From an uncultured Chloroflexia bacterium (GTDB taxonomy: Bacteria; Chloroflexota; Limnocylindria; Limnocylindrales; CSP1-4), in the NCBI GenBank assembly GCA_963759495.1, contig CAVWZL010000014.1, positions 25,961 through 89,960 on the forward strand: a stretch of DNA of 64,000 bases. Direction: 5' to 3'. A model generated the notes under the pieces. It had not been told where the DNA came from, made no database searches, and saw only the letters and a list, made by a program, of their open reading frames with translations. Below, piece by piece: positions 1 to 64,000 of this stretch. The translations under genes were made by a program, and so were the position numbers. Each line of letters opens with the position of its first letter. Positions within the stretch are counted from its first letter, which is position 1.

Positions 1-1031
1 AACCTCACCGAGCGGGTCCTCGAGGTCGTCGGCCGGCTCCGCGGCGGCGACCGGTCGGTCATCTTCATCTCGCACCGCATGATCGAGATCGCCGCCGTGT
101 GCGACCGCGCAACCGTGCTGCGCGAGGGCGCGACGGTCGGCGTGGTCGACGTGACGCCGGGCTCGGAGGAGCGGATCGTCGAGCTGATGCTCGGCCAGAT
201 CGTGGACGCGATGCCCGGCATGGCCGAGCGCGCGCTGGCCGCCGGCCGGGCCGCCGACGCAAAGCCCCGCATCACCGCGCGCGGCCTGACCGATGGCGGC
301 AAGCTGCAGGACGTCTCGTTCGAGCTCTACCCGGGCGAGGTCCTCGGCGTCGTCGCGCTCGAGGGTCAGGGGCAGGACGAGCTCTTCGACATCCTGGCCG
401 GGTCGGAGCGGCCAAAGGCCGGCGAGCTGCTGGTCGACGGCGTCGCCGGCGTCGTTCGGCCATCCCGCCGACGCGATCCGGGCAGGGCTCGTCTACGTCC
501 CGGCCGATCGCGCCGAGGCGCTGCTCATGCAGCGGTCCGTGCGCGAGAACATCGCGCTGCCGTTCACCACGCGCCTCCCCACGTGGGGGCCGATCAACAC
601 CGGGCGTGAGCGCAAGACGGTCGACTCGCGCGATCGAGCGGCTCCAGATCGACACGCGCGCCCAGCGCGAGGTGCGACGCCTGTCCGGCGGCAACCAGCA
701 GAAGGTCACGATCGCGCGCTGGGTGGCGGGCGGCGTCCGCACGATGCTCTGCTTCGACCCCACCCGCGGCATCGACATCCGGACCAAGCACCAGATCTAC
801 GTCCTGCTGCGCGACCTGGCCGAGGCCGGGGCCGCCGTCCTCCTGTACACGTCGGAGCTCAAGGAGATCCAGCTCGTCTGCGACCGCGCGATCGTGATCT
901 TCGGCGGGCGGGTCGTGGCCGAGATCGATGCTGCCGGGAGCCGACGAGCCGACCCTCCTTCGCGCGGCGTACAACCTGCGGCCGGACGCGGCGATGCCCG
1001 AGACGATCGCCGCCGAGGCCGTCGCGGCTGA
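1..1031 (+). pseudogene. Sugar (ribose/galactoside-type) ABC transporter ATP-binding protein, tandem NBD, 5' end off-window; frame broken >=3 times
   Basis: Frame 1 from nt 1 (..SVIFISHRMIEIAAVCDRATVLREG.., then LYPGEVLGVVALEGQGQDELF). Frame 2 from ~450 (SFGHPADAIRAGLVYVPADR). Frame 0 from ~630 (LSGGNQQKVTIARW, MLCFDPTRGIDIRTK, LLYTSELKE). Frame 1 again from ~935 (ADEPTLLRAAYNL). True stop uncertain. Confidence 0.8.
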
Positions 1032-1083
1032 CCCTGAAGGCAGCCCTGCGCGGCCATGCCCCGAACGCGGCGGAGGACGTGCG

Positions 1084-2089
1084 ATGAGCGCCGCGGCCCC
1101 GACGGTCGACGCCGTGGGCGCGGCCCGCGGCGGCGCCGTCACGGGCTGGCTCCGGCGGAACAGCTGGACGCTCGGCCTGCTCGCGTTCCTCGGCCTGCTG
1201 CTGCTCTTCACGCGGATGATCCAGCCAACCTACGGCGTCGCCGGGATCCAGGGGCTCGCGAGCTCGGTCCTGCCGCTGGCGCTCGCGGCGGCCGCGCAGG
1301 CGATCATCGTGATCTCCGGCGGGATCGATCTCTCGATCGGGTCGATGATGGCGTTGACGAGCGTCGTCGCTGCCTCCCAGATGAAGGGCCAGAGCGAGGA
1401 GTTCGGGGTCATCGTCGTCCTGGGCGTCCTGGCGCTCGGCCTGCTGCTCGGGGCGGTCAACGGCTCACTGGTCGTCATCACCCGCGTCCCCGACATCGTC
1501 GTGACGCTCGCGATGTCGTTCGTCTGGGCAGGGCTCGCGCTCATCGTGCTGCGGACGCCGGGCGGCGGCTCAGCAGTCTGGCTTGCCGACATCGTCACCG
1601 GCTCAGCTCCTCAACGAGTGGATCCCGCAGGCGGCGATCGTGCTGATCGTCGTCGTCGCGGTCATCTGGGTCCCGATCCAGCGATCGCGGCTCGGGCTGT
1701 CGCTCTATGCCATCGGCAGCAACCAGCTGGCCGCCTTCCGGAGCGGCGTGTCGGTCGGGCGGACGAAGGTGATTGCGTACATGCTCGGCGGCCTGTTCGC
1801 GGCGCTCGCCGGCCTGTCCCTGACGGCGAGCACACGGATCGGCGCGCCGGTGCCCGGCCCCTACACGCTGCTCAGCGTCGCGGCGGTCGTCCTCGGCGGC
1901 GTGAGCCTCGCGGGCGGACGGGGCGGCGTCTTCGGACCGATCATCGGCGTCGTGATCCTGCGCCTGATCCAGACCGACATGACGTTCCTCAAGATGAACA
2001 CGAACCTCGCGACCGTCGCCCAGGGAATCATCCTCATCGGCGTGGTCATGCTCGGCAGCTACGTCCAGCTGCGACGGAGCCGGGCATGA
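1084..2089 (+). pseudogene. Sugar ABC transporter permease (RbsC/AraH type), one frame change
   Basis: ATG 1084 in the frame of ORF 928..2448. Multi-TM sequence with IIVISGGIDLSIGSMMALTS. Near ~1600 it continues in ORF 1583..2089 (YAIGSNQLAAFRSGVSVGRTK, GGVSLAGGRGGVFG). TGA 2087-2089 overlaps the next ATG. Confidence 0.8.
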
Positions 2090-3079
2090 GCGGCGCGGAG
2101 GCCGTTGCGCCCGTGCGCAGCTCGTGGCTTGGCGGCATGCAGCGCCTCTTCCGCGACCGGCCGATCCTGCCGCTGGTCGCGCTGCTCGTCGTGCTGGTCG
2201 TCGCTCTTCGAGTTCGGGCCCGGCGCCGTCAACCTGAACTGGGCCGGCGTCGTGCTCCGTCAGGCCGTGCCGCTGGCCATCCTCGCCGCCTGCCAGACGC
2301 TGACGATGCTCACCGGCGGGATCGACCTCTCCGTCGGGGCGGTTGCGTCCATGTCGGGCTTCCTCGTCGCGACGCTGGTCGGCGATCTGGGCCTCGCCCA
2401 TGGCGATCCTCATCGCGATGCTTGCAGCCGCGCTGGCCGGGCTGGTGACCGGCATCGGCGTGGGCGTCTTCCGCGTCCACCCGTTGATCATGACCCTGGG
2501 CATGAGCCTCGTCGTCCTCGGGCTGTCCAACGTCTGGCAGCTCGTCATGGTCCAGACGGGCTCCGGCGTCCCGGCCGAGCTTCGGACGCTTGGCTCGAAC
2601 CTGCTCGCCACGTTCATCCCGTACAGCCTCATCGTCTTCGTCCCGCTGGCGCTCCTCATCCTGCTGGCGCTGCGACGGAGCGGGCTTCGGACGGCTGCTG
2701 TACGCCGTCGGCGACAACCCGATCGCGGCGCGACTCTCCGGGGCGCGTTCCTGGCAGGTCCTCATCGTCCTGTACGTGATGTCCGCGCTCCTCGCCGGCG
2801 ATCGCCGGGCTGCTCATCTCGGGGCTCAACAACGTCGCGAGCGTGACGCTCGCCGATTCGTACGTGCTGCCGTCTGTCGCTGCGGCCGTCATCGGCGGCA
2901 CGTCGATCATGGGCGGCCGAGGCGGCTTCGCCGGCACGATCGTCGGCGCGCTGATCCTCACCGTGATCACGTCGCTGCTCTCGTCGCTCGGCTACCCCGA
3001 GGCGGTCCGCCAGATCCTGTTCGGCGCGATCATCGTCGCCGTCGCCGCCGCATACACGCGCGTGACCTCCGACACCTGA
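2086..3079 (+). pseudogene. Second sugar ABC transporter permease, about 4 frame changes
   Basis: ATG 2086 overlaps the previous stop (ATGA). Family motifs LTMLTGGIDLSVGAV, LYAVGDNPIAARLSG and IGGTSIMGGRGGFAG are spread over the frames of ORFs 928, 2105, 2343, 2590 and 2843. Shifts lie near ~2205, ~2400, ~2680 and ~2800. Confidence 0.8.
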
Positions 3080-3098
3080 GCCAGAGCGGGAGGGGCGG

Positions 3099-4083
3099 AT
3101 GAAGACGGCGGCACGCCCGGCGGTGAGCCGGCACCTCGGGCTGGACCTGGGTGCGACCAACCTGAAGTGGAGCGTCGTCGAGCACCGACCCGACGGATGG
3201 GCGACCGTCGCCCGGGAGCAGGTCACGACACGGATCGCCCCCGACCCTGACGCCATCCCTGCCGGCGTGGTCGCTCAGCTGGCCGACACTGCCGTCGCGG
3301 CCATTGCGGCATGGCCGGGGGTCCGGACGATCGGGATCGGCGTCCCGGGCCTGTACGACCCGGCTGCAGGCACGACCCGGTTCATCGTCAACATCCCCGG
3401 CCCCTGGGCAGGGTTCCAGGTCGCGTCGCCCGTCGCCGCTGCCACAGGCATCCCGACCGTCCTCGTCAACGACGCTCGCGCCTTCGGGCTTGCCGAGCTT
3501 CGCCTTGGAGCCGGGCGCGGCGCGTCGTCGATGATCGGCCTGACGCTCGGCACGGGTGTGGGTGGCGTCATCGCGATCGACGGGCGGGTGCACCAGGGTC
3601 ACGACGGGACGGGTGGCGAGATCGGCCATCAGACAATCGACCCCGACCGGGCCACCATGCGGCTGCGGGAACAACGGATGTCTCGAGGCGTTCACGCGCG
3701 CGGACCGGCTCGCAGAGGCGTGCGGGACGGCGACCGCGGCCGAGGCCGTCGCGGCGGCACGCGCCGGGGACCCGCAGGCGCTGGAGGGGTTCGATCGGGT
3801 GGGACATCTGCTGGGGATCGGGATCGCGAACATGATTGCCGTCATCACTCCCGATCGCGTCGTGCTGGGTGGCGGGATCGCGGCCTCGGCGGACCTCCTC
3901 CTCGGCGGGATCCGGGCCGAGCTGGAGCGGCGGGTCAGGACGACGGCGCTCGACGAGGTCGAGATCGTGACCGCCGAGCTCGGCACCTGGGCCGGAGCCA
4001 TCGGCGCGGCCATCCACGGAGCGGAGGCGGCCGCCCGTGCACCTGCCCACGGGGCGGGCGGCATCCCGGTGCTGGCCCGATGA
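3099..4083 (+). pseudogene. ROK family sugar kinase/regulator, one frame change
   Basis: GGGAGGGG RBS precedes ATG 3099. Motifs HLGLDLGATNLKW, LVNDARAFGLAE and GTGVGGVIAIDG. After ~3650 it continues in ORF 3556..4083 with the ROK zinc motif CGCGNNGCLE. Confidence 0.8.
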
Positions 4084-4808
4084 GCGCGTCGGACCAGCCC
4101 CAGCACCGGCTCATCGAGCAGGTCCTGCGCGAGCGCATCTCGAGCCTCCCGCCCGGCGAGCGCGTGCCGTCCGATGCCGAGCTGTGCGCCGAGTTCGGCG
4201 TAAGCCGCATGACCGCGCGACAGGCGATGCAGCGGCTCGCCGAGGACGGCCTCATCCGACGCGAGCCGGGTCGTGGCACGTTCGTCGCGAAGACGTCCGC
4301 GCATCGACGGACCAACCGGCTCATGACGTTCACCCAGGAGATGAGCCGCGCCGGCCGGGTGCCGTCGTCGCGGGTGCTCACGCGCGTCATTCGACCGGCC
4401 GCGTCGACCGAGGCAGCCGCGCTGCGCATCCCGGCACGCCAGCCGATCGTCCACCTGCAGCGGCTCCGCCTCGCCGACGGGGAGCCGATCGTGCTCGAAT
4501 CGACGGTTCTGATCCGCGAGACGGCCGACGCGGTCATGGGCGCCGATCTCGCGCACGGGTCGCTCCACGAGACGCTGCGGCAGGCCGGGTTCGGGCTCAA
4601 GGAGGGCACCGGGACGCTGTCTGCCGCGGCAGCCACCACGTCGGAGGCGCGCCTTCTCGCGATTCGTGCGCGCGAGCCACTGCTCGTGGAGCGGCGGGTG
4701 ATCGTCGATGGTGACGATCGGCCGATCGAGGCGACGGAGTCCCGGTACGTGGCGAACCGCTATGCGCTCGTCGTGCAGTTCGACGTCGAGCGCGCCGACG
4801 AAACCTGA
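4080..4808 (+). CDS. GntR family transcriptional regulator (HutC/UTRA-type)
   Basis: ATG 4080 overlaps the ROK stop (ATGA). N-terminal wHTH PSDAELCAEFGVSRMTARQAMQRLAEDGLIRREPGRGTFV with a UTRA-like C-terminal half. Intact in the frame of ORF 3099..4808. Confidence 0.85.
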   Translation: MSASDQPQHRLIEQVLRERISSLPPGERVPSDAELCAEFGVSRMTARQAMQRLAEDGLIRREPGRGTFVAKTSAHRRTNRLMTFTQEMSRAGRVPSSRVLTRVIRPAASTEAAALRIPARQPIVHLQRLRLADGEPIVLESTVLIRETADAVMGADLAHGSLHETLRQAGFGLKEGTGTLSAAAATTSEARLLAIRAREPLLVERRVIVDGDDRPIEATESRYVANRYALVVQFDVERADET

Positions 4809-4826
4809 GCTGGGGAGGCGACTCCC

Positions 4827-5615
4827 CTAGCGGCCCGGCATCGCGCCGAACGTGCGCTCGATGTCGTCGAGAATCCGAACCGTCGCCTCCTCGACCACCG
4901 ACAGGTAGCGCTCGCCGAACTCGGCGGTCGCCTCGCGCGCGTCGCCCCACGTCCCCGACTCCGTGGCGCGGTACACCGATCCGGGCGCCGAGAAGAAGAA
5001 CGCGGTGTGGACGGGCGCAGGGTTCGTGACCTCGGGGAACGGCGGGAACTCGCGGTTGGCGGCGTCCATGTCGACGAGGTCCGGGTTGATCGCGAGGACG
5101 GCGGCCGTCTCCCCCTTGTTCGCGTGGAGACCGTTCGACGGTCCGAAGAACTCACCCGCCTCGTCCGCCGTCATGCCGTCCCAGTAGTTGATCGGGAACG
5201 TCCGCGCCCCCTCCGGCAGTCGCTCGGCAGCGCTCGCACATGCGTAGGCGATCGCGTACGTGTTGTCGTAGTGGCCGTTGAGGAACACGATCCGGCGGAA
5301 GCCCATCGTCGCCAGGCCCACGGCAACGTCCTCGATGAGCGCCATGAACGTGGCGACCCGGATGTGGACGACCCCCGTGAAGCCCGCGTGCGGGTACGAC
5401 AGGGCGTAGTTGATCGTCGGGGCGACGGCCGCGCCGATGCGTGACGCGACCCGCCGCGCGACCTCGTTCGGGATGATCGCGTCGGTCAGCAGGGGTCCAT
5501 GCGGTCCGTGCTGCTCGGTGGAGCCGGTCGGGACGATGACGGTGTCGTGCTCGCGCAGGAAGGCCTCGACCTCGGGGTTCGTCATCTCGCCGAGGAACAC
5601 GGTCGACGGTTTCAC
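4827..5615 (-). CDS. Creatininase-family amidohydrolase
   Basis: Intact 262-aa ORF. Family motifs VPTGSTEQHGPHGPLLTD and FLNGHYDN. TAG stop at 4827. Confidence 0.8.
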   Translation of the reverse strand: MKPSTVFLGEMTNPEVEAFLREHDTVIVPTGSTEQHGPHGPLLTDAIIPNEVARRVASRIGAAVAPTINYALSYPHAGFTGVVHIRVATFMALIEDVAVGLATMGFRRIVFLNGHYDNTYAIAYACASAAERLPEGARTFPINYWDGMTADEAGEFFGPSNGLHANKGETAAVLAINPDLVDMDAANREFPPFPEVTNPAPVHTAFFFSAPGSVYRATESGTWGDAREATAEFGERYLSVVEEATVRILDDIERTFGAMPGR

Positions 5616-5636
5616 GGGTGGGTCCTCCTGGCTGGA

Positions 5637-6485
5637 TCAGCCGATGGTGGTGGTGAGCTGGCCGATGCCCTCGATCTGCACGACCACGGTATCCCCACGC
5701 TCGAGATGACGGTCGGAGCCGGGCGGGGTCGCAAGGCGCGCCGGCGTGCCGCTCGCGATCAGGTCGCCGGGGCGCAGGACGAGGTGGCGGCTGAGGTACG
5801 CGACGATCTCCGCGATGCCGAAGCGCATCGAGGACGTGCGCCCGTCCTGAATGGGCTCGCCGTTGATGGTGCACCGGACGGCGAGGTCGGCGGGATCGAG
5901 CTCGTCGCGAGTCACGACCCACGGGCCGACGGGGCAGAACCCCGGCATCGACTTGCCGAGCAGCCACTGGTCGCCGTCCAGCCAGGCGTCCCGGGACGAG
6001 ATGTCGTTGATGCACGTATAGCCGAAGACGTGCTCGAGGGCGGTGTCCGGCTCGACCTGCCAGGCCGTCCTGCCGATCACGATCCCGAGCTCGACCTCCG
6101 CGTCGACGGTGGGCGCGACGGCGCGGTTCCAGGTCAGGACTGCACCGGGCGCCCCGACCGACGCGGCCGCCTTCCCGTATACGAGCGGTTGGAGCGGACC
6201 ACTCCCCGGGGGCTCACCCGGAACCCGGTAGTTGTGGCCGATCGTGTAGATCGCACCGGGATCGGGCACCGCTGGACCGAGCTCAACCCCGTCGATCGGC
6301 CGCCAGTCGGCATCGTGTTGCAGCCCAACCCAGGTCGACAGCTCGGCGAGGACGGCAGCGCCACCCGCGGCGAGGTCGCGGACGGACGCCACGCCCATCT
6401 CCGAAGCCGTGACGGGCAGCGCGAGGCCGTCCTGCACCACGGCGAGGATCGGGCGGCCGGCTTCGATGACGGTGGCGACGCGCAC
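5637..6485 (-). CDS. Fumarylacetoacetate hydrolase (FAH) family protein
   Basis: Preferred GTG start at 6485 (VRVATVIEAGRPILAVV). FAH motifs IYTIGHNYR, EVELGIVIG, GYTCINDISSRD, GKSMPGFCPVGPW, GDLIASGTP. The ORF-track start 6683 would overlap the upstream gene. Confidence 0.8.
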   Translation of the reverse strand: MRVATVIEAGRPILAVVQDGLALPVTASEMGVASVRDLAAGGAAVLAELSTWVGLQHDADWRPIDGVELGPAVPDPGAIYTIGHNYRVPGEPPGSGPLQPLVYGKAAASVGAPGAVLTWNRAVAPTVDAEVELGIVIGRTAWQVEPDTALEHVFGYTCINDISSRDAWLDGDQWLLGKSMPGFCPVGPWVVTRDELDPADLAVRCTINGEPIQDGRTSSMRFGIAEIVAYLSRHLVLRPGDLIASGTPARLATPPGSDRHLERGDTVVVQIEGIGQLTTTIG

Positions 6486-6487
6486 GC

Positions 6488-7348
6488 TCAGGCCCTGGTC
6501 GTCGGATCGGCGAGGAGCGGCTGCACGGCGGCGCGCATCACGTCGGCCATGCCGCCGATCCCGGTCCAGCGCTCGAACGCGATCGCGGCCTGCTGGACGA
6601 GCATCTCCGAGCCGTTCGAGGCACGGAGGCCACGCGCGCGGGCGGCGGCAAGGAGCGGCGTCTCGGCGGGGACATACACGCAATCGAACACGGTCGCGTC
6701 GGGCGGGAGGCGGTCCACATCGATGCTGGCGCCGGGATCGACCATGCCGACGGTCGTGGCATTGACCGCGATGTCAGCTCCAGTCAGGGCTTCCGCGAAT
6801 GCCTCATCGCTGAGCCCGACGCCTTCCAGCGTGCCCGTGCCCGTCCCGCGAAACCGGTCGGCCAGTCGCGCCGCGGCGTCAACGGTCCGGTTGCCGATCG
6901 TCACGTGGCGCGCCCCGGCGTCCAGGCACGCAAACACGACGGCATGGGCCGCACCCCCGGCACCCGCGACGACAACATCGGCTCCTTCGAGCGACCGTCC
7001 CATCGCGCGCTCCACGCCCGCGCGGAACCCCGGCGCATCGGTGTTGAAGCCCACGAGGCGGCCGTCGTCGGTCCGCACGACGTTGTTGACTGCCCCGATC
7101 GCGGTCGCCTCTGGCTCCACCTCGTCCACCAGCCCGGCCACGAGCCGCTTGTACGGCGCGGTGACGCCGAGTCCCAGCCAGGCATCGCTGTCCCGGGCCT
7201 CGCGGACCGCGGGCTCGACGGCGTCCTCGTCGAGCTCGAGCAGGACGTACCGGGCATCGATCCCGCAGGCGTCGAACGCGGCGTCATGCATGACCTGCGA
7301 GTGCCGGCGGCGGAGGGGCTTGCCGATCAGCCCGACCCGACGGGTCAT
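6488..7348 (-). CDS. aroE: Shikimate/quinate 5-dehydrogenase family protein
   Basis: ATG 7348 overlaps the upstream stop (ATGA). Motifs GLIGKPLRRRHSQVMHDAAF, LGVTAPYK, GFNTDAPG, VVVAGAGGAAHAV. The ORF-track start 7867 is a shadow extension. Sits in a catabolic operon, so it may be YdiB-like rather than biosynthetic. Confidence 0.75.
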   Translation of the reverse strand: MTRRVGLIGKPLRRRHSQVMHDAAFDACGIDARYVLLELDEDAVEPAVREARDSDAWLGLGVTAPYKRLVAGLVDEVEPEATAIGAVNNVVRTDDGRLVGFNTDAPGFRAGVERAMGRSLEGADVVVAGAGGAAHAVVFACLDAGARHVTIGNRTVDAAARLADRFRGTGTGTLEGVGLSDEAFAEALTGADIAVNATTVGMVDPGASIDVDRLPPDATVFDCVYVPAETPLLAAARARGLRASNGSEMLVQQAAIAFERWTGIGGMADVMRAAVQPLLADPTTRA

Positions 7349-8391
7349 CGCTGCCAGCGCGCCGGCGGGCGACGGACCGGGCCGGCCGAGGCGGGGAAGG
7401 TCACGTTCGGGATGATGTGATCGACCCACAGCTGGAGCTGGGCCGGGTCCGGCGTCATCGTGTGCAGGAAGAAGTACTCGACGCCCGCGTCCACCCGCGC
7501 CTGGAGCGATGCGATGACCTCGTCGGGCGTCCCGAAGAGGTAGACGGACTCGAGGTACTCCGGCCCGCGCTCGGCGCTCATCACCTTGAGGAACGCCTCG
7601 TGCTGCTGGCGGCGTGCCTCGGCGGGGTCGTCGGTCAGGACGAGGTGCAGGAAGTTCTCGTGCGCCACGAGCGTCTCGGAGGGATCCTTGCCGGCCTCGC
7701 GCATCGCCGTCTGGAGCTCGTCCCAGTCGCGCGCGATGTCCTGCGGCGGGCAGGTGGGACGCGGGATCCAGCCGTCGGCCTTGACCGTCCGCGCCTTGAC
7801 CGACTCGACGAACTTGGGCAGGTCGGGCGACTTGGGCGAAGCCAGCTGCGAGCCGCCACCAATCCACAGCAGCGGGCGCTGCGCCGCGCGTGGCTCGATG
7901 AACACGTCATCCACCGAATAGAACTGGCCGTGATACGTGACCGTCTCGCCTTCGAGCAGCGGCATCATGATGTCGAGCATCTCGTCGGTCCGCTTGCCGC
8001 GCTCCGACTTCTTGACCCCGACCGCGTCGTACTCGGCCTCGTTCCAGCCGACGCCGGCACCCAGGATCACCCGGTTGTCGCTGAGGAACTGGAGCGTCGC
8101 GAGCTCCTTGGCCAGGATGACCGGGTTGCGCAGCGGCATGATCAGGATCGACGTCCCCAGGCGGACCCGCTCCGTTGCCCCGGCCGCCACCGCGAGGGTG
8201 GTCAGCGGCTCCAGCCAGTTGACCGAGTAGAACCGCTTGCCGACGAGCAGGTGGTCGGTGATGAACAGCGAGTCGAACCCCAGGTCCTCCACCGTCCGCG
8301 CGAACTCCTTGATACCGCTCGCGCGTTCCGGGCCGTCGCCCTCCCAGATGTACGACGGCAGGAAGACCCCGAACCGTTCGACCTCAGCCAT
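7345..8391 (-). CDS. LLM-class (luciferase-like) flavin/F420-dependent oxidoreductase
   Basis: Intact 348-aa ORF. Motifs DLGFDSLFITDHL, RVRLGTSILIMPLRNPVILAKELATL, ILGAGVGWNEAEY. Confidence 0.75.
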   Translation of the reverse strand: MAEVERFGVFLPSYIWEGDGPERASGIKEFARTVEDLGFDSLFITDHLLVGKRFYSVNWLEPLTTLAVAAGATERVRLGTSILIMPLRNPVILAKELATLQFLSDNRVILGAGVGWNEAEYDAVGVKKSERGKRTDEMLDIMMPLLEGETVTYHGQFYSVDDVFIEPRAAQRPLLWIGGGSQLASPKSPDLPKFVESVKARTVKADGWIPRPTCPPQDIARDWDELQTAMREAGKDPSETLVAHENFLHLVLTDDPAEARRQQHEAFLKVMSAERGPEYLESVYLFGTPDEVIASLQARVDAGVEYFFLHTMTPDPAQLQLWVDHIIPNVTFPASAGPVRRPPARWQR

Positions 8392-8415
8392 GCATGACCT
8401 CCTGTGGGTGCGGCC

Positions 8416-9196
8416 TCATCGGCCGTGGTAATTGGGTTCGCGCTTGGCGAGGAATGCCGTCGCGCCTTCGAGCAGGTCGTCCGTTGCAAAGATCCGGACC
8501 GAGGTCTCCACCTCGGCTGCGTGCCCCGCCGCCAGATCGCGGTCCAGGGCGTCGTTGAGCAAGGCCTTGACCTCGCGCACGGCGAGCGGGCCGCGCTCCG
8601 CGATCTCCTCGCCGATCTCTCTGGCACGGGCAACGGCGGTCCCGGCCGGAACGACCTCGTTGACCAGGCCGATCCGTTCCGCCTCGGCCGCGGAGATGAC
8701 GCGGCCGGTCAGCAGCAGCTCCCTGGCGCGAGCCATGCCCACGATCCGTGGCAGCCGCTGCGTCCCGCCCGTGCTCGGCGTGACCGCGAGCCGTACCTCG
8801 GGCAGGCCGAGCAACGCCGTCTCTGACGCGACGCGCAGGTCGCAGCACAGGGCGAGCTCCAGCCCACCCCCGAGGGCGTTGCCTTCGATCGCCGCGATCG
8901 TCGGCATCGGCAGGCCGGCAAGACGTTGCGCGCACCCGAGCCTCGAGCTCGGACCGGGCGCGGCCCTCGGGTCCGCGGTGGTGCTCGAAGTCGCGGACGT
9001 TCGACCCGACCGAGAACGCGCGATCGCCACGACCCGTGACGACAACGGCACGTACGTCGCCGGGCGCGGCCGCGGCCAAAATCTCGAGCGCCTCGTCGAG
9101 CTCCGCGAGCAGCTCCCCGGTGACGAGGTTGAGCGGCGGGTTGGCGAGCTCGAGCTGCGCGACCCGGCCCAGCTCCAGCCCAATGAGTGCCGTCAC
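8416..9196 (-). pseudogene. Enoyl-CoA hydratase/isomerase (crotonase) family, one frame change
   Basis: GTG 9196 overlaps the upstream stop. The N-terminus (VTALIGLELGRVAQLELANPPLNLV..VVVTGRGDRAFSVGSNV) lies in the frame of ORF 8384..11137. From ~8940 it continues in ORF 8416..9183 (PTIAAIEGNALGGGLELALCCDLRVA). Confidence 0.8.
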
Positions 9197-10753
9197 GAGG
9201 TGGCCGCAAAGTCGGCGGCGAGACCCATGGGGCCTGTCGCGTACACCCGTCCGTCGATCGGGCGCAGGTCGTCGGCGACCCGTGGCCGGAACCCCATCTG
9301 GCCGATGACGTCGCGCTCGACATCGATGCCGGGCGCGACCTCGACGAGGACGAGCCCGTCGGCCTCGAGTCGGAAGACGGCGCGGTCCGTGATGTACCGG
9401 ACCTCCTGGCCACGCTCGAGCGCGAGCCGCCCATTGAAGGAGACCTGGCGCACCTCGGGGACGAACTTCGGCAGGCTGCCCTCGCGGACGACCCGCACGC
9501 CCCCGTTGATGTCGAGCTGGAGGCCCTGGGCGGTGAGCGTGCCCACGAAGTTGATCCGGCGGGTCCGGGCGCTGATGTTCGGGAAGCCGCCCGGTCCACG
9601 GACGCGGCCTTCGAAGGCGTGGACGTTCACGCTGCCGTCGGGTCCGACCTCCGCAAAGGAGAGGCTTGCGATGTCGAGCCCGCCTCCGTCGTAGAAGTCG
9701 AACATGTTCGGCTGGTCGATCATCGCCTGGTAGTTGAAGCCGGTCCCGCCCTCGTTCCCGGCGACGGGCACGCCCCCGAAGATCCCCTGCTCCACGGTCA
9801 GCACGAGCTGGTCGGTGATCCCCTCCTCCCAGGCCACGCGACCGATGAGCTGGCTGATCCCGAAGCCGAGGTTGCAGATGGCACCGCGCGGAAACTCGAG
9901 CAGCGATCGGCGGGCGATGATCTTGCGGACGTCGAGCGGCAGCGGCGGCTCGGGCGTGACGGGCTTCCGCAGGGCACCCGCGTAGTACGGCGAGTCCTGG
10001 GTGATGTACGTCTGCCACTGGTCGGGATCGACGAAGACGTAGTCGACGAGCGCGCCAGGGACCTTCACATCGCGGAGTGGCATGCTCCCGCGGCGTGCGA
10101 GCCTCCGAACCTGGGCGATCACGATCCCGCCGCTGTTCCGGGCGGCCATGGCCATCGACAGCATCTCGCCCTGGACGGCCTCGCCCTCCATCGTGATGTT
10201 GCCGTCCTCGTCGGCGGTGGTGCCGCGAATGACCGACACGTCGATCGGGAACGCGTGGAACAGCAGCCATTCGCGGCCACGAAGCGTGACGACCTCGACG
10301 AGATCCTCCGTGGTGATCGCGTTCTGCTTGCCGCCGGTCTGGCGCGGGTCGACGTACGTGCCCAACCCGACGTGCGTGAGCAGGCCGGGTCGCCCGGCGG
10401 CGATCTCGCGCGTGAGCTGTGACAGGACGCCCTGCGGAAACGAATACGACTCGAGCTCGTTGGCCTCGACCAGCGCGCCCAGGCCCGGCTCGTTGCCGAT
10501 GTTGCTGCCGATCGTCCGCTTCATGCAGGCCCTTGAGCCCGAGCTGCGAGAAGCCCCGGTCGGCGAAGTCGCCGATCCCGACGACACGGACGGTGGTGAG
10601 GTCGCGTGGCCGGCCTTCCTTCGCGAACACCGCCGCAAGCTCGTCGATGAACCGCTGCGGGACGGCATGACCCGCCCCGGAGCCGCCGATGAGCACCGTG
10701 CTGCCGTCCTTGACCAGCCCGACGGCCTCGCGCACGTCGACGATCCGTGTCAC
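9193..10753 (-). pseudogene. Family I CoA-transferase, fused alpha/beta (YdiF/acetate CoA-transferase-like), one frame change
   Basis: GTG 10753 overlaps the upstream stop (VTRIVDVREAVGLVKDGSTVLIGGSGAGHAVPQRFIDEL, frame of ORF 8384..11137). It switches near ~10530 to ORF 9193..10668 (NEPGLGALVEANELESYSFPQGV, GTTADEDGNITMEGE, LSFAEVGPDGSVNV). Confidence 0.75.
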
Positions 10754-11511
10754 GGCATGTACCCCCCGGAGTTCGGGTTGAGCGTCTGGCCCACGAACAG
10801 GCTCGCCCTGTCCGAGAGCAGGAAGATCACCGCGTCGGCGACCTCCTCGGGCTGGCCGAACCGGCCGAGGGGCATGGTCCTGCGCCGCTGCGCGCCCACC
10901 TCGCTGTCGACCAGGTCCGCGGTCATCTCCGTGACGATGACCCCGGGCGCGACGGCGTTCACGCGAATGCCGCGCGGTGCAAACTCGTACGCGAGCGACC
11001 GGGTCAGGCCGATCAGCCCCGCCTTGGCCGCGGAGTACGCGGCGGTTTCCGGGACACCCATCTGGCCGAGCCGGGACGCGATGTTGACGATCGCGCCGCT
11101 GCCTCGTTCGACCATCGACGGCAGTGCCGCCCGACATGTGTGGAACGCGGCCGTCAGGTCGGTCCGCAGGACGGCGTCCCAGGCCTCGGGCGTCGTCTGG
11201 AGGAACGGCCCGACCAGGGTCAGACCGGCGTTGTTGACGAGCGCGTCGATCCGCCCGAAACGCTCGATCACGTCGTCGACGAGCCGCTCGGCCTGTGCCC
11301 CGTCGGCGAGATCCGCAGCAAAGGCCTCGGTCTGGCCACCGGCGTCACGGACGCGCGAAAGCGTTCGGTCTGCCGCGTCGGACCCGGTGTTGTAGTGGAC
11401 CGCGACCGTGGCGCCTTCCTCGGCCGCCTTGACGGCGACGGCCGCACCGATCCCCCGGCTGCTGCCCGTGACGAGGACGACGCGATCGCTGAGGGCATCG
11501 CCCATCAGCAC
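10750..11511 (-). CDS. SDR family oxidoreductase (FabG-like)
   Basis: Intact 253 aa. Motifs VVLVTGSSRGIGAAVA, NNAG, YSAAKAG, the classical SDR triad context. Confidence 0.85.
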   Translation of the reverse strand: MLMGDALSDRVVLVTGSSRGIGAAVAVKAAEEGATVAVHYNTGSDAADRTLSRVRDAGGQTEAFAADLADGAQAERLVDDVIERFGRIDALVNNAGLTLVGPFLQTTPEAWDAVLRTDLTAAFHTCRAALPSMVERGSGAIVNIASRLGQMGVPETAAYSAAKAGLIGLTRSLAYEFAPRGIRVNAVAPGVIVTEMTADLVDSEVGAQRRRTMPLGRFGQPEEVADAVIFLLSDRASLFVGQTLNPNSGGYMP

Positions 11512-12419
11512 AGCCCCGCGACCTGGAGCGCCGCGAGGACCGCGCCGGATGTCTCCTCGCCGACGGGGAGGAGCGGTGGCCGCATGTCGGTGTTCTCGAT
11601 CACGCCGAGGTGCTTGAGCGCCACCTTGGTCCGGGCCCGGTAGTCGCGCACGGGCTGGCCGTAGACGACCTCCTCGAGCGGAAGGATCCGCTCCCAGATC
11701 GCGCGCGCCTCGTCCCAGCGACCTTCCCGGGTGTGGCCGTACATCTCGACCTGCAGATCGGTTGCGAGCGTCCCGAAGCCGATGAGCGCGCCCTCGGCGC
11801 CGAGCACGAACGACTCGTAGATGAAGTTGTCGTCGCCCGTCAGCAGGTCGATCGGCCGTGGCAGCGCCTCGATCATGCGCCGCGTCGCGAGGTAGAGGCG
11901 GGCGTCGAACGAGGCCTCCTTGAGGGCCACGACGCTGTCGATCGCGGCGATCCGCCGGAGCGTCTCCTCGGAGAAGATCACGCCACCGAGCGCGGGCTGA
12001 AGCTGGAACGCGACCATCGGCAGGCCGCAGCCGCGGGCGATGGCCTCGTGGTAGGCCACGGGGAGGGCGGGGTCGAGCGGCGTGCCCTGGTAGGCGGGGA
12101 TCGGGAAGACGAGCAGCCCCCTCGCGCCGGCGCCTTCGGCACGCTTCGCTTCCTCGACCGCCTGGGCGGTGAACTGCGCGCTCAGCCCGGCGACGACCGG
12201 GATGTCACCGGCCTCGTCGACCGCCACGCGAAGGACCTGCTCGCGCTCGTCGGGCCACAGGTGCGGCCCCTCGCCGGTGTCGGCGTTGATCGCGAGCGCG
12301 ACGGGGCCCTGCGGGAGGAGCCACTGGAGGTAGCGGCGGTAGGCCGGCTCGTCGAAACGGCCGTCGGCATCCCATGTCACGACGCAGGCCGGGACGATGC
12401 CACGGAGGTTGAGGCTCAT
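11505..12419 (-). CDS. Dihydrodipicolinate synthase (DapA/NAL) family aldolase/dehydratase
   Basis: Intact 304 aa. Motifs AINADTGEG and VVALKEAS (Schiff-base Lys context). Overlaps both neighbours by 4-7 nt. Confidence 0.8.
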   Translation of the reverse strand: MSLNLRGIVPACVVTWDADGRFDEPAYRRYLQWLLPQGPVALAINADTGEGPHLWPDEREQVLRVAVDEAGDIPVVAGLSAQFTAQAVEEAKRAEGAGARGLLVFPIPAYQGTPLDPALPVAYHEAIARGCGLPMVAFQLQPALGGVIFSEETLRRIAAIDSVVALKEASFDARLYLATRRMIEALPRPIDLLTGDDNFIYESFVLGAEGALIGFGTLATDLQVEMYGHTREGRWDEARAIWERILPLEEVVYGQPVRDYRARTKVALKHLGVIENTDMRPPLLPVGEETSGAVLAALQVAGLC

Positions 12420-13474
12420 GCGACTCCTCGCTGGGGGGACGGGATGGTGGACGCGACCGCCGGTGGCGCACCGGTCGAGCCGCGCAGGACGAGCTCAGTG
12501 GGAAGGATCTCGGGCGGGAGGGTCTCGCCGACGAGCGCGCGATCCGCGTGCTCGAAGCCGCGCCGGCCCATCTCGCGCAGCGGGAGACGGACCGTCGACA
12601 GGCTCGGTGCGGTGAGAGCGGCCGTCGAGATGTCGTCGAAGCCGGCGACCGACACCGTTCCCGGCACGTCGATCCCGAGCTCCGCCAGCCGCTGGAGCGC
12701 GCCGAGCGCCAGCAGGTCGTTTGCGCTGCAGACGGCGGTGAACGGTACGTCGCCGGCGAGAAGCGTGTCGACCGCGAGCACACCACCGTCGCGATCGAAG
12801 GTGGTCCTGACCACGAGCCGTTCATCGAACCGGATCGCGGCCGCGGCGAGCCCGCGCTTGTATCCCGCGAGTCGCTCGCGCGCGACGAACAGCGACCGCG
12901 GACCGGCGAGAAACGCAATCTGCCGGTGCCCGAGGGCCACGAGCGCTTCGACCATGCGCTCGATCCCGGCCGCGTTGTCCACGCTCACCTCGGGCGCGCC
13001 GCCGGCGTGCGGAGAGAGGTGGACGACCGCCGCTCCATCAGCCCGCATCGCGGCGAGGTGCCGGTCCATCTCCTCGTTCAGGGCGGGATCATCGAGACCG
13101 CTCCCTGCGAACACGACGGCCGCGGCGCGCATCGAACGGAGCAGCCGCACGTACGACCGCTCGCGTTCAGCGTCCCGCTCCGAGCTGCACGTGATCACGA
13201 GGTAGCCGGCAGCGGTCGCACCGTCCTCCACGCCACGCACGACCTCTGCGAAGTACGGGTCGGTGATGTCGTGGACGATCACCGCGACCACCGGGACCCG
13301 GCTCTTCAGGAGCCCGCGGGCGAGCGCGTTCGGGACGTAGTCGAGCGTCCGGGCGGCCTCGAGGACGCGCTCGCGCGTCTCGGCTCGAACCGGGTATGCG
13401 GACGAGGAGACGACGCGCGACGCGGTCGCGGTGGAGACCCCGGCCAGTCGGGCGACCTCGGTGATCGAGGCCAT
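12416..13474 (-). CDS. LacI family transcriptional regulator
   Basis: Preferred ATG at 13474 (MASITEVARLAGVSTATASRVVS = LacI HTH). Periplasmic-binding-like C-terminal domain. Embedded in the operon. Confidence 0.85.
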   Translation of the reverse strand: MASITEVARLAGVSTATASRVVSSSAYPVRAETRERVLEAARTLDYVPNALARGLLKSRVPVVAVIVHDITDPYFAEVVRGVEDGATAAGYLVITCSSERDAERERSYVRLLRSMRAAAVVFAGSGLDDPALNEEMDRHLAAMRADGAAVVHLSPHAGGAPEVSVDNAAGIERMVEALVALGHRQIAFLAGPRSLFVARERLAGYKRGLAAAAIRFDERLVVRTTFDRDGGVLAVDTLLAGDVPFTAVCSANDLLALGALQRLAELGIDVPGTVSVAGFDDISTAALTAPSLSTVRLPLREMGRRGFEHADRALVGETLPPEILPTELVLRGSTGAPPAVASTIPSPQRGVA

Positions 13475-14955
13475 CAGTACGGGTAGGACGGCGGCTCGTC
13501 GCGCACCGTCACCCACTGCCACTCCGTGAACGTCTCGTCGTTCGCCTCGCCACCGAACCGGCCGCCGTTGCCTGAGCTGCCCATGCCGCCGAACGGGATG
13601 ATCGCCTCGTCGTTGATCGTCTGGTCGTTGACGTGGACCATCCCGGCCTTGATCCGGTTGGCGATCGAGAGGCCGCGCGAGATCGAGCGCGAGTAGACGC
13701 CCGCGGCCAGGCCGTATTCGGTGTTGTTGGCGAGGGCGACAGCCTCGGCATCGGTGTCGAACGGGACGACGGGCGCGACCGGTCCGAAGATCTCGTCGGT
13801 CCAGGCCGGCAGGTCGGTGGCGACCTCGGCGAGCACCGTGGGGCGATAGAAGAGGCCTTCGTGCGTGCCGCCGGCCGCAAGCCGCGCGCCGCCGGCAACG
13901 GAACGCTGGACGATGTCGTCGACGCGAGCGAGCTGCTGCTCGTTCACGATCGGTCCGAGCTCCACGTCCTCGCGGTACGGGTCCCCGAGCCGAAGCCGTC
14001 CCGCCTTCTCGGCGAGCAGCTCGACGTACCGGTCGGCGACGGAACGATGGACGATATGCCGCCCGACCGCGAAGCAGACCTGGCCCTGGAACTGGAACGA
14101 CGAGAAGGCACCGGCGGCAGCGGCTGCCTCGAGATCGGCGTCGTCGAGCACGACGAATGCGTTGTTCCCGCCCAGCTCGAGAGAGACCTTCTTGAGGAGC
14201 CCGCCGGCGAGTGCGCCGACGCGCCGCCCGACCTCGGTCGAGCCCGTGAACGACACCATCCGGATGTTCGGATCGGTGACGAGCGCCTCGCCCGCCTCGG
14301 CATCACCGACGACGATCTGGAGCAGGCCCTCGGGCAGCCCTGCCTCGCGGAAGATCGAGGCGAACATCGCGCCGCCACAGACCGGCGTCTGCGGATCGGG
14401 CTTGAGGACGACCGCGTTGCCGAGCGCCAGTGCGGGTGCCACGACCCGCATGCCCAGCACGCTCGGCGAGTTCCACGGCGTGATGGCACCGATCACGCCG
14501 ATCGGCACGCGTCGGGCCATCGAGAGACGGCCGGGCTGCGCCGACGGCAGGAGCGAGCCGTGCGGCCGGGACGGCATCGTCGCCGCGTTGTGCAGCTCCT
14601 GGAGCGTGAAGTTCTGCTCGTGGTGCATCTTGTTGCGGTGCGCGCCGGTCTCGCGCTGCGTCCACGTGCCGAACTCGGCGCGGTGCTGCTCGTACAGGAC
14701 CGCGGCACGACGCAGGACCGCGGCGCGCTCCTGGTAGTTCGTCTCGGCCCAGGCCGGCTGCGCCTTCGCGGCCTCGGCGGCCGCGCGATGGACGTCGTCC
14801 GCGGTCGACCAGTTGAGCGTCAGCAGGCCACGGCCTGTCGCCGGCTCGCGCACCTCGCGCGCCTCCCCGGATCCCGTCTGCCAGTCCGCAAGGAACGGGT
14901 CGAGCCAGCCCGGCTCGGTCCGCTCTGCCGTCACATCACGCGCCGTCGCGACCAT
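13474..14955 (-). CDS. NAD(P)-dependent aldehyde dehydrogenase
   Basis: ATG 14955 preceded by AAGGAGG. Motifs ITPWNSP, SLELGGNNAFVV, QGQVCFAVGRHIVH (catalytic Cys), PFGGMGSSGNG. The upstream 38 codons of ORF 13474..15069 look like a shadow extension. Confidence 0.9.
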   Translation of the reverse strand: MVATARDVTAERTEPGWLDPFLADWQTGSGEAREVREPATGRGLLTLNWSTADDVHRAAAEAAKAQPAWAETNYQERAAVLRRAAVLYEQHRAEFGTWTQRETGAHRNKMHHEQNFTLQELHNAATMPSRPHGSLLPSAQPGRLSMARRVPIGVIGAITPWNSPSVLGMRVVAPALALGNAVVLKPDPQTPVCGGAMFASIFREAGLPEGLLQIVVGDAEAGEALVTDPNIRMVSFTGSTEVGRRVGALAGGLLKKVSLELGGNNAFVVLDDADLEAAAAAGAFSSFQFQGQVCFAVGRHIVHRSVADRYVELLAEKAGRLRLGDPYREDVELGPIVNEQQLARVDDIVQRSVAGGARLAAGGTHEGLFYRPTVLAEVATDLPAWTDEIFGPVAPVVPFDTDAEAVALANNTEYGLAAGVYSRSISRGLSIANRIKAGMVHVNDQTINDEAIIPFGGMGSSGNGGRFGGEANDETFTEWQWVTVRDEPPSYPY

Positions 14956-15541
14956 CGTGTCCTCCTTCGGGTCGGCGCTCGGTCGACCAGTAGCGTTCTG
15001 CGTATGTCTTCGGGGCTCCGTCGATGACCGCCCGCAGGCCGGTCGCCGGATCGCGCCAGACCTGGCCACGTGCCAGGACCGCGTCGATGAGGCCTTCCTC
15101 GAGATAGGGCGGGATCTCCCACGACCGAACCTCGATCGCCATCTGGCCGGGATAGCCGATCAGCTCCTTCACCCGGGGATCCGTGTAGTACCCGCCGACG
15201 AGCACCAGCTGGAGGGCGGACAGGTGTGCCGGCTCGTCCGCGGCGAGGGTGGCGAGCCGTGCCTCGGGGTCATCCCCGAGCTCCGGCCGCAGCGCGGCAA
15301 CGAACGGGTCGATGAGGTCGGGGCGCGCGCGGAGGACGAACGCCAGGCGGTCCTCGCTGACGATGTCGGCTGCGGACGGCATGCCGTGGGCCGCCGGGAT
15401 GAGGTGCTCGGCGATGGCGACGAAGGTGGCCCGCGCCGCCGCGTCGACCATGGCGAGCCACGGCCCGGGTGCCATGGTGTCCGTCGTGGCGACGAGCCCA
15501 CCGGTCACATCGGTCGGCGCACCGGTCTGCTGGTCGGTCAT
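14936..15541 (-). CDS. Gluconate 2-dehydrogenase subunit 3-like small subunit (partner of the GMC oxidoreductase)
   Basis: Intact 201 aa. ATG 15541 overlaps the GMC stop (ATGA). Assignment rests on size, position and general resemblance (LVLVGGYYTDPRVKELIGYPG), so it is less certain. Confidence 0.55.
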   Translation of the reverse strand: MTDQQTGAPTDVTGGLVATTDTMAPGPWLAMVDAAARATFVAIAEHLIPAAHGMPSAADIVSEDRLAFVLRARPDLIDPFVAALRPELGDDPEARLATLAADEPAHLSALQLVLVGGYYTDPRVKELIGYPGQMAIEVRSWEIPPYLEEGLIDAVLARGQVWRDPATGLRAVIDGAPKTYAERYWSTERRPEGGHDGRDGA

Positions 15542-17160
15542 GCCGGCACCTGCTGCTCGAACCGGGTCTCAACCATGTGCTCGGCCGCGCGGAGTGCGAG
15601 GGCCACGATCGTCGACGTCGGGTTGACGCCGCTGGAGGTCACGAAGCAGCTGCCGTCGACCACGTACAGGTTCGGCACGTCATGGGTCCGGTTCCACCGA
15701 TCGAGCACGGATGTCTCGGGGTCGTCGCCCATGCGCGCCGTCCCGAGCAGGTGCCAGCCCGAGTAGCGCATCAGCCGGTCGACCTCGATCGAGTGCGCGC
15801 CCGCCTCGAGCAGCGATTCCGTGGCGCGCTCGATGTGGAAGTCGAGCATCTTCCGCGCGTTGTCACCCATCGAGTAATGGATCTCGGGGGCAGCAACCCC
15901 GCTCGTGTCGGTGACCGTGTCGGAGAGCGTGACCCGGTTCGATTCGTCGGGCAGGTCCTCGGCGAAGAGGCCCCAGTTGGCGCCGTGGCCCAGATGCGAT
16001 CGAACGTGGAGGTGGTGGTCGGGACCCCAGACCTGGGTGCCGGCACGGCTCGGGAGCGCTGTGTTGATCGGGCCGCCCGTCGGTGCAAGCCCCCAGCGAG
16101 CGCCACGGACGAAGCCGCGTCGCTCGTCGGTCTCGTAGAACTCGAGCGACTCGATCAGGTCGCCGAACTGGCCCTGCCAGCTCATCAGCGGCTCGTCGAA
16201 CAGGCCGGCGACATTGGCGAAGGGATGCATCATCAGCCGCTTCCCGACGAGCCCCGACGAGTTCGCGAGCCCGTCCGGGATGACGCGAGTCGGCCGAGAG
16301 GAGCAGCAGCCGCGGGGTCCCGATCGCGTTCGCGGCGAGGACCACGACCTTCGCCGGCTCGAAGTGCTCCCCGCCGTCGCGATCGATCCACGTGGCGCCC
16401 GTCGCGAGGCCCTGCGCGTTCGTCTCGATCCTGCGGACGCGGGCGCCCGTGACGAGGCGGGCCCCTTTGCGATCGCCTTCGGCCAATGAGTCAGGTCGGT
16501 CGATGCCTTCGCGCCCTCGTTGCAGCCCGACTGGCACGTGCTGCGCTGGACGCACGGGCGGCGGCCGTCATACGGAGCCGACAGGATCGAGTTGAACTCG
16601 GGCCACCAGTGCCAGCCGAGCTTCGTGTGGGCACGAGCCACCTTGAGCCCGGCCGCGCCGATGGGGAGTGGCGGGAGCGGCGGGTCCTCGGGATCGGGCG
16701 GATAGGCCGGGTCGCCGGCCAGGCCCGAGACGCCGAAGTCCTTGTCCGTCTGGCGGAAGTAGGGCAGCAGCTCGTCGTAGGTCAGCGGCCAGTCGTCGGC
16801 GATCCCATCGAGCGATCGAACGCGGAAATCGGACGGCAGCATCCGAGGCCAGGCGCCGGCAAAGATCAGCATCGACCCGCCGACACCGCTGTACATGAGC
16901 GGCGAGACGGGTGTGTCCGCCTCGACGATCGGGTAGTCCTCGGGCAGGCCACGGATGTTCGGGCTCGTGGCCCACTGCTTGCGGGCGGTCAGCTCCCACT
17001 CGGTCTTGTTGCCGGGGTATTCGGCCTTGTCGTGCCAGTCGCCCTGCTCGAGGCACACGACCCGGAGGCCGGCCTCGGCCAGCCGTCGCGCAACCACACC
17101 GCCGGACGCGCCGGCCCCGACGATCAGGACATCTGCGGGTTCCGATGGCCAAGCCTTCGC
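15538..17160 (-). pseudogene. GMC family FAD oxidoreductase; internal ~180-nt out-of-frame patch and no obvious start codon
   Basis: Motifs DVLIVGAGASGGVVARRLAEAG (FAD Rossmann), GTARMGDDPETSVLD, LYVVDGSCFVTSSGVNPT. The segment GARLVTGARVRRIETN..IGTPRLLLLS lies in the frame of ORF 15863..16555 (shifts near ~16465 and ~16283). No ATG/GTG/TTG occurs between the Rossmann motif and ~17307. Confidence 0.8.
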
Positions 17161-17199
17161 TCCTCCGACGCGTTGTGGGGTGTCGCTGCGCGGAAGCGT

Positions 17200-17217
17200 A
17201 TAGCAAACCTTTGCTAT
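17200..17217. promoter_or_regulatory. AT-rich palindrome ATAGCAAA-CC-TTTGCTAT, LacI-type operator candidate
   Basis: Perfect 8+8 inverted repeat about 40 nt upstream of the GMC coding region. The half-site GCAAAC/GTTTGC resembles LacI/PurR-family operators. Confidence 0.45.
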
Positions 17218-17357
17218 GGCGCGTTGCAGTCCTGCTTGGAGGCCGCGGCGCGGTCGCCCCGGAACCCGTCCCGTACGTGGCCGGCGCCAGCGCCCGCCGC
17301 CGCCCAAGCTGCTCTTCCGTCGGATCCGTGCATCGGGCGTACGTTTTCGACGAGGGC

Positions 17358-17572
17358 TTGCACCATGTGCACATAGCGACGCCCGGGGCCGGCCGCGACG
17401 TCGACGACTTGCACCCGGTGCACGACCGCCGGTCGCCGGCGCTCACGAGGTTTGATCGGTGCGCCACGTGCACGTTCTCGACCTATTTCGGCGGTCCGAC
17501 GCCCGCTCAGCATTCGCTATGTGCATCCAGTGCACGGCGCCACGTGCACGGTGCTCTGGGCGGCCGGTGCAC
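17358..17572. promoter_or_regulatory. Array of four 15-bp bipartite motifs (KTGCRY-N3-GTGCAC) plus two extra GTGCAC sites
   Basis: TTGCACCATGTGCAC at 17358, TTGCACCCGGTGCAC at 17409, GTGCGCCACGTGCAC at 17459, GTGCATCCAGTGCAC at 17521 (spacing 51, 50, 62 nt). Extra GTGCAC at 17544 and 17567. Lies in the 510-bp divergent intergenic region. Confidence 0.5.
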
Positions 17573-17669
17573 GGCCGCCGCCCGGCACACCCCTGGCGCA
17601 CCCTTCCGACGCATCGTCGATAATCGATCAAACGATTCGCCTCCTCGCCGAGCCGCCCAAGGAGTCCCG

Positions 17670-18456
17670 ATGACGACGCTCGACATGTTCAGCCTCGACG
17701 GACGCGTCGCGCTCGTGACCGGTGGCGGCGGCGGGATCGGGTCGGCGCTGGCGGAGGCCCTCGCCGCAGCGGGCTGCTCGGTCGCCGTTGCCGGCAGGAC
17801 CCGCGAGCCACTCGACGCGGCCGTCGCCAGGATCGAGGCAGCCGGCGCGCGCGGAACCGCCGTCACGGCCGACGTGACGGACGAGACCGAGAGCAACCGC
17901 ATGGTGGACGAGGTCATCACCGAGCTCGGCCGCATCGACATCATCGTCAACGCCGTCGGCGGCGGCGCCGGCAAGGAGCTCCACGCCGCCGAGGCCTACC
18001 CGCGCGAGGCGTGGGACTGGATCATGGAGCTCAACGTCCGCAGCACCGTCATCCCGACGCAGGCGGTCGCTCGCCGGATGATCGAGACCGGCCAGGGCGG
18101 CATCGTGCTGAACATCTCGTCGGTCCGAGCCAACCTCGGCATCAACGCCGGCTATTCGGCCTACGTTGCGGCCAAGGGCGCCATCAGCTCGTTGACCCGG
18201 CAGTGGGCAACCGAATGGGCCAAGCACGGCATCCGGGTCAACGCGATCATGCCGACGTTCGTCGACACGCCGCAGGTCGCGATGCTGCTCGAGGACCCGG
18301 CGTTCAAGTCGAACATCGTCAACCGCATCCCGCTGGGCCGCGTCGGCGAGACCCGCGACATCGTCGGGCCTGCGATCTTCCTCGTGCTCGGACGCCGCGT
18401 CATTCGTGACCGGGCACGTCCTCACCATCGACGGCGGCCTCACCGCGACGCAGTAG
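17670..18456 (+). pseudogene. SDR family oxidoreductase, one frame change near the 3' end
   Basis: AAGGAG RBS precedes ATG 17670. Motifs VALVTGGGGGIGSALA, NAVGG, YSAYVAAKGA. The C-terminus SDAASFVTGHVLTIDGGLTATQ-TAG (18454) is readable only after a +1 shift near ~18385. Confidence 0.8.
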
Positions 18457-18465
18457 GGGAAGCCG

Positions 18466-19362
18466 ATGGACGCACCCGCCTCGATGATGGAACGCGTCAC
18501 CGACAACGTCTTCACGACGACGAAGCTGCGCGGCTGCAATCCGAGCTTCGTCACGACGTCGGACGGGGTCGTCGTCATCGACACGCCACAGCTCCCGACC
18601 CGCGCTGTCGCGATGCGCGAGGAGGCGGAGTCGCACGGCCCGATCCGCTACCTCATCAACACGGAGAACCACGTCGACCACATCTTCGGCAACTGGTGGT
18701 TCCGCGGCGCCGGTGCGGTGGTGAATCACCAGGCGCTCTGGGACATCTTCATGGACCCCAAGGCTGCACTCGACCCCTTCGACTACGCGCTCGAGGCGAT
18801 CCCCACTGACGACCCGAACGGGGCCGCGCTCATCCCCGATCGCGACGACTACTACGCGAACCTCCCCCGGGGGACGGTCGTCTTCACGGGCGACCTGACG
18901 CTGCGCGTCGGCGACCACACGTTCCACTGCCTCTGGACGCCGGGCCACACGCCAGGGCAGCTCGCGGTCCACGTCCCCGAGGAGCGGGTGGTCTTCACCG
19001 GCGACACCATCTTCTCCGGCTGCCAGACGTGGCTGATGACCTCGAACGTCGACCAGTGGATCGAGGCGCTCGAGCGGATTCGGCTGCTCGACGTCGACCA
19101 CGTTGTGCCCGGTCACGGGCCCGTCGTGACGCTCGACTACCTGCACACGCAGCGCTCGGTGTTGCTCGCCTGGAAGGCCGCCGTGGCCGACGCCGTCTCG
19201 AAGGGCTGGTCACGCGAGGAGACGATCGAGCGCGTCCGATTCGACGACGCCTTCGGCCCGGTTGACGTCGGGCAGGGCTACATGATGGATCACATCCAGA
19301 ACAACAACGCCGGCTCGCTCTGGGACAAGCTGACCGCCACGGGCTACTCGAAGGGGCGCTGA
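18466..19362 (+). CDS. MBL-fold metallo-hydrolase
   Basis: Intact 298 aa. Motifs NTENHVDH (HxHxDH) and TPGHTPG, then VVPGHGP. Confidence 0.85.
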   Translation: MDAPASMMERVTDNVFTTTKLRGCNPSFVTTSDGVVVIDTPQLPTRAVAMREEAESHGPIRYLINTENHVDHIFGNWWFRGAGAVVNHQALWDIFMDPKAALDPFDYALEAIPTDDPNGAALIPDRDDYYANLPRGTVVFTGDLTLRVGDHTFHCLWTPGHTPGQLAVHVPEERVVFTGDTIFSGCQTWLMTSNVDQWIEALERIRLLDVDHVVPGHGPVVTLDYLHTQRSVLLAWKAAVADAVSKGWSREETIERVRFDDAFGPVDVGQGYMMDHIQNNNAGSLWDKLTATGYSKGR

Positions 19363-19528
19363 AAAGGGTCGATCGGAACGTCGTCGTCGAGTCGCTCGAC
19401 GAGCGCGCGCAGCCGCTCACGTTGACCTGTGTTCGATTCGATGTACGGCCGATGGTCACGAATGTGCCCACCGTTCGCGGAGCCTGACAGACTGAGGGTC
19501 GCATGCAGCCGGAACGGGAGGTGCAAGG

Positions 19529-19936
19529 GTGAGCAGATCTGGGTCGGTGGTCGTCCTTCATCCCGGGGGGACACAGGCGCCGGCGATGTCCGACGCCGAA
19601 CGGTACGACCAGTTCACGCGCGAAGGCCGCTGGGCCGCCTGGATCCGCAACGACGCGGGCGACACCAGCGGCTGGCACCACCACGCCGACAACGTGACGT
19701 ACGTCTACGTGAGCCGCGGATCGATCACGTTCGAGTTCGGCCGGGACGGAGCGGAGCGCGTCGTCGCACAGCCCGGCGACTTCGTGATCGTCCCGGCCCA
19801 CACGCTCCACCGGGAGATCACGGGGGATGGCTCCGACCTCGAGGCGTTCGTGATCCGCGCGGGCGGTGAGCCGGAACGCGTCGACGCCGACGGCCCCGAA
19901 TTACACGCCGGAGGGCGGTCCGAACCAGGTACCTAG
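19529..19936 (+). CDS. Cupin domain protein
   Basis: GGGAGG RBS precedes GTG 19529. Motifs GWHHHADNVTYVYVSRGSITFEFG and GDFVIVPAHTLHREI (cupin motifs 1 and 2). The 3' end overlaps the convergent gene by 36 nt. Confidence 0.65.
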   Translation: MSRSGSVVVLHPGGTQAPAMSDAERYDQFTREGRWAAWIRNDAGDTSGWHHHADNVTYVYVSRGSITFEFGRDGAERVVAQPGDFVIVPAHTLHREITGDGSDLEAFVIRAGGEPERVDADGPELHAGGRSEPGT

Positions 19937-21400
19937 CGCCTCGGCGAGCCCGGGATCACCGCCGTCGCCGACCCAGGCGACATATCCGTCCGGCCGAACC
20001 AGCACCGCACCCGGAGCCTCGACCACGCCGAGCACAGGAAGCTCCCACGGACCGGCGTACATGGCGTCGACCGCCTGCACGCGATCTGCCCAGGGGCCGA
20101 TGTCGGGGCGATCGGCCTGGTCGAACCCGAGGAGCACCGGCCGGGCGCGATGCAACAGGGAGAACACGCGCCGCGGACCGTCGGGGGTAGCCAGGTCAAG
20201 GTCGGGCATGCGGCGCCCGAGGAGCGGGTGACCCTCGCCGAGTCCGTACCGGATATCGAGGCCGGCCATCATCGCGGAGAGTCGCCTGCGGGCGTCGTCG
20301 ACCTCGAGGAGCTCCGTGATGACCTCACCGAGGCCCTTCGTCCGTTCGTCGGGGCGGCGAAGGGCGACCAGCGCCATGGTGTTCCGCAGCACGCGAGCGC
20401 CGACCGGGTGTCGCTCGGCGTGATACGTGTCGAGGAGGCGTTCGGGGGACGTCCCGTTCACGACCTGGGCCAGCTTCCAGCCCAGGTTCATCGCATCCTG
20501 CACACCCGTGTTGAGGCCCTGGCCACCATCCGGGGCATGCACATGGGCGGCGTCGCCGGCCAGGAGGACTCGTCCCGTTCGATAGGTGGCTGCCTGTCGG
20601 GTGGTGTCGGTGAACCGGGAGATCCAGGTGGGGCTGTGGACCCCGAAGTCGGTCCCGTAGACGGCGATGAGTCGCTCGCGGAGGTCCTCGAGGGTCGGCT
20701 CGGCAGTGGCACCCACGCCATCCTCGGTCAGCATGACGCCGACGGTCCCGCCCTTCCCGTAGACCACCTTGCCGTCCTTGATCTCGTATGCCACCTTGCC
20801 GAGCGCATGCGTGCCGGATGCCGTGCGGCGCATGCCCAGCTCCGGCTCTTCGGCCATCTCGACCTGGGCGATCAGGCTGCTCGTCGTGGGATCCCAGCCC
20901 GGAAACTCGATGCCGGCGACCTTGCGGACCAGGCTCCGACCTCCGTCGCAGCCGACGAGGTAGTGCGCGCGCAGTGACTCGCCAGCCGACAGCTCGACGT
21001 CGACGCCCGTGTCGTCCTGGGTGAACCCCGCTACGTCGATGCCGTAGCGGATCGGCACGCCGAGCTCGGCCACCCAGCCGGCGAGGATGCGTTCGATGTG
21101 GTTTTGCCAGAGACCGAGCGTGTAGGGATGCCGGGTTGGAACATCGCTGATGTCCAGGCGAGCCCCGGCGAACGCCCCGACCTGCGTCATCTGTCCCTCT
21201 GCGAGGAACCGGTCCGCGATCCCGCGCTGGTCGAGAACCTCGATGGTGCGCGAGAGCAGGCCACCCGCACGCGACCCGGCAAGGTCCTGACTGGCCCGCC
21301 GCTCGACGATAGCGACGTCCACGCCCGCCAGCGCCAGCTCGCCGGCGAGCATGAGGCCTGTCGGACCGGCCCCCGCGATCATGACCCCGTGCCCCTTCAT
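19901..21400 (-). CDS. FAD-dependent aromatic-ring monooxygenase (PheA/TfdB-type, Rox-like)
   Basis: GGAGG lies 6 nt upstream of ATG 21400. Motifs VMIAGAGPTGLMLAGELALAG, CDGGRSLVR, LAGDAAHVHAPDGGQGLNTGVQDAMNLGWKLA. Confidence 0.85.
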   Translation of the reverse strand: MKGHGVMIAGAGPTGLMLAGELALAGVDVAIVERRASQDLAGSRAGGLLSRTIEVLDQRGIADRFLAEGQMTQVGAFAGARLDISDVPTRHPYTLGLWQNHIERILAGWVAELGVPIRYGIDVAGFTQDDTGVDVELSAGESLRAHYLVGCDGGRSLVRKVAGIEFPGWDPTTSSLIAQVEMAEEPELGMRRTASGTHALGKVAYEIKDGKVVYGKGGTVGVMLTEDGVGATAEPTLEDLRERLIAVYGTDFGVHSPTWISRFTDTTRQAATYRTGRVLLAGDAAHVHAPDGGQGLNTGVQDAMNLGWKLAQVVNGTSPERLLDTYHAERHPVGARVLRNTMALVALRRPDERTKGLGEVITELLEVDDARRRLSAMMAGLDIRYGLGEGHPLLGRRMPDLDLATPDGPRRVFSLLHRARPVLLGFDQADRPDIGPWADRVQAVDAMYAGPWELPVLGVVEAPGAVLVRPDGYVAWVGDGGDPGLAEALGTWFGPPSGV

Positions 21401-21535
21401 GGCATGCCTCCGTTTCGTTGCCTGCTGGCCTGGCGACATTGGACAGCATCGCGCAGGGACGGTCGGCGTCGTCGGATCCAGCGCTCGCTTGCGCCGATCG
21501 ATGAAGAACCGTAAAGACGGTCGGAGGGGTACGGC

Positions 21536-22297
21536 TTACCAGCGCTTCCGTGCCTCGATGAGGAAACGGCGCGAGTAGGCCACGAACCGACCGTCAGCTT
21601 CAATGCGATCGTGGAGGAGCAGCAGGCGGTCCCGGTACTTCTGAACGCTGAAATCCGGAACGAACCAGATGACCTTCCGCAAGAAGTACACCATCGCACC
21701 GACGTCGAAGAACTCCATTCGTAGGTCCGCTGTCCGGAGATCGACGACCTCCAGGCCCGCAGCCTCCGCCCTGGTCCTCGCCAGCTCGGGTTCGCGGCCG
21801 GTCCCACCCAGGGGCTGCGCGCCCAGAAAGAAGTCGTAGATCTCGTGCCCGCTGTCGGGTCCGACCTGCTGCGAGACGTACGTCCCACCGGGAGAGAGCA
21901 CGCGGCCGATGTCGTCCCAGTACGCCGTCACCGGATGACGGCTCGTGACGAGGTCGAAGGTGCCGTCAGCGAACGGCAACGGGGGCCTGTCCTCATCTGC
22001 GACCACGACGACGCCCTTTGCCCGCAGGTTGTGCTGCGCACGAGCGATGTTCGGCGGCCAGGACTCGGTCGCCACCATCGCCTTCGCGGCGCGCTGCTCG
22101 ATCCCGGCAAGAACCTCGCCACCGCCGGTCTGAATGTCGAGGCTGATTTCGGCCCGGCCAACGCGCTCGCCCATCAGCCGCTGGTAGGCCCACGGCGGCC
22201 TCTCCTCGGCGGCGCGGCCGTCCAGCCAGGAGAAGTCCCAGCCGGTGACATCGGCGCTCTCCGCTTCTGCCACCAGGTCCTCGAAGCTCCGGTTCAT
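21536..22297 (-). CDS. Class I SAM-dependent methyltransferase
   Basis: ATG 22297 (MNRSFEDLV). Motif I-like LDIQTGGGEVL, and LSPGGTYV. The upstream part of ORF 21536..22606 is a shadow extension. Confidence 0.7.
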   Translation of the reverse strand: MNRSFEDLVAEAESADVTGWDFSWLDGRAAEERPPWAYQRLMGERVGRAEISLDIQTGGGEVLAGIEQRAAKAMVATESWPPNIARAQHNLRAKGVVVVADEDRPPLPFADGTFDLVTSRHPVTAYWDDIGRVLSPGGTYVSQQVGPDSGHEIYDFFLGAQPLGGTGREPELARTRAEAAGLEVVDLRTADLRMEFFDVGAMVYFLRKVIWFVPDFSVQKYRDRLLLLHDRIEADGRFVAYSRRFLIEARKRW

Positions 22298-22331
22298 CGG
22301 GAAATCGTCACATGGGTGCGTGCGTGCGGCG

Positions 22332-22961
22332 CTATGCGCGACCGGCGGCCGTCTCATCCTCGCGGGTTCGGCCGGCCAGCTGGATGAGGTCCTCGTGAAG
22401 CTCGAACCAGATGCCGTGGTAGCTGTCCACCCGCGGTGACGCGACGTATTTGCCATCCCCAGCCTGCGCGCGTTCGAGCGCCCGGGTGAGCCGGGGTCGG
22501 TAGCCGCGAAGGCGTGGGCTCGCCGGCTCGAGCTCGGACAGCCACGCGGAGGCGTCCTCGTGGAGTGCCGCCAGGTCGGCGAGCACGCGCTGGTCGTACT
22601 CGGCATCGCTGTGGTCGTTGATGGCGGGCTCGCCCTCCCCCGGCTTGAGCTGCCACGCCGTCACGGTCTCCTTCATGCGGTGGTCGAGCGGCAGGAAGCC
22701 GTCGAGCGCCAGGTTTGCCGCATCGAGCCCCCACGCGTCGCGGTCTGCGGCCAGGAGCTCCGTGGCTCGCGTCTTGCCCGCGTCGCTGAGCCGGTACGCC
22801 CCGGCCACCGTCCCAGCCACACCATCGACCACGAGCTGATCGAGCAGACGCTGGACGACATCGGGCGTCGAGCCGACCGCATCTGCAACGTTCGCGGTGG
22901 TCGCAAAGCCCTTCGTCGCCACGATTCGAATGCACTCATCGAGCGTCGCGACCCGGGCCAA
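22332..22961 (-). CDS. Hypothetical protein with winged-helix-like N-terminus, coupled to the short PPDK-like gene
   Basis: Contains IVATKGFATTANVADAVGSTPDVVQRLLDQLVVDGV. Start uncertain: TTG 22961, or an ATGA-overlap start at ~22994 that is in another frame. Confidence 0.5.
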   Translation of the reverse strand: MARVATLDECIRIVATKGFATTANVADAVGSTPDVVQRLLDQLVVDGVAGTVAGAYRLSDAGKTRATELLAADRDAWGLDAANLALDGFLPLDHRMKETVTAWQLKPGEGEPAINDHSDAEYDQRVLADLAALHEDASAWLSELEPASPRLRGYRPRLTRALERAQAGDGKYVASPRVDSYHGIWFELHEDLIQLAGRTREDETAAGRA

Positions 22962-22992
22962 GGCGGGTTCCGCCGGTGCGGCCGCCTCAGCG

Positions 22993-24468
22993 TCATCGGC
23001 GCTGTCCGATCTCGATCCCCGCGTCGGCGGCCCACTCGAGCAGGGTCCGTGCCTCGGGCACGACCTCGCTGCCGCCGGGAATCGCACCGTCGAAGACCTC
23101 GCCCGAGGAGCCGTCGATCGAGATGACGGCTCCCTCGAGGAGGGTCCGATCCCCGATCAGGACGGATCCGTCACGCACCGCCAGCCGGGCAGCGCCGACG
23201 ACCGCGGGAATGCCCCAGCCGCGCGCCACGACAGCCGCATGGCTTGCCAACCCGCCGCGAGCGGTCAGGATCCCGGCCGCCCTGGCCATCCCGTGCACGT
23301 CGTCCGGGGAGGTCTCCGACCGCACCAGGATCACCGTCCGACCTGCCTCCGCTGCCCGAACGGCGGCGTCCGGGGTCGTCACGATCTCGCCGGTTGCCAC
23401 ACCCGGAGAGGCGGCGAGCCCGCTCACGAGCGGCAGCAGGTAGCTGCTTCGGCCGGTCGTCTTCCGGGGCGGATCGACGAGCAGGTGCGCAACGCGTTCG
23501 ACCGCCTGCGCGCGCGTCAGGGGAAACTCCGGGTCCTCAGCCATGTCCCGCGCGATCCGGAGCGCGGCCTGCGGACTCCGCTTCCCGACGCGGACCTGCA
23601 GCATCCAGAGCCGTCCGCGTTCGATCGTGAACTCGATATCGCACAGGTCGGCGTAGTGGCGTTCGAGCCGCGTGGCAGCGTCCTCCAGCTGCGCGGCCAC
23701 GTCCGGCAGGCGCTCGGCGAGCGTATTGATGGGCTGCGTCTGGTGCGTGCCCGCGACCACGTCTTCGCCCTGCGCATCGAACAGGACGTCCCCATAGAGG
23801 CTGGCCTCGCCCGTCGCCGGGTTCCGCGTGAAGACGACGCCGGTGCCGGAGTCCTCGCCGAGATTGCCGAACACCATCGCCTGGACGGTGACCGCTGTCC
23901 CGATGTCGTCCTGGATGCCCTCGCGCTGCCGGTACGCGATGGCGCGGTCGCTGTTCCAGGAGCGGAACACCGCCTCGATCGCGAGCCGGAGCTGCTGCCA
24001 TGGATCCTCGGGCACCTCGCCCACGCCGACGATCGCCTGGAACGACGTCCGGAAGCGGTCGTGGCAGTCCCGAGCGAACGCCTCGTTCCCCGACGCGGCG
24101 GCAAGGCCGACGGTCGTCGCCTCGTTGAGACCGAGGTTGAGGATCGTGTCCATCATCCCGGGCATCGACACAGGCGCCCCGGACCGGACACTGACGAGGA
24201 GCGGATCGGCGGGATCGCCAAACCGGCGGCCCACGGCGGCCTCCATCTCGGCCATCCGCTCGCGCAGCTCGGCATCGAGATCGTCGGGCCAGCCGCCCGC
24301 GAGGAACGCACGGCACACCTGGGTCGTGACCGCAAATCCGGGCGGGACCGGCAGACGCAGATCCGGGCCGAGCATCACGCCGAGGTTCGCCGCCTTGCCG
24401 CCGACGAGCGCCTTGACCTCGTCGAGCGGCATGTCGTGGGGGTGGTCCAGCGGATAGGTGTGGTTCAT
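22993..24468 (-). CDS. Pyruvate phosphate dikinase-like protein: ATP-grasp plus phosphohistidine swivel domain only, no PEP/pyruvate TIM-barrel domain
   Basis: Intact 491 aa. Motifs VGGKAANLGVM, LLVSVRSGAPVSMPGMMDTILNLG, TGVVFTRNPATGE, DIEFTIERGRLWMLQVR, GGLASHAAVVARGWGIPAVVG. Stops about 60 aa after the catalytic His motif. Confidence 0.8.
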   Translation of the reverse strand: MNHTYPLDHPHDMPLDEVKALVGGKAANLGVMLGPDLRLPVPPGFAVTTQVCRAFLAGGWPDDLDAELRERMAEMEAAVGRRFGDPADPLLVSVRSGAPVSMPGMMDTILNLGLNEATTVGLAAASGNEAFARDCHDRFRTSFQAIVGVGEVPEDPWQQLRLAIEAVFRSWNSDRAIAYRQREGIQDDIGTAVTVQAMVFGNLGEDSGTGVVFTRNPATGEASLYGDVLFDAQGEDVVAGTHQTQPINTLAERLPDVAAQLEDAATRLERHYADLCDIEFTIERGRLWMLQVRVGKRSPQAALRIARDMAEDPEFPLTRAQAVERVAHLLVDPPRKTTGRSSYLLPLVSGLAASPGVATGEIVTTPDAAVRAAEAGRTVILVRSETSPDDVHGMARAAGILTARGGLASHAAVVARGWGIPAVVGAARLAVRDGSVLIGDRTLLEGAVISIDGSSGEVFDGAIPGGSEVVPEARTLLEWAADAGIEIGQRR

Positions 24469-26784
24469 CGCGGGGTCACCTCGAGGAGCGCCGCTGCTGG
24501 GTCGCGGGCGGGATCGTTGAGCGCGCGCCAGACGCGCTCAGGGGTCAGGGGCAGCTCGCGGATCACGACGCCGGTCGCATCGCGAACGGCGGCCGCGACG
24601 GCCGGAGCGACGCACAGCAGGGCCCCCTCGCTCATCCCCTTCGAGCCATACGGGCCCGGCCCGTCGCCGTTCTCGACGATCTCGCTCTCCATCGAGCGCG
24701 GCAGGTCCATGCTCGTCGGGATTCGATAGTCGATCGCGCCGAGGTTCCGGATGCGGCCGGCGTCGTCGAAGATGTAGTGCTCCATGAGGGTGTGGCCGAG
24801 CCCCATGACGGCCGCGCCCTCGTCCTGGCCGCGGACCTGGGTGGGATTGAGCGCGCGGCCCACGTCCGACACCGTGACGTGTCGCTCGACCGTGACGTCG
24901 CCCGTGTCGCGTGTCGACCGAGACCTCGACGGCCGTGCAGTTGAACTCGTAGAAGGCCGTCGTGCCACCGAGCGGGTGCTCCGGCATGGCCTCCTTGCGC
25001 ATCTCGCCGACACCGATGACCTCGCCGCCGAGCCGCCCGAGACCCCGAGTCAGCACATCGAGGATGGGGAGCGTCCGGTCACGGATCCGCACCTCGCCGG
25101 CGTCGACAATGACCTCCGACTCGTCCACGTCCTCGAGCCGGGCGGCCATCGTCCGCAGCTTGTCCTGCACCGCGCGGCAGCCGAGGAGGACCGCATTGCC
25201 CATCAACACCGACGAGCGACTCGCGGACGTCTGCTGGTCATATGGGACGACCGCCGTGTCGCCCATGACGACCGTGACCCACTCGACCGGTGCGCCGAGC
25301 TCGCGGGCCGCGATCTGGGCAAAGATCGTCCGGGCCCCCTGGCCCATGTCGGACGTGCCCGCGTAGATCACGACGCTCCCGTCGGCGAGGAGCCGCACGG
25401 TCGAATACGAGAGTCCGGTCGTTGGGCCCGCCTTCAGACCGACCGCCAGACCGCGGCCGCGACCCGGGGGCAGCGGCGTTCCCCAGCCGATGCGCGCCGC
25501 GGCTCGCTCGACCGTCTGATGCCACGCGCCGTCGGCCGGGATGTCCCCGGGGAGGAAGTCGTCGCCGTGCCGGGCCAGGTTGCGCAGCCGCAGCTCGACC
25601 GGGTCGATCCCGAGCCGCCGGGCCGCCTCGTCCATGTTCGATTCGACCGCCCAGATCTGCTGGGGATTGCCGAAGCCACGGAACGCGGTGGACGGGACGG
25701 TGTGGGACAGCACGCTGCGCGCCACGATCCGGACCGCCGGCACGTTGTACGGCCCGGCTGAGGTGTAGCTGCCCTTCGCCACGGTCCGGTCGGCGATGTC
25801 GGCGTAGGCACCGATCAGGTAGCTCGCGTCGACGTCGCGAAACACGAGCGTGCCGTCATGCCGGAACCCGGACCGGACGCGGACCTGGGCCGCGCCCCGA
25901 CGAACGGCCTGGAACGTCTCCTCGAGCGTGAGCACGAGCCGAACCGGCCGCCCCAGACGCAGGGCCATGAACGCCAGCAGTGGCTCGTACTTCGCGTGCT
26001 GCTTGCCACCGAAGCCGCCACCCGGGTCGGGCGCGAAGACGCGGACCTTCGACAGCGGCAGCGAGAGCAGCGACGCAATGACGCGCTGGAGCCAGTTCGG
26101 GTGCTGGATCGTGCTCCAGATCGCGATCCCGTCGGCGTCGGGGGCGGCCATGAACGCATGGGGTTCGATCGCGAACTGGGTCACCATCGGGAACACGTGC
26201 GTGTTCTCGACGACGACCTCCGCCCGGGCTTCGGCGGCCTCGATATCGCCCCAGCCGTACCGGTGCTCCCTGAGGATGTTGCGATCGGCGAATGAGTCGC
26301 CCTCGCGCCCCGCGGGATCCTGCACGAGCGGCGCCGCGGGATCCAGGGAGGCTGCGAGGGTCGTCACGGCCGGCAGCTCCTCGTACTCGACACGCACGAG
26401 CCCGGCCGCCTCCTCGGCGAGATCGCGCGTCTCGGCCGCGACCGCGGCGACGGGATCACCGTGGTACTTCGTCTCGCCCACAGCGAGCACGGGGCGGTCG
26501 CGGAGCTGCGGGCCGAACCGTGGCATCGGCGAAGGGAGCTCGTCGGGCGTCATGACGAGTCGAACGCCGGGAAGCGCGAGCGCAGGGGACGCATCGATTG
26601 CGATGATCCGGGCCCGCGCGACCGGCACGGTCACGAGCTTGACCTGGAGCACGTCCTCGAGGCGGAGGTCCGCCACGTAGGCCTGCCGGCCCGTGACCCG
26701 GTCGCGACCGCCGACGCGGGCCGGGTCGCCGATGAGTCCCTGCCCGTGGCCATTGCCGTGGCCGTTGCGTTCGTCGCCCGTCAC
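24465..26784 (-). pseudogene. Xanthine dehydrogenase-family molybdopterin-binding large subunit, one frame change
   Basis: Motifs DPGGGFGGKQ, TAFRGFGNPQQIWAVESNMD, SDMGQGARTIFAQIAA. One base is missing near ~24910. The C-terminus (TGDVTVERHVTVSDVGRALNP..) lies in ORF 24465..25013. The stop overlaps the next start. Confidence 0.85.
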
Positions 26785-27344
26785 TGGGGCGCCTCGCGGG
26801 CGTCGGGTCGGGAAGCCATGTCGACGGCGACGGGCTCTCGGGCTGGGCGATCAGCCGGCTCCGGGTGGCCGTCGCGTCCACCCTCTGCCGCGAGCAGCAC
26901 GGCCTCGATGATCTGCTCGTACCCGGCACAGCGGCACAGGTTCCCCGCGAGCCCCTCCTCGACCTCTTCCCGGGAGGGCCGGGGCTTCAGCGAGAGAAGC
27001 GCGTGCGCCGAGACGACCTGGCCCGGGATGCAGAACCCGCACTGGGCGGCGCCGGTATCGAGGAACGCCTGCTGGACCCGGCTCAACTGGCCGTCCCCCG
27101 CAAGCCCCTCCACGGTTGTGATCGAGCGGCCGTCCATCTCGGCGGCAAGCGCGAGACAGGAGTCGACGCTCAGCCCGTCGACCAGCACGGTGCACGCGCC
27201 GCACTCCCCCACGAGGCAGCACTCCTTCGTGCCGGTCAGGCCGAGATCCTCGCGCAGGACGTCGAGCAGCGTGTGATGTGGCGCGACGGTGATCGACCGC
27301 GGGCGGCCGTTGACCGAGAGCTCGAGCGGGACGCCCGCCGTCAC
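26781..27344 (-). CDS. (2Fe-2S)-binding small subunit (CoxS/XdhC-type)
   Basis: GTG 27344 overlaps the upstream stop. Motifs GECGACTVLVDG, QCGFCIPG, NLCRCAGY. Confidence 0.85.
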   Translation of the reverse strand: MTAGVPLELSVNGRPRSITVAPHHTLLDVLREDLGLTGTKECCLVGECGACTVLVDGLSVDSCLALAAEMDGRSITTVEGLAGDGQLSRVQQAFLDTGAAQCGFCIPGQVVSAHALLSLKPRPSREEVEEGLAGNLCRCAGYEQIIEAVLLAAEGGRDGHPEPADRPAREPVAVDMASRPDAREAPQ

Positions 27345-28207
27345 GCCGCCCCCTCCGCGAGCCGCCGAACCGCCGTGTCGATCCCGCGAAGCGCGAGCAC
27401 CCGCAGCATTGCGAGACGGTATTCCGGCGTGGCACGCATCGAGGTGGGCGAAGGACGGGCCTCGTCGAGGAGCGCATCGAGCACTCCGGCACGGGCGGTA
27501 TCGGAAGCTCCGGGATCCGCCAGCACGCCACTGCGGTCCTCCCGCACCACGGGTCGCGGGCCGACGCTCCCGTAGCCAAGCCGCATGACGCCATCGGACC
27601 CCACCGCGCACGCGAGCGTGACGGAAGCCAGGTCGTGGCCGCGCCGCCGTGTCCGCCGCAGGTGCACCGAGCCCAGCGGCGGCCGGATGAGCGGCAGCTC
27701 GATCGCGGTTACGAGCTCGTCCGCGGCCATCGTCGTCACCCCGGACCGGACGAACCATTCGTCGATCGGAATGCGCCGCGTGCCGCCGGGTCCTGCCACG
27801 ACGACCTCGGCGCCATAGACGAGCAAGGCCGGCGCGGTGTCCGCTGCCGGTGACGCGTTGCAGATGTTGCCGGCGAGCGTGGCCCGGTTCCTGATCTGCA
27901 CCGACCCGACAACGGCCGCCGACTCGGCGAGCGCGGTGTACTCGCGCCGGATCAGGGGATGCGCCGCGATGTCGGTCATCGTCGTCCGTGCGCCGATCAC
28001 GAGCCGGTCGCCGACGACGAGGATGGTGTCGTCCAGCTCGTCGATCCCCTTGACATCGACGACGAGCTCGGGCCGCATCGAGCCGTCGCGCAGCCGGATG
28101 ATGAGGTCGGTGCCTCCCGCCAACAGACGGGCGCCCGTTCCATGCGCGGCGAGGATGGCATGGAGCTCCGTCAGGCTCGATGGACGCTGGTACGCGAACG
28201 GACGCAC
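27341..28207 (-). CDS. FAD-binding medium subunit of molybdopterin dehydrogenase (CoxM-type)
   Basis: GTG 28207 (VRPFAYQRPSSLTEL). Motifs LAGGTDLIIRL and IRNRATLAGNICNASPAAD. About 288 aa with no obvious extra-cluster insertion. Confidence 0.85.
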   Translation of the reverse strand: MRPFAYQRPSSLTELHAILAAHGTGARLLAGGTDLIIRLRDGSMRPELVVDVKGIDELDDTILVVGDRLVIGARTTMTDIAAHPLIRREYTALAESAAVVGSVQIRNRATLAGNICNASPAADTAPALLVYGAEVVVAGPGGTRRIPIDEWFVRSGVTTMAADELVTAIELPLIRPPLGSVHLRRTRRRGHDLASVTLACAVGSDGVMRLGYGSVGPRPVVREDRSGVLADPGASDTARAGVLDALLDEARPSPTSMRATPEYRLAMLRVLALRGIDTAVRRLAEGAA

Positions 28208-28211
28208 GCGG

Positions 28212-28880
28212 CTACCCGACGTCGCCGTCCGGGAGGCGTCGGGCGAGGTTCCCGGCGACCTCCGCGAAATGCCGTTCGAGCGCGGCGACGAGTGCGTCAG
28301 CGTCACGCTCACGGATCGCATCGAGGATCGGCATGTGCAGGTCCGCCGACCAGCGCGGGTCCGCCCCGGGGACGACCAGCGTCAGGTACGTCCGCGAGAA
28401 CGGCTCGAGCGACCTCCAGACCTTCGCGAGGGTCCCGTTGGCGGCGATCTCGATGATCCGGGCGTGAAAGCGGGCGTCAGCCTCGGCAACACGATGCGCG
28501 TTGCCGTCGTCGGCCGCGTCGTGCATCGCGTCCATGTGCCCGGTGAGCTCGTCGATGTTCGCGTCGGTCAGCCTCGGGACGGCAAGACGCGCGCCGAGCG
28601 CCTCGAGCGCGGACCGAACGGCGTATGCCTCGAGCAGCTCGTCCCGCGTCGGTCGGCGGACGCGTGCCCCGCGGAACGGCGTGATCTCGACGACCCCGAG
28701 TGCCTCGAGCCCACGGAGTGCCTCGCGGACCGGCGCCTGGCTCGTGCCCAGCTCGCGCGCGACCTGCGTTTCGACGATACGCGAGTCCGGCGCGTACCGG
28801 CCGCTGAAGATCTCCTCGAGGAGTCGCTCCTTCACCTGGTCAGCGAGGACGCTCCGGGCGAGGATCCTGACGCTTTCCAC
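28212..28880 (-). CDS. GntR family transcriptional regulator (FadR/FCD-type)
   Basis: GTG 28880. wHTH VETQVARELGTSQAPVREALRGLEALGVVE and a helical FCD-like C-terminus. Intact 222 aa. Confidence 0.85.
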   Translation of the reverse strand: MESVRILARSVLADQVKERLLEEIFSGRYAPDSRIVETQVARELGTSQAPVREALRGLEALGVVEITPFRGARVRRPTRDELLEAYAVRSALEALGARLAVPRLTDANIDELTGHMDAMHDAADDGNAHRVAEADARFHARIIEIAANGTLAKVWRSLEPFSRTYLTLVVPGADPRWSADLHMPILDAIRERDADALVAALERHFAEVAGNLARRLPDGDVG

Positions 28881-28888
28881 GGCCCGGC

Positions 28889-30754
28889 TCAGGTCCCGAT
28901 CGGCGTGCTGGTCGCCGCGGCGGCGGTGCCCGGGGCGGCGCCTGCGCTCGCGCTCCCGTCGCGCAGGATCTCGACCGTCCCGGCGGACCCGTCGACGCGC
29001 ACCCGATCCCCCGTCGCGATCCGGTGCGTCGCAACCGACGTCCCGATGACGGCCGGGATCCCGAACTCACGGGCGAGGACCGCCGGGTGCGAGGTGGTAC
29101 CGCCGGTGTCCGTCACGAGCGCCGCGATCTTGGTGAAGAGCACGACCCACGCCGGGTTGGTCATCTGACAGACGAGGATGTCGCCCTCGGCCACCTCGTC
29201 GAACTCGTCCACGGTCCGCACGACGCGCGCGATGCCTTCGACGACACCGGGTGATGCGCCGATGCCGCTGACCTGGAGCTGGTCCTCCGACTGCTGCTGA
29301 TAGAAGCGGTCGGGATAGCCCCAGTTCACGAGGTACGGGAAGGCGAGCTGAGAGGGCGTCGCCGTCCCGACCCAGTTGCGCGGCCGGAGCTTCGTCGACG
29401 CCTCGCGCTCGGCACGACGCGCGGCCACGATGCCGCGGCCATCGACGCCCTCCGCGTCGCCGATGAGCATCCGGAGCTCGTTGTAGCGCAGGTACATCAC
29501 GTCGTCGGGCTGGTCCAGCCGGCCCGCCTCGACGAGCTTTCGGCCGATCGCCATGAGCACGAGCCGGACATGCGCGTTCGCACCCTGGTCGATGTAGAAG
29601 TGGTGGTCGGGCGTGAGCGGCGCCATCCGCAGGTTGATCTCGTTCGCGGCGCGCATCTCCTCCAACGCGTCACCTTCGAGCCCGTCGAGGATCTCGCTCG
29701 ATGCCGCCTCGATGTCGCTGCGCATCGTCTCGATCGCGCTCGGGTAGTCGTAGTCGGTCTCCAGATAGCCGCGGATGAGGTCGAGGACCGGCTCGAGCTC
29801 CTCGCGCACCGTCGGGAAGATGAACTCGTGGCTCCAGACGGCGTGCCAGCCGAACTCGCGCTGGTACGGCTCGATCCGCTCGTCGATGAACCGGCGGCCC
29901 CGCTCGGAATCCCGAAGGGCCGCAGCGATCGCGTCTGCGTCGCCGGCCCCGAAGGCTGCTCGCAGCTCGGCGTCGTCGCGCACCTCGTTCTTCATCCGCC
30001 AGAGCGCCTCGATCGAGTCCCAGTTCCGATCGGAGGCGGAGTTCTGGAGGCGCCCGAGCAGCTCCTCGTCGATCGTGCCGCGCGTCTTCTCCATCACCGC
30101 CCGCAGGTTGAGCGTGGCCGACAGCTGCGCGAAGTTGAGCATCCAGTGGATCTTCCAGTGCCGATCGTGGACGTCGATTGCGTCCTCGAGCAGGCAGGCG
30201 ACCTCGGCCAGCGACATGCCGTCGGCCTCGTCCAGACGCGCCTCGAGGAAGTCGAAGTTGCGCTGCATCTCGGGCACGAGGCGGTCGTGCCACCAGTCCG
30301 CGAACTGGCGGCCGTAGACGGGCAGGACGGTGTCGAGGTACGCGCCCATCTTCGACCCGAACTCGGCGTCCTTCGGGACGCGGGCACCGTACCGGGCGCT
30401 GTACTCGGTCCCTTCGATGCGCACATCCGGATCGGCGGGCACGGCGGTTGTGTAGACGTAGCCGTTGACGTTCTTGGCGAGCCAGTCCACCGCGAACGGT
30501 GTTCCGAACCGACGGAACATGTGGTCGCAGCTCAGCCACCAGCCACCGATGTCGAAGAACATCGGGCTGACCGGGTGCGGGATGTGCAGGTCGTCGTAGA
30601 CCCAGAAGAAGTCCTTCTCGGCGTCCGATTCCCACGTCACGGGGAACGTCTCGTCGCCGAGGAACTGGCCGAGGATCTCCTCGCTCGCTGCCACGGACCG
30701 GTCCTCCACGATGTCGCCTGGCCACGCCGTTGCGTCGGGGGGTCTATCGATCAT
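28889..30754 (-). CDS. PEP-utilising-enzyme mobile (swivel His) domain protein with an unassigned ~480-aa N-terminal domain
   Basis: Intact 621 aa. C-terminus GIGASPGVVEGIARVV..LVCQMTNPAWVVLFTKIAALVTDTGGTTSHPAVLAREFGIPAVIG. No GGKxxNLG ATP-grasp motif seen in the N-terminal part. Confidence 0.75.
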   Translation of the reverse strand: MIDRPPDATAWPGDIVEDRSVAASEEILGQFLGDETFPVTWESDAEKDFFWVYDDLHIPHPVSPMFFDIGGWWLSCDHMFRRFGTPFAVDWLAKNVNGYVYTTAVPADPDVRIEGTEYSARYGARVPKDAEFGSKMGAYLDTVLPVYGRQFADWWHDRLVPEMQRNFDFLEARLDEADGMSLAEVACLLEDAIDVHDRHWKIHWMLNFAQLSATLNLRAVMEKTRGTIDEELLGRLQNSASDRNWDSIEALWRMKNEVRDDAELRAAFGAGDADAIAAALRDSERGRRFIDERIEPYQREFGWHAVWSHEFIFPTVREELEPVLDLIRGYLETDYDYPSAIETMRSDIEAASSEILDGLEGDALEEMRAANEINLRMAPLTPDHHFYIDQGANAHVRLVLMAIGRKLVEAGRLDQPDDVMYLRYNELRMLIGDAEGVDGRGIVAARRAEREASTKLRPRNWVGTATPSQLAFPYLVNWGYPDRFYQQQSEDQLQVSGIGASPGVVEGIARVVRTVDEFDEVAEGDILVCQMTNPAWVVLFTKIAALVTDTGGTTSHPAVLAREFGIPAVIGTSVATHRIATGDRVRVDGSAGTVEILRDGSASAGAAPGTAAAATSTPIGT

Positions 30755-30758
30755 CGAT
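30746..30758. promoter_or_regulatory. 13-bp palindrome ATCGAT-C-ATCGAT spanning the start codon of the 621-aa gene
   Basis: Perfect odd palindrome, AT-rich relative to its surroundings. Lies in or next to the 48-bp divergent gap between 30754 (-) and 30803 (+). Confidence 0.3.
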
Positions 30759-30802
30759 TATGATGCCTGCGCCCAGACGCTGCGAGCGACGAGGAGACCG
30801 AG

Positions 30803-31913
30803 GTGATCGCGCCCACGCACGAGGAGCTGATCGACAGCCCGATGCTGCGGACCGCGCGCAGCGGCCCCACGGACTACTGGAACGACTCGTGCGCGATCGA
30901 CGAGCTGGCCTACGCGGTGGCCCGGGGCGCGACGGGCGCGACCTCGAACCCGAGCATCGTCCACGAGGTCCTTGGCAAGGAGAAGGCGCTACTGGACGCC
31001 GCGGATCCAGGAGCTTGCCGCTGCGGATCCGAGCGCCACGGAGACCGATCTCACCTGGGCCGTCGTCGAGGAGATGGCCGTGCGCGGCGCCGCGATCCTG
31101 CAGCCCGTCTTCGAGCGCGAGGGCGGCCGAAAGGGGCGGCTCTCGCTGCAGACGAATCCCGCCAACTACCCGAACGCCGAGCGGATGCTCGAGCAGGGCC
31201 GTCGCTTCGCCACGCTCGCCCCGAACATGCAGGTCAAGTTCCCGGCCACACGCGCGGGCCTCGAAGCGATCGAGACCGCCACGGCCGAGGGGATCAGCAT
31301 CAACGCGACCGTGTCCTTCACGGTGTCGCAGGCCCTGGCGGTCGCCGAGGCCGTGGAGCGAGGTCTTGCGAGGTTCGAGGCGAATGGCGGCGATCCCGCG
31401 ACGGTACGGCCGGTGTGCACGCTGATGGTCGGGCGGCTCGACGACTGGCTGCGGGTCCTGGCCGAGCGCGATGACGTGGCGGTCGATCCCGATGCCCTCA
31501 ACTGGGCCGGGATCGCGGCCTTCAAGCGTGCCTACGCCCTGTACGGGGAGCGCGGGTACCGGACGCGCATGCTCGCGGCGGCGTACCGGCATCGGCTGCA
31601 CTGGACCGAGCTCGTCGGCGGCGACATCGTCATGACGATGACCCACGCCTGGCAGGCCCGCTTCAACGCGAGCGGCATCAACCCCGAGCCACGGATCGAG
31701 GTCCCGGTCCCTCCCCGCATCGTCGACGAGCTGCTGGCCCGGTTCCCCGACTTCGCGCGGGCGTATGAGCCCGACGGCCTGGCCGTTGACGAGTTCGATG
31801 GCTACGGCGCCACGGTCCGGACGCTGCGCGGGTTCATCGCCTCGTACCACGACCTGATCGGCGCCGTACGCGACCTCGTCCTGCCAGACCCGGACGTGCG
31901 CCGGGGCGGGTAG
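30803..31913 (+). pseudogene. tal: Transaldolase (long type), one frame change
   Basis: GAGGAG RBS precedes GTG 30803. TDYWNDSCAIDELAYAVARGATGATSNPSIV, then from ~30990 ORF 30972..31913 (LSLQTNPANYPN, VKFPATRAGLEAIE, ISINATVSF). Confidence 0.8.
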
Positions 31914-31928
31914 CCCCGACGCCGCAGG

Positions 31929-32595
31929 TCAGGCCTTGGCGGCGGCCGCCTCGCGGGCCTTCTCCCAGTCCGCCTTGAACTGCGTGATGCCCGAGTCGGT
32001 CAGCGGGTGGTGGACCATCTGCTTCAGGATCTTGAAGGGCAACGTTGCGACATGCGCGCCGGCGAGCGCCGCCTGCGTCATATGCAGCGGGTTCCGGATC
32101 GAGGCGGCAAGCACCTCGGACTCGATGTCGTGCAGCGCGAAGATCTCGGCCAGCTCGCGGATGATGATCATCCCGTCCTGGTTGATGTCGTCGAGCCGCC
32201 CGATGAAGGGGCTGATGAGGCTCGCGCCGGCCTTGGCCGCCAGGAGACCCTGGTTCGTCGAGAAGATCAGCGTGCAGTTCGTCTTGATCCCCTCGTCCGC
32301 GAACCGGCTGATCGCCTCGAGCCCGTTCTCGCTCATCGCGACCTTGACCACGATGTTGGGGGCGATCTTCGCGAAGCGCGCGGCCCTCGTTCAGCATGCC
32401 TTCGACGTCGTCGGCGACGACCTCGGCCGAAACGGGTCCGGGCGTGATCGAGCAGACCTGCCGGAGGATGTCTTCGTACGAGGAACCGCTCGTCTTCGCG
32501 TAGAGCGACGGGTTCGTGGTGACGCCGTCAACGACGCCCCACCGGACGGCGGTGCGGATCTCTTCGAGATCCGCGGTGTCAAGGAAGATCTTCAT
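31929..32595 (-). pseudogene. Short-type transaldolase / fructose-6-phosphate aldolase family, one frame change
   Basis: [31 protein letters not shown] (ORF 31834..32595), then from ~32375 ORF 31929..32351 ([31 protein letters not shown]). Confidence 0.8.
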
Positions 32596-32713
32596 GGTGC
32601 GAGCTCCTGTGGACGTGACCCCACCATCGTACCCGCGGGCACGCGCACGGAGGGTGCGCAGGATCGCCGCGCACCTTGCAGCGATCTCGATGCGGTTGGG
32701 CGCGTCGACCGGT

Positions 32714-33637
32714 TCAGCTCGCCCGGTAGAACAGCCAGGCGTCCCGCATCCGCTGCGTCTGTCCGGGGGTGAACTCGGTGTAGCAGGTGTCGTACGAGTA
32801 GTCCATGTAGTTGTGGATGTTGTCGACGCCCGGTGCCCGGCACGTGTCCTTGCCCACCGGGCAGCCGGAGGACGGCGTCTTCTGGGCCGGGGTGTCGGCG
32901 ACGAAGTCGCCCTTGTTACAGCCGCCCTGGAACGTGTGCTCGAGGTTCAGCCAGTGGCCGGCCTCGTGGGTCAGCGTCTCGCCGAGGTCGTAGCGGCCGG
33001 CGTACGTGGTCGACGCCCCGGGGACGGTTCGCCAGTCCAGCACGATCCCGTCGAGGTAGTCCTGCGACGAGTCCGTGATGCTGGGAAGGTAGGCCCAGCC
33101 CAGGAAGCCGCCGCCGCTCGTCGAGTAGACGTTGAGCGTGTTGTCGCCCCCGCGCTTGAGCGCCTGCTTCATCGCCGACTCGGCACCGCCGGAGGTCGAG
33201 GCGTACCACGTGGCGTTGTTGGTTCGCGTGGTGCCCGCGAGCGCGAACGAGAAGCCTGTGCTCGCGCCGCCTTCGCCACCGCCGTAGGTCTTGTTGAGGA
33301 CGGCCACCTGGGCGTTGATCTGTGTGGACGTGAGGCTGCCCGTCGTGCCGTTGGTGATCACATGGAACCAGACCGGGATGCTGGCCGAGAAGCCCGTGGC
33401 AGGCGCCTTGCCCTTGGCCCTGGCCGGCAGGTCGACATGCGCCTGCCCGAGATCCTTCTCGCGGACGACGCCGTCGCGACCGACGAAGATCTCGCGCGCC
33501 GTGGACGTTCCGTCGGGACCACAGGCAAGGGACGAGTCCCCGCCGCCGGCCGAGACCGCCAGCACGGAGGTCGGGACGAGGGTGAGTGACAGGGCGGCGG
33601 CCGCGAAGATCGTGGCCAGACGGCGGGGCAGCTGCAT
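32714..33637 (-). CDS. Secreted M43-family zinc metalloprotease
   Basis: GAGGAG RBS precedes ATG 33637. Signal peptide [27 protein letters not shown]. Zinc site [13 protein letters not shown] and a Cys-rich C-terminus. Confidence 0.8.
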
Positions 33638-33689
33638 GGGGCGCTCCTCGTGTCGGGTGGGCGAAGCTGCCCGGCCCCGGTGGCCTCCG

Positions 33690-33717
33690 ACTCTACCGCA
33701 CGAATTTGCGGACACAA
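33690..33717 (-). promoter_or_regulatory. Candidate sigma-70-type promoter for the M43 protease gene
   Basis: Minus strand reads TTGTGT-N16-TAGAGT. The spacer contains the inverted repeat CCGCA-N6-TGCGG. The -10 lies about 53 nt upstream of the ATG. Confidence 0.3.
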
Positions 33718-33805
33718 CGGGCACCCGACCGTCCAGTTTCGTGGTGGTGCGACCGCGCACCGTGGTCCCGACGTCGGCCCGAAGGGTCGCGGCGCGCCGC
33801 GCATT

Positions 33806-34489
33806 CTAGAAGCGGTCGGCGATCCCGCGGACGAGTGCCGTGAACGGACCGATCGCGAGGCTGCCTGCCACCGCCAGGGCCAGCGTGGCGAGGTAGCCGC
33901 CGACTCGCTCCCCGTGTCGCAGGAGGAGGAGTGGCAGCATCGCGCCGATCACGGCTTCGACGGTGAACAGCGCCCGCGTGGCGTCCCCGACCCGCGCGCC
34001 GAACACGATCCCCTCTGCGATGAGCGCGGCGGACAGGATGGCGACCGCGATGATCCGCGGCCAGCGCGACCAGTGCCGCCACGCGCCACCAGCAGCCCCG
34101 TACACCGGACCCGCGGCGAGCGCGACCGAGCCCCAGATCATCGCGGCGTGCGATGCACCGATCGCACGGATGCCGTCGACCCACAGGGCGATGAGCAGGT
34201 AGTAGGCGCCCACCGCGCTCGAGGAGCCCGATCACTCCGCGCAGCGCCCCGGTCGGAACGGTCCGCGCAGAGGCGCCGAGCAGGAATGCGACCGCAACCC
34301 ACGCACCGAGGGCGTTCGCCGGCAGGAGGACGCTCCACGGATATTCGAGCTGGTCCGCGATCCACGCGAGGGCGCCAAGCCCCACGCCGATCCCGATCCC
34401 CGTGCCGAACCCGAACGCCGCGCGACTTGCGAGCGCGGGGGGTCTGGGGCTGGCGGTCGTCGGTCGGCCGCTGACGGTGCGGCCGTCCA

Positions 34490-34493
<4 letters not shown>
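33806..34493 (-). pseudogene. Integral membrane protein of unknown function, one frame change
   Basis: The N-terminus (GFGTGIGIGVGLGALAWIADQLEYPWSVLLPANALGAWVAVAFLLG) lies in ORF 33693..34493. From ~34220 it continues in ORF 33806..34213 (four further hydrophobic helices). Confidence 0.55.
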
Positions 34494-36207
<1,714 letters not shown>

Positions 36208-36234
36208 GGGTCGGGTCCTCCGGGGGTTTTTCCA

Positions 36235-36263
36235 ATGCTATCGAATCGGGACCCTCGGGGCAA
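36235..36263 (-). promoter_or_regulatory. Candidate promoter for pyrG
   Basis: Minus strand reads TTGCCC-N17-TAGCAT, about 28 nt upstream of the GGAGGA RBS and ATG 36207. Confidence 0.35.
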
Positions 36264-36272
36264 GCCGCGCCG

Positions 36273-37295
36273 TCACGGCGCGACGGCGTCGAGCATCCGG
36301 AGCACGGCATCCGAGACGATCTCCGGCCGCTCGCTCGGGATCATGTGGCCGACGCTCGGAAGCGGTTCAAGCGTGCCCGCCACGGACTCGTCGGCATACG
36401 CCTGCTGGCCGGCAAGCCACGCCTCCGTGAACGCCGCGCGGAGCTCATCCGGCAGGCCGCCGTACTCGTCCGCCGCGGTCCGGGTGCCGCTGAGCACGAT
36501 GACGGGGGCGCCGCCGAACAGCGGGCCGGGTGCCTCGAGCGCGTCGCGAGCCTCCGCCTCGCTGTCCGCGAACGTGATGCTCTCCCGGTTCGCGTCCCAG
36601 CCCAGCTGCGGATCGGTCATGAGCTCGCGGAAGCGGGCGACCATCTCGGGCTCGCCGGGCGTCGCAGGTGGCAGCGCGGCGAGGTGCGCAGCAGAGACGG
36701 CCGGCCCGCGCGGGTCGACCATGACCACGCCGGCGACGCGCTCCGGATGCCGCTGGGCGTAGAGGCTCGTGACCCACGGCCCCATCGAATGGCTGACGAA
36801 CAGGTACGGACCGGGCAGGGCCGCGGCCTCGAGGAGGGCGTCGAGGTCGTCCGCCAGGTCACTCGCCGTCCGCGGGTGGTCCGGTGCCGCCGGGCTCGCG
36901 CCGGCGCCGGCGCGGTCGTAGGCACAGGCGCGGGTCCGTGTCGCGACCTGGCGCTGGACGGTGTCCCAGAACGACAGCTCGACGCCAAGGCCCGATTCGA
37001 AGATGACCGTCGGCACGCCGGGCGCCGCAGCCCCGTCGCAGCGGAGATGGAGCGTGCGGCCTTGGCCGATCGCCACGTCGGCGTCGAGCGGACCGGCGGC
37101 CTCCGACGCGGCGGGCGAGGCCGGCGCGGTTGGCGGCGGTGATGACGTGGCCGCACTTGCGGCTGCAGTCTCGGTGGCCGGTGCAGCCGACGCCATCGTC
37201 GGAACGGGGGTCGTGGGTGCGGGCTCGACCGGCGCGCAGGCTGCGACAGCGACGAGAGCCAGCAGCGCGACGAGGGCCGTCCGGCGAAGGGCCAC
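36273..37295 (-). CDS. Alpha/beta hydrolase, probable lipoprotein
   Basis: Preferred GTG at 37295: VALRRTALVALLALVAVAAC (lipobox-like). Ala/Pro/Thr linker, then VIFESGLG and FVSHSMG (nucleophile elbow GxSxG). Confidence 0.75.
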   Translation of the reverse strand: MALRRTALVALLALVAVAACAPVEPAPTTPVPTMASAAPATETAAASAATSSPPPTAPASPAASEAAGPLDADVAIGQGRTLHLRCDGAAAPGVPTVIFESGLGVELSFWDTVQRQVATRTRACAYDRAGAGASPAAPDHPRTASDLADDLDALLEAAALPGPYLFVSHSMGPWVTSLYAQRHPERVAGVVMVDPRGPAVSAAHLAALPPATPGEPEMVARFRELMTDPQLGWDANRESITFADSEAEARDALEAPGPLFGGAPVIVLSGTRTAADEYGGLPDELRAAFTEAWLAGQQAYADESVAGTLEPLPSVGHMIPSERPEIVSDAVLRMLDAVAP

Positions 37296-37315
37296 GTCCG
37301 TAGTGTGCGAGCTCG

Positions 37316-38257
37316 TCAAGGCGTTGCCTGGCCTCGGAGGGCCCTGGCTCGCGTCCGGCTGAGACGCGTCAGGGCCACGCCGCCCACGATCACGGCCCCG
37401 CCGAGGATCTGCCCCGGCCGGATCGCCTCGTTGAGGACGAGGAACGCGAGGACCACGGCCAGCGCGGGCACGAGCGTCTGCATGGCCGTGACGCGCGTGG
37501 GGCCGAGCAGGTGCACCCCGTGAAAGACGATCACGTTCCCGAGCCCGGCTGCCAGCATGCCGGAGTACGCGACGCCCAGCCACACGTCCGGGAGCAGGCT
37601 GACACCGGGCGTGGTGGCCAGTTGCCACGTCCCGATCGGGATGAGGATGAGTGTGCCGGCGACCGTGGCCCAGGTCGTCGTCCGGAGCGGCGACTGGCGG
37701 GCGAGGAACGGCGCACCGAAGGCGGTGTAGCCGCCCCAGCAGACCGCAGCCACCAGGGTAACCACGTACCCCGCGAGCGCGCCGCCCTGTCCGAACCCGG
37801 GCCCACCCGCGATGACGACGACGACGCCGATGAACGACAGGATCGAGCCGGCGAGCTTGGCTGGCGTCAGCGTATCGGCCCCCACCGCCACGGCGAGCAC
37901 GGCAGTGATGACCGGCGTCGTGGCGATCAGGACCGCGGAATCACCGGCGTTGATCTGCCCGAGCGCCGTCGTCCACAGGATCTGGTAGACCCCGAAGCCG
38001 ACCACGCCGAGGGCGAGGATCGGGAGTGCGTCGCGGCGCGGCAGCCAGATCGAGCCCTCCCGCCAGCGCAGCACGAGCAGCAGGACGGTCGAGGCGAGCG
38101 CGAACCGGAGCAGCGTGAAGCCGACCGGCGGCACGTGGTCGAGCGCCTGCTTGATGACGATGAAGTTGCCCGCCCACAGGGCCATGACGATGACGACGCC
38201 GACCTCGGCAAGCCGGCGCTCGCCGGGGGTTGCGGATCGCCTGTGAGGAGCGGACAC
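37316..38257 (-). CDS. EamA/DMT family transporter
   Basis: Intact 313 aa with about 10 hydrophobic segments and a duplicated EamA-like pattern. Confidence 0.85.
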   Translation of the reverse strand: MSAPHRRSATPGERRLAEVGVVIVMALWAGNFIVIKQALDHVPPVGFTLLRFALASTVLLLVLRWREGSIWLPRRDALPILALGVVGFGVYQILWTTALGQINAGDSAVLIATTPVITAVLAVAVGADTLTPAKLAGSILSFIGVVVVIAGGPGFGQGGALAGYVVTLVAAVCWGGYTAFGAPFLARQSPLRTTTWATVAGTLILIPIGTWQLATTPGVSLLPDVWLGVAYSGMLAAGLGNVIVFHGVHLLGPTRVTAMQTLVPALAVVLAFLVLNEAIRPGQILGGAVIVGGVALTRLSRTRARALRGQATP

Positions 38258-38337
38258 GGCGACGCCCGCCGGTTGCGCGGCGGGCGTCCGTGTGGCGAGG
38301 GCGGCGCGCTCGGCGCCGTCCCGGGCGGGTTCGGGGA

Positions 38338-38493
38338 TCAGGCGCCTTCGCGGTCGAGCTCGAGGATCTCCTCGTCAGCCTCTTCGGTCAGCTTCAGCCA
38401 GACGAAGAGCCCGGCGAGGATCGTCAGCGGAATGATGATGGCGGCGGCCAGCGTGATGCCGAGCGCTACGGCAACGGTCTTGAATGCCTTCAT
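38338..38493 (-). CDS. Small (51 aa) single-pass membrane protein, not in the ORF track
   Basis: AGGAGG RBS precedes ATG 38493, which overlaps the upstream stop (ATGA). MKAFKTVAVALGITLAAAIIIPLTILAGLFVWLKLTEEADEEILELDREGA. Confidence 0.5.
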   Translation of the reverse strand: MKAFKTVAVALGITLAAAIIIPLTILAGLFVWLKLTEEADEEILELDREGA

Positions 38494-39011
38494 GTTCCAA
38501 CCTCCTGCGTCGGTGGCTTGACGGGCTGTCGAAGCGTCGGTCCCCGCGAAACCATCTGGGTGATGTCGTCCTTGGTGAATTCCGCGAGCAGATGGTGATA
38601 GCCGGCGTTACCGGCGTACAGCAGGCGGACGACGAACGCGCCTTCCTGTTCGAAGAAGAAGACGTCCTTCGGCTGCTGCTCGTCCATGTATCGACCGAGG
38701 ACGCGGAACGCCGTCTCATAGTAGCCCGAGACATGCGGCGGGAGCACTTCCTGGCGTCCGCGACGGGCCGCGGCCTCATCCATGAAGCGGGCGATGTCCT
38801 CATCGAGGAACGTGAGCGTCTCCTTGGCCTGGGTGCCCATGCCTTCCGACCATTGGCCCGCGCCGGTGGACGTGACGAGACCCTGGACGATGAAGCCGTC
38901 GGGCGCCTCCACGAGCAGGACGTCCTTCATCCCGCGCTGGTCGAGGAACGCGCCGATCGACCGGAAGACTTCCTCGAAGTCCTGGCGGGGGCTGCCCTCG
39001 TAGATCCGCAT
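38490..39011 (-). CDS. Hypothetical cytoplasmic protein (173 aa) with apparent internal duplication
   Basis: GAAGGAGG RBS precedes ATG 39011 (MRIYEGSPRQDF). Two similar modules: KDVLLVEAPDGFIVQGLV..TLTFLDEDIARFM and KDVFFFEQEGAFVVRLLY..LAEFTKDDITQMV. Confidence 0.6.
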   Translation of the reverse strand: MRIYEGSPRQDFEEVFRSIGAFLDQRGMKDVLLVEAPDGFIVQGLVTSTGAGQWSEGMGTQAKETLTFLDEDIARFMDEAAARRGRQEVLPPHVSGYYETAFRVLGRYMDEQQPKDVFFFEQEGAFVVRLLYAGNAGYHHLLAEFTKDDITQMVSRGPTLRQPVKPPTQEVGT

Positions 39012-39375
39012 CGGGCCTCCTTCGGGGCCGGTCGCCTGGCTTGGCGCCGGGGGTCGTGTCGCGCGCCCCGCGTCCGTCGCGACGACAATCGGATGGCGAG
39101 TGTACCGAGCGCCAAAACGGGCGACAAGGGACTGGGTGCGTGGCGGCACCCCGTTCCGTGGCGGCGCCGGTGCGTGGCGGCCCGCCGTGCGTGGCGACCG
39201 CGGCCGCGCCGTAGCCCAAGAAGGACTACCAACCCGACCTGCTCACCCTCAGGCGTCCCTTTGAGCCCGTTTTAGTCGCCCGGGGCATATCCGGAGCCGG
39301 TGAGCCCGAATGCAGGCCGATTTCGGTGGCACCGCGAGCCCCTCCCCGCTCCGATAGACCTGCCATGCATATCAC

Positions 39376-39570
39376 GGGGCTGGCGCCGTCCTTTATGCGC
39401 ACCAGGCTTAGCTGGCAGCGAAATGCCTCAGACAACGACCGGAAGCGCGCCTCGTATGCCCGGGAAGCATCGTTCGGTGCGCGGGGAGCCGATCCCGATC
39501 GAGTTCGGACCGCTCCCGGCACAGTGCGCCCGTGGTTAAGCCTGACACGCATATCCCGGCGCCAGTCCCG
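39376..39570 (+). ncRNA. Candidate structured RNA (unknown family): 26-bp interrupted closing rod enclosing three hairpins
   Basis: P1 39376-87/39558-69 (12 bp, 1 G-U). P2 39394-99/39548-53. P3 39403-10/39537-44. Hairpins at 39414-27, 39445-82 and 39484-517. The two wobble pairs are G-U only on the + strand. Lies in a 573-bp lower-GC intergenic region. Confidence 0.35.
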
Positions 39571-39584
39571 GGGACGAGCTCCCG

Positions 39585-40567
39585 CTAGAGCCCCGTCCCG
39601 CCCCCCGCGTGCAGGTGCGCCGACAGCTCGCCCGCGACGCGCGCGTCATTGACGATCAGCGCGGTGTTCGCACGCACCGAGGCGCCGTCGGTGATCGTGG
39701 CGATTCGCGCGAGCAGCCAGGGCGTGAGAGCAGGGCCACGGATCGCGCGCCGCCTCGGCGTCGTCGATCGCCTGCTCGACGGCGTCCCGCGCATCCTCCT
39801 CGGTCAGCGCGTCCTCGAACGGGACCGGCGCGCACACGAGGACACCGCTCCCCAGACCGAGCCCGAGATGGATCGCGGCGACGCGCGCAGCGGACGCGAC
39901 GTCGTCAACGCTGAAGGGCGCCGGGATGCCCGCTCGAGCGGGCGTAGAAGCCCGGCAGGTCCGGCTGGCCCACGGCAACGACCGGCACGCCCCGCGTCTC
40001 GAGGTATTCGAGGGTGATGGCACGTCGAGGATCGCCTTCGGGCCGGCGCAGACGACGGCCATCGGCGTCCGGGCGAGCTCCTGCGAGGTCCGAGGAGATG
40101 TCAAGCGTCGGCACGTCAGCTGACCCCGGCGAGCCGAGCGCCGCGGTGGACGCCGCCGATCCCGCCGGTCGCGAAGACCCGGATCCCGGCCGCGTGCGCA
40201 GCGATCATCGTGGCCGAGACCGTCGTCGCCGCCCAGCCGCCTTCGTGGAGGGCCATTGCGAGGCTCGGTCGGGCCGCCTTATCGGACCGACCCGACCGGC
40301 GCAGTCGCGAACGCCTCGAGCGCGGCCTCGTCCAGACCGACGAGCAGCCGCCCATCGCGGACCGCCACGGTGGCGGGCACCGCGCCGGACTCCCGCACCG
40401 CCGCCTCGGACGCGCGCGCAACCTCGAGGTTCTGCGGGTACGGCAGCCCGTGGCTGATCAGCGTGGATTCGAGCGCGACGACGGGTCGCCCGTCGCGCAA
40501 CGCCATCGGCGACCTCGGGCGCAACCACCAGGCGCGCCGAGATCGTGGAGGCGACGCCGGGCGGCAT
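39585..40567 (-). pseudogene. psuG: Pseudouridine-5'-phosphate glycosidase, >=4 frame changes
   Basis: Fragments across all frames: [21 protein letters not shown] / [25 protein letters not shown] / [25 protein letters not shown] / MAVVCAGPKAILDV / LEYLETRGVPVVAVG / [31 protein letters not shown] stop at 39585. Confidence 0.8.
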
Positions 40568-41540
40568 CAGCCAGGCGGCAGCTCGGGGCGGCGCGTGCCG
40601 AGCTGGCGGGCCGCGGCGCGATGACCGGCCAGCGCGGCGCGGCGCATCGAGGCAGGCAGGGCCTGGCCCGTGGAGCGGGCACCGAACCAGCCGACGAGGA
40701 AGCCGGCATCGAAGGCGTCGCCCGGCGCCCGTCGTGTCCGTGGCGGTCGGCCGTTCCGTGGCCACTTCGAACCGGAGCGCGGCTCGGTCGCCTTGCCGGG
40801 CCATCACGGTCGCCCCCTCGCGAGCCGCGCTTCACGACGACCACCGGCGCGAAGTCGAGCAGGCCCTCGACGCCGGCCCGGCCCAGGAGCGCCTCCGCCT
40901 CTGCCGCCGTCGCGAAAAAGCAGGTCGGGCGCCGCCTCGCGGACGAGCTCGCGGGCGACCCGCCGGCCATGACCGAGGAGCGGCCCGATCGACGCGAGAT
41001 CGACGGGTGACGCCGGCGCCGCCCGCCCGCGCGAGCTCGACCGCCCGACCGGCCGCGCACGCCCGAGCGGCTCGCCGAGCAGCGAGTACACCGGCAGGTG
41101 GAGCGCGTCGACGCGTCGAAGCCACGCCGGGTTGACGTCGTCCGGCCGCAGCTGAGTCGGCCGCGCCGCGATCGGCGACGAACGAGCGCTCGCCGTTCGG
41201 CGCGACGATGACCCCGATGCGGCCCGTCCGCGCTCCCGCGACCCGCGACACACGGGCCACGACCCGATCCGATTCCACCGCCTCGACGAGCGCGCGACCC
41301 GCCGCGTCCCGGCCCACGGCGCGCGATCAGCGTGACCTGTGCCCCGAGCCGGCCAAGCCAGCGGGCCGTGTTGGCGGCCGACCCACCCTGGACGAGCGCG
41401 ACGGACCCCGGCACATCCGTCCCGAGCTGGAGCGGCCCCTGCGATGCCAGGACCACATCGAGCATGAGATCGCCGAGAACGACGATGCGCGCGGCCGGCT
41501 GCGGGCGGGCGGTTCGGCGGCGTGGCCGGAGCGCTGGCAT
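40567..41540 (-). pseudogene. psuK: PfkB-family carbohydrate kinase (pseudouridine kinase-like), >=4 frame changes
   Basis: Fragments: RIVVLGDLMLDVV..GGSAANTARWLGRLGA / RTGRIGVIVAPNGERSF / LHLPVYSLLGEP / LLFATAAEAEALLG / DTTGAGDAFDAGF inferred across frames. The stop overlaps the psuG start at 40567. Confidence 0.7.
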
Positions 41541-41698
41541 GGCGGCGAGCATAGCGGCGTGCGGCTGCAGCCGTTTCGACACGTTTTGGCCCCGGTGACA
41601 AGGGCGGCGCGTGAGCGGCGGCAGTAGGATGGCCGGGTCCCGAACGCCAGGCAGCACGCCACAGCAGGGCCGGCCGACCCCAGCACCGGAGCCACCGC

Positions 41699-43853
41699 AT
41701 GACGATCGCCACGGACCTCGACCGGCTCGCCATCGACACGATCCGGACGCTCTCGATCGACGGGGTGCAGAAGGCGAACTCGGGTCACCCGGGCGCACCG
41801 ATGGGGGCCGCGCCGATGGCCTACGTGGTGTGGACCCGCTACCTCCGCCACGCTCCGACTCACCCCGCCTGGCCGAACCGTGACCGGTTCGTGCTCTCGG
41901 CCGGGCACGCGAGCATGCTCCTGTACTCGCTCCTCCACCTCACCGGGTACGACCTCGCCCTCGAGGACCTCCAGGCGTTCCGCCAGTGGGGATCGCGGAC
42001 GCCGGGCCACCCGGAGTACGGGCTCACGCCCGGGGTCGAGGCCACCACCGGCCCGCTGGGCCAGGGCTTCGCGAACGCGGATCGGGATGGCGATCGCCGA
42101 GCGACGGCTTGCCTCGGAGTTCAATCGCCCCGACCACCTCCTGATCGATCACCGGGTCTACGGGATCGTCTCCGACGGCGACCTGCAGGAGGGCTCGCGT
42201 CCGAGGCCGCCTAGCTGGCCGGACACCTGCGGCTCGGCAAGGTGATCGTACCTGTACGACGACAACAAGATCCAGCTCGACGGCCCGACCTCGATGGCCT
42301 GGTCCGAGGACGTCCCGGCACGCTTCGACGCCTACGGCTGGCACACGCAGCGCGTCGAGAACGGCAACGACATCGCGGCGATCGAAGCGGCGCTCGATGC
42401 CGCGCAGGAGGACGAGCGGCCGAGCCTCATCGCGGTCCGCACGCACATCGGCTACGGCAGCCCCAACAGCAGGACACGCAGAAGGCGCACGGCTAGCCCG
42501 CTCGGCGACGACGAGGTTCGGCTCACCAAGGAGGCCTACGGCTGGGATCCCGATCGCCAGTTCTACGTGCCGGACGAGGTGCGCGAGCACTTCGAGCGGT
42601 TCGCCGCACAGGGGCAGAGCGCTCATCGACGACTGGGAGCGACGCGTCGCGAGCTACCGGGAGGACTACGCCGAGCTGGCCGACGAGCTCGATCGACGGA
42701 TCGCGGGCCGGCTGCCGGAGGGCTGGGACGCCGGGCTCAAGACCTACGCCGTCGGGGAAGAGATCGCGACGCGCAACGCGAGCCAGGAGGCGATCCAGGC
42801 GCTCGCGGAGCCGGTGCCGGAGCTGTTCGGCGGTTCCGCGGACCTTTCCGAGTCAAACCTGACGGACGTCAAGGGTGGCGGCGACCTCAATGCCGACGAG
42901 GCCGGGCCGGAACATCTGATTCGGTGTCCGCGAGCACGGCATGGGCGGGATCGTCAACGGCATCGCCTACCACGGCGGCTTCATCCCGTACGCGCGCCAC
43001 GTTCCTCAACTTCAGCGACTACATGCGGGGGTCGGTGCGCCTCGCCGCGCTCGCGGACCTGCACGTGGTCTACGTCTGGACCCACGATTCGGTGGGCTTG
43101 GGCGAGGACGGTCCGACGCACCAGCCGGTCGAGCACTACGCGGCGCTGCGCGCCATGCCGAACCTGTGGTTCGTGCGACCCGGCGACGCGAACGAGACCG
43201 CGGCCGCGTGGGCGCTGGCGGCGTCCCGTCGTGGCGGCCCCGTGGCGCTGTCGCTGACCCGCCAGAAGCTGCCGACGCTCGAGGGCACCGCCGAGAAGGC
43301 ACGGGACGGGCGTCGCCCGGGGCGGCTACGTCCTGCGGCGATGCGGCCGGTGGCACGCGCCCGAGGTGATCCTCATCGGCACCGGCTCGGAGCTCCAGCT
43401 CGCCGTCGGCGCCGCGGACGCGCTCGAGGCGGACGGCATCCCGGCCCGCGTCGTCTCGCTGCCCGTGCTGGGAGGCCTTCGAGGCCCAGGACCAGGCGTA
43501 CCGGGACGAAGTCCTGCCGCCCGACGTTCGTCGGCGCGTCGCGATCGAGGCCGGTGTGTCGCTCGGCTGGGAGCGCTACGCGGGCGACGAAGGCGCGATC
43601 GTCGGGCATCGACCACTTCGGCGCGTCCGCGCCTGCCGGGACGATCTTCGAGAAGTTCGGCTTCACAGCCGACCGCGTGGCGGACGTCGCCGGCGGGTCG
43701 TTCGCAACGGGCTGCGCGGCGCGTCCCGACGCTCGATCCGGGCCACCAGCCGGCCGGCCTCGGTCTGGGGTCGGCGCGAAGGGCGGCGCCACCCGTCGAT
43801 CGACGGGGCGATCGGCGTGGACCGGACCGCGCTCGGACCCGGGGCACTCCTGA
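41699..43853 (+). pseudogene. tkt: Transketolase, >=12 frame changes plus an in-frame TAG
   Basis: Motifs [96 protein letters not shown]. The pieces alternate among all three frames. TAG at 42212 sits where ..EAASLAGH.. is expected. 3' end uncertain. Confidence 0.9.
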
Positions 43854-44300
43854 TGCGGGTCGGGTTCGCGGCGGATCACGCGGAGCGGCCCTGAAGGCCG
43901 AGCTGCTCCGGCGCGTCGCGGCGCACGGCCCGACGACAGCTCGTCGACCTCGGCGGCGACGGCTCCGACCCGAACGACGACTACCCGGACTTCGCGCAGC
44001 GGCTCGCGCTCGCGTCGCGACGGCGAGGTCGAGCGGGGCATCCTCATCTGCGGCTCCGGCGTGGGGGCGAGCATCGCGGCGAACAAGGTCGGGCGTCCGC
44101 GCCGCCGTTGCCACGACACGTACTCGGCCCACCAGGGCGTGGAGCACGACGACATGAACGTCCTGACGCTCGGCTCGCGGGTCATCGGCCCGAGCCGGCG
44201 CTCGAGTGCGCGCTGGCCTTCCTGGCGCGACGTTCAGCGGCGAATCCGCCACCGCGCCGCCTCGACAAGGTCCTCGCGATCGAGCGAGCGATGCTCGGGG
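43853..44300 (+). pseudogene. rpiB: Ribose-5-phosphate isomerase B, several frame changes
   Basis: ATG 43853: [11 protein letters not shown]; [17 protein letters not shown]; [27 protein letters not shown]. Fragments lie in three frames. Stop not determinable. Confidence 0.7.
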
Positions 44301-44307
44301 GCAGCGC

Positions 44308-46149
44308 ATGGCGCGCGCGGATCTGCGATCCGACTCCCCGGAGCGGATCGCAGGCGATCGACGAGCTGTCGCGCGCGACCACGGAGCGCTGGGCGGAGCG
44401 GCTGTTCGACCGCGACACGACGCTCTGGACGGACGACCCGGACGTGGCGCGAACATCGCGACCGGCTCGGCTGGCTCGACGCGCCGGCGCACTTCGCCCA
44501 GAACACCGCCGCGCTCGAAGGCTTCGGCGACGGCGTCGTCGAGGCCGGCTTCGACACACGCGGTCGTCGATGGGCATGGGCGGCTCCAGCCTCGCGCCGG
44601 ACGTCCTCCACCGCACATTCGGCACGACCGAGGGCTACCTCGGGCTGCGCATCCTCGACTCGACTGACCCGACGTCCGTGGCGGCAGCCGTCGACGACCT
44701 CGACCCGCTCGAGACGCTCTGGATCGTCGCCAGCAAGTCGGGCACGACCACGGAGCCGAATGGCGTTCCTGGCGGACGCGTGGGCCCGGGTCGAGGCGCG
44801 CGCTCGAGGAGCGCCATGACGGCCCGACCAGCAGCCGGGCGAGTTCTTCGTGGCGATCACCGACCCCGGCAAGAGCATCGATGCGATCCCCCACCACGAC
44901 GACCTGCGCGAGCATCTTCCTGAACCCGCCCGACATCGGCGGGCGGTACTCGGCGCTGACCTACGTGGGACTCGTGCCGGCGTCGCTCATCGGGCTCGAC
45001 CTCGACGCGCTGCTCGCGCTGCCACGGCGATGCTCGGCGCCTGCCGGGAGCCGGACCCGGCGCGCAACCCCGGCGTCTCGCTCGGTCTGGCAATGGGGGG
45101 CCTTGCGCGCGCGGGCCGCGACAAGCTGACGTTCCTCGCCGATGCCGAGATCGCGAGCTTCGGCGCATGGGCCGAGCAGCTGATCGCCGAGAGCACGGGC
45201 AAGCGTGGCGTCGGCATCGTCCCGGTCGACCTGGAGCCGCTCGGCACGCCCGCGTCCTACGGCACGGACCGCGCGTTCGTGCGCTCGGCGCTGGACGGCA
45301 GGCGCGGCCGGTCCGCCGGACGCCCTCGCCGATGGGCTGGAGGCGGCGGGTCAGCCGGTGATCCGGATCGAGCTCTGTACGATCCGATCGACCTCGGCGG
45401 CGAGATGGTGCGCTGGGAGGTCGCGACGGCGATCGCGGGGGCGGTCCTCGGGATCGACCCGTTCGACCAGCCGAACGTCGAGGAGGCCAAGGAGCTCACG
45501 CGACGCGTGCTCGATGCAAGGGACCCGCTGCCGAGGAGCGGCTCGAGCACCCGACCGACTGGGCAGGCGCGAACGTCGTCGACGCGCCCGAGCGGCCGCC
45601 GAGCGTCCCGATCCTCGCCGAGAGCGACGGGCTCGTGCTCATCGGGATGCCGCCATGCGGCTGACCGCCGACGGCAGCGGAATCGTCGGTGAGCTCGCGC
45701 GGCACCTGGCCCGGCGGCGACCGAACGCTACGTCGCGATCCAGGCGTTCATCGCACCCGACGCCGGAACGCGACGAGGCGATCGCCCGGATCCGCGGCGC
45801 TGCTCGCGACCGACGGGACGCGCGACGACGGCCGGCTACGGTCCGCGCTTCCTCCACTCGACCGGCCAGCTGCACAAGGGCGGCCCGCCGACCGGCGTGT
45901 TCCTCCAGCTGACCTCGGACCATCCGGACGATCGCCCGATCCGGGCTGGCCGTACACGTTCGGCACGGCTGATCGACGCCCAGGCCCGCGGCGACCGCGA
46001 GGCGCCTCGGGCGCACGATCGGCCCGTCCTCCAGGTCCACCTCGGCCCGACCTCGACGGCGGGCTGATCGCCCTCGAGCGCGCCCTCGCGGCTGCGCTGG
46101 AGGCACGCACGCAACCGCGGCACGCCCGCGGCCCCGCCCAGGAGGATGA
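44308..46149 (+). pseudogene. pgi: Glucose-6-phosphate isomerase, >=8 frame changes
   Basis: Motifs [78 protein letters not shown]. The fragments alternate frames. The only nearby stop (TGA 46147) is in another frame. Confidence 0.75.
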
Positions 46150-46151
46150 CC

Positions 46152-47059
46152 ATGCACATCGGCTTCATCGGGCTCGGGCGGATGGGGGCGAACATGGTCC
46201 GCCGGCTCGTCCGGGACGGGCACGAGATCGTGGCCTACAACCGGACCGTCGAGAAGACGAAGGAGCTCGAGGGCGAGGGCGCCGACCGGCCGTCGTACGC
46301 GATCGAGGAGCTCGTCGGCGAAGCTCGAGAAGCCGCGCGCCGTCTGGATCATGGTCCCGGCGGGCGACGCCACCGAGGCCCAGATCGCCGAGCTGCTCGA
46401 GCACCTCGAGCCCGGCGACACGATCATCGACGGCGGCAACACGAACTTCCACGACGACGTCGCGCCGCCACGCCGAGCTCACGGAGAACGGCATCCAGTA
46501 CATCGATGCCGGGACGTCCGGCGGGATCTGGGGCCTCGCAGAACGGCTACTGCCTGATGGTCGGCGGGGACCGGGAGGCCGTGGAGCCGCTGAGTCCCGA
46601 TCTTCCGATCGCTCGCCCCGGAGGACGGCTACCTCCACGCCGGCGGCCCGGGCGCCGGGCACTACGTGAAGATGGTCCACAACGGCATCGAGTACGGCCT
46701 GATGCAGGCCTACGCCGAGGGCTTCGAGATCATGCACGCGAGCGAGTACCCGCTCGATCTCGGGGCCATCTCCGAGCTGTGGATCCACGGCTCGGTCGTC
46801 CGGTCGTGGCTGCTGGAGCTTGCGGCGCGCGCGTTCAAGGCCAATGGCCAGGATCTCGAGCACCTCAAGGGCTGGGTCGCCGACTCGGGCGAGGGCCGCT
46901 GGACGGTCCAGGAGGCGATCGACCGCGACGTCCCCGCGCCGGTCATCACGCTCGTCGCTCCAGACGCGGTTCCGGTCGCGCCAGGACGACTCGTACGGCG
47001 CGAAGGTCCTCGCCGCGCTGCGCAACGAGTTCGGCGGTCACGCGGTCAAGACGGGATAG
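46152..47059 (+). pseudogene. gnd: 6-phosphogluconate dehydrogenase (decarboxylating, short Gnd-like form), >=5 frame changes
   Basis: AGGAGG lies 7 nt upstream of ATG 46152. Motifs [74 protein letters not shown], ending ..[13 protein letters not shown]. Confidence 0.8.
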
Positions 47060-47073
47060 GCGAGCGAACGACA

Positions 47074-48769
47074 TGGCCGATACGGCGACGCGGCGACGAT
47101 CGCGGCCCGAGCAGCTCCGCCGAGCAAGCCGCCACGACCCGTCGCCGAAGGGCAAGCCGAAGACGCGCCCGGACCGATGCGCGACGCTGCGCATGGCCGC
47201 GCGAGACACGCCGGCAAGGCCGCCGACCCGCGCAGCACGAGAACTCGCTGCGCGAGGGGCTCCGGCTCGAACGCGTGCCCGATCCGCACGTCATGGTCCT
47301 GTTCGGAGCGACCGGCGACCTGTCCCACCGCAAGGTGTTCCCGGCGCTCGCCCAGCTGTGGCGGACGAACCTGCTGCCCGCCGATTGGGCGCTCGTCGCG
47401 CGTCGGGCGCCGGCCGTACGACGACGAGTCGTTCCGCGCGGAGATTCGCGCATCGCTCGAGAAGTACTGCCGGTCATCCAGCTCGACGAGGCGGCGTGGA
47501 CGGCCTTCCTGCCGAGCGGGTCGCGTACCAGCGTCGCGACTTCGCTGAGCGCCGATGGTTCGACAGGCTGGCTGACGCGCCTGGACATGCTCGACGAGGA
47601 GCGACGGGACGCGCGGCAACCTGCTCTTCTACCTCGCGACGCAGCCGTCGCAGTTCGCCGAGATCGTCGGCGCAGCTCGGGCGCGTGCGGGCTCGACCAC
47701 GAGCAGGCACGACGGCGGCTGGCGCCGGATCATCATCGAGAAGCCGTTCGGGCACGACTTCGACTCGGCGCAAGCAGCTCAACCGCGAGGTGCACAAGGT
47801 CTTCCGCGAGTCGCAGGTCTATCGCATCGACCACTACCTGGGCAAGGAGACGGTCCGGAACCTCCTGGTCTTCCGGTTCGGCAACGGCATCTTCGAGCCG
47901 ATCTGGAATCGGCGCTACGTCGATCACGTCCAGATCACCGTGGCCGAGTCGATCGGCGTCGAGGACCGCGGCGCGTTCTACGAGGAGACCGGTGCGTCCG
48001 CGACGTGCTCCAGAACCACCTGCTCCAGCTGCTGAGCCTCGTCGCGATGGAGCCGCCGGCGACGTTCGAGGCCGACGCCCTGCGCGACGAGAAGGTCAAG
48101 GTGCTGCGCGCGATCGCGCCGCTCGATCCGCAGGAGGCGGCGCGACGTCGTCCGCGGCCAGTACGGACCGGGCTGGGTCGCGCGGCGCAGCGTCCCGGGC
48201 TACCGCGAGGAGAAGGAGGTCGACCCGCAGTCCGAGACCGAGACCTTCGTCGCCGCGCAGTTCGACGATCGACGACTGGCGCTGGTCCGGCGTGCCGTTC
48301 TACCTCCGGACCGGCAAGCGGCTCGCCAAAGCGCGCGACGGAGATCGCGATCCAGTTCCGCGAGGTGCCCGCACCGGCTCTTCGCGCGACTCGGCGACCG
48401 ATCCCGAGCCGAACCTGCTGGCGATCCGCATCCAGCCCGACGAGGGCATCATGCTGCGCTTCGGCTCGAAGGTCCCGGGCCTCGGGCTCGACATCCGCCC
48501 GGTGACGATGGACTTCACCTACGGCGCGGCGTTCGCGTCGACACGCCGGACGCGTACGAGACGCTGATGCTCGACGCGATGCTGGGCGACCAGTCGCTGT
48601 TCACGCGGGCGGACGAGGTCGAGGAGGCCTGGGCGATCGTCGACCCGATCATCGAGGCGTGGCTGGACTGCCCGGCGCCGGAGTTCCCGAACTACGCGGC
48701 CGGGACCTGGGGGCCGGCGCAGCCGACGAGCTGATCGAGCGCGACGGCCGGCGCTGGCGGCGGCTGTGA
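47074..48769 (+). pseudogene. zwf: Glucose-6-phosphate 1-dehydrogenase, >=8 frame changes; start uncertain
   Basis: Motifs [85 protein letters not shown], ending ..DGRRWRRL-TGA (48767-69). Confidence 0.85.
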
Positions 48770-50082
48770 CGACCTCGTCGAGGGCGGCGGACGGGCCGGT
48801 CGCGACGCCGATCGGCGCCGTCGAGCCGGGCGCGCTCGCGCTCGGCAAGCCGATGCTGCGCTGGTCGTCGCACGCGCGCACGATCGACGGCGTCGCGACC
48901 GAGCTGGCCCGGATCTGGTCGCAGTCGATCTAGCTGACCAGGCCGGCGAGGAGGCGAGCGGGCGTCGCGTCGCGGCACGGTCGAGCGTGATGAACCTCGT
49001 CGTCGTCGCCGCGCCGCGCGAGAGTCGGCGAGCGCTGCGCCGCGACCATCGAGGCACTCACCGTGCGCCATCCGTCACGGACGCTGATCGTGACCTCGGC
49101 CGACCCGGACGGGCCGGCCTGGATCGACGCGCAGGTCCAGGCGCACTGCGTGCTGCCGCGCGAGGACGTCGCCGAGACCTGCTCCGAGATGATCTAGCTG
49201 ACCGGCGGCGGCGAGGCGGGCCAGCACCTGGCCGCGCTCGTGGCGCCGCTCGTGGTCCATGACCTGCCGGTGACGGTGTGGTGGCCGGGCGAGCCGCAGT
49301 TCGGGTCGCCGCCGTCCGTCGAGCTCCTGAGCGGCGGACCGGATCCTCGTCGACGGCTCGGGCTGGACCGGCGACGGGCTCGCCCGGCTGCGCGGCTGGC
49401 CGCGCTGCCCGAGACGGCGCGGTCGAGGTCGCCGACTTCGCGCTCGTCCGGCAGTCGCGCTGGCGGGAGGCGATCGCCTCGACCTTCGACGGCCCCGAGT
49501 TCCTGCCCTACCTGCGCTCGCTCCGCCGTATCGCCGTCGCCTACGCGACGCACGACGAAATCGGGCGAGGCCGGCGCCACGAACGTCGTCAGGCCGGTCT
49601 ACCACGTGGCATGGCTGGCTTCGCGGCTCGGGCTGCGCGTCGTGCGACCGCTCGCCCCCGTGACGCTGTCAGCGGCAGCCGCTGCCCGCCGGCCGAAGCC
49701 TGGCGCCCGGCCGGCGAGCCGATCCGTCGTGGGTCGCGGTCTGTCGGCAACGCTGGCTGACGGTCGCGGTGAGGTCAGCGTCGTCGTGCGGCCGGTCACC
49801 TCGCAGATGCCTGCCGGGACGACGCTCCGGGTGGAGCTCCTCGCCGAGCGTCGTGGATCGGAGCTGCGCGCCGACGTGACCGCCGAGCAGGACACGGTCC
49901 GGGTGCGGGTCTGGCAGGACGGCGTCGAGGCGCTCGACCGGCATTTCACCGCTCCCCGGCGGACGGATGTCGACCTGCTGGCGCAGGCGATCGAGGCGAG
50001 CGGGCACGACCGCGTCGCCGAGGACGCCCTGCGGGTCGCCGCGTCACTCGTCGGGCCGGGCGAGACGGGCGCGGGCCGATGA
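48766..50082 (+). pseudogene. opcA: Glucose-6-phosphate dehydrogenase assembly protein OpcA, about 5 frame changes and in-frame TAG codons
   Basis: GTG 48766 overlaps the zwf stop. Motifs NLVVVAAPRE, LTVRHPSRTLIV, HDLPVTVWWPGEP, FALVRQSRWREAIASTFD. TAG at 48931 and 49195. The last shift is near ~49567 and the 3' third is intact. Confidence 0.8.
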
Positions 50083-50867
50083 CGGATCGAGACGCCGGGC
50101 CCGGCACCGAGCCACGGATCGTCCGTGTGGCCGACCCGGACGCCGCGGGCTCGGCCGCGGCCGAGGTCATCGCCGATGCCCTGGCGCGCGCAGCCGGCGC
50201 ACGTGGCCGCGCGGACTGGGTCACGACGGGCGGCTCGACCCCTGTCCCGATCTACCGGGCGCTCAGCGGGTCCCACCTGCGCGACACGATGCCCTGGGAC
50301 CGCACCCACGTCTGGTGGGGCGACGAGCGATTCGTGCCGCGCGAGCACGAGCTGTCCAACGTCAAGCCGCTCGACGACGCGCTCCTGCGTGACGGCGCCG
50401 CGCCGCTTCCCCGGAAGAACATCCATCCGTTCCCGGTGGCGCGCACGCTGGCGGCCGGGCAGGACGAGGCATGGTGCGCCGCGGAGCTGGCGGGCGAGCT
50501 CCAGGCATCGGGCGTGGCCACGGCCGAGGGCTGGCCGGTCTTCGATCTCGTGCTGCTGGGCATGGGACCGGACGGTCACATCCTGTCGGTCTTCCCCGGG
50601 TCGGCCACGTTCGCATCCGGGTCGTGGGCGCTTGCCGTCCCCGCGCCGCAGCACGTGGAGCCGCACGTTCCACGCGTGACGCTCAACCCCGCGATCGTGA
50701 CGGTGGCGCGCGAGGTCCTCGTCGTGGCGCACGGCGCGGGAAAGGCCGACATCGTGCGGCGCGTGCTGACCGGCCCGCTCGACACCGACCAGCTTCCGGC
50801 ACAGCTCGCGCGCAGACCGGGCGCGACCTGGATCCTGGACGAGGCGGCTGCCGCCGGGCTGCCCTGA
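50079..50867 (+). CDS. pgl: 6-phosphogluconolactonase
   Basis: ATG 50079 overlaps the opcA stop (ATGA). Intact 262 aa. Motifs WVTTGGSTPVPIY, VWWGDERFVP, LLGMGPDGHILSVFPG. Confidence 0.85.
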   Translation: MTDRDAGPGTEPRIVRVADPDAAGSAAAEVIADALARAAGARGRADWVTTGGSTPVPIYRALSGSHLRDTMPWDRTHVWWGDERFVPREHELSNVKPLDDALLRDGAAPLPRKNIHPFPVARTLAAGQDEAWCAAELAGELQASGVATAEGWPVFDLVLLGMGPDGHILSVFPGSATFASGSWALAVPAPQHVEPHVPRVTLNPAIVTVAREVLVVAHGAGKADIVRRVLTGPLDTDQLPAQLARRPGATWILDEAAAAGLP

Positions 50868-50919
50868 CCAGGTTGGGCGCGGCAGGGCGTGCATCGGGCC
50901 GCCGGTCCGTAGGCGCCCC

Positions 50920-51753
50920 GTGATGTCGTGGTCGACGCCCACGCGGATCATCCCCGCGCCGGACGGCGTGCCGATCGCAGTCTTCACGTCCGGAACCGGG
51001 CCGTCCCTCGTGCTCGTCCATGGGGCGACCTCGGACCACACGACGTTTCGGGTCGTCCGGCCCCTGCTCGAGGAGCGCTTCACGATCCACGCCATCGACC
51101 GCCGCGGACGCGGCGCCTCGGGGGATGCCGGGACCTACGACATCGAGCGGGAGTTCGAGGACGTGGCGGCGGTCGCAGCCACGATCGCCGGGGAGACGGG
51201 CGAGCCCGTTGACGTGGTCGGTCACTCGTACGGCGGCCGATGCGCGCTGGGCGCGGCGCTGCGGACCGAGACGATCCGCCGGGTTGTCTCCTACGAGGGC
51301 GCTCCCGCGCCGCCCGAGTCGCCCTACCAGACAGGCGCCCTGCGGGAGGTGCTGCGGAGCTACATCAGCCGCGGCGACAACGCCGGCGCGCTCACGCTGT
51401 TCATGACGCTGGTCGTCGGCATGAGCCCGGCCGACCTCGAGGCCTTTCGCGCCAACCCCGTCTGGCCCGCCCGTGTCGCGGCCGCGCCGACGATCCTGCG
51501 CGAGCTCGATGCCGAGACCGCGCCGGCGGCGTCCCTTGAGGCGCTCGGTGAGGTGCGCCAGCCCGTCCTGCAACTCCTCGGCGGGGCGAGCATCCGGCCC
51601 TTCCAGGTTGCAACAGCAGCGCTCGACAGGCGGCTGGCCGACGGGCGGGTGATCGTGATCGAGGAGGCACGGCACGCGGCCCACCACACGCATCCCGACG
51701 CATTCGTCGCCGCGCTCGAGACGTTCCTGCTCGCCGATCGCCTGATCGCCTGA
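50920..51753 (+). CDS. Alpha/beta hydrolase
   Basis: Intact 277 aa. Motifs LVLVHGATSDH and VVGHSYGG (GxSxG), with His near the C-terminus (EEARHAAHHTHPD). Confidence 0.8.
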   Translation: MMSWSTPTRIIPAPDGVPIAVFTSGTGPSLVLVHGATSDHTTFRVVRPLLEERFTIHAIDRRGRGASGDAGTYDIEREFEDVAAVAATIAGETGEPVDVVGHSYGGRCALGAALRTETIRRVVSYEGAPAPPESPYQTGALREVLRSYISRGDNAGALTLFMTLVVGMSPADLEAFRANPVWPARVAAAPTILRELDAETAPAASLEALGEVRQPVLQLLGGASIRPFQVATAALDRRLADGRVIVIEEARHAAHHTHPDAFVAALETFLLADRLIA

Positions 51754-51767
51754 TCGCCTGATCGCCT
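51736..51767. repeat. Perfect tandem repeat (GATCGCCT)x4 spanning the stop codon of the hydrolase gene
   Basis: Read directly: gatcgcct gatcgcct gatcgcct gatcgcct. The junction TGAs at 51743, 51751 and 51759 fall in all three frames. Confidence 0.95.
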
Positions 51768-51801
51768 GCGAGCAAGGGGCCCCCCGTGCCACACTCCGGC
51801 G

Positions 51802-52053
51802 ATGGACATGAGCATCATCGGCTGGATTTTCATCGGCTTCCTGGCCGGCTCGATCTCGGGATGGTTCGTCGGCACGCGCAGCGCCCAGGGCTGTCTCCCG
51901 ACGATCCTCGTGGGGATCGTCGGCGGGATCCTCGGGGGCTGGCTCGCCAAGGAGCTCGGATTCGGGCAGGTCGAGGGTTTCATCGGCGCTCTCGTGTTCG
52001 CGACGATCGGCGCCATGATCGTGCGGATCATCCTCCGCGCCGTCGAGCGCTGA
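51802..52053 (+). CDS. GlsB/YeaQ/YmgE family (transglycosylase-associated) small membrane stress protein
   Basis: Intact 83 aa. MDMSIIGWIFIGFLAGSISGWF..ILVGIVGGILGGWL, the typical Gly-rich 3-TM pattern. Confidence 0.8.
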   Translation: MDMSIIGWIFIGFLAGSISGWFVGTRSAQGCLPTILVGIVGGILGGWLAKELGFGQVEGFIGALVFATIGAMIVRIILRAVER

Positions 52054-52108
52054 TCTCGTCCGTCTGGCCTCCCGGCACCGACCGACGCGCCGGTCTACCA
52101 TCGAACCC

Positions 52109-53212
52109 ATGACGACCGTTGCGGATCCCCGGCCCTACTCTCCCGGTCTCGAAGGCGTCGTCGGCGCCGAGAGCGCCATTGGCCTCGTCGACGGTGCCCA
52201 GGGACGGCTGCTGTACCGCGGCTATCCCATCGTCCAGCTGGTGGAGCGCGGCACGTACGCCGAGGTCGCCGACCTGCTCTGGACCGGCGAATGGCACCCC
52301 GGCGCCACGCTCCCGCCACAGCCGGTCCCGAAGCCCGTCCTGACGGCCCTTCGGGAGCTGCCCCGCGACGCCGCGCCGATGGACGCGCTCCGAACGGCCG
52401 TCTCGGTGTGGGGCGCCACCCAGCGGCTCAGCTGGCCGGCAACGCCGGAGCAGGCACGCGAGCTGACGGCCTTTGCGCCGAGTGCGCTCGCGGCCTTCGG
52501 GCGGCTCCGCCAGGGTCTCGAGCCGGTCGACCCGGACCCCTCGCTCGGGCTCGCCGCGGCATTCCTCCAGCAGCTCAACGACGAAACGCCCGATCCCGCG
52601 GCGGCGCGGGCGCTCGACGCCTATTTCATCGTCGGCGCTGAGCATGGGCTGAACGCCTCGACGTTCGCCTGTCGGGTCATCACGTCGACGCGCTCGGACC
52701 TCGCTTCGGCGGTCTGCGGCGCGATCGGTGCGCTGAAGGGTCCGCTGCACGGCGGTGCCCCGTCCGAGGTCGTGGATCAGCTGCACCAGATCGGCGATCC
52801 GGCGAACGCGGAGAAGTGGGTCCGCGACGCGGTCGGCCGCGGCGAGCGGATCATGGGCTTCGGGCATCGCGTCTACCGCGCCTACGACCCGCGCGCTGCC
52901 GCGCTTCGAACCGTGGCCGAGGGCATGGGCTCGATGGCGGACTGGCTCGACACGGCCGTCCAGATCGAGGACGTCGTCCTGCGCGTGCTCGCGGAGCTGA
53001 AGCCCGGCCGGGTCATCAAGACCAACGTCGAGTACTACGCGGCCGCCGTGCTCCAGGGCGTCGGCCTGCCGCCCGAGCTGTTCCCCGCGACCTTCGCGCT
53101 CGCCCGCCATGCCGGCTGGACGGCGCACGCGATCGAGCAGGGCGGCGCCAACAAGCTGATCCGTCCCGACATGCGCTACACCGGTCTCATGGACCGCGAC
53201 CTCCCGGCCTGA
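52109..53212 (+). CDS. Citrate synthase family protein (short, ~367 aa type; citrate or 2-methylcitrate synthase)
   Basis: Intact. Motifs GLEGVVGAESAIGLVDG..LLYRGYPI, HGLNASTF, LKGPLHGGA, GFGHRVYRAYDPRA. Confidence 0.85.
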   Translation: MTTVADPRPYSPGLEGVVGAESAIGLVDGAQGRLLYRGYPIVQLVERGTYAEVADLLWTGEWHPGATLPPQPVPKPVLTALRELPRDAAPMDALRTAVSVWGATQRLSWPATPEQARELTAFAPSALAAFGRLRQGLEPVDPDPSLGLAAAFLQQLNDETPDPAAARALDAYFIVGAEHGLNASTFACRVITSTRSDLASAVCGAIGALKGPLHGGAPSEVVDQLHQIGDPANAEKWVRDAVGRGERIMGFGHRVYRAYDPRAAALRTVAEGMGSMADWLDTAVQIEDVVLRVLAELKPGRVIKTNVEYYAAAVLQGVGLPPELFPATFALARHAGWTAHAIEQGGANKLIRPDMRYTGLMDRDLPA

Positions 53213-53336
53213 TTCACGGCGCCGTGATGGCGTCGCAAGGAGCAGCGCAGGCGAGAAGAAGGTCGATCCAACGCAGGTCGGGCATCATGTCGGCTGACAC
53301 GGACCGGCCCGCCCCCGGTCCCGCCACCGTGGAGTC

Positions 53337-54269
53337 ATGCCGAACCCGTTCGACACCGTCACCGGTCCAGCGGCCGGCCGGAGCACCTTCCCCCGTGTCC
53401 CTGGCGACCTCCCGCGGATGGAGGTCGCCGGCCTCGTCATCGCCGCCGTCGCATGGATCGCGATCGTCGTGCTGTCGGAGCCGTACGGCCGGCTGTGGGG
53501 AACCGGTCAGGACGCCTACTGCTACTGGCAGGCGCCCCTGGCCGACCCATATGCGCGGTCCGACTGGACGGACCCGGTGGCCTACGTCTACTCCCCTGCC
53601 TTCCTCCAGCTCGTGTCGCCATTCACCGCGTTGCCGTGGCAGGCCTTCGTCGGGGTCTGGACGCTCATCCTCCTTGCCGGGGTGCGCTTCCTGACGGGCG
53701 CGACCTGGTTCGGGTTCGGTGTGCTCTTCGCGCTGATGGAGCTGGCCGGCGGCAACATCTCGATCCTCATCGCAGTCGCGATGGTGGTCGGGTTCCGATG
53801 GCCGGCGGCGTGGGCGTTCGTGCTGCTCACCAAGGTCACGCCGGGGATCGGGCTGCTGTGGTTCGCCGTTCGTCGTGAGTGGAACTCGCTCGCGATCGCG
53901 GTCGTGGCGACCGCCGGGGTGTTCGTGGTGTCGGCGTTGTTCATGCCCGGCGCATGGTCCGACTGGATCACGGTCCTCAGCTCGGTCTCGGGTCGCGACG
54001 GGACCTGGGCCGCCGTCCCGATCCCGCTCGTTGCGCGGCTCCCGGTCGCGGTTGCGCTCGTCGTGTGGGGCGCGCGCACCGATCGACGCTGGACGGTCCC
54101 GGTGGCAGGCATGATCGCGCTGCCCGCCCTCTGGTACGGCGGGTTCAGCATGCTGCTGGCAACGCTGGCGCTCAGCCGGCCGGAGTGGCGCGACACCGGT
54201 GGGCCGGGCCTCCGGACGGATGCCGACGCGCTTCCTGGGCGCCCAGTGGGGTCTGCGGCCCCCGCCTGA
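53337..54269 (+). CDS. Polytopic membrane protein, DUF2029/GT87-like glycosyltransferase candidate
   Basis: Intact 310 aa with about 8 hydrophobic segments. YVYSPAFLQL and TKVTPGIGLLWF resemble GT-C/GT87 proteins. The start could be internal (MEVAGLV). Confidence 0.5.
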   Translation: MPNPFDTVTGPAAGRSTFPRVPGDLPRMEVAGLVIAAVAWIAIVVLSEPYGRLWGTGQDAYCYWQAPLADPYARSDWTDPVAYVYSPAFLQLVSPFTALPWQAFVGVWTLILLAGVRFLTGATWFGFGVLFALMELAGGNISILIAVAMVVGFRWPAAWAFVLLTKVTPGIGLLWFAVRREWNSLAIAVVATAGVFVVSALFMPGAWSDWITVLSSVSGRDGTWAAVPIPLVARLPVAVALVVWGARTDRRWTVPVAGMIALPALWYGGFSMLLATLALSRPEWRDTGGPGLRTDADALPGRPVGSAAPA

Positions 54270-54696
54270 TCACCGCCTGGCCAGGCCATGCCGGGGCGCG
54301 TCAACCTGCCCCGGCCCCCGAACGCGATCTCCGGACATGAAAATGCCCGAAGGAACTGGTGGGGAGCCTCCGGGTCGACGGGCCAGCGGCTGCGATTGCT
54401 CGCAGTCCCTGATCGTCGCCGGGTCCGCCCGCCTCGACCTTGCGGCCGCTGCGTCCGGTCCCTGGCCGCCCCTGGGATCGCTCCCCGGTGCGGTTCCGGC
54501 GGTTCTCACCTGCCCCTTCGGGCAAGACGAAATGTACCCGGCGGCCGGTGGGGGCCACAACGGCCTTATCCACGAATGTGCGATGCGGTTGCAGCACCTT
54601 ATCCCCGAACATTCGAACACCGTGGACATCCTGTGGACAGCCCGGTTCGCGCCTGCCCGCCGCGGGGACGTGCTGCTGAAGGGGCATGATCTCGGC

Positions 54697-55362
54697 GTGT
54701 CGACCGTGTACCTGCCCGATCCGGCGCTCGTCCTGTTGATCGGGGCGGCGGGTGCGGGCAAGTCCACGTTTGCCGCGAGGCACTTCGCGCCCGACGAGAT
54801 CGTGTCGTCGGACGCGATCCGCCGACAGGTCTCGGGCGACGAGGGGGATCAGTCCGTGTCGCGCCTCGCCTTCGCGATCCTCCATCGGGAGGTCGCCCGG
54901 CGGCTGGCAGCCGGCCGGCTCGCCGTCGTCGATGCCACGAACGCGCATCGGGAACACCGTCGTTCGCTGATCCGGCGAGCGGCGGTCACCGGGACCCCGG
55001 CGGTGGCGCTCGTGCTCGCACTGCCGCCGCCCGTGGTGCTCGCCCGGAACGCCGGCCGGGCCCGCCGTGTCCACGAGGACGTGGTCCTGCGACAGCTGGC
55101 GGGTGTCGCAGCGGCAGCCCGGCGGGGCGGTCTCGCGGGGGAGGGATTCGCGCTGGTGTGGGTCGGGCGGACGGTCGAGGCCGTTGAGGCCGTCAGGTTC
55201 GAGCGCGTGCCGCGGAGCGCATCAGCTCGCCCCGGACGCGATGAGGATCACCGCGATCCCCGCCAGCACGATCCCGACGGCGTGGGCCGCACCAATCCGC
55301 TCCCGCAGGAAGATCGCGGCCAGAACCACGGTCCCGACCGGGTAGAGCGACGCGAGGGTTGA
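54697..55362 (+). CDS. P-loop kinase (AAA_33 / polynucleotide-kinase-like ATP-binding protein)
   Basis: GTG ~54697. Walker A LLIGAAGAGKSTFA and VVDATNAHREHRRSL. The 3' 140 nt overlap the convergent transporter, so the end is doubtful. Confidence 0.55.
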   Translation: MSTVYLPDPALVLLIGAAGAGKSTFAARHFAPDEIVSSDAIRRQVSGDEGDQSVSRLAFAILHREVARRLAAGRLAVVDATNAHREHRRSLIRRAAVTGTPAVALVLALPPPVVLARNAGRARRVHEDVVLRQLAGVAAAARRGGLAGEGFALVWVGRTVEAVEAVRFERVPRSASARPGRDEDHRDPRQHDPDGVGRTNPLPQEDRGQNHGPDRVERREG

Positions 55363-56085
55363 CGCGATCGCGAGCTCGCCCGCCTGCCGGGCTGCGATGA
55401 ACAGGCCGTTGCCGCCCATGTCGAGCAGTCCGATCACGAGGACGGCCGGGACGAGAGCCCGCGGCATCCGCCACGGCTGCCGCACCAGGACGATGGCCGC
55501 GACGAGCAGCACGGCCTGGGTACCGCGCAGGATCGACAGCGGTCCGAAGACGTGCCCGTCGCTGACCTGACCGATCAGCACGTTGAACAGCCCGATCCCG
55601 GTGCCCGCCACGAGGGCGAACCGGAGCCCGCCGCTCCGACCATGCTCATCGCCTGCCTGCGAGACGAGCACGACGGCAACGATCGCCAGCCCGATCCCGA
55701 TCAGCACCTCGTTCCGTGGCAGGCCCTCGAGCGCGATGCCGGCGACCACGGGGATGATCACGGCGAGCACCCCCGTCACCGGCGCCACGATGCTCATCCG
55801 CCCCGCGGCAAGACCCGCGTAGAGGGCGCTGATCCCGACGACGCCGGCGACACCTGCCGCCACCGACCACGCCACGTCCGCCGGTCCCGGAGGCGCCTCT
55901 CCGCGAACCACGAACAGCCCGAGCGCCACGACCATGCCCGCGATCTGGGTCAGGAGCACCACGCCGAGGAGGGCGGCACGGCGCGTGGCCAGACCACCCC
56001 CGAAGTCGGACGCTCCCCAGCACAGTGCCGAGAGCAGGCCGAGGAGGACGACCGGGGCGCCGAGCGTCGCGAGGACGTCGTTCAG
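55222..56085 (-). CDS. EamA/DMT family transporter; N-terminal ~45 codons lack a canonical start
   Basis: ORF 55222..55962 plus in-frame upstream LNDVLATLGAPVVLLGLLSALCWGASDFGGGLATRR (first TM plus the conserved WG). Only CTG 56085 is available, overlapping the upstream TGA. Confidence 0.7.
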   Translation of the reverse strand: MNDVLATLGAPVVLLGLLSALCWGASDFGGGLATRRAALLGVVLLTQIAGMVVALGLFVVRGEAPPGPADVAWSVAAGVAGVVGISALYAGLAAGRMSIVAPVTGVLAVIIPVVAGIALEGLPRNEVLIGIGLAIVAVVLVSQAGDEHGRSGGLRFALVAGTGIGLFNVLIGQVSDGHVFGPLSILRGTQAVLLVAAIVLVRQPWRMPRALVPAVLVIGLLDMGGNGLFIAARQAGELAIASTLASLYPVGTVVLAAIFLRERIGAAHAVGIVLAGIAVILIASGAS

Positions 56086-58299
56086 GCGGGTGCGCCCTCG
56101 ATCGAGACGGCGATGGGCAGAGCCTCGATCGGGTGGTCATCGGCCGCGGTCGGCCCGGGCAGCTCGACGACGGCGTCGGCGGCTGCGTCGTAGCGATCGG
56201 ATGTGGTCAGGTAGATGACCTGGAAGTCGGCGGCAACCGTGCGCAGCAGCTCGAGCGCGCGCGCGGCCCGCACGTCGTCGAGGGTGACGAACGGGTCGTC
56301 GAAGATGAGCGGCGGCCGGCGATCGCCGGTCACGAGGCGGACGAGGCCGAGACGCGCCGCGAGATAGATGAGGTCGACCGTGCCCTGGCTCAGCGTCGCT
56401 GACCGGCACCCAGTCGCCCTTCTCGGGCGCGAACACCTCGATGTCCAGGGTCTTGTCGTCGACCCTGACCCGCCGATAGCGGCCGTCGGTGACGCGGCGA
56501 TGTCGCGGACCATCCGCTTCTCGAGGTAGCGCGTGGCCGTCTTCATCGTCGCCTGCTCGGCTGCCTCGATGGCCGCCAGGGTCGCCGCATATACGCGCTG
56601 TCGTCGTTGCAGAGCGCGCAAGCTCCTCGCGCCAGCGCTCGGCCCGCTCGGCGTGGCCGGCGACCTGCTCGGCATCGACTGCGTTCGCCTCGACGCGGGC
56701 GCGAGCGTTCGCCTCGTCGTCGCGGGCGCGCTCGAGGGCGGTCTCCTGGTCGCGCACCTCGACCTCGAGCCGCTCCCGGGCGCGCGGCTCCTTGGCGATC
56801 GGCCCGAGTGCTTCGAGCGCGTGCGTCTTCTGCTCGATCTCGAGCGCGGCCTGGTCGCGGAGTCGGGCAGTGTGTCGGGCGGCTGGCGCCCGACGAGGCC
56901 CTCGAGCTGTGCCTCGAGGTGGCTGATCCGCGCCGGCGTGCTCCTCCTCCCGCGCAAGGAGGTCCTCGGCGGCCGCGAGATCCTCGAGGGCCACTGTCTG
57001 GAGCGCTGGACGCGATGTCCGCCTCACGCCTCGCGGAGCTCCTGCTCAGCTCCGAACGACCGCGGAGCCGGCGATCGATATCCGGTCTCGCGGAGCTCGC
57101 GCCGCAGCCGGTCGCCGCGGCGCAGCCAGAAGCGCCACGAACGCGAGCGAACAAGCCCGATCCCGACGAGGACCGCGCCGACGAGCTGGGCCAGGGACCG
57201 GGATCTCGAGCGTGAGGACGGTCCGCGCAAGGAACGCGCCAACTGCCACGACGACGCCCGAGGATCGACGAGCGACGATGGCCCAGCGCGACAGCGGGCG
57301 CCACGTGGGCTCCGGCGGGAGATCGAAGTTGACCTCGACCTCGCCGGCAAGCGCCGCCCGCAGCTCGCGGATCCGCGCGTCAAGGCTGCGCAGGCGGTCG
57401 ACGGCCTGGCGCAGGACGCGGCAGCGGGTTCGCCGACGGATGCGGCCCGGCGAGCGTCCGCGAGCTGGGCGTCGATCTCGGCGGCCTCGCGGTAGCGCTC
57501 GAACCGCTCCTGGGCGCCGGTCCGCTCGGCGATGAGCCGCTCGGCCTGGCGCGCCTTGTCGAGCATCGAGCGGCGCTCGGCAAGGGCCGTGTCGGCATCG
57601 GCGCCGCCGCTCCGCGCCCCGGCGAGCGTGTCGCGGTCGCGTTCGAGCTCGCAAGAGCGCAAGCTCGCCCTGCTCGAGCGCGGCAGCTGACTGCGCCAGG
57701 CGTCCGCTCGGCGACCTTGAGCGTGCCCGGGTTCTTCTCGCCCTTCGTGCCCAGGTCGTGCAGCGCGCGCTCGAGCTTGCGCTTCGCCCGGCTCGTGCCC
57801 CGGTCGGCGCCGCTGATGGAGGCCTGGAGCCGGTCACGCAACGCCGACTCGTCGCGAGCGAGGTCGGCCAGCTCGTGATGGCGGACCGAGGCGGTCGAAC
57901 GGAAGAACGCCTCGGTCGGGATGCCCGTGAGCTCGGCGAGCACCTGGTCGCTGAGCGTCGGGTCGTGATGGCCTGGCCGTCGTAGTCGAGCTCGACGGTG
58001 CCCTTCGAGCCGCGGAAGACCTTCTCGAGGGTCCCGGTCTTGACGACCTCGTCGTCGTCCTGCTCGAACTCGAGGCTGATGATCGTGCGCGCGTCGGCCG
58101 GCGCGTCCCACGGCCGCAGGGCGTTGAGATCCGTCGCGCCACTGGTCACCCGCCGGGTGATCGCCAGCTCGATCGCCCGCTGGATGGTCGACTTGCCGGC
58201 CTCGTTCGGGCCGCGGACGACGGTCAGCCCGGGGGCGAGGTCGATGTCGAGGTTGCGATGGCGCCGGAAGTCCCGCACCTGCAGGCGGCGGATCCTCAC
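56082..58299 (-). pseudogene. SbcC/YhaN-like AAA ATPase with coiled coil and a central hydrophobic hairpin, >=8 frame changes
   Basis: GTG 58299 overlaps the upstream stop. Walker A VVRGPNEAGKSTIQ and long E/R/A/L-rich stretches. Two hydrophobic segments near 57150-57330. C-terminus LSQGTVDLIYLAARLGL..PLIFDDPFVTLDD. Pieces lie in ORFs 57046.., 57380.., 57024.., 56137.., 56082... Confidence 0.75.
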
Positions 58300-59469
58300 A
58301 GCGTGACCTCGTGACCCGCGAGCAGCAGCCGGCCGAGCCGCAGCACGTCGCGGGCTCGGCCGCCGCGTCCGTCTCGCCCTCCGCTTCGAGCCGGGCGATG
58401 CGATGCCTCGAGGTCGCGGATGAATGCGCCGGTGATCGTGTCCGGCGACGGGAGGACGCCTTCCGTCAGTGCCGGAAGTCGAAGTGTCGCGAACGCGGAC
58501 CTTGAGGAACGACGGGCTCGAGCGCGCGCTCGATCTCGTCGAGGTGGAGGTCGAGCTCGTCGGTCCGCACGCCGCTCGATCCGGACGTCGAGCACGAGGT
58601 CGGGGTCGGCCCGCTTGGCCAGCCGTCGATGAGCGCCGGCTGGCTGCCGATCGCCGCCGCATCGATCCGCAGCTGCTCGAATCGGGTCCGCCCGACCTGG
58701 CGCTCCTCGACCGTGACCGTCTTCGTGCCGTCGGCCGCGTCGAGCGTGACGAGGAGCACGTTGCCGGCCCGATCCTGGTCGAGGGCGACGGGCTCGGGCG
58801 CGCCGGCGTACGCGTACGTGACGCCGCCGGCGCGTGCCCTGCTGCGTGGAGTGCCAGTGACCCAGCGCGAGGTAGTCGAGGCCGCTCGCGCGATCTGGTC
58901 GGTCGTGATGACGACGTCGTCGCCGTCGGTCTTGCCCGGGATCGCGAGGGCGCCGTGGACCATCCCGATCTGCCAGGTGCGCCTCGGGGATCGAGGGCGG
59001 CGTCGAGGCCGTCGAGCGGGCTCGTCGGTGCGCGCTTGGTCGCGAAGACGCGCCGTGAACACGACGACGTCGACGGCTTGAGATGGACCAACGGCCGGTC
59101 AGGCGTCAGGACCGTGACCAGGTCGTCGTCGATCGGGGCTGCCGGCCAGCGCTGCGAGGTCGTACGCGCGGTAAGGGACGAGCGGTCGTAGACGTCGTGC
59201 GTGCCCGGGAATGATGCACGGTGCGGATCCGCGGCGACGCGAGCCGCTGGAGCTCCGCCGCGACGCGCTCGACGGAGCGGCGCGGCTGGACGTTGGAGTC
59301 GAACAGGTCGCCGGCGATCAGGAAGAGGTCGACCTGCTCCTGCGAGCGCCAGGTCGACCGTTGCGCGGAAGGCCGCGAACTGGCGCTCGCGCTGTGCCGC
59401 GGCCTGCTCGCCGAGGTCGGCGTGGCGCGCGCCGAGATGCACGTCGGCGGTGTGGAGGATACGGAGCAC
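58296..59469 (-). pseudogene. SbcD/YhaO-like metallophosphoesterase (DNA repair exonuclease family), >=5 frame changes
   Basis: GTG 59469: VLRILHTADVHLGARH; VDLFLIAGDLFD; IPGTHDV; LDYLALGHWHS (in a third frame); C-terminus ..RLLLAGHEVTL (ORF 58296..58595). Confidence 0.75.
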
Positions 59470-59894
59470 CGGTCGGCGGCTGTGCCCTCCCTGCGTCGAT
59501 CCGGACGGCGGCGCGAGTGGCGAGCCGTCACGGCCGGCCGGCCGCCCCGACGGCCCGCCGATGATGGCGCGAGCGAGGCGCCCCCATGACTCCCCGCTCG
59601 CCACCCCGAATCTCGGGTCGCATTGTGACAGGTACGGTGTCACGGCTGCCGAGGCCCGGCTGGAGCCGCGTGGCGCCTGGGTGGTGCATCCGGGCCACGC
59701 AACGCCTTGTTTGCGAACCCGTTGTATGTTCGCGCCCTGACATACCGGTGCGCCCCGTCAGGGACTCCGCCGATCGGCACCTGGGCAGCGCGGCCCCGGC
59801 ATTCCCCGCCAGCACCTCGCGAGACCCGTCTGCAGATCCGGCCGTCCCCGGAGCAGGATGCCGGTCGGCCTTCGCGCTCCGGGAGGAGCAGTTC

Positions 59895-60234
59895 GTGACC
59901 TTCGTCGATCGACCGCTGACCTGTGTCGATTGCGGAGTCGAGTTCATCCACTCGGCTGCTGATCAGGAGTTCTATTCGCAGCAGGGGTTCTCGAGCGAGC
60001 CCAAGCGCTGTACCAGCTGCCGGGCCAGCCGCCGTGCCGCCCGCGACAACGGATACGACGTCCAGGACATCGGAGGGCCGCGCGGCTACGAGCGCGGCGA
60101 CGACCGGCCGAACCGCGAGTACTTCGCCGTGATGCTGCTCGTCGTGCGGCAATCAGGCCCAGGTCCCGTTCAAGCCGCGCATGGACCGCCCGGTCTACTG
60201 CTCGGACTGCTTCCGGCAGGTCCGCCCGGACTGA
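59895..60234 (+). pseudogene. Double zinc-ribbon (CxxC..CxxC x2) small protein, one frame change
   Basis: GGGAGGAG RBS precedes GTG 59895. LTCVDCGVEFIHSAADQEFYSQQGFSSEPKRCTSC, then after ~60133 (+1) CSSCGNQAQVPFKPRMDRPVYCSDCFRQVRPD-TGA. Confidence 0.7.
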
Positions 60235-60708
60235 CCGGCCGCAGGATCCGCAACCGGAGCGCCTCGGGGCCCCAGACCCGGGGTGCTTTCGATTCGGGGC
60301 CCGGGGCGCGTGGCGTCATGCCGCCCAGTCCTCGAACCTACCGGCGAAGGCCTCGTCGGGCCTCGCCAGCGCGGATCGTGACCGCGCGTGAGGGCTACCG
60401 GGCCTCGATTCGCGCTGGATGGCCCTTACGAGCTCGTTTCGAGGATTCGCTGGCCTCGCCCGGACCGCGCCTGGGGCGCGATGAGCGCGGACTGCCCCTG
60501 CCAGGGCGGCCATATTCCAGGAAGGAGTATCCGCGCGGATAGATTGCCGCTGGGCCCCCTCCAGGGGCTGCGGTAGCGCAAGGAGGTCTATCCCGGGGCC
60601 TCGAAGGGTGATTCCTGTGCCTCCTCGCTCCTCGAGAGGGCGCGGAAGCGTTCGATAGACCCGGGGCGCATACGGCGAGAGCGCCCGGCATGGTTGGACG
60701 CCTCGAGC

Positions 60709-61143
60709 TCACGGAGGGCACGGTCCCTCGAATCCAGGTTCGGGCGCGGGACCAAGGACGGGCGGGCCGACCCACGCCGCCAACCGACCACATGGCATGT
60801 CAAGGAACCCCGCGGCGCCTCCTCGCAGAGAGACCTGACCGTCCGGGCCGGTTGTCCGCGTGATCGCAGTCGATGCCACTTCCACGCCCAGCAGGATCCG
60901 ACCGGTTCCGGAGCGCAGATCAACGAGCCAGGGCAGCGGTCCGAGGGCGTCCGCGCCAATCGCCACCTGGCCACCGGGATCGACCGTGCCGAAGATGCGC
61001 CCGTTGACCCAGAGCGACACGCCGATCGTCGTGCCGTTCGAAACCTCGAGCGGCAAAGCTGTAGGGGCGGGGCCGGGACCGCATGCCGCCAAGGCGATGA
61101 GGGTGGCAATCACGATGCCGCACGGCGCGCGCCGGCCGCTCAC
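60709..61143 (-). CDS. Putative lipoprotein of unknown function
   Basis: GTG 61143 overlaps the upstream stop (GTGA). VSGRRAPCGIVIATLIALAACGPG (lipobox-like) followed by a beta-rich mature part. Confidence 0.5.
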   Translation of the reverse strand: MSGRRAPCGIVIATLIALAACGPGPAPTALPLEVSNGTTIGVSLWVNGRIFGTVDPGGQVAIGADALGPLPWLVDLRSGTGRILLGVEVASTAITRTTGPDGQVSLRGGAAGFLDMPCGRLAAWVGPPVLGPAPEPGFEGPCPP

Positions 61144-61848
61144 AGGCGAAACGTGTCTCCGTGGCGGAACCGCTCCCGATGACGACCGTGCCAGACCGTG
61201 ACCCGGGACTGGCCGTGGACCTGCCACACCCCGTCGTGGCCGATCACGCCCGTGTGCTCATCGATCCCCAGCACCGTCGATCCGCGTGGCGCCTGGAGGG
61301 CGATCATCGCGGAGAACGGCTCGGGCCAGGCGTCGTAGTGCGGGACGACGACGGCCCCGCCCGCGATGCCCAGGCCGAGCTGCCAGCGCAGCAGCCAGGG
61401 CAGGATCCAGGCTCGGAACGAGAAGGCGTGACCAGCGAGTGCCATGGCACCCGCCGAGCAGCCGGCGAGGACCGCACCGCGGAGGTTGGCCTCGACGAGA
61501 GACGTGCCCAGCGCGCGTCCCGTGCAGCGCGGCGACGAGGTGCGCGGGCTTTCCCCCGGAGAGATACACGAGGTCGGCCTCGCCCACAGCCTGGCTCGCC
61601 GCCGGGTCGTCCGCGGAGGCGCGATCGCGCACGAGCACGGGCTCCACCTCCGCGCCGAGATTCGCGAAATGCATGACCCCCATCGCAGCCCAGCGCTGGA
61701 AGACGTCCTCGCCATCGGGGTACGAAGCGGTGGGCAGGACCACGACGCGCGGCCGATCCCGGCCGGTGGCCGCGAGCAGGGCCCGGTCGAACTCCTCCAT
61801 CGCGGGCAGGAACTCGCCGGCACCGACGAGCGCCACGGGACCGTGCAT
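61140..61848 (-). pseudogene. Peptidase S51 / type-1 glutamine-amidotransferase-like (cyanophycinase/PepE-like), one frame change
   Basis: ATG 61848: MHGPVALVGAGEFLPAMEEFD..VVVLPTAS..DLVYLSGGKPAHL (ORF 61258..61953). From ~61520 it continues in ORF 61140..61823 (GAVLAGCSAGAMALAGH). Confidence 0.65.
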
Positions 61849-61958
61849 CGGCGTGAGTCTACCCGCGAGGACCGCCTGGGCCGCAGGGTTGCCCCGTCCG
61901 GTGGTGCGCTGCGACACTTCGGCTCGGCGCACCCGTAACCGCGCCACCGTCACCCGGA

Positions 61959-63548
61959 GTGCGCATGACCACCCGCCAGCGCTGGACCCTCGTCGCGACG
62001 ATCATCGGATCGGGCGTCGTGTTTCTCGACGGCACGATCGTCAACGTGGCCCTGCCACGGATCGGGCGCGAGCTGCCCGCGTCCGTGATCGGCCTGCTCG
62101 AGGGCCAGACGTACATCGTCAGCGGCTACCTGGCCGTCCTGGCCGCCCTCCTGATCCTCGCGGGCGCACTCTCCGACCATTTCGGACGCCGCCGGGTGTT
62201 CGCGATCGGCCTGGCGTCGTTCGCCGGCACGTCGATCCTGTGCGGCCTCGCGCCCACGCTCGAGCTCATGGTCGTGTTCCGCCTGCTGCAGGGCGCGGCG
62301 GGCGCGCTGCTCGTGCCGGGCTCACTCTCGATCATCACGCAGACCTTCGAGGGTCCGGCGCGCGCCCGCGCGTTCGGGCTGTGGGCGTCGGCGACCTCCG
62401 CGTTGGCCATCCTCGGTCCGATCACCGGCGGCGTCCTCGTCGATGGCGCGGGCTGGCGCGTGGCGTTCCTCATGAACGTGCCACTGATCGCGATTGCGCT
62501 GTGGGCCACGATCCGCCACGTCGAGGAGTCCCGCGCCGAGCAGACGAGTGGCCACTTCGACTGGCTCGGCTCGCTCGTTGCCACCCTGGCCGTCGGCGGC
62601 CTGGCCTTCGGCGTGATCCGTGGCGAGGAGAAGGCCTGGGCCGACCCGATCGCCTGGATCTCCCTGGCGGTCGGTGCGCTGGCGCTCGTTGCGTTCCCGA
62701 TCCTCATGGCGCGCCGGCGCTACCCGCTCGTCCCGCTCGAGCTGTTCCGATCACGGGCGTTCGCGACGATCAACCTCGCGACGTTCTTTATCTACGGCGC
62801 GCTCTACATCACGCAGTCCTACCAGGTCCTCGTGCTGCAGGGCGTGCTCGGCTACACCGCGACGGCGGCGGGCGCTGTGGGGCTTCCCATCGCGATCATG
62901 CTCACGCTCCTCTCCGCGCGGGTGGGGACCGTGGCCGGCCGACTCGGCGCGCGACGGTTCCTCGTCGCCGGCCCCTGGCTGATGGCCCTCGGCCTGCTGT
63001 GGCTTGCGCGTATCCCCGCCGACTCGACACCCTGGCAGGCCGCGATCGGCGATCCGGCCACGCTCGTCCCACCGACCGACACCCTCGTCGACGTCCTCCC
63101 GGCCATGCTCCTGTTCGGGCTCGGGATCGCGCTCGTCGTGGCGCCGCTCACGAGCACGCTCATGAGCTCGATCCCGAGCACGCGCTCGGGTCTCGGGTCG
63201 GCAATCAACAACGCCATCTCGCGCGTCGGGGCGCCGCTGATCGGAGCTCTGATCTTCATCGCGATCAGCGCGACGTTCTACTCGGTCCTGGGCTCGCTGA
63301 CGGGCCTCGACACGACGAGCGCCGATGTCCGCGCCACGTTCGCCCCGCTCAACCCGCCGAAGGGAGCGCCGCCACAGGACGCGATCGATGCCGCGCGACA
63401 GGCCTCCGTCGATGCCTTTCACCTCGCGATGCTCGTCTCGGCGAGTCTCCTCGCCATCGGCGGGGCCGTGTCGCTGGTCGGGCTGCGCGGGACCAGGGCC
63501 GGCGATGCGCCGGTCCCGACGCGAGCGCCCGAACCCGCTCCGGGTTGA
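61959..63548 (+). CDS. MFS transporter, DHA2/EmrB-like (14-TMS type)
   Basis: Intact 529 aa. FLDGTIVNVALP and LSDHFGRRRVF (MFS motif A-like), with about 14 hydrophobic segments. Confidence 0.85.
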   Translation: MRMTTRQRWTLVATIIGSGVVFLDGTIVNVALPRIGRELPASVIGLLEGQTYIVSGYLAVLAALLILAGALSDHFGRRRVFAIGLASFAGTSILCGLAPTLELMVVFRLLQGAAGALLVPGSLSIITQTFEGPARARAFGLWASATSALAILGPITGGVLVDGAGWRVAFLMNVPLIAIALWATIRHVEESRAEQTSGHFDWLGSLVATLAVGGLAFGVIRGEEKAWADPIAWISLAVGALALVAFPILMARRRYPLVPLELFRSRAFATINLATFFIYGALYITQSYQVLVLQGVLGYTATAAGAVGLPIAIMLTLLSARVGTVAGRLGARRFLVAGPWLMALGLLWLARIPADSTPWQAAIGDPATLVPPTDTLVDVLPAMLLFGLGIALVVAPLTSTLMSSIPSTRSGLGSAINNAISRVGAPLIGALIFIAISATFYSVLGSLTGLDTTSADVRATFAPLNPPKGAPPQDAIDAARQASVDAFHLAMLVSASLLAIGGAVSLVGLRGTRAGDAPVPTRAPEPAPG

Positions 63549-64000
63549 GCCAGGGCACGCCGGCGCCGCGCGATTGGGACGCCGGCACGTACGACCGCGT
63601 CGCGCACCCCATGACGCGCTGGGGGACGGCGGTTCTCGAGCGGCTGCCGCTCAACGGGCATGAGCGGGTCCTCGATGCCGGCTGCGGGAGCGGGCGGGTC
63701 ACCGAGCAGCTCGCCGAGCAGCTGCCCTTTGGACAGGTCGTCGCGCTGGACGGCTCACCCGCGATGGTCGCGGCGGCGCGGGAGCGGCTCGCCCGCTTTG
63801 GGCACCGGGTCGAGTACGCGGTGGCCGATCTCGGCTCCCCGCTGCCGATCGAGCCCGTGGACGCGATCCTGTCGACCGCCACGTTCCACTGGGTACCCGA
63901 CCACGACGCCCTGTTTCGCAATCTCGCCGCGGTGCTCCGCCCTGGTGGTCGCCTTGTCGCACAGTGCGGCGGCGTCGGCAACATCGCGTCGATCCAGCGC
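63545..64000 (+). CDS. Class I SAM-dependent methyltransferase (Tam-like), 3' end off-window
   Basis: TTG 63545 overlaps the MFS stop. WDAGTYDRVAHP.., VLDAGCGSGRVTEQLAE (motif I), DAILSTATFHWVPD, LRPGGRLV. Not in the ORF track because it has no ATG/GTG start and is open-ended. Confidence 0.7.
   Translation, partial: MSQGTPAPRDWDAGTYDRVAHPMTRWGTAVLERLPLNGHERVLDAGCGSGRVTEQLAEQLPFGQVVALDGSPAMVAAARERLARFGHRVEYAVADLGSPLPIEPVDAILSTATFHWVPDHDALFRNLAAVLRPGGRLVAQCGGVGNIASIQR

Follow-up and report, generated by a model that had tools for sequence, protein, structure and literature searches.

Layout of the operon

The window analysed here is a stretch of 64,000 nucleotides from an uncultured Chloroflexia bacterium of soil, of the class Limnocylindria. 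It contains a cluster of minus-strand genes running from 30754 down to 22332, in which a molybdenum (Mo) enzyme of the XDH family and a predicted two-protein ATP-driven kinase share one operon (Table 1). A preliminary description, made from the sequence alone, gave the same strand and extent but counted seven genes. There are in fact six, since its 491-aa and ~210-aa open reading frames are parts of one frameshifted gene.

Table 1. Genes of the cluster and the divergent neighbouring gene, in window coordinates.
Gene product	Coordinates	Strand	Identified by
Predicted substrate/His (H-type) component, 621 aa	28889..30754	-	Pfam PEP-utilizers, PF27448, Foldseek to RPH
FadR-type GntR transcription regulator, 222 aa	28212..28880	-	Pfam GntR + FCD
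XDH-family FAD-binding (CoxM-like) subunit, 288 aa, GTG start	27341..28207	-	Pfam FAD_binding_5 + CO_deh_flav_C
Small subunit, two [2Fe-2S] clusters, 187 aa, GTG start	26781..27344	-	Pfam Fer2 + Fer2_2
Molybdopterin-binding large subunit, ~772 aa after repair	24465..26784	-	Pfam hammerhead, MoCoBD_1, MoCoBD_2
Putative ATP-loading component (VadK-type truncated PPDK + ~208-aa domain), ~711 aa after repair	22332..24468	-	Pfam PPDK_N + PEP-utilizers, NF004531
Transaldolase-family gene, ~365 aa, divergent, frameshifted	30803..31895	+	Pfam TAL_FSA; tblastn in two frames

The genes are tightly packed. A codon check gives spacings of 8 nt and 4 nt followed by the start/stop overlaps GTGA, GTGA and ATGA, as expected from the junctions of about -4 to +8 nt reported earlier. 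The GTG start of the FeS subunit lies on the stop of the FAD subunit, and the ATG of the ATP-loading gene on the stop of the Mo subunit; the latter overlap is also present in the related locus L003. The Pfam scan upheld the domain calls of the preliminary description, every motif quoted there was found in the sequence, and PEP-utilizers_C had no match in any protein of the cluster.

The FAD, 2Fe-2S and molybdopterin subunits of the Mo enzyme had been recognised correctly, although the last of these is not a single reading frame here. The start of the FAD subunit and the coordinates of the FeS subunit were set by tblastn against L003 together with the codon check. The Mo subunit carries the motifs GGGFGGKQ, FRGFGNPQ and GMSEGA, and its MoCoBD_2 domain is divided between two frames (profile positions 25-217 in ORF 24538-26784 and 213-283 in ORF 24465-25013). 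DNA alignment with relatives locates one extra A near 24908 (24905-24911); once one base is deleted, the ORF runs through 772 aa and is 80% identical to L003. The nearest solved structure to the intact L003 orthologue is the alpha subunit of 4-hydroxybenzoyl-CoA reductase (1rm6_A, 342 bits, compared with 250 for quinoline oxidoreductase). However, the FAD subunit lacks the 4Fe-4S insertion of the beta subunit of that enzyme and has only two Cys. For the FeS subunit, the NCBIfam models XdhC, HcrC and glyceraldehyde-DH gamma all align below cut-off.

The gene at the end of the operon is also broken. Its two open reading frames overlap by 95 nt and are identified by tblastn as two frames of one gene; in relatives one continuous protein of 709–715 aa spans both, the two parts sharing one frame in 39 of 49. 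Any single-base deletion within 22993-23020 gives a 711-aa ORF collinear with the protein of the relatives. In the same window pyrG is spread over three frames (two frameshifts), and each of the transaldolase-family genes, of which there are two, occupies a pair of frames, the one in Table 1 with its frameshift near 30972-30988. Because pyrG, an essential gene, is broken too, errors of assembly are the most likely source of the frameshifts in the Mo subunit and in the ATP-loading gene. All ten relatives with a split gene are titled 'uncultured Chloroflexia MFD', presumably a long-read MAG project; in those members of the set that come from other projects the genes are intact.

Two proteins with a swivelling histidine

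In the 621-aa protein, only the C-terminal swivel domain had been thought recognisable (Pfam PEP-utilizers, residues 522-592). The N-terminal part can now be assigned as well. The precomputed Pfam annotation includes PF27448 (Rph_4th); the NCBIfam models PRK08296.1-5 align with the full length, and those for RedH, PigC and RPH with the C-terminal two thirds, in each case below cut-off. Among PDB sequences Listeria RPH matches best, at its residues 681-866, and Foldseek with a structure model of low confidence (pLDDT 60) gives significant matches to RPH only (E 7e-12, ~470 columns). On this evidence the N-terminus is assigned to the rifampin-binding-like, all-helical substrate domains of the RPH/PpsA/CreH/HpeH dikinase family. 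Its resemblance to a characterised domain had been named beforehand as evidence that would tell against a split dikinase; the domain found is one that is predicted to bind a small molecule. The predicted catalytic residue is His556 (codon 29087-29089), in the motif TDTGGTTSHPAVLAREFG, which is kept in 76 copies among relatives.

The architecture of the 621-aa protein is common to PpsA, CreH and HpeH, the substrate/His components of two-component dikinases, which phosphorylate phenols. HpeHI, PpsAB and CreHI are characterised systems with a published mechanism (PMC12167813).

The putative ATP-loading protein had been described as an ATP-grasp and swivel His domain ending before the TIM barrel. 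Pfam agrees (PPDK_N and PEP-utilizers), but this is only part of a ~711-aa gene product and its type had gone unnoticed. The 491-aa part scores 506.5 bits against NCBIfam NF004531, for which the curated cut-off is 456, and is by this measure a truncated PPDK of the VadK/Rv1127c type. With genuine PPDKs, the L003 orthologue aligns across its residues 133-481 at ~400 bits. The protein has a swivel His of its own, His410 (codon 23239-23241), and both this motif and that of the 621-aa protein are kept in all copies found among relatives.

The supposed separate winged-helix-like gene is, in relatives, the fused C-terminal domain of this protein (~208 aa, 22332-22958). It is predicted to open with a winged helix and to continue as a helical bundle (AF2 model, pLDDT 93.5), and is 35% identical (E 1e-32) to stand-alone proteins of ~200 aa that adjoin VadK-type genes on plasmids of M. 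avium and Diaphorobacter. Foldseek returned weak wHTH matches only (best E 0.0095), the best-fitting of which span ~70–90 columns.

VadK of M. tuberculosis (Rv1127c) is a truncated PPDK that autophosphorylates on His. It binds the methylcitrate-cycle enzymes PrpC and PrpD, and is described as a regulatory kinase; Rv1126c had to be removed from it with 2 M NaCl during purification (PMC13400623).

Conservation and partner replacement across genomes

The preliminary description had proposed a survey of gene neighbourhoods in other genomes, which gave a positive result both in the class and beyond it. Among the 46 informative Limnocylindria loci (those with at least 9.5 kb of sequence downstream), both dikinase proteins, including both parts of the VadK-type gene, are present in every one, as are the FAD and FeS subunits. 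The Mo subunit, and with it the complete set of three XDH subunits, is found in 45. The linkage persists through inversions and relocations (L002, L034, L052, L070, L082-L084). The GntR gene occurs in 38 of the 46, in Thermomicrobium roseum and in soil clades, and its product probably regulates the operon. A transaldolase-family gene stands beside the dikinase gene in 23 of the 46, and in L095-L097 and L153 distant H-type genes have homologues of it nearby, at 34–36% identity; whether it belongs to the system is uncertain. The unk295 gene, present in 37 of the 46, is missing here. In-class synteny covers the whole region, pyrG and transaldolase genes included, and conservation within Limnocylindria is therefore by itself weak evidence of functional coupling.

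Co-localisation of H-type genes with XDH-family genes and an ATP-grasp protein is seen again in other phyla, where the genes are ordered differently. In cultured Thermomicrobium roseum the order is GntR, cyclase, ATP-grasp protein, FAD subunit, FAH, H-type, Mo, FeS; in a soil clade it is H-type, GntR, cyclase, PPDK_N-only protein, FAD, Mo, FeS. For H-type homologues at 45–75% identity, which include those of T. roseum and of this soil clade, 26 of 30 loci have an XDH large subunit in as much of the flank as was available, compared with nearby XDH genes in just 3 of 12 below 45%. The XDH lineages that accompany the H-type subfamily share only ~33% identity with one another, so that the coupling may not reflect a single conserved reaction.

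The ATP-loading partner varies. A gene for an ATP-grasp-only protein was found in 52 loci outside Limnocylindria, and sister clades have it inside the operon. No such gene was found within 10 kb in the related Limnocylindria loci or in the 64-kb window; in the 40–41 Limnocylindria loci that gave any ATP-grasp match, as in the window, nothing matched except the VadK-type gene, in its ATP-grasp region. Independently of this lineage, VadK-type genes with a ~200-aa partner lie less than 8 kb from genes of PEP-utilizing enzymes on plasmids of M. avium, M. branderi, Diaphorobacter, R. pyridinivorans and R. oxybenzonivorans. The last two clusters resemble the Hpe pathway and add a biotin carboxylase and a phosphatase. 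The same dikinase type is found in clusters that have no XDH genes.

Function of the operon

On the basis of this architecture and of linkage throughout the 46 loci and in other phyla, we are inclined, with some reserve, to the hypothesis that the 621-aa and ~711-aa proteins form a split phospho-His dikinase coupled to the XDH-family Mo enzyme in a GntR-controlled catabolic operon. This keeps the original proposal, except that the substrate module was there an unassigned N-terminus. The 621-aa protein would hold a small-molecule substrate in its rifampin-binding-like domain and carry the swivelling His556, and the ~711-aa protein would contribute the ATP-grasp site. The beta-phosphate of ATP would pass through phospho-His to a hydroxyl of the growth substrate, with AMP, Pi and a phospho-ester as the products; we infer that this hydroxyl is phenolic, enolic or on an N-heteroaromatic. 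Either the Mo enzyme would act on the phospho-ester, or the dikinase on the hydroxylated product of the Mo enzyme. Since the ATP-loading protein is of the VadK type, with His410 and a fused domain, rather than ATP-grasp-only, phosphate could reach the 621-aa protein by two routes: straight from ATP bound in trans, or relayed from one His to the other. In the trans-loading model the swivel domain of the ATP-loading protein is superfluous, which counts against a split dikinase, as does the report of VadK as a regulatory kinase and not as part of a small-molecule dikinase.

Such a pairing was thought to be absent from characterised pathways, but this is out of date: there is one published genetic precedent, the 3hpd cluster of Ensifer adhaerens HP1. 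Its 3-hydroxypyridine dehydrogenase HpdA is an XDH-family enzyme, and is inactive without the adjacent orf9 ('pyruvate-phosphate dikinase') and orf10 ('PEP-utilizing protein'). No phosphorylated intermediate was found, only 2,5-dihydroxypyridine being seen (bioRxiv 10.1101/2020.01.08.898148), which is a point against the split dikinase. That cluster also has a GntR gene.

The precedent can be read in another way, in which the target of the dikinase is the Mo enzyme, its cofactor or its maturation, and the dikinase is for this reason kept by different XDH lineages. The requirement of HpdA for both proteins with a single intermediate seen, the divergence of the linked large subunits, and the binding of enzymes by Mtb VadK would all suit this idea. 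It is nevertheless rather improbable, given that the homology of the 621-aa protein to RPH covers both the domain for small-molecule binding and the swivel domain, that this protein falls in a family acting on phenols, and that clusters without XDH genes have the same dikinase type. Somewhat less improbable, though still unlikely, is that the VadK-type protein is a regulatory His kinase. It would phosphorylate itself and modulate gene expression, the 621-aa protein or the Mo enzyme, and DNA or a partner could be bound by its winged-helix domain; the ATP-grasp subunit that loads the 621-aa protein would then have its gene at another place in the genome. The NF004531 score, the behaviour of Mtb VadK, His410 and the winged helix that starts the fused domain (the annotation in M. 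branderi makes its homologue a MarR-family regulator) are in keeping with a regulator. The absence of an ATP-grasp-only gene, which sister-clade operons do contain, from the 64-kb window and from the 10 kb around the related loci argues against it, as do the translational coupling of the VadK-type gene to the Mo subunit and the repeated occurrence of such genes beside PEP-utilizing enzyme genes in unrelated catabolic clusters. The Foldseek matches also give little support to a DNA-binding fold.

Finally, the linkage could be inherited gene order without function, or the cluster could be decaying, the Mo subunit and PPDK-like genes being true pseudogenes with real lesions. The two frameshifts, the synteny of the wider region and the absence of unk295 fit this; yet the lesions in pyrG and in the transaldolase-family genes, the confinement of split genes to one set of titles, the recovery by single-base repair of full-length proteins 69–80% identical to those of relatives, and the recurrence of the linkage in other phyla make it very improbable indeed.

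A split dikinase of this kind would be, like PpsAB, CreHI, HpeHI and rifampin phosphotransferase, an ATP-dependent small-molecule dikinase, here composed of two proteins. What is new is the putative ATP-loading partner. Known two-component dikinases, and other lineages with this operon, have an ATP-grasp-only subunit, whereas Limnocylindria use a VadK-type truncated PPDK with its own His and a fused partner-like domain.

Gene content and reading frames of the cluster

Every domain that the preliminary description had named on the minus strand between 30754 and 22332 was confirmed by Pfam. The features discussed here, including those of related loci, are collected in the table.

Features of the cluster, its neighbours and related loci (domains are Pfam matches)
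Feature	Sequence	Coordinates	Strand	Content
621-aa protein	window	28889-30754	minus	C-terminal PEP-utilizers swivel domain
Regulator	window		minus	GntR/FCD
FAD subunit	window		minus	FAD_binding_5/CO_deh_flav_C
Small FeS subunit	window		minus	Fer2/Fer2_2
Large Mo subunit, first frame	window	24538-26784	minus	hammerhead, MoCoBD_1, MoCoBD_2 (25-217)
Large Mo subunit, second frame	window	24465-25013	minus	MoCoBD_2 (213-283)
~711-aa protein	window	22332-24468	minus	491-aa ORF plus last ORF
491-aa ORF	window		minus	PPDK_N and PEP-utilizers, without PEP-utilizers_C (PF02896)
Last ORF of cluster	window		minus	no Pfam family above threshold
Class I methyltransferase	window	21536-22297	minus	34 nt downstream of cluster
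FAD-dependent aromatic-ring hydroxylase	window	19901-21439	minus	downstream of cluster
Further downstream genes	window	region 15538-22297		metallo-beta-lactamase-fold protein, SDR, GMC oxidoreductase
Transaldolase/FSA-family gene	window	about 30803-31895	plus	divergent from 621-aa gene; two frames
Transaldolase-family gene	window	31965-32595	minus	two frames
pyrG (CTP synthase)	window	34574-36207	minus	three frames
295-aa protein	L003	12500-13387		between GntR and FAD-subunit genes
Tm-1-like ATP-binding protein (UPF0261), phosphoenolpyruvate-hydrolase-like protein (PF09370)	L165, T. roseum megaplasmid	4490-6593		just upstream of GntR gene, after ABC transporter
Second XDH-family cluster	L002	15636-20559		FAD, FeS, split Mo, CoxG/SRPBCC, ABM, cupin
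Cluster with VadK-type parts	L172, R. pyridinivorans pA	4196-16501		
Cluster with VadK-type parts	L173, R. oxybenzonivorans pRB98	4086-16241		

The junctions in the cluster are, in order, 8 nt and 4 nt, followed by the start/stop overlaps GTGA, GTGA and ATGA. Two of the genes are interrupted. The Mo subunit gene contains one A near 24908 that is absent from relatives, and removal of one base yields a 772-aa subunit that is 80% identical to a relative. The 491-aa and last ORFs are two frames of a single gene, which in relatives encodes one protein of 709–715 aa: residues 1–486 and 502–709 of a relative fall in adjacent frames of the window (tblastn), and deletion of any single base in 22993–23020 restores one ORF of 711 aa that aligns collinearly with the relative, with 69% identity. 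The two parts share one frame in 39 of 49 related loci. The ten loci with a split gene are all titled 'uncultured Chloroflexia MFD', from which we infer a long-read MAG project.

The essential gene pyrG and both transaldolase-family genes are also split, and altogether about 14 kb of the window contains no fewer than six single-base frameshifts, two of them inside the cluster, a density typical of unpolished long-read assembly. The affected stretches are 22993–23020, 24880–24939, about 30980, 32356–32375 and 35821–36056. Because these neighbouring genes are split too, and the split relatives all carry MFD titles, the frameshifts in the cluster look like assembly errors. The cluster is therefore read as six intact genes rather than the seven originally counted, the 491-aa and ~210-aa ORFs being one frameshifted gene. 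A pseudogene reading of the cluster was rejected, since pyrG is likewise frameshifted. ORF-based readings of the window should allow for such frameshifts. A scan of 21400–31200 for promoters and terminators gave a single terminator-like site, located outside the cluster, and nothing promoter-like; it is uninformative in a host of 71% G+C (the window itself has about 71%).

Beyond the cluster, relatives such as L003 have other genes downstream (a 202-aa protein and a Fic protein), and the metallo-beta-lactamase-fold gene is syntenic. With the best NCBIfam transaldolase model, whose cut-off is 367 bits, the L003 orthologue of the transaldolase-family gene reaches about 109 bits. Homologues of this family at 34–36% identity lie near genes related to the 621-aa gene in low-G+C metagenome contigs (L095–L097, L153); a role in a hydroxy-aromatic pathway is not obvious.

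The dikinase-like proteins and the molybdenum enzyme

The N-terminus of the 621-aa protein, previously described as unassigned, can now be placed. The protein has a precomputed match to PF27448 (Rph_4th). It aligns over nearly its full length with PRK08296.1-5 (NCBIfam), below the curated cut-offs, and its residues 160–600 align with the C-terminal halves of RedH, PigC and rifampin phosphotransferase (RPH), far below cut-off. The PRK08296 score of 183 is so far under the cut-off of 578 that the protein is assigned to a distinct subfamily. Its best solved relative by sequence is Listeria RPH, residues 681–866. An AlphaFold2 model, built from a shallow alignment of 80–90% identical sequences (mean pLDDT 60, residues 1–144 unreliable), was used for a fold search only; the significant PDB matches returned by Foldseek are six RPH entries and nothing else (E 7e-12 to 3e-7, about 470 columns, 20–21% identity). 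HpeH is reported to have about 20% identity to the same RPH entry over a similar length (PMC12167813).

The PEP-utilizers domain occupies residues 522–592, with Ser-His556 in the motif GGTTSH. The protein consists of a rifampin-binding-like domain and then a swivel with a histidine in GGxT(S/C)H. It is thus built like the substrate/His components of PpsAB (Thauera), CreHI (Corynebacterium) and HpeHI (Rhodococcus), two-component dikinases in which the Ser-His likewise lies in GGxTSH. Rifampin phosphotransferase is a single-chain relative of these enzymes. The 621-aa protein and its homologues are here called H-type. Full-length homologues occur in archaeal MAGs (Zestosphaera, 42% identity; Bathyarchaeia/Nitrososphaeria, 32%), and the H-type component is therefore not confined to bacteria.

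The first ~490 residues of the ~711-aa protein pass the cut-off of NCBIfam model NF004531 (506.5 against 456 bits), which we take to represent the M. tuberculosis Rv1127c type. The L003 orthologue scores about 400 bits against real PPDKs over the ATP-grasp and His domains. Both of these domains are present, and the PEP/pyruvate barrel is absent. His410 lies in GGLASHAAVVARG and is kept in 49 copies across relatives; the swivel His motifs of both the 621-aa and the ~711-aa protein are kept in every copy found among them. VadK (Rv1127c) is a truncated PPDK that autophosphorylates on His422 (PMC13400623), and proteins of this kind are here called VadK-type.

The C-terminal 208 residues are 35% identical (E 1e-32) to stand-alone proteins of ~200 aa that adjoin VadK-type genes on plasmids of M. 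avium and Diaphorobacter. Similar pairs of a VadK-type gene and a ~200-aa partner occur in M. branderi, where the homologue is annotated as a MarR-family regulator, and in Rhodococcus. In the Limnocylindria lineage the partner domain is fused to the VadK-type kinase. The model of this domain (pLDDT 93.5) is a winged helix followed by a helical bundle. A fold search gave weak PDB matches (best E 0.0095) and nothing below E 0.001. The best-fitting matches span about 70–90 columns, the size of a winged helix, and the earlier label 'winged-helix-like' therefore suits the first third of the domain.

In most relatives a conserved 295-aa protein, for which no Pfam, NCBIfam or PDB match was found, is encoded between the GntR and FAD-subunit genes (see the table for L003). 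It also occurs in L086, L088, L094, L097, L100, L135 and L153, and in distant loci it lies directly beside an ATP-grasp-only gene; the dikinase or the pathway may have it as an additional subunit. Its profile did not match the ~300-aa DUF7065 proteins adjoining H-type genes in Diaphorobacter and M. avium. Profile–profile comparison of the VadK C-terminal domain, the 295-aa protein and a 205-aa protein of Thermomicrobium roseum found no homology among them (probability at most 0.2%), so that these three accessory proteins are not versions of one third subunit.

The domains of all three subunits of an XDH/CODH-family enzyme are present, the large subunit requiring the one-base repair. Among solved structures, the large subunit is closest to the alpha subunit of 4-hydroxybenzoyl-CoA reductase (1rm6), with 342 bits against 250 for quinoline oxidoreductase. 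That enzyme, HcrABC of Thauera aromatica, also has three subunits, and it acts on a phenolic compound in a pathway that starts with phenylphosphate synthase. However, the FAD subunit in the window has 288 aa and two Cys, and is therefore without the 4Fe-4S loop that defines HcrB, and the cluster has no CoA-ligase or carboxylase genes. TIGR03194, with a cut-off of 995 bits, gives 311 for the frameshifted ORF of the window and 440 for its L003 orthologue, which is intact; the TIGR03195 score is 121 against 405. The NCBIfam equivalogs for xanthine dehydrogenase, 4-hydroxybenzoyl-CoA reductase, CODH and aldehyde oxidoreductases all score far below cut-off. A bona fide 4-hydroxybenzoyl-CoA reductase was rejected because the 4Fe-4S insert is absent and the equivalog scores are so low. 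Xanthine dehydrogenase proper was also set aside, all models at the XdhA/B/C and PucCDE level being below cut-off. The Mo motif reads GGGFGGKQ, with Gln at the position after GGGFGGK where Glu is expected for XDH, presumably the substrate-binding Glu of the bovine enzyme.

Linkage across relatives and the proposed ATP-loading partner

In the genome search with the 621-aa protein, the 80 best matches are 66–85% identical to it, and nearly all are MAGs labelled Limnocylindria, Limnocylindrales, Chloroflexota or 'uncultured Chloroflexia', with a few others. The genome-collection scan covers the 80 closest loci, all Limnocylindria-like, and more distant contexts come from a metagenome scan and plasmid records. 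Within the lineage, counts were made on 46 loci that extend at least 9.5 kb downstream from the H-type gene (~600 aa). All 46 encode the FAD and FeS subunits and the VadK-type gene in both its parts; the Mo subunit is present in 45, the GntR gene in 38, the 295-aa protein (unknown family, absent from the window) in 37, and the divergent transaldolase-family gene in 23. Besides the conserved cluster, one of the related loci (L002) carries a second, separate XDH-family cluster ~4 kb from the dikinase gene.

The whole region is syntenic within the class, and the survey was therefore extended to more distant homologues. An XDH large subunit lies in the available flank at 26 of 30 loci whose H-type protein is 45–75% identical, against 3 of 12 at 35–45% identity. 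In the cultured T. roseum DSM 5159 the cluster is on a megaplasmid, with an H-type protein 48.8% identical, in the order GntR, cyclase-family, PEP/pyruvate-binding (ATP-grasp), hypothetical, FAD, FAH, ABM, H-type, Mo, FeS; the ATP-grasp protein has 323 aa. A soil clade at ~60% identity has the order H-type, GntR, cyclase, 273-aa PPDK_N-only protein, FAD, Mo, FeS, FAH, cyclase, histidine phosphatase; a protein at this level of identity is labelled Acidimicrobiia. The XDH large subunits of T. roseum and the soil clades are about 33–38% identical to that of the window. This shows that the XDH–dikinase pairing is not peculiar to one plasmid: it is fixed in Limnocylindria and occurs in Acidimicrobiia-like soil clades and in T. 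roseum.

The partner that would supply ATP is not the same throughout. A gene for an ATP-grasp-only protein (PPDK_N, ~270–370 aa), as in two-component dikinases, was found in 52 of the non-Limnocylindria loci, sister clades among them. None was found in the 64-kb window or in the related Limnocylindria loci that gave an ATP-grasp match, where the same queries matched only the ATP-grasp region of the VadK-type gene. The VadK-type protein therefore takes the place of the ATP-loading subunit in this lineage.

VadK-type genes with a ~200-aa partner also occur less than 8 kb from genes for PEP-utilizing enzymes on plasmids of M. avium, M. branderi, Diaphorobacter, R. pyridinivorans and R. oxybenzonivorans; one Rhodococcus locus has no PEP-utilizing enzyme gene. 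The R. pyridinivorans and R. oxybenzonivorans clusters both encode a biotin carboxylase and a phosphatase, and in this they recall the Hpe pathway. They contain a swivel-only 'PEP-utilizing enzyme' (183–238 aa), a 525-aa hypothetical protein, an AMP-binding protein, a ~202-aa homologue of the VadK partner and a 579-aa VadK-type PPDK, together with a carboxyltransferase beside the biotin carboxylase, a thiolase, a SRPBCC protein and the phosphatase, which is of tyrosine type. By gene content each looks like an Hpe/Acv-like ketone-carboxylating pathway with its kinase made of VadK-type parts.

Relation to characterised systems and proposed function

The mechanism of two-component dikinases is established for PpsAB and HpeHI (PMC12167813). 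As in these enzymes and CreHI, ATP would be handled in the window by a separate protein containing an ATP-grasp. Their ATP partner, however, is an ATP-grasp of ~270–370 aa and nothing more, whereas that of the window has ~711 aa, with its own swivel His and the winged-helix/helical domain; and the enzymes with which they are paired are carboxylases or others outside the XDH family.

The latter pairing has a precedent in 3-hydroxypyridine degradation (3hpd) by Ensifer adhaerens HP1. There, heterologous expression of the XDH-family 3-hydroxypyridine dehydrogenase HpdA1-4 led to conversion of 3-hydroxypyridine only if orf9 ('pyruvate-phosphate dikinase') and orf10 ('PEP-utilizing protein mobile subunit') were expressed along with it, and knock-out of either abolished growth; the study saw no phosphorylated intermediate and left the role of orf9 and orf10 open (bioRxiv 10.1101/2020.01.08.898148). 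In view of this precedent and of the PpsAB and HpeHI mechanism, the earlier statement that this pairing is absent from characterised pathways is outdated. Compared by published gene descriptions, both clusters have an XDH-family Mo/FeS/FAD enzyme adjoining PPDK-like and PEP-utiliser genes, and a GntR gene. The 3hpd cluster differs in having a separate fourth, SRPBCC subunit (HpdA3) and the maleamate genes hpdBCDE, neither of which was found in the window, and its hosts are Proteobacteria and Actinobacteria rather than Chloroflexota. Neither the cluster genes nor the scanned neighbours gave a match to the SRPBCC, 2,5-dihydroxypyridine dioxygenase, deformylase, amidase or maleate isomerase families. 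The T. roseum 205-aa protein was considered as the SRPBCC subunit of an HpdA-like enzyme and rejected, having only a sub-threshold DUF4202 match. Plasmid matches in Variovorax and Rhizobium proved unrelated to 3hpd (a broken RPH-like gene and an Hpe/Acv-type cluster).

The best-supported reading is a two-step scheme of dikinase and Mo enzyme. The 621-aa and ~711-aa proteins would form an ATP-dependent dikinase that phosphorylates a hydroxyl of the small-molecule substrate of the pathway, and the Mo enzyme would either act on the phospho-ester or supply the hydroxylated compound to the dikinase. His556 could be loaded directly from ATP in the ATP-grasp of the partner, or by relay from its His410.

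Other explanations are less well supported. A purely regulatory VadK-like protein would agree with the role reported for VadK, in regulation of the methylcitrate cycle (PMC13400623). The two proteins are alike in being truncated PPDKs with an ATP-grasp and central His and no barrel, in passing NF004531 and probably in having a ~200-aa partner. The partner of VadK is Rv1126c, encoded in its operon, and that of the window protein is fused; the comparison is through the ~200-aa proteins of M. avium and Diaphorobacter. The window gene shares its operon with an XDH-family enzyme and an H-type component and does not adjoin prpR/prpDC; no prpC/prpD-like gene was found among the neighbours scanned (15.5–36 kb of the window). 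A protein or a cofactor as the target of the dikinase is also less well supported, set beside the rifampin-binding-like region of the H-type component. The same is true of a linkage due to mere synteny or decay: the region is indeed syntenic within the class and frameshifted in the window, but among loci of the lineage the linkage persists through inversions and relocations.

It is tempting, though rather unlikely, to go further and suppose that VadK-type truncated PPDKs with their ~200-aa partner are a general ATP-loading module of multi-component small-molecule dikinases, passing phosphate from their own swivel His to a second swivel His in a PTS-like relay, with the phospho-ester as the only form that the XDH-family enzyme accepts here. 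Were this so, it would explain why 3-hydroxypyridine degradation requires orf9 and orf10, and would point to a catalytic role as ancestral for M. tuberculosis VadK.

Taken singly, the dikinase family, the VadK type and the XDH–dikinase pairing are known from the literature. Unpublished is their combination, in which a presumed loader of the VadK type, fused to its partner domain and replacing the ATP-grasp subunit, is fixed beside an XDH-family enzyme across a major soil lineage. The need of some XDH-family hydroxylases for an ATP-driven dikinase is the question left by the 3-hydroxypyridine study; Limnocylindria are an abundant soil lineage carrying the pairing, and its presence in the cultured thermophile T. 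roseum makes it experimentally approachable. The VadK type is now placed beside substrate-binding dikinase components in several catabolic clusters, which offers a testable hypothesis for its role outside mycobacterial regulation. If phosphorylation is an obligatory activation for a class of Mo hydroxylases, the annotation of such clusters would change, and so would the reconstruction of pathways for the degradation of hydroxy-aromatics and N-heterocycles.

Follow-up and report, generated by a model that had tools for sequence, protein, structure and literature searches.

Why should a stretch of ~10 kb lose the reading frame of every gene it carries? Within the window analyzed here (the whole stretch of DNA, 64,000 nt), such a block holds an oxidative pentose-phosphate operon together with tkt, rpiB and genes of pseudouridine salvage, and the question is whether these genes have decayed or were corrupted in the assembly. 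Frameshifts were called by frameshift-aware protein-to-DNA alignment against the intact orthologues of a congener (G004). This method replaced raw ORF lists and tblastn with stop-to-stop ORFs, which were dropped because spurious long ORFs clutter a genome of 70% GC. The locus is composed as follows.

38508..39020, minus strand: flanking gene of 181 aa, intact, the left control; a single alignment at 83.6% identity with 0 frameshifts
39075..49602, no strand given: the error-rich block (~10.3 kb), given here by its outermost possible borders
39585..40559, minus strand: psuG, pseudouridine-5'-phosphate glycosidase (Pfam Indigoidine_A); 7 frameshifts
40570..41538, minus strand: PfkB-family kinase, called psuK in the preliminary description; 7 frameshifts
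41701..43809, plus strand: tkt, transketolase; 13 frameshifts and 2 in-frame stops (TAG ending 42214, TGA ending 42919)
43853..44340, plus strand: rpiB (LacAB_rpiB); at least 4 frame changes, from a three-frame reading
44347..46105, plus strand: pgi, phosphoglucose isomerase; 15 frameshifts and 1 apparent in-frame stop
46151..47053, plus strand: gnd, short 6-phosphogluconate dehydrogenase; 5 frameshifts
47060..48766, plus strand: zwf, glucose-6-phosphate dehydrogenase; 20 frameshifts
48799..50073, plus strand: opcA; 6 frameshifts, the last at 49560, and one TAG ending 49197; final 513 nt clean
50108..50861, plus strand: pgl, 6-phosphogluconolactonase, intact, the right control; 0 frameshifts

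Between 39.6 and 49.56 kb, psuG, the PfkB kinase, tkt, pgi, gnd, zwf and opcA together provide 9.16 kb of coding sequence, in which the alignments revealed 73 frameshifts (8 per kb) and 4 in-frame stops. The frame changes in rpiB lie outside these 73 and bring the block total to ~77. Joining the rpiB pieces afforded a Pfam match with E=4e-24; five congeners lack rpiB at this locus, and none of them aligns to 43748-44381. The flanks (the 181-aa gene, the opcA tail at 49561-50073, pgl, citrate synthase and a membrane protein) yielded 0 frameshifts in 3.94 kb, an outcome with a probability of 2e-14 at the block rate. These counts agree with the preliminary description, which had reported that every gene in the block was fragmented, with ~14 shifts in tkt and at least 50 overall, and that the genes directly outside had none. 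An Rfam scan of 38-51 kb matched no family.

Independent short-read contigs were available from a soil metagenome run, X1, which contains this organism at ~3x depth and covers 8 of the ~77 frameshift sites. Comparison of these contigs with the assembly gave zero differences through 39074, first differences at 39476, last differences at 49602 and clean sequence beyond, placing the left border somewhere in 39075-39476 and the right border somewhere in 49561-49602. Contigs over 38924-39074, in the region of the left control gene, and over 50667-50921, in the region of pgl, are identical to the assembly. Consistent with these borders, a GC3 phase plot flips phase every 150-300 nt between ~39.6 and 49.6 kb and is steady on both sides, and the block contains 5.52 phase switches per kb versus 0.64-1.39 per kb in the matching stretch of the five congeners. 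The sharp-edged ~10-kb block described earlier is thus confirmed; its right edge of ~49567 falls within our interval, but the left edge lies slightly to the left of the psuG stop at 39585, where it had been drawn.

Sharp borders might also arise if the contig were chimeric, with DNA of another organism inserted or mis-joined, and substitution divergence from X1 is likewise confined to the block. Nevertheless, the five congeners share the gene order over both borders, DNA identity to them is 76-84% both inside and outside, and GC content is continuous through the block and its flanks. A foreign segment would also leave the frameshifts unexplained, and we regard this origin as extremely improbable.

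The X1 contigs bear directly on the frameshifts themselves. In the flanks, 6 substitutions and 0 gaps were found over 2164 nt (99.7% match), versus 51 substitutions (2.8%) and 13 gaps over 1813 nt in the block, a significant excess of gaps (Fisher p=4e-5). At all eight covered sites X1 restores the frame, with the indel in the restoring direction each time (psuG 39749, 39928 and 40016; PfkB kinase 41322; tkt 42993; pgi 45015 and 45299; gnd 46320), so that none of the block frameshifts at these sites is present in X1, whose strain is ~2.8% off in the block by substitutions. Recoding or programmed frameshifting was set aside, as the ~77 sites share no common motif and reads restore the frame. 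Of 15 coding substitutions between X1 and the block, 9 fall on third codon positions (p=0.03), and at some conserved sites the X1 base is unlike that of all congeners. Within the block, the strain sampled by X1 differs from that of the assembly, and a sceptic could read it as a sister strain with intact genes.

This pattern raises the possibility of an artefact with another cause than simple low depth, in which consensus or polishing mixed two haplotypes ~2% apart, or a hybrid assembly was gap-filled with unpolished long reads. The third-position enrichment of the 2.8% divergence, set against the 99.7% match of the flanks, argues for such a cause and shows real strain variation limited to the block. 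We consider it possible but rather unlikely, in view of the indel spectrum and of the contig ends discussed below.

Further read data added context. Runs X2 and X3 represent a relative 6-8% divergent and serve as side evidence only. A read test of a second block (contig C2, 294.5-304.25 kb) placed the 8 longest X1 pieces all in the flanks, which are less clean there, and so lends weak support; a further read comparison over 47.86-49.8 kb recovered mostly conserved zwf fragments of other organisms and no new sites. Among the runs listed, no nanopore run contained the flank sequence.

Genuine pseudogene clusters are known from reductive genome evolution, as in Mycobacterium leprae and recent host-restricted bacteria, where many adjoining genes carry frameshifts and stops. 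Real decay of this kind relaxes selection, leaves far more substitutions than indels, produces larger deletions and recurs, lesion for lesion, in independent reads. The block resembles these clusters in its run of neighboring genes with frameshifts and stops, but it shows none of the four marks of real decay.

Selection was evaluated as private changes at sites invariant in the five congeners, by codon position. The test for relaxed selection proposed in the preliminary description proved negative: private changes at positions 1 and 2 amount to 5.3% in the block versus 5.0% in the flank, which argues against a pseudogene island. By position (1 / 2 / 3), the values are 6.3% / 4.4% / 15.5% in the block and 5.3% / 4.8% / 23.5% in the flank, and the order pos2 < pos1 << pos3 is preserved in the block. 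GC3 within frame pieces remains 0.9-1.0, with codon-position structure fully kept. Frame-corrected block proteins are 69-84% identical to the G004 orthologues, versus 70-86% for flanking genes, and cover their Pfam profiles end to end, with the exception of a partial PGI match. Corrected tkt spans Transketolase_N 2-334/334, Transket_pyr and the C-terminal domain, and corrected zwf spans G6PD_N 1-183/183 and G6PD_C 1-296/296. Judged from the restored reading frames, the block genes appear to be under normal purifying selection, without relaxation.

The mutation spectrum is equally atypical of decay. Against ~77-80 frame-breaking indels in the block stands an excess of only ~14 substitutions at codon positions 1 and 2, and no large deletions were found there. 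Single nucleotides account for 70 of 100 private indel events (47 insertions, 23 deletions), and 36 of the 47 inserted bases are unlike both neighbors, most lying outside homopolymers. Indels thus appear to equal or exceed the excess substitutions in number, whereas natural mutation shows the opposite balance. Insertions outnumber deletions and fall mainly outside homopolymers, unlike the classic signature of nanopore consensus, a point that weighs against the artefact reading. Haplotype mixing alone offers no obvious source of such random single-base insertions.

A genuine pseudogene island would require the oxidative pentose-phosphate operon, tkt, rpiB and pseudouridine salvage to have decayed through ~77 indels. 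The indels do stand in the deposited sequence, and the X1 strain, which differs within the block, might be the intact sister strain. We nonetheless find such an island highly improbable, given the unremarkable frequency of nonsynonymous-type changes, the inverted spectrum without large deletions, the restoration of frame by reads at every covered site, the location of the only tkt, zwf and pgi copies of the assembly inside the block, and the ~47 other like-looking blocks described below. The indels could alternatively be real products of localized indel-biased hypermutation or very recent block-wise inactivation, affecting ~48 segments of 5-15 kb in a minor strain, for instance where long tracts were resynthesized by error-prone repair, and would be so young that substitutions have not yet built up; to this we attach scarcely any credence. 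Overall, the gene shattering is almost certainly neither a real feature nor real gene decay.

Genome-wide recurrence of the pattern was quantified with a codon-phase scan using a GC3-phase HMM, with a switch penalty of -7, since -12 missed pieces of ~100 nt. The scan identified 48 blocks totaling 527 kb, or 16.8% of the assembly, with a median of 7.9 kb and 5.4 phase switches per kb inside versus 1.76 outside; the block under study was recovered as C14:65000-75750. Of the genes in other blocks, sufC and sufS together lie in 16 pieces and a cyanophycin-synthetase-like gene in 11. Blocks also extend over 15 of 38 contig ends (p=7e-4). The pattern therefore recurs whatever the genes encode and follows the structure of the assembly, namely contig ends. 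This placement of the blocks is easier to reconcile with fading read support than with gap-fills joining short-read contigs. An explanation by haplotigs or duplicates was rejected: the sole assembly copies of tkt, zwf, pgi and psuG lie in the block, and a search for second copies gave only a 35%-identical transketolase-like paralogue (contig C1) and a 32%-identical gnd-like match (contig C3).

Taken together, we favor, with a probability of roughly 0.9, an assembly artefact in which a single noisy long read, or very few of them, underlies the consensus. This supports the unpolished long-read or low-coverage patch proposed in the preliminary description, on the strength of frame restoration at 8 of 8 sites, unrelaxed selection and ~48 like blocks enriched at contig ends. 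We infer that low long-read depth caused the block. Some 10.3 kb of consensus would have been built on so few reads, possibly from a minor co-occurring strain, and would for that reason retain read-level errors, roughly 0.8% single-base indels and a few substitutions. The true psuG, PfkB kinase, tkt, rpiB, pgi, gnd, zwf and opcA of the organism would be intact. About one sixth of the genome would consist of such patches, each about the length of one read and bounded by steps up or down in read support.

Indel-driven ORF fragmentation is documented for low-coverage long-read metagenome assemblies (Waschulin et al. 2021, PMC8692599; Cusco et al. 2021, PMC8103633; Kastor, PMC12007338), and for soil long-read assemblies a strong correlation has been reported between coverage and the fraction of ORFs that have the correct size (Waschulin et al. 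2021, PMC8692599). As in those assemblies, conserved genes here are split by single-base indels into many frame pieces and yield normal proteins once corrected. In contrast, the errors here are packed into ~48 read-sized, sharp-edged blocks in an otherwise nearly clean assembly, and most insertions are not homopolymer-associated.

The main value of these results is as a quality warning: ~17% of the bin is consensus near raw-read quality, and in such patches gene calls, counts of pseudogenes, estimates of completeness and reconstructions of metabolism cannot be relied on. One such error would be to conclude that the organism has lost transketolase, pseudouridine salvage or the oxidative pentose-phosphate pathway. 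Equal caution applies to an ncRNA candidate at 39.28-39.60 kb and to recurrent stop-creating contexts at 36-49 kb, which lie in or adjoin blocks. In high-GC genomes, the GC3-phase scan provides a simple, reference-free flag for these patches. The assembly is a 19-contig soil metagenome bin with an estimated completeness of only 69.9%, in line with an artefact, and few-contig sister bins are probably affected likewise; among the congeners, few-contig bins reach 66-85% completeness and a 280-contig bin 90%.

Dense frameshifting between about 39.6 and 49.6 kb of the window is almost certainly an artefact and no biological feature, with low read depth the presumed cause. On a GC3 codon-phase plot, coding phase flips every 150-300 nt across this block and is steady on either side. 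Lesions were counted with a frameshift-aware dynamic programme that compared the window with intact orthologues (locus L010) from G004, at once the most complete and the most fragmented of five congeners (280 contigs).

Gene order and frameshifts, left to right
181-aa gene: none
psuG, minus strand: 7
PfkB kinase, minus strand: 7
tkt: 13
rpiB, in the window only: at least 4 further frame changes
pgi: 15
gnd: 5
zwf: 20
opcA: 6, the last at 49560; none in its last 513 nt
pgl: none
minus-strand gene, a putative hydrolase
citrate synthase: none
membrane protein: none

The seven block genes without rpiB carry 73 frameshifts and 4 in-frame stops in 9.16 kb of coding sequence, versus zero frameshifts in the 3.94 kb of flanking coding sequence (P = 2e-14 at the block's rate). 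These counts bear out the preliminary description of a densely frame-shifted block with clean flanks; its shift numbers were, if anything, too low. Phase switches number 5.52 per kb in the block versus 0.64-1.39 in the orthologous stretch of the congeners, all five of which share synteny across the region and both borders, with DNA identity of 74-84% inside the block and outside alike. Among these six genomes only the window has rpiB between tkt and pgi. The surrounding segment (43748-44381, ~630 nt) occurs in this genome only, the congeners having ~220 nt there, and looks like a real difference in gene content rather than an error.

The proteins beneath the lesions appear in good order. Pfam searches of frame-corrected translations bear out the gene names, most profiles being covered end to end (e.g. 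Transketolase_N 2-334/334 and G6PD_C 1-296/296) and PGI matching partially (101-308 of 486). Identity to G004 falls in the same range for frame-corrected block proteins (69-84%) and flanking genes (70-86%). The sole tkt, zwf, pgi and psuG copies found in a search of the assembly sit in the block. Relaxed selection, which genuine decay would entail and for which the preliminary description proposed a test, was evaluated by counting changes private to the window at sites where the five congeners all agree. Such changes amount to 6.3%, 4.4% and 15.5% at the first, second and third codon positions in the block versus 5.3%, 4.8% and 23.5% in the flank, or 5.3% versus 5.0% for positions 1 and 2 pooled, giving no sign of decay. 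Natural decay to ~77 indels would flatten the codon-position pattern and yield substitutions far in excess of indels, and is therefore disfavoured by ~14 excess substitutions against ~77 frame-breaking indels.

Independent reads came from X1, a shallow soil metagenome kept as short contigs (~3x for this organism), which holds 26% of sampled words from the flank at 50-56 kb versus just 5% from 41-48 kb. X1 pieces show 6 substitutions and 0 gaps over 2164 nt of flank, versus 51 substitutions and 13 gaps over 1813 nt of block (Fisher p = 4e-5 for the gap excess). At all eight frameshift sites called from protein homology that X1 reaches (39749, 39928, 40016, 41322, 42993, 45015, 45299 and 46320), it differs by one base in the frame-restoring direction, as does X3, a run with a more distant relative, at 40281, 43465 and 45643. 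The borders are fixed by X1 differences that begin at 39476 and end at 49602, with one contig that stops at 39074 and another that begins at 50667 both matching the window exactly. A 350-nt intergenic insertion at the left edge (39258-39607), which none of the five congeners has, occurs once in this genome and gave no match in an Rfam search. X1 includes it with 7 differing positions (39476-39534), and the precise bases that this assembly gives for it cannot be relied on.

Relative to the five congeners, the block's private one-base indels comprise 47 insertions, 36 of which differ from both adjacent bases, and 23 deletions, plus a few two-base events. Three in-frame stops replace codons that are sense in all five congeners; single-base changes underlie the TAG ending at 42214 and the TGA at 42919, the other being the TAG at 49197, and a fourth stop adjoins a 7-nt alignment gap. 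Such a random, indel-dominated spectrum is typical of single-molecule reads, and since it is not homopolymer-centred we leave the sequencing platform unnamed. The earlier reading as an unpolished or low-coverage patch is supported in all but actual read depth; the phenomenon is well documented in soil long-read assemblies (PMC8692599).

Substitutions between X1 and the block at 39740-43056 fall at third codon positions in 9 of 15 cases (p = 0.03), and at some conserved sites X1, not the window, deviates from the congeners. Real variation between strains therefore accounts for much of the 2.8% substitution difference. The third-position excess indicates that two strains ~2% apart co-occur, which shows only within the block. 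On the simplest reading, well-supported parts of the contig would represent the majority strain, the same as X1's, and the block would come from a minor strain sampled by one or two reads, retaining that strain's alleles together with read errors. As a close alternative to this majority-strain contig with a minor-strain block, two haplotypes may have confused the consensus, which would likewise be an artefact.

The pattern recurs genome-wide in this bin of 3.13 Mb (19 contigs, 70% GC, completeness estimated at merely 69.9%). Scanning all contigs with a six-state GC3-phase HMM followed by two-state segmentation returned 48 dense blocks (5.4 switches per kb versus 1.76 elsewhere) that sum to 527 kb and make up 16.8% of the assembly, with a median length of 7.9 kb (interquartile range 5.4-13.9 kb); the present one is called at C14:65000-75750 (contig CAVWZL010000014.1, of which the window is 25961-89960), window 39040-49790. 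Contig ends lie inside blocks in 15 of 38 cases (p = 7e-4). In other blocks, sufC and sufS lie in 16 pieces and a gene resembling cyanophycin synthetase in 11, and joining pieces restores full-length Pfam matches (e.g. Aminotran_5 1-371/371). Window 1-3290 belongs to another such block (C14:15000-29250), and 56000-61000 has elevated switching (3-6 per kb) yet no called block; genes in both may carry artefactual frameshifts too. Few-contig congeners are 66-85% complete versus 90% for G004, which fits marker genes broken by frameshifts in long-read bins. Some genes are split in the few-contig sister bins G001-G003 and G005 (loci L011-L013 and L009), as with tkt at L011 (279-aa and 560-aa ORFs), and similar consensus errors probably affect other parts of these bins.
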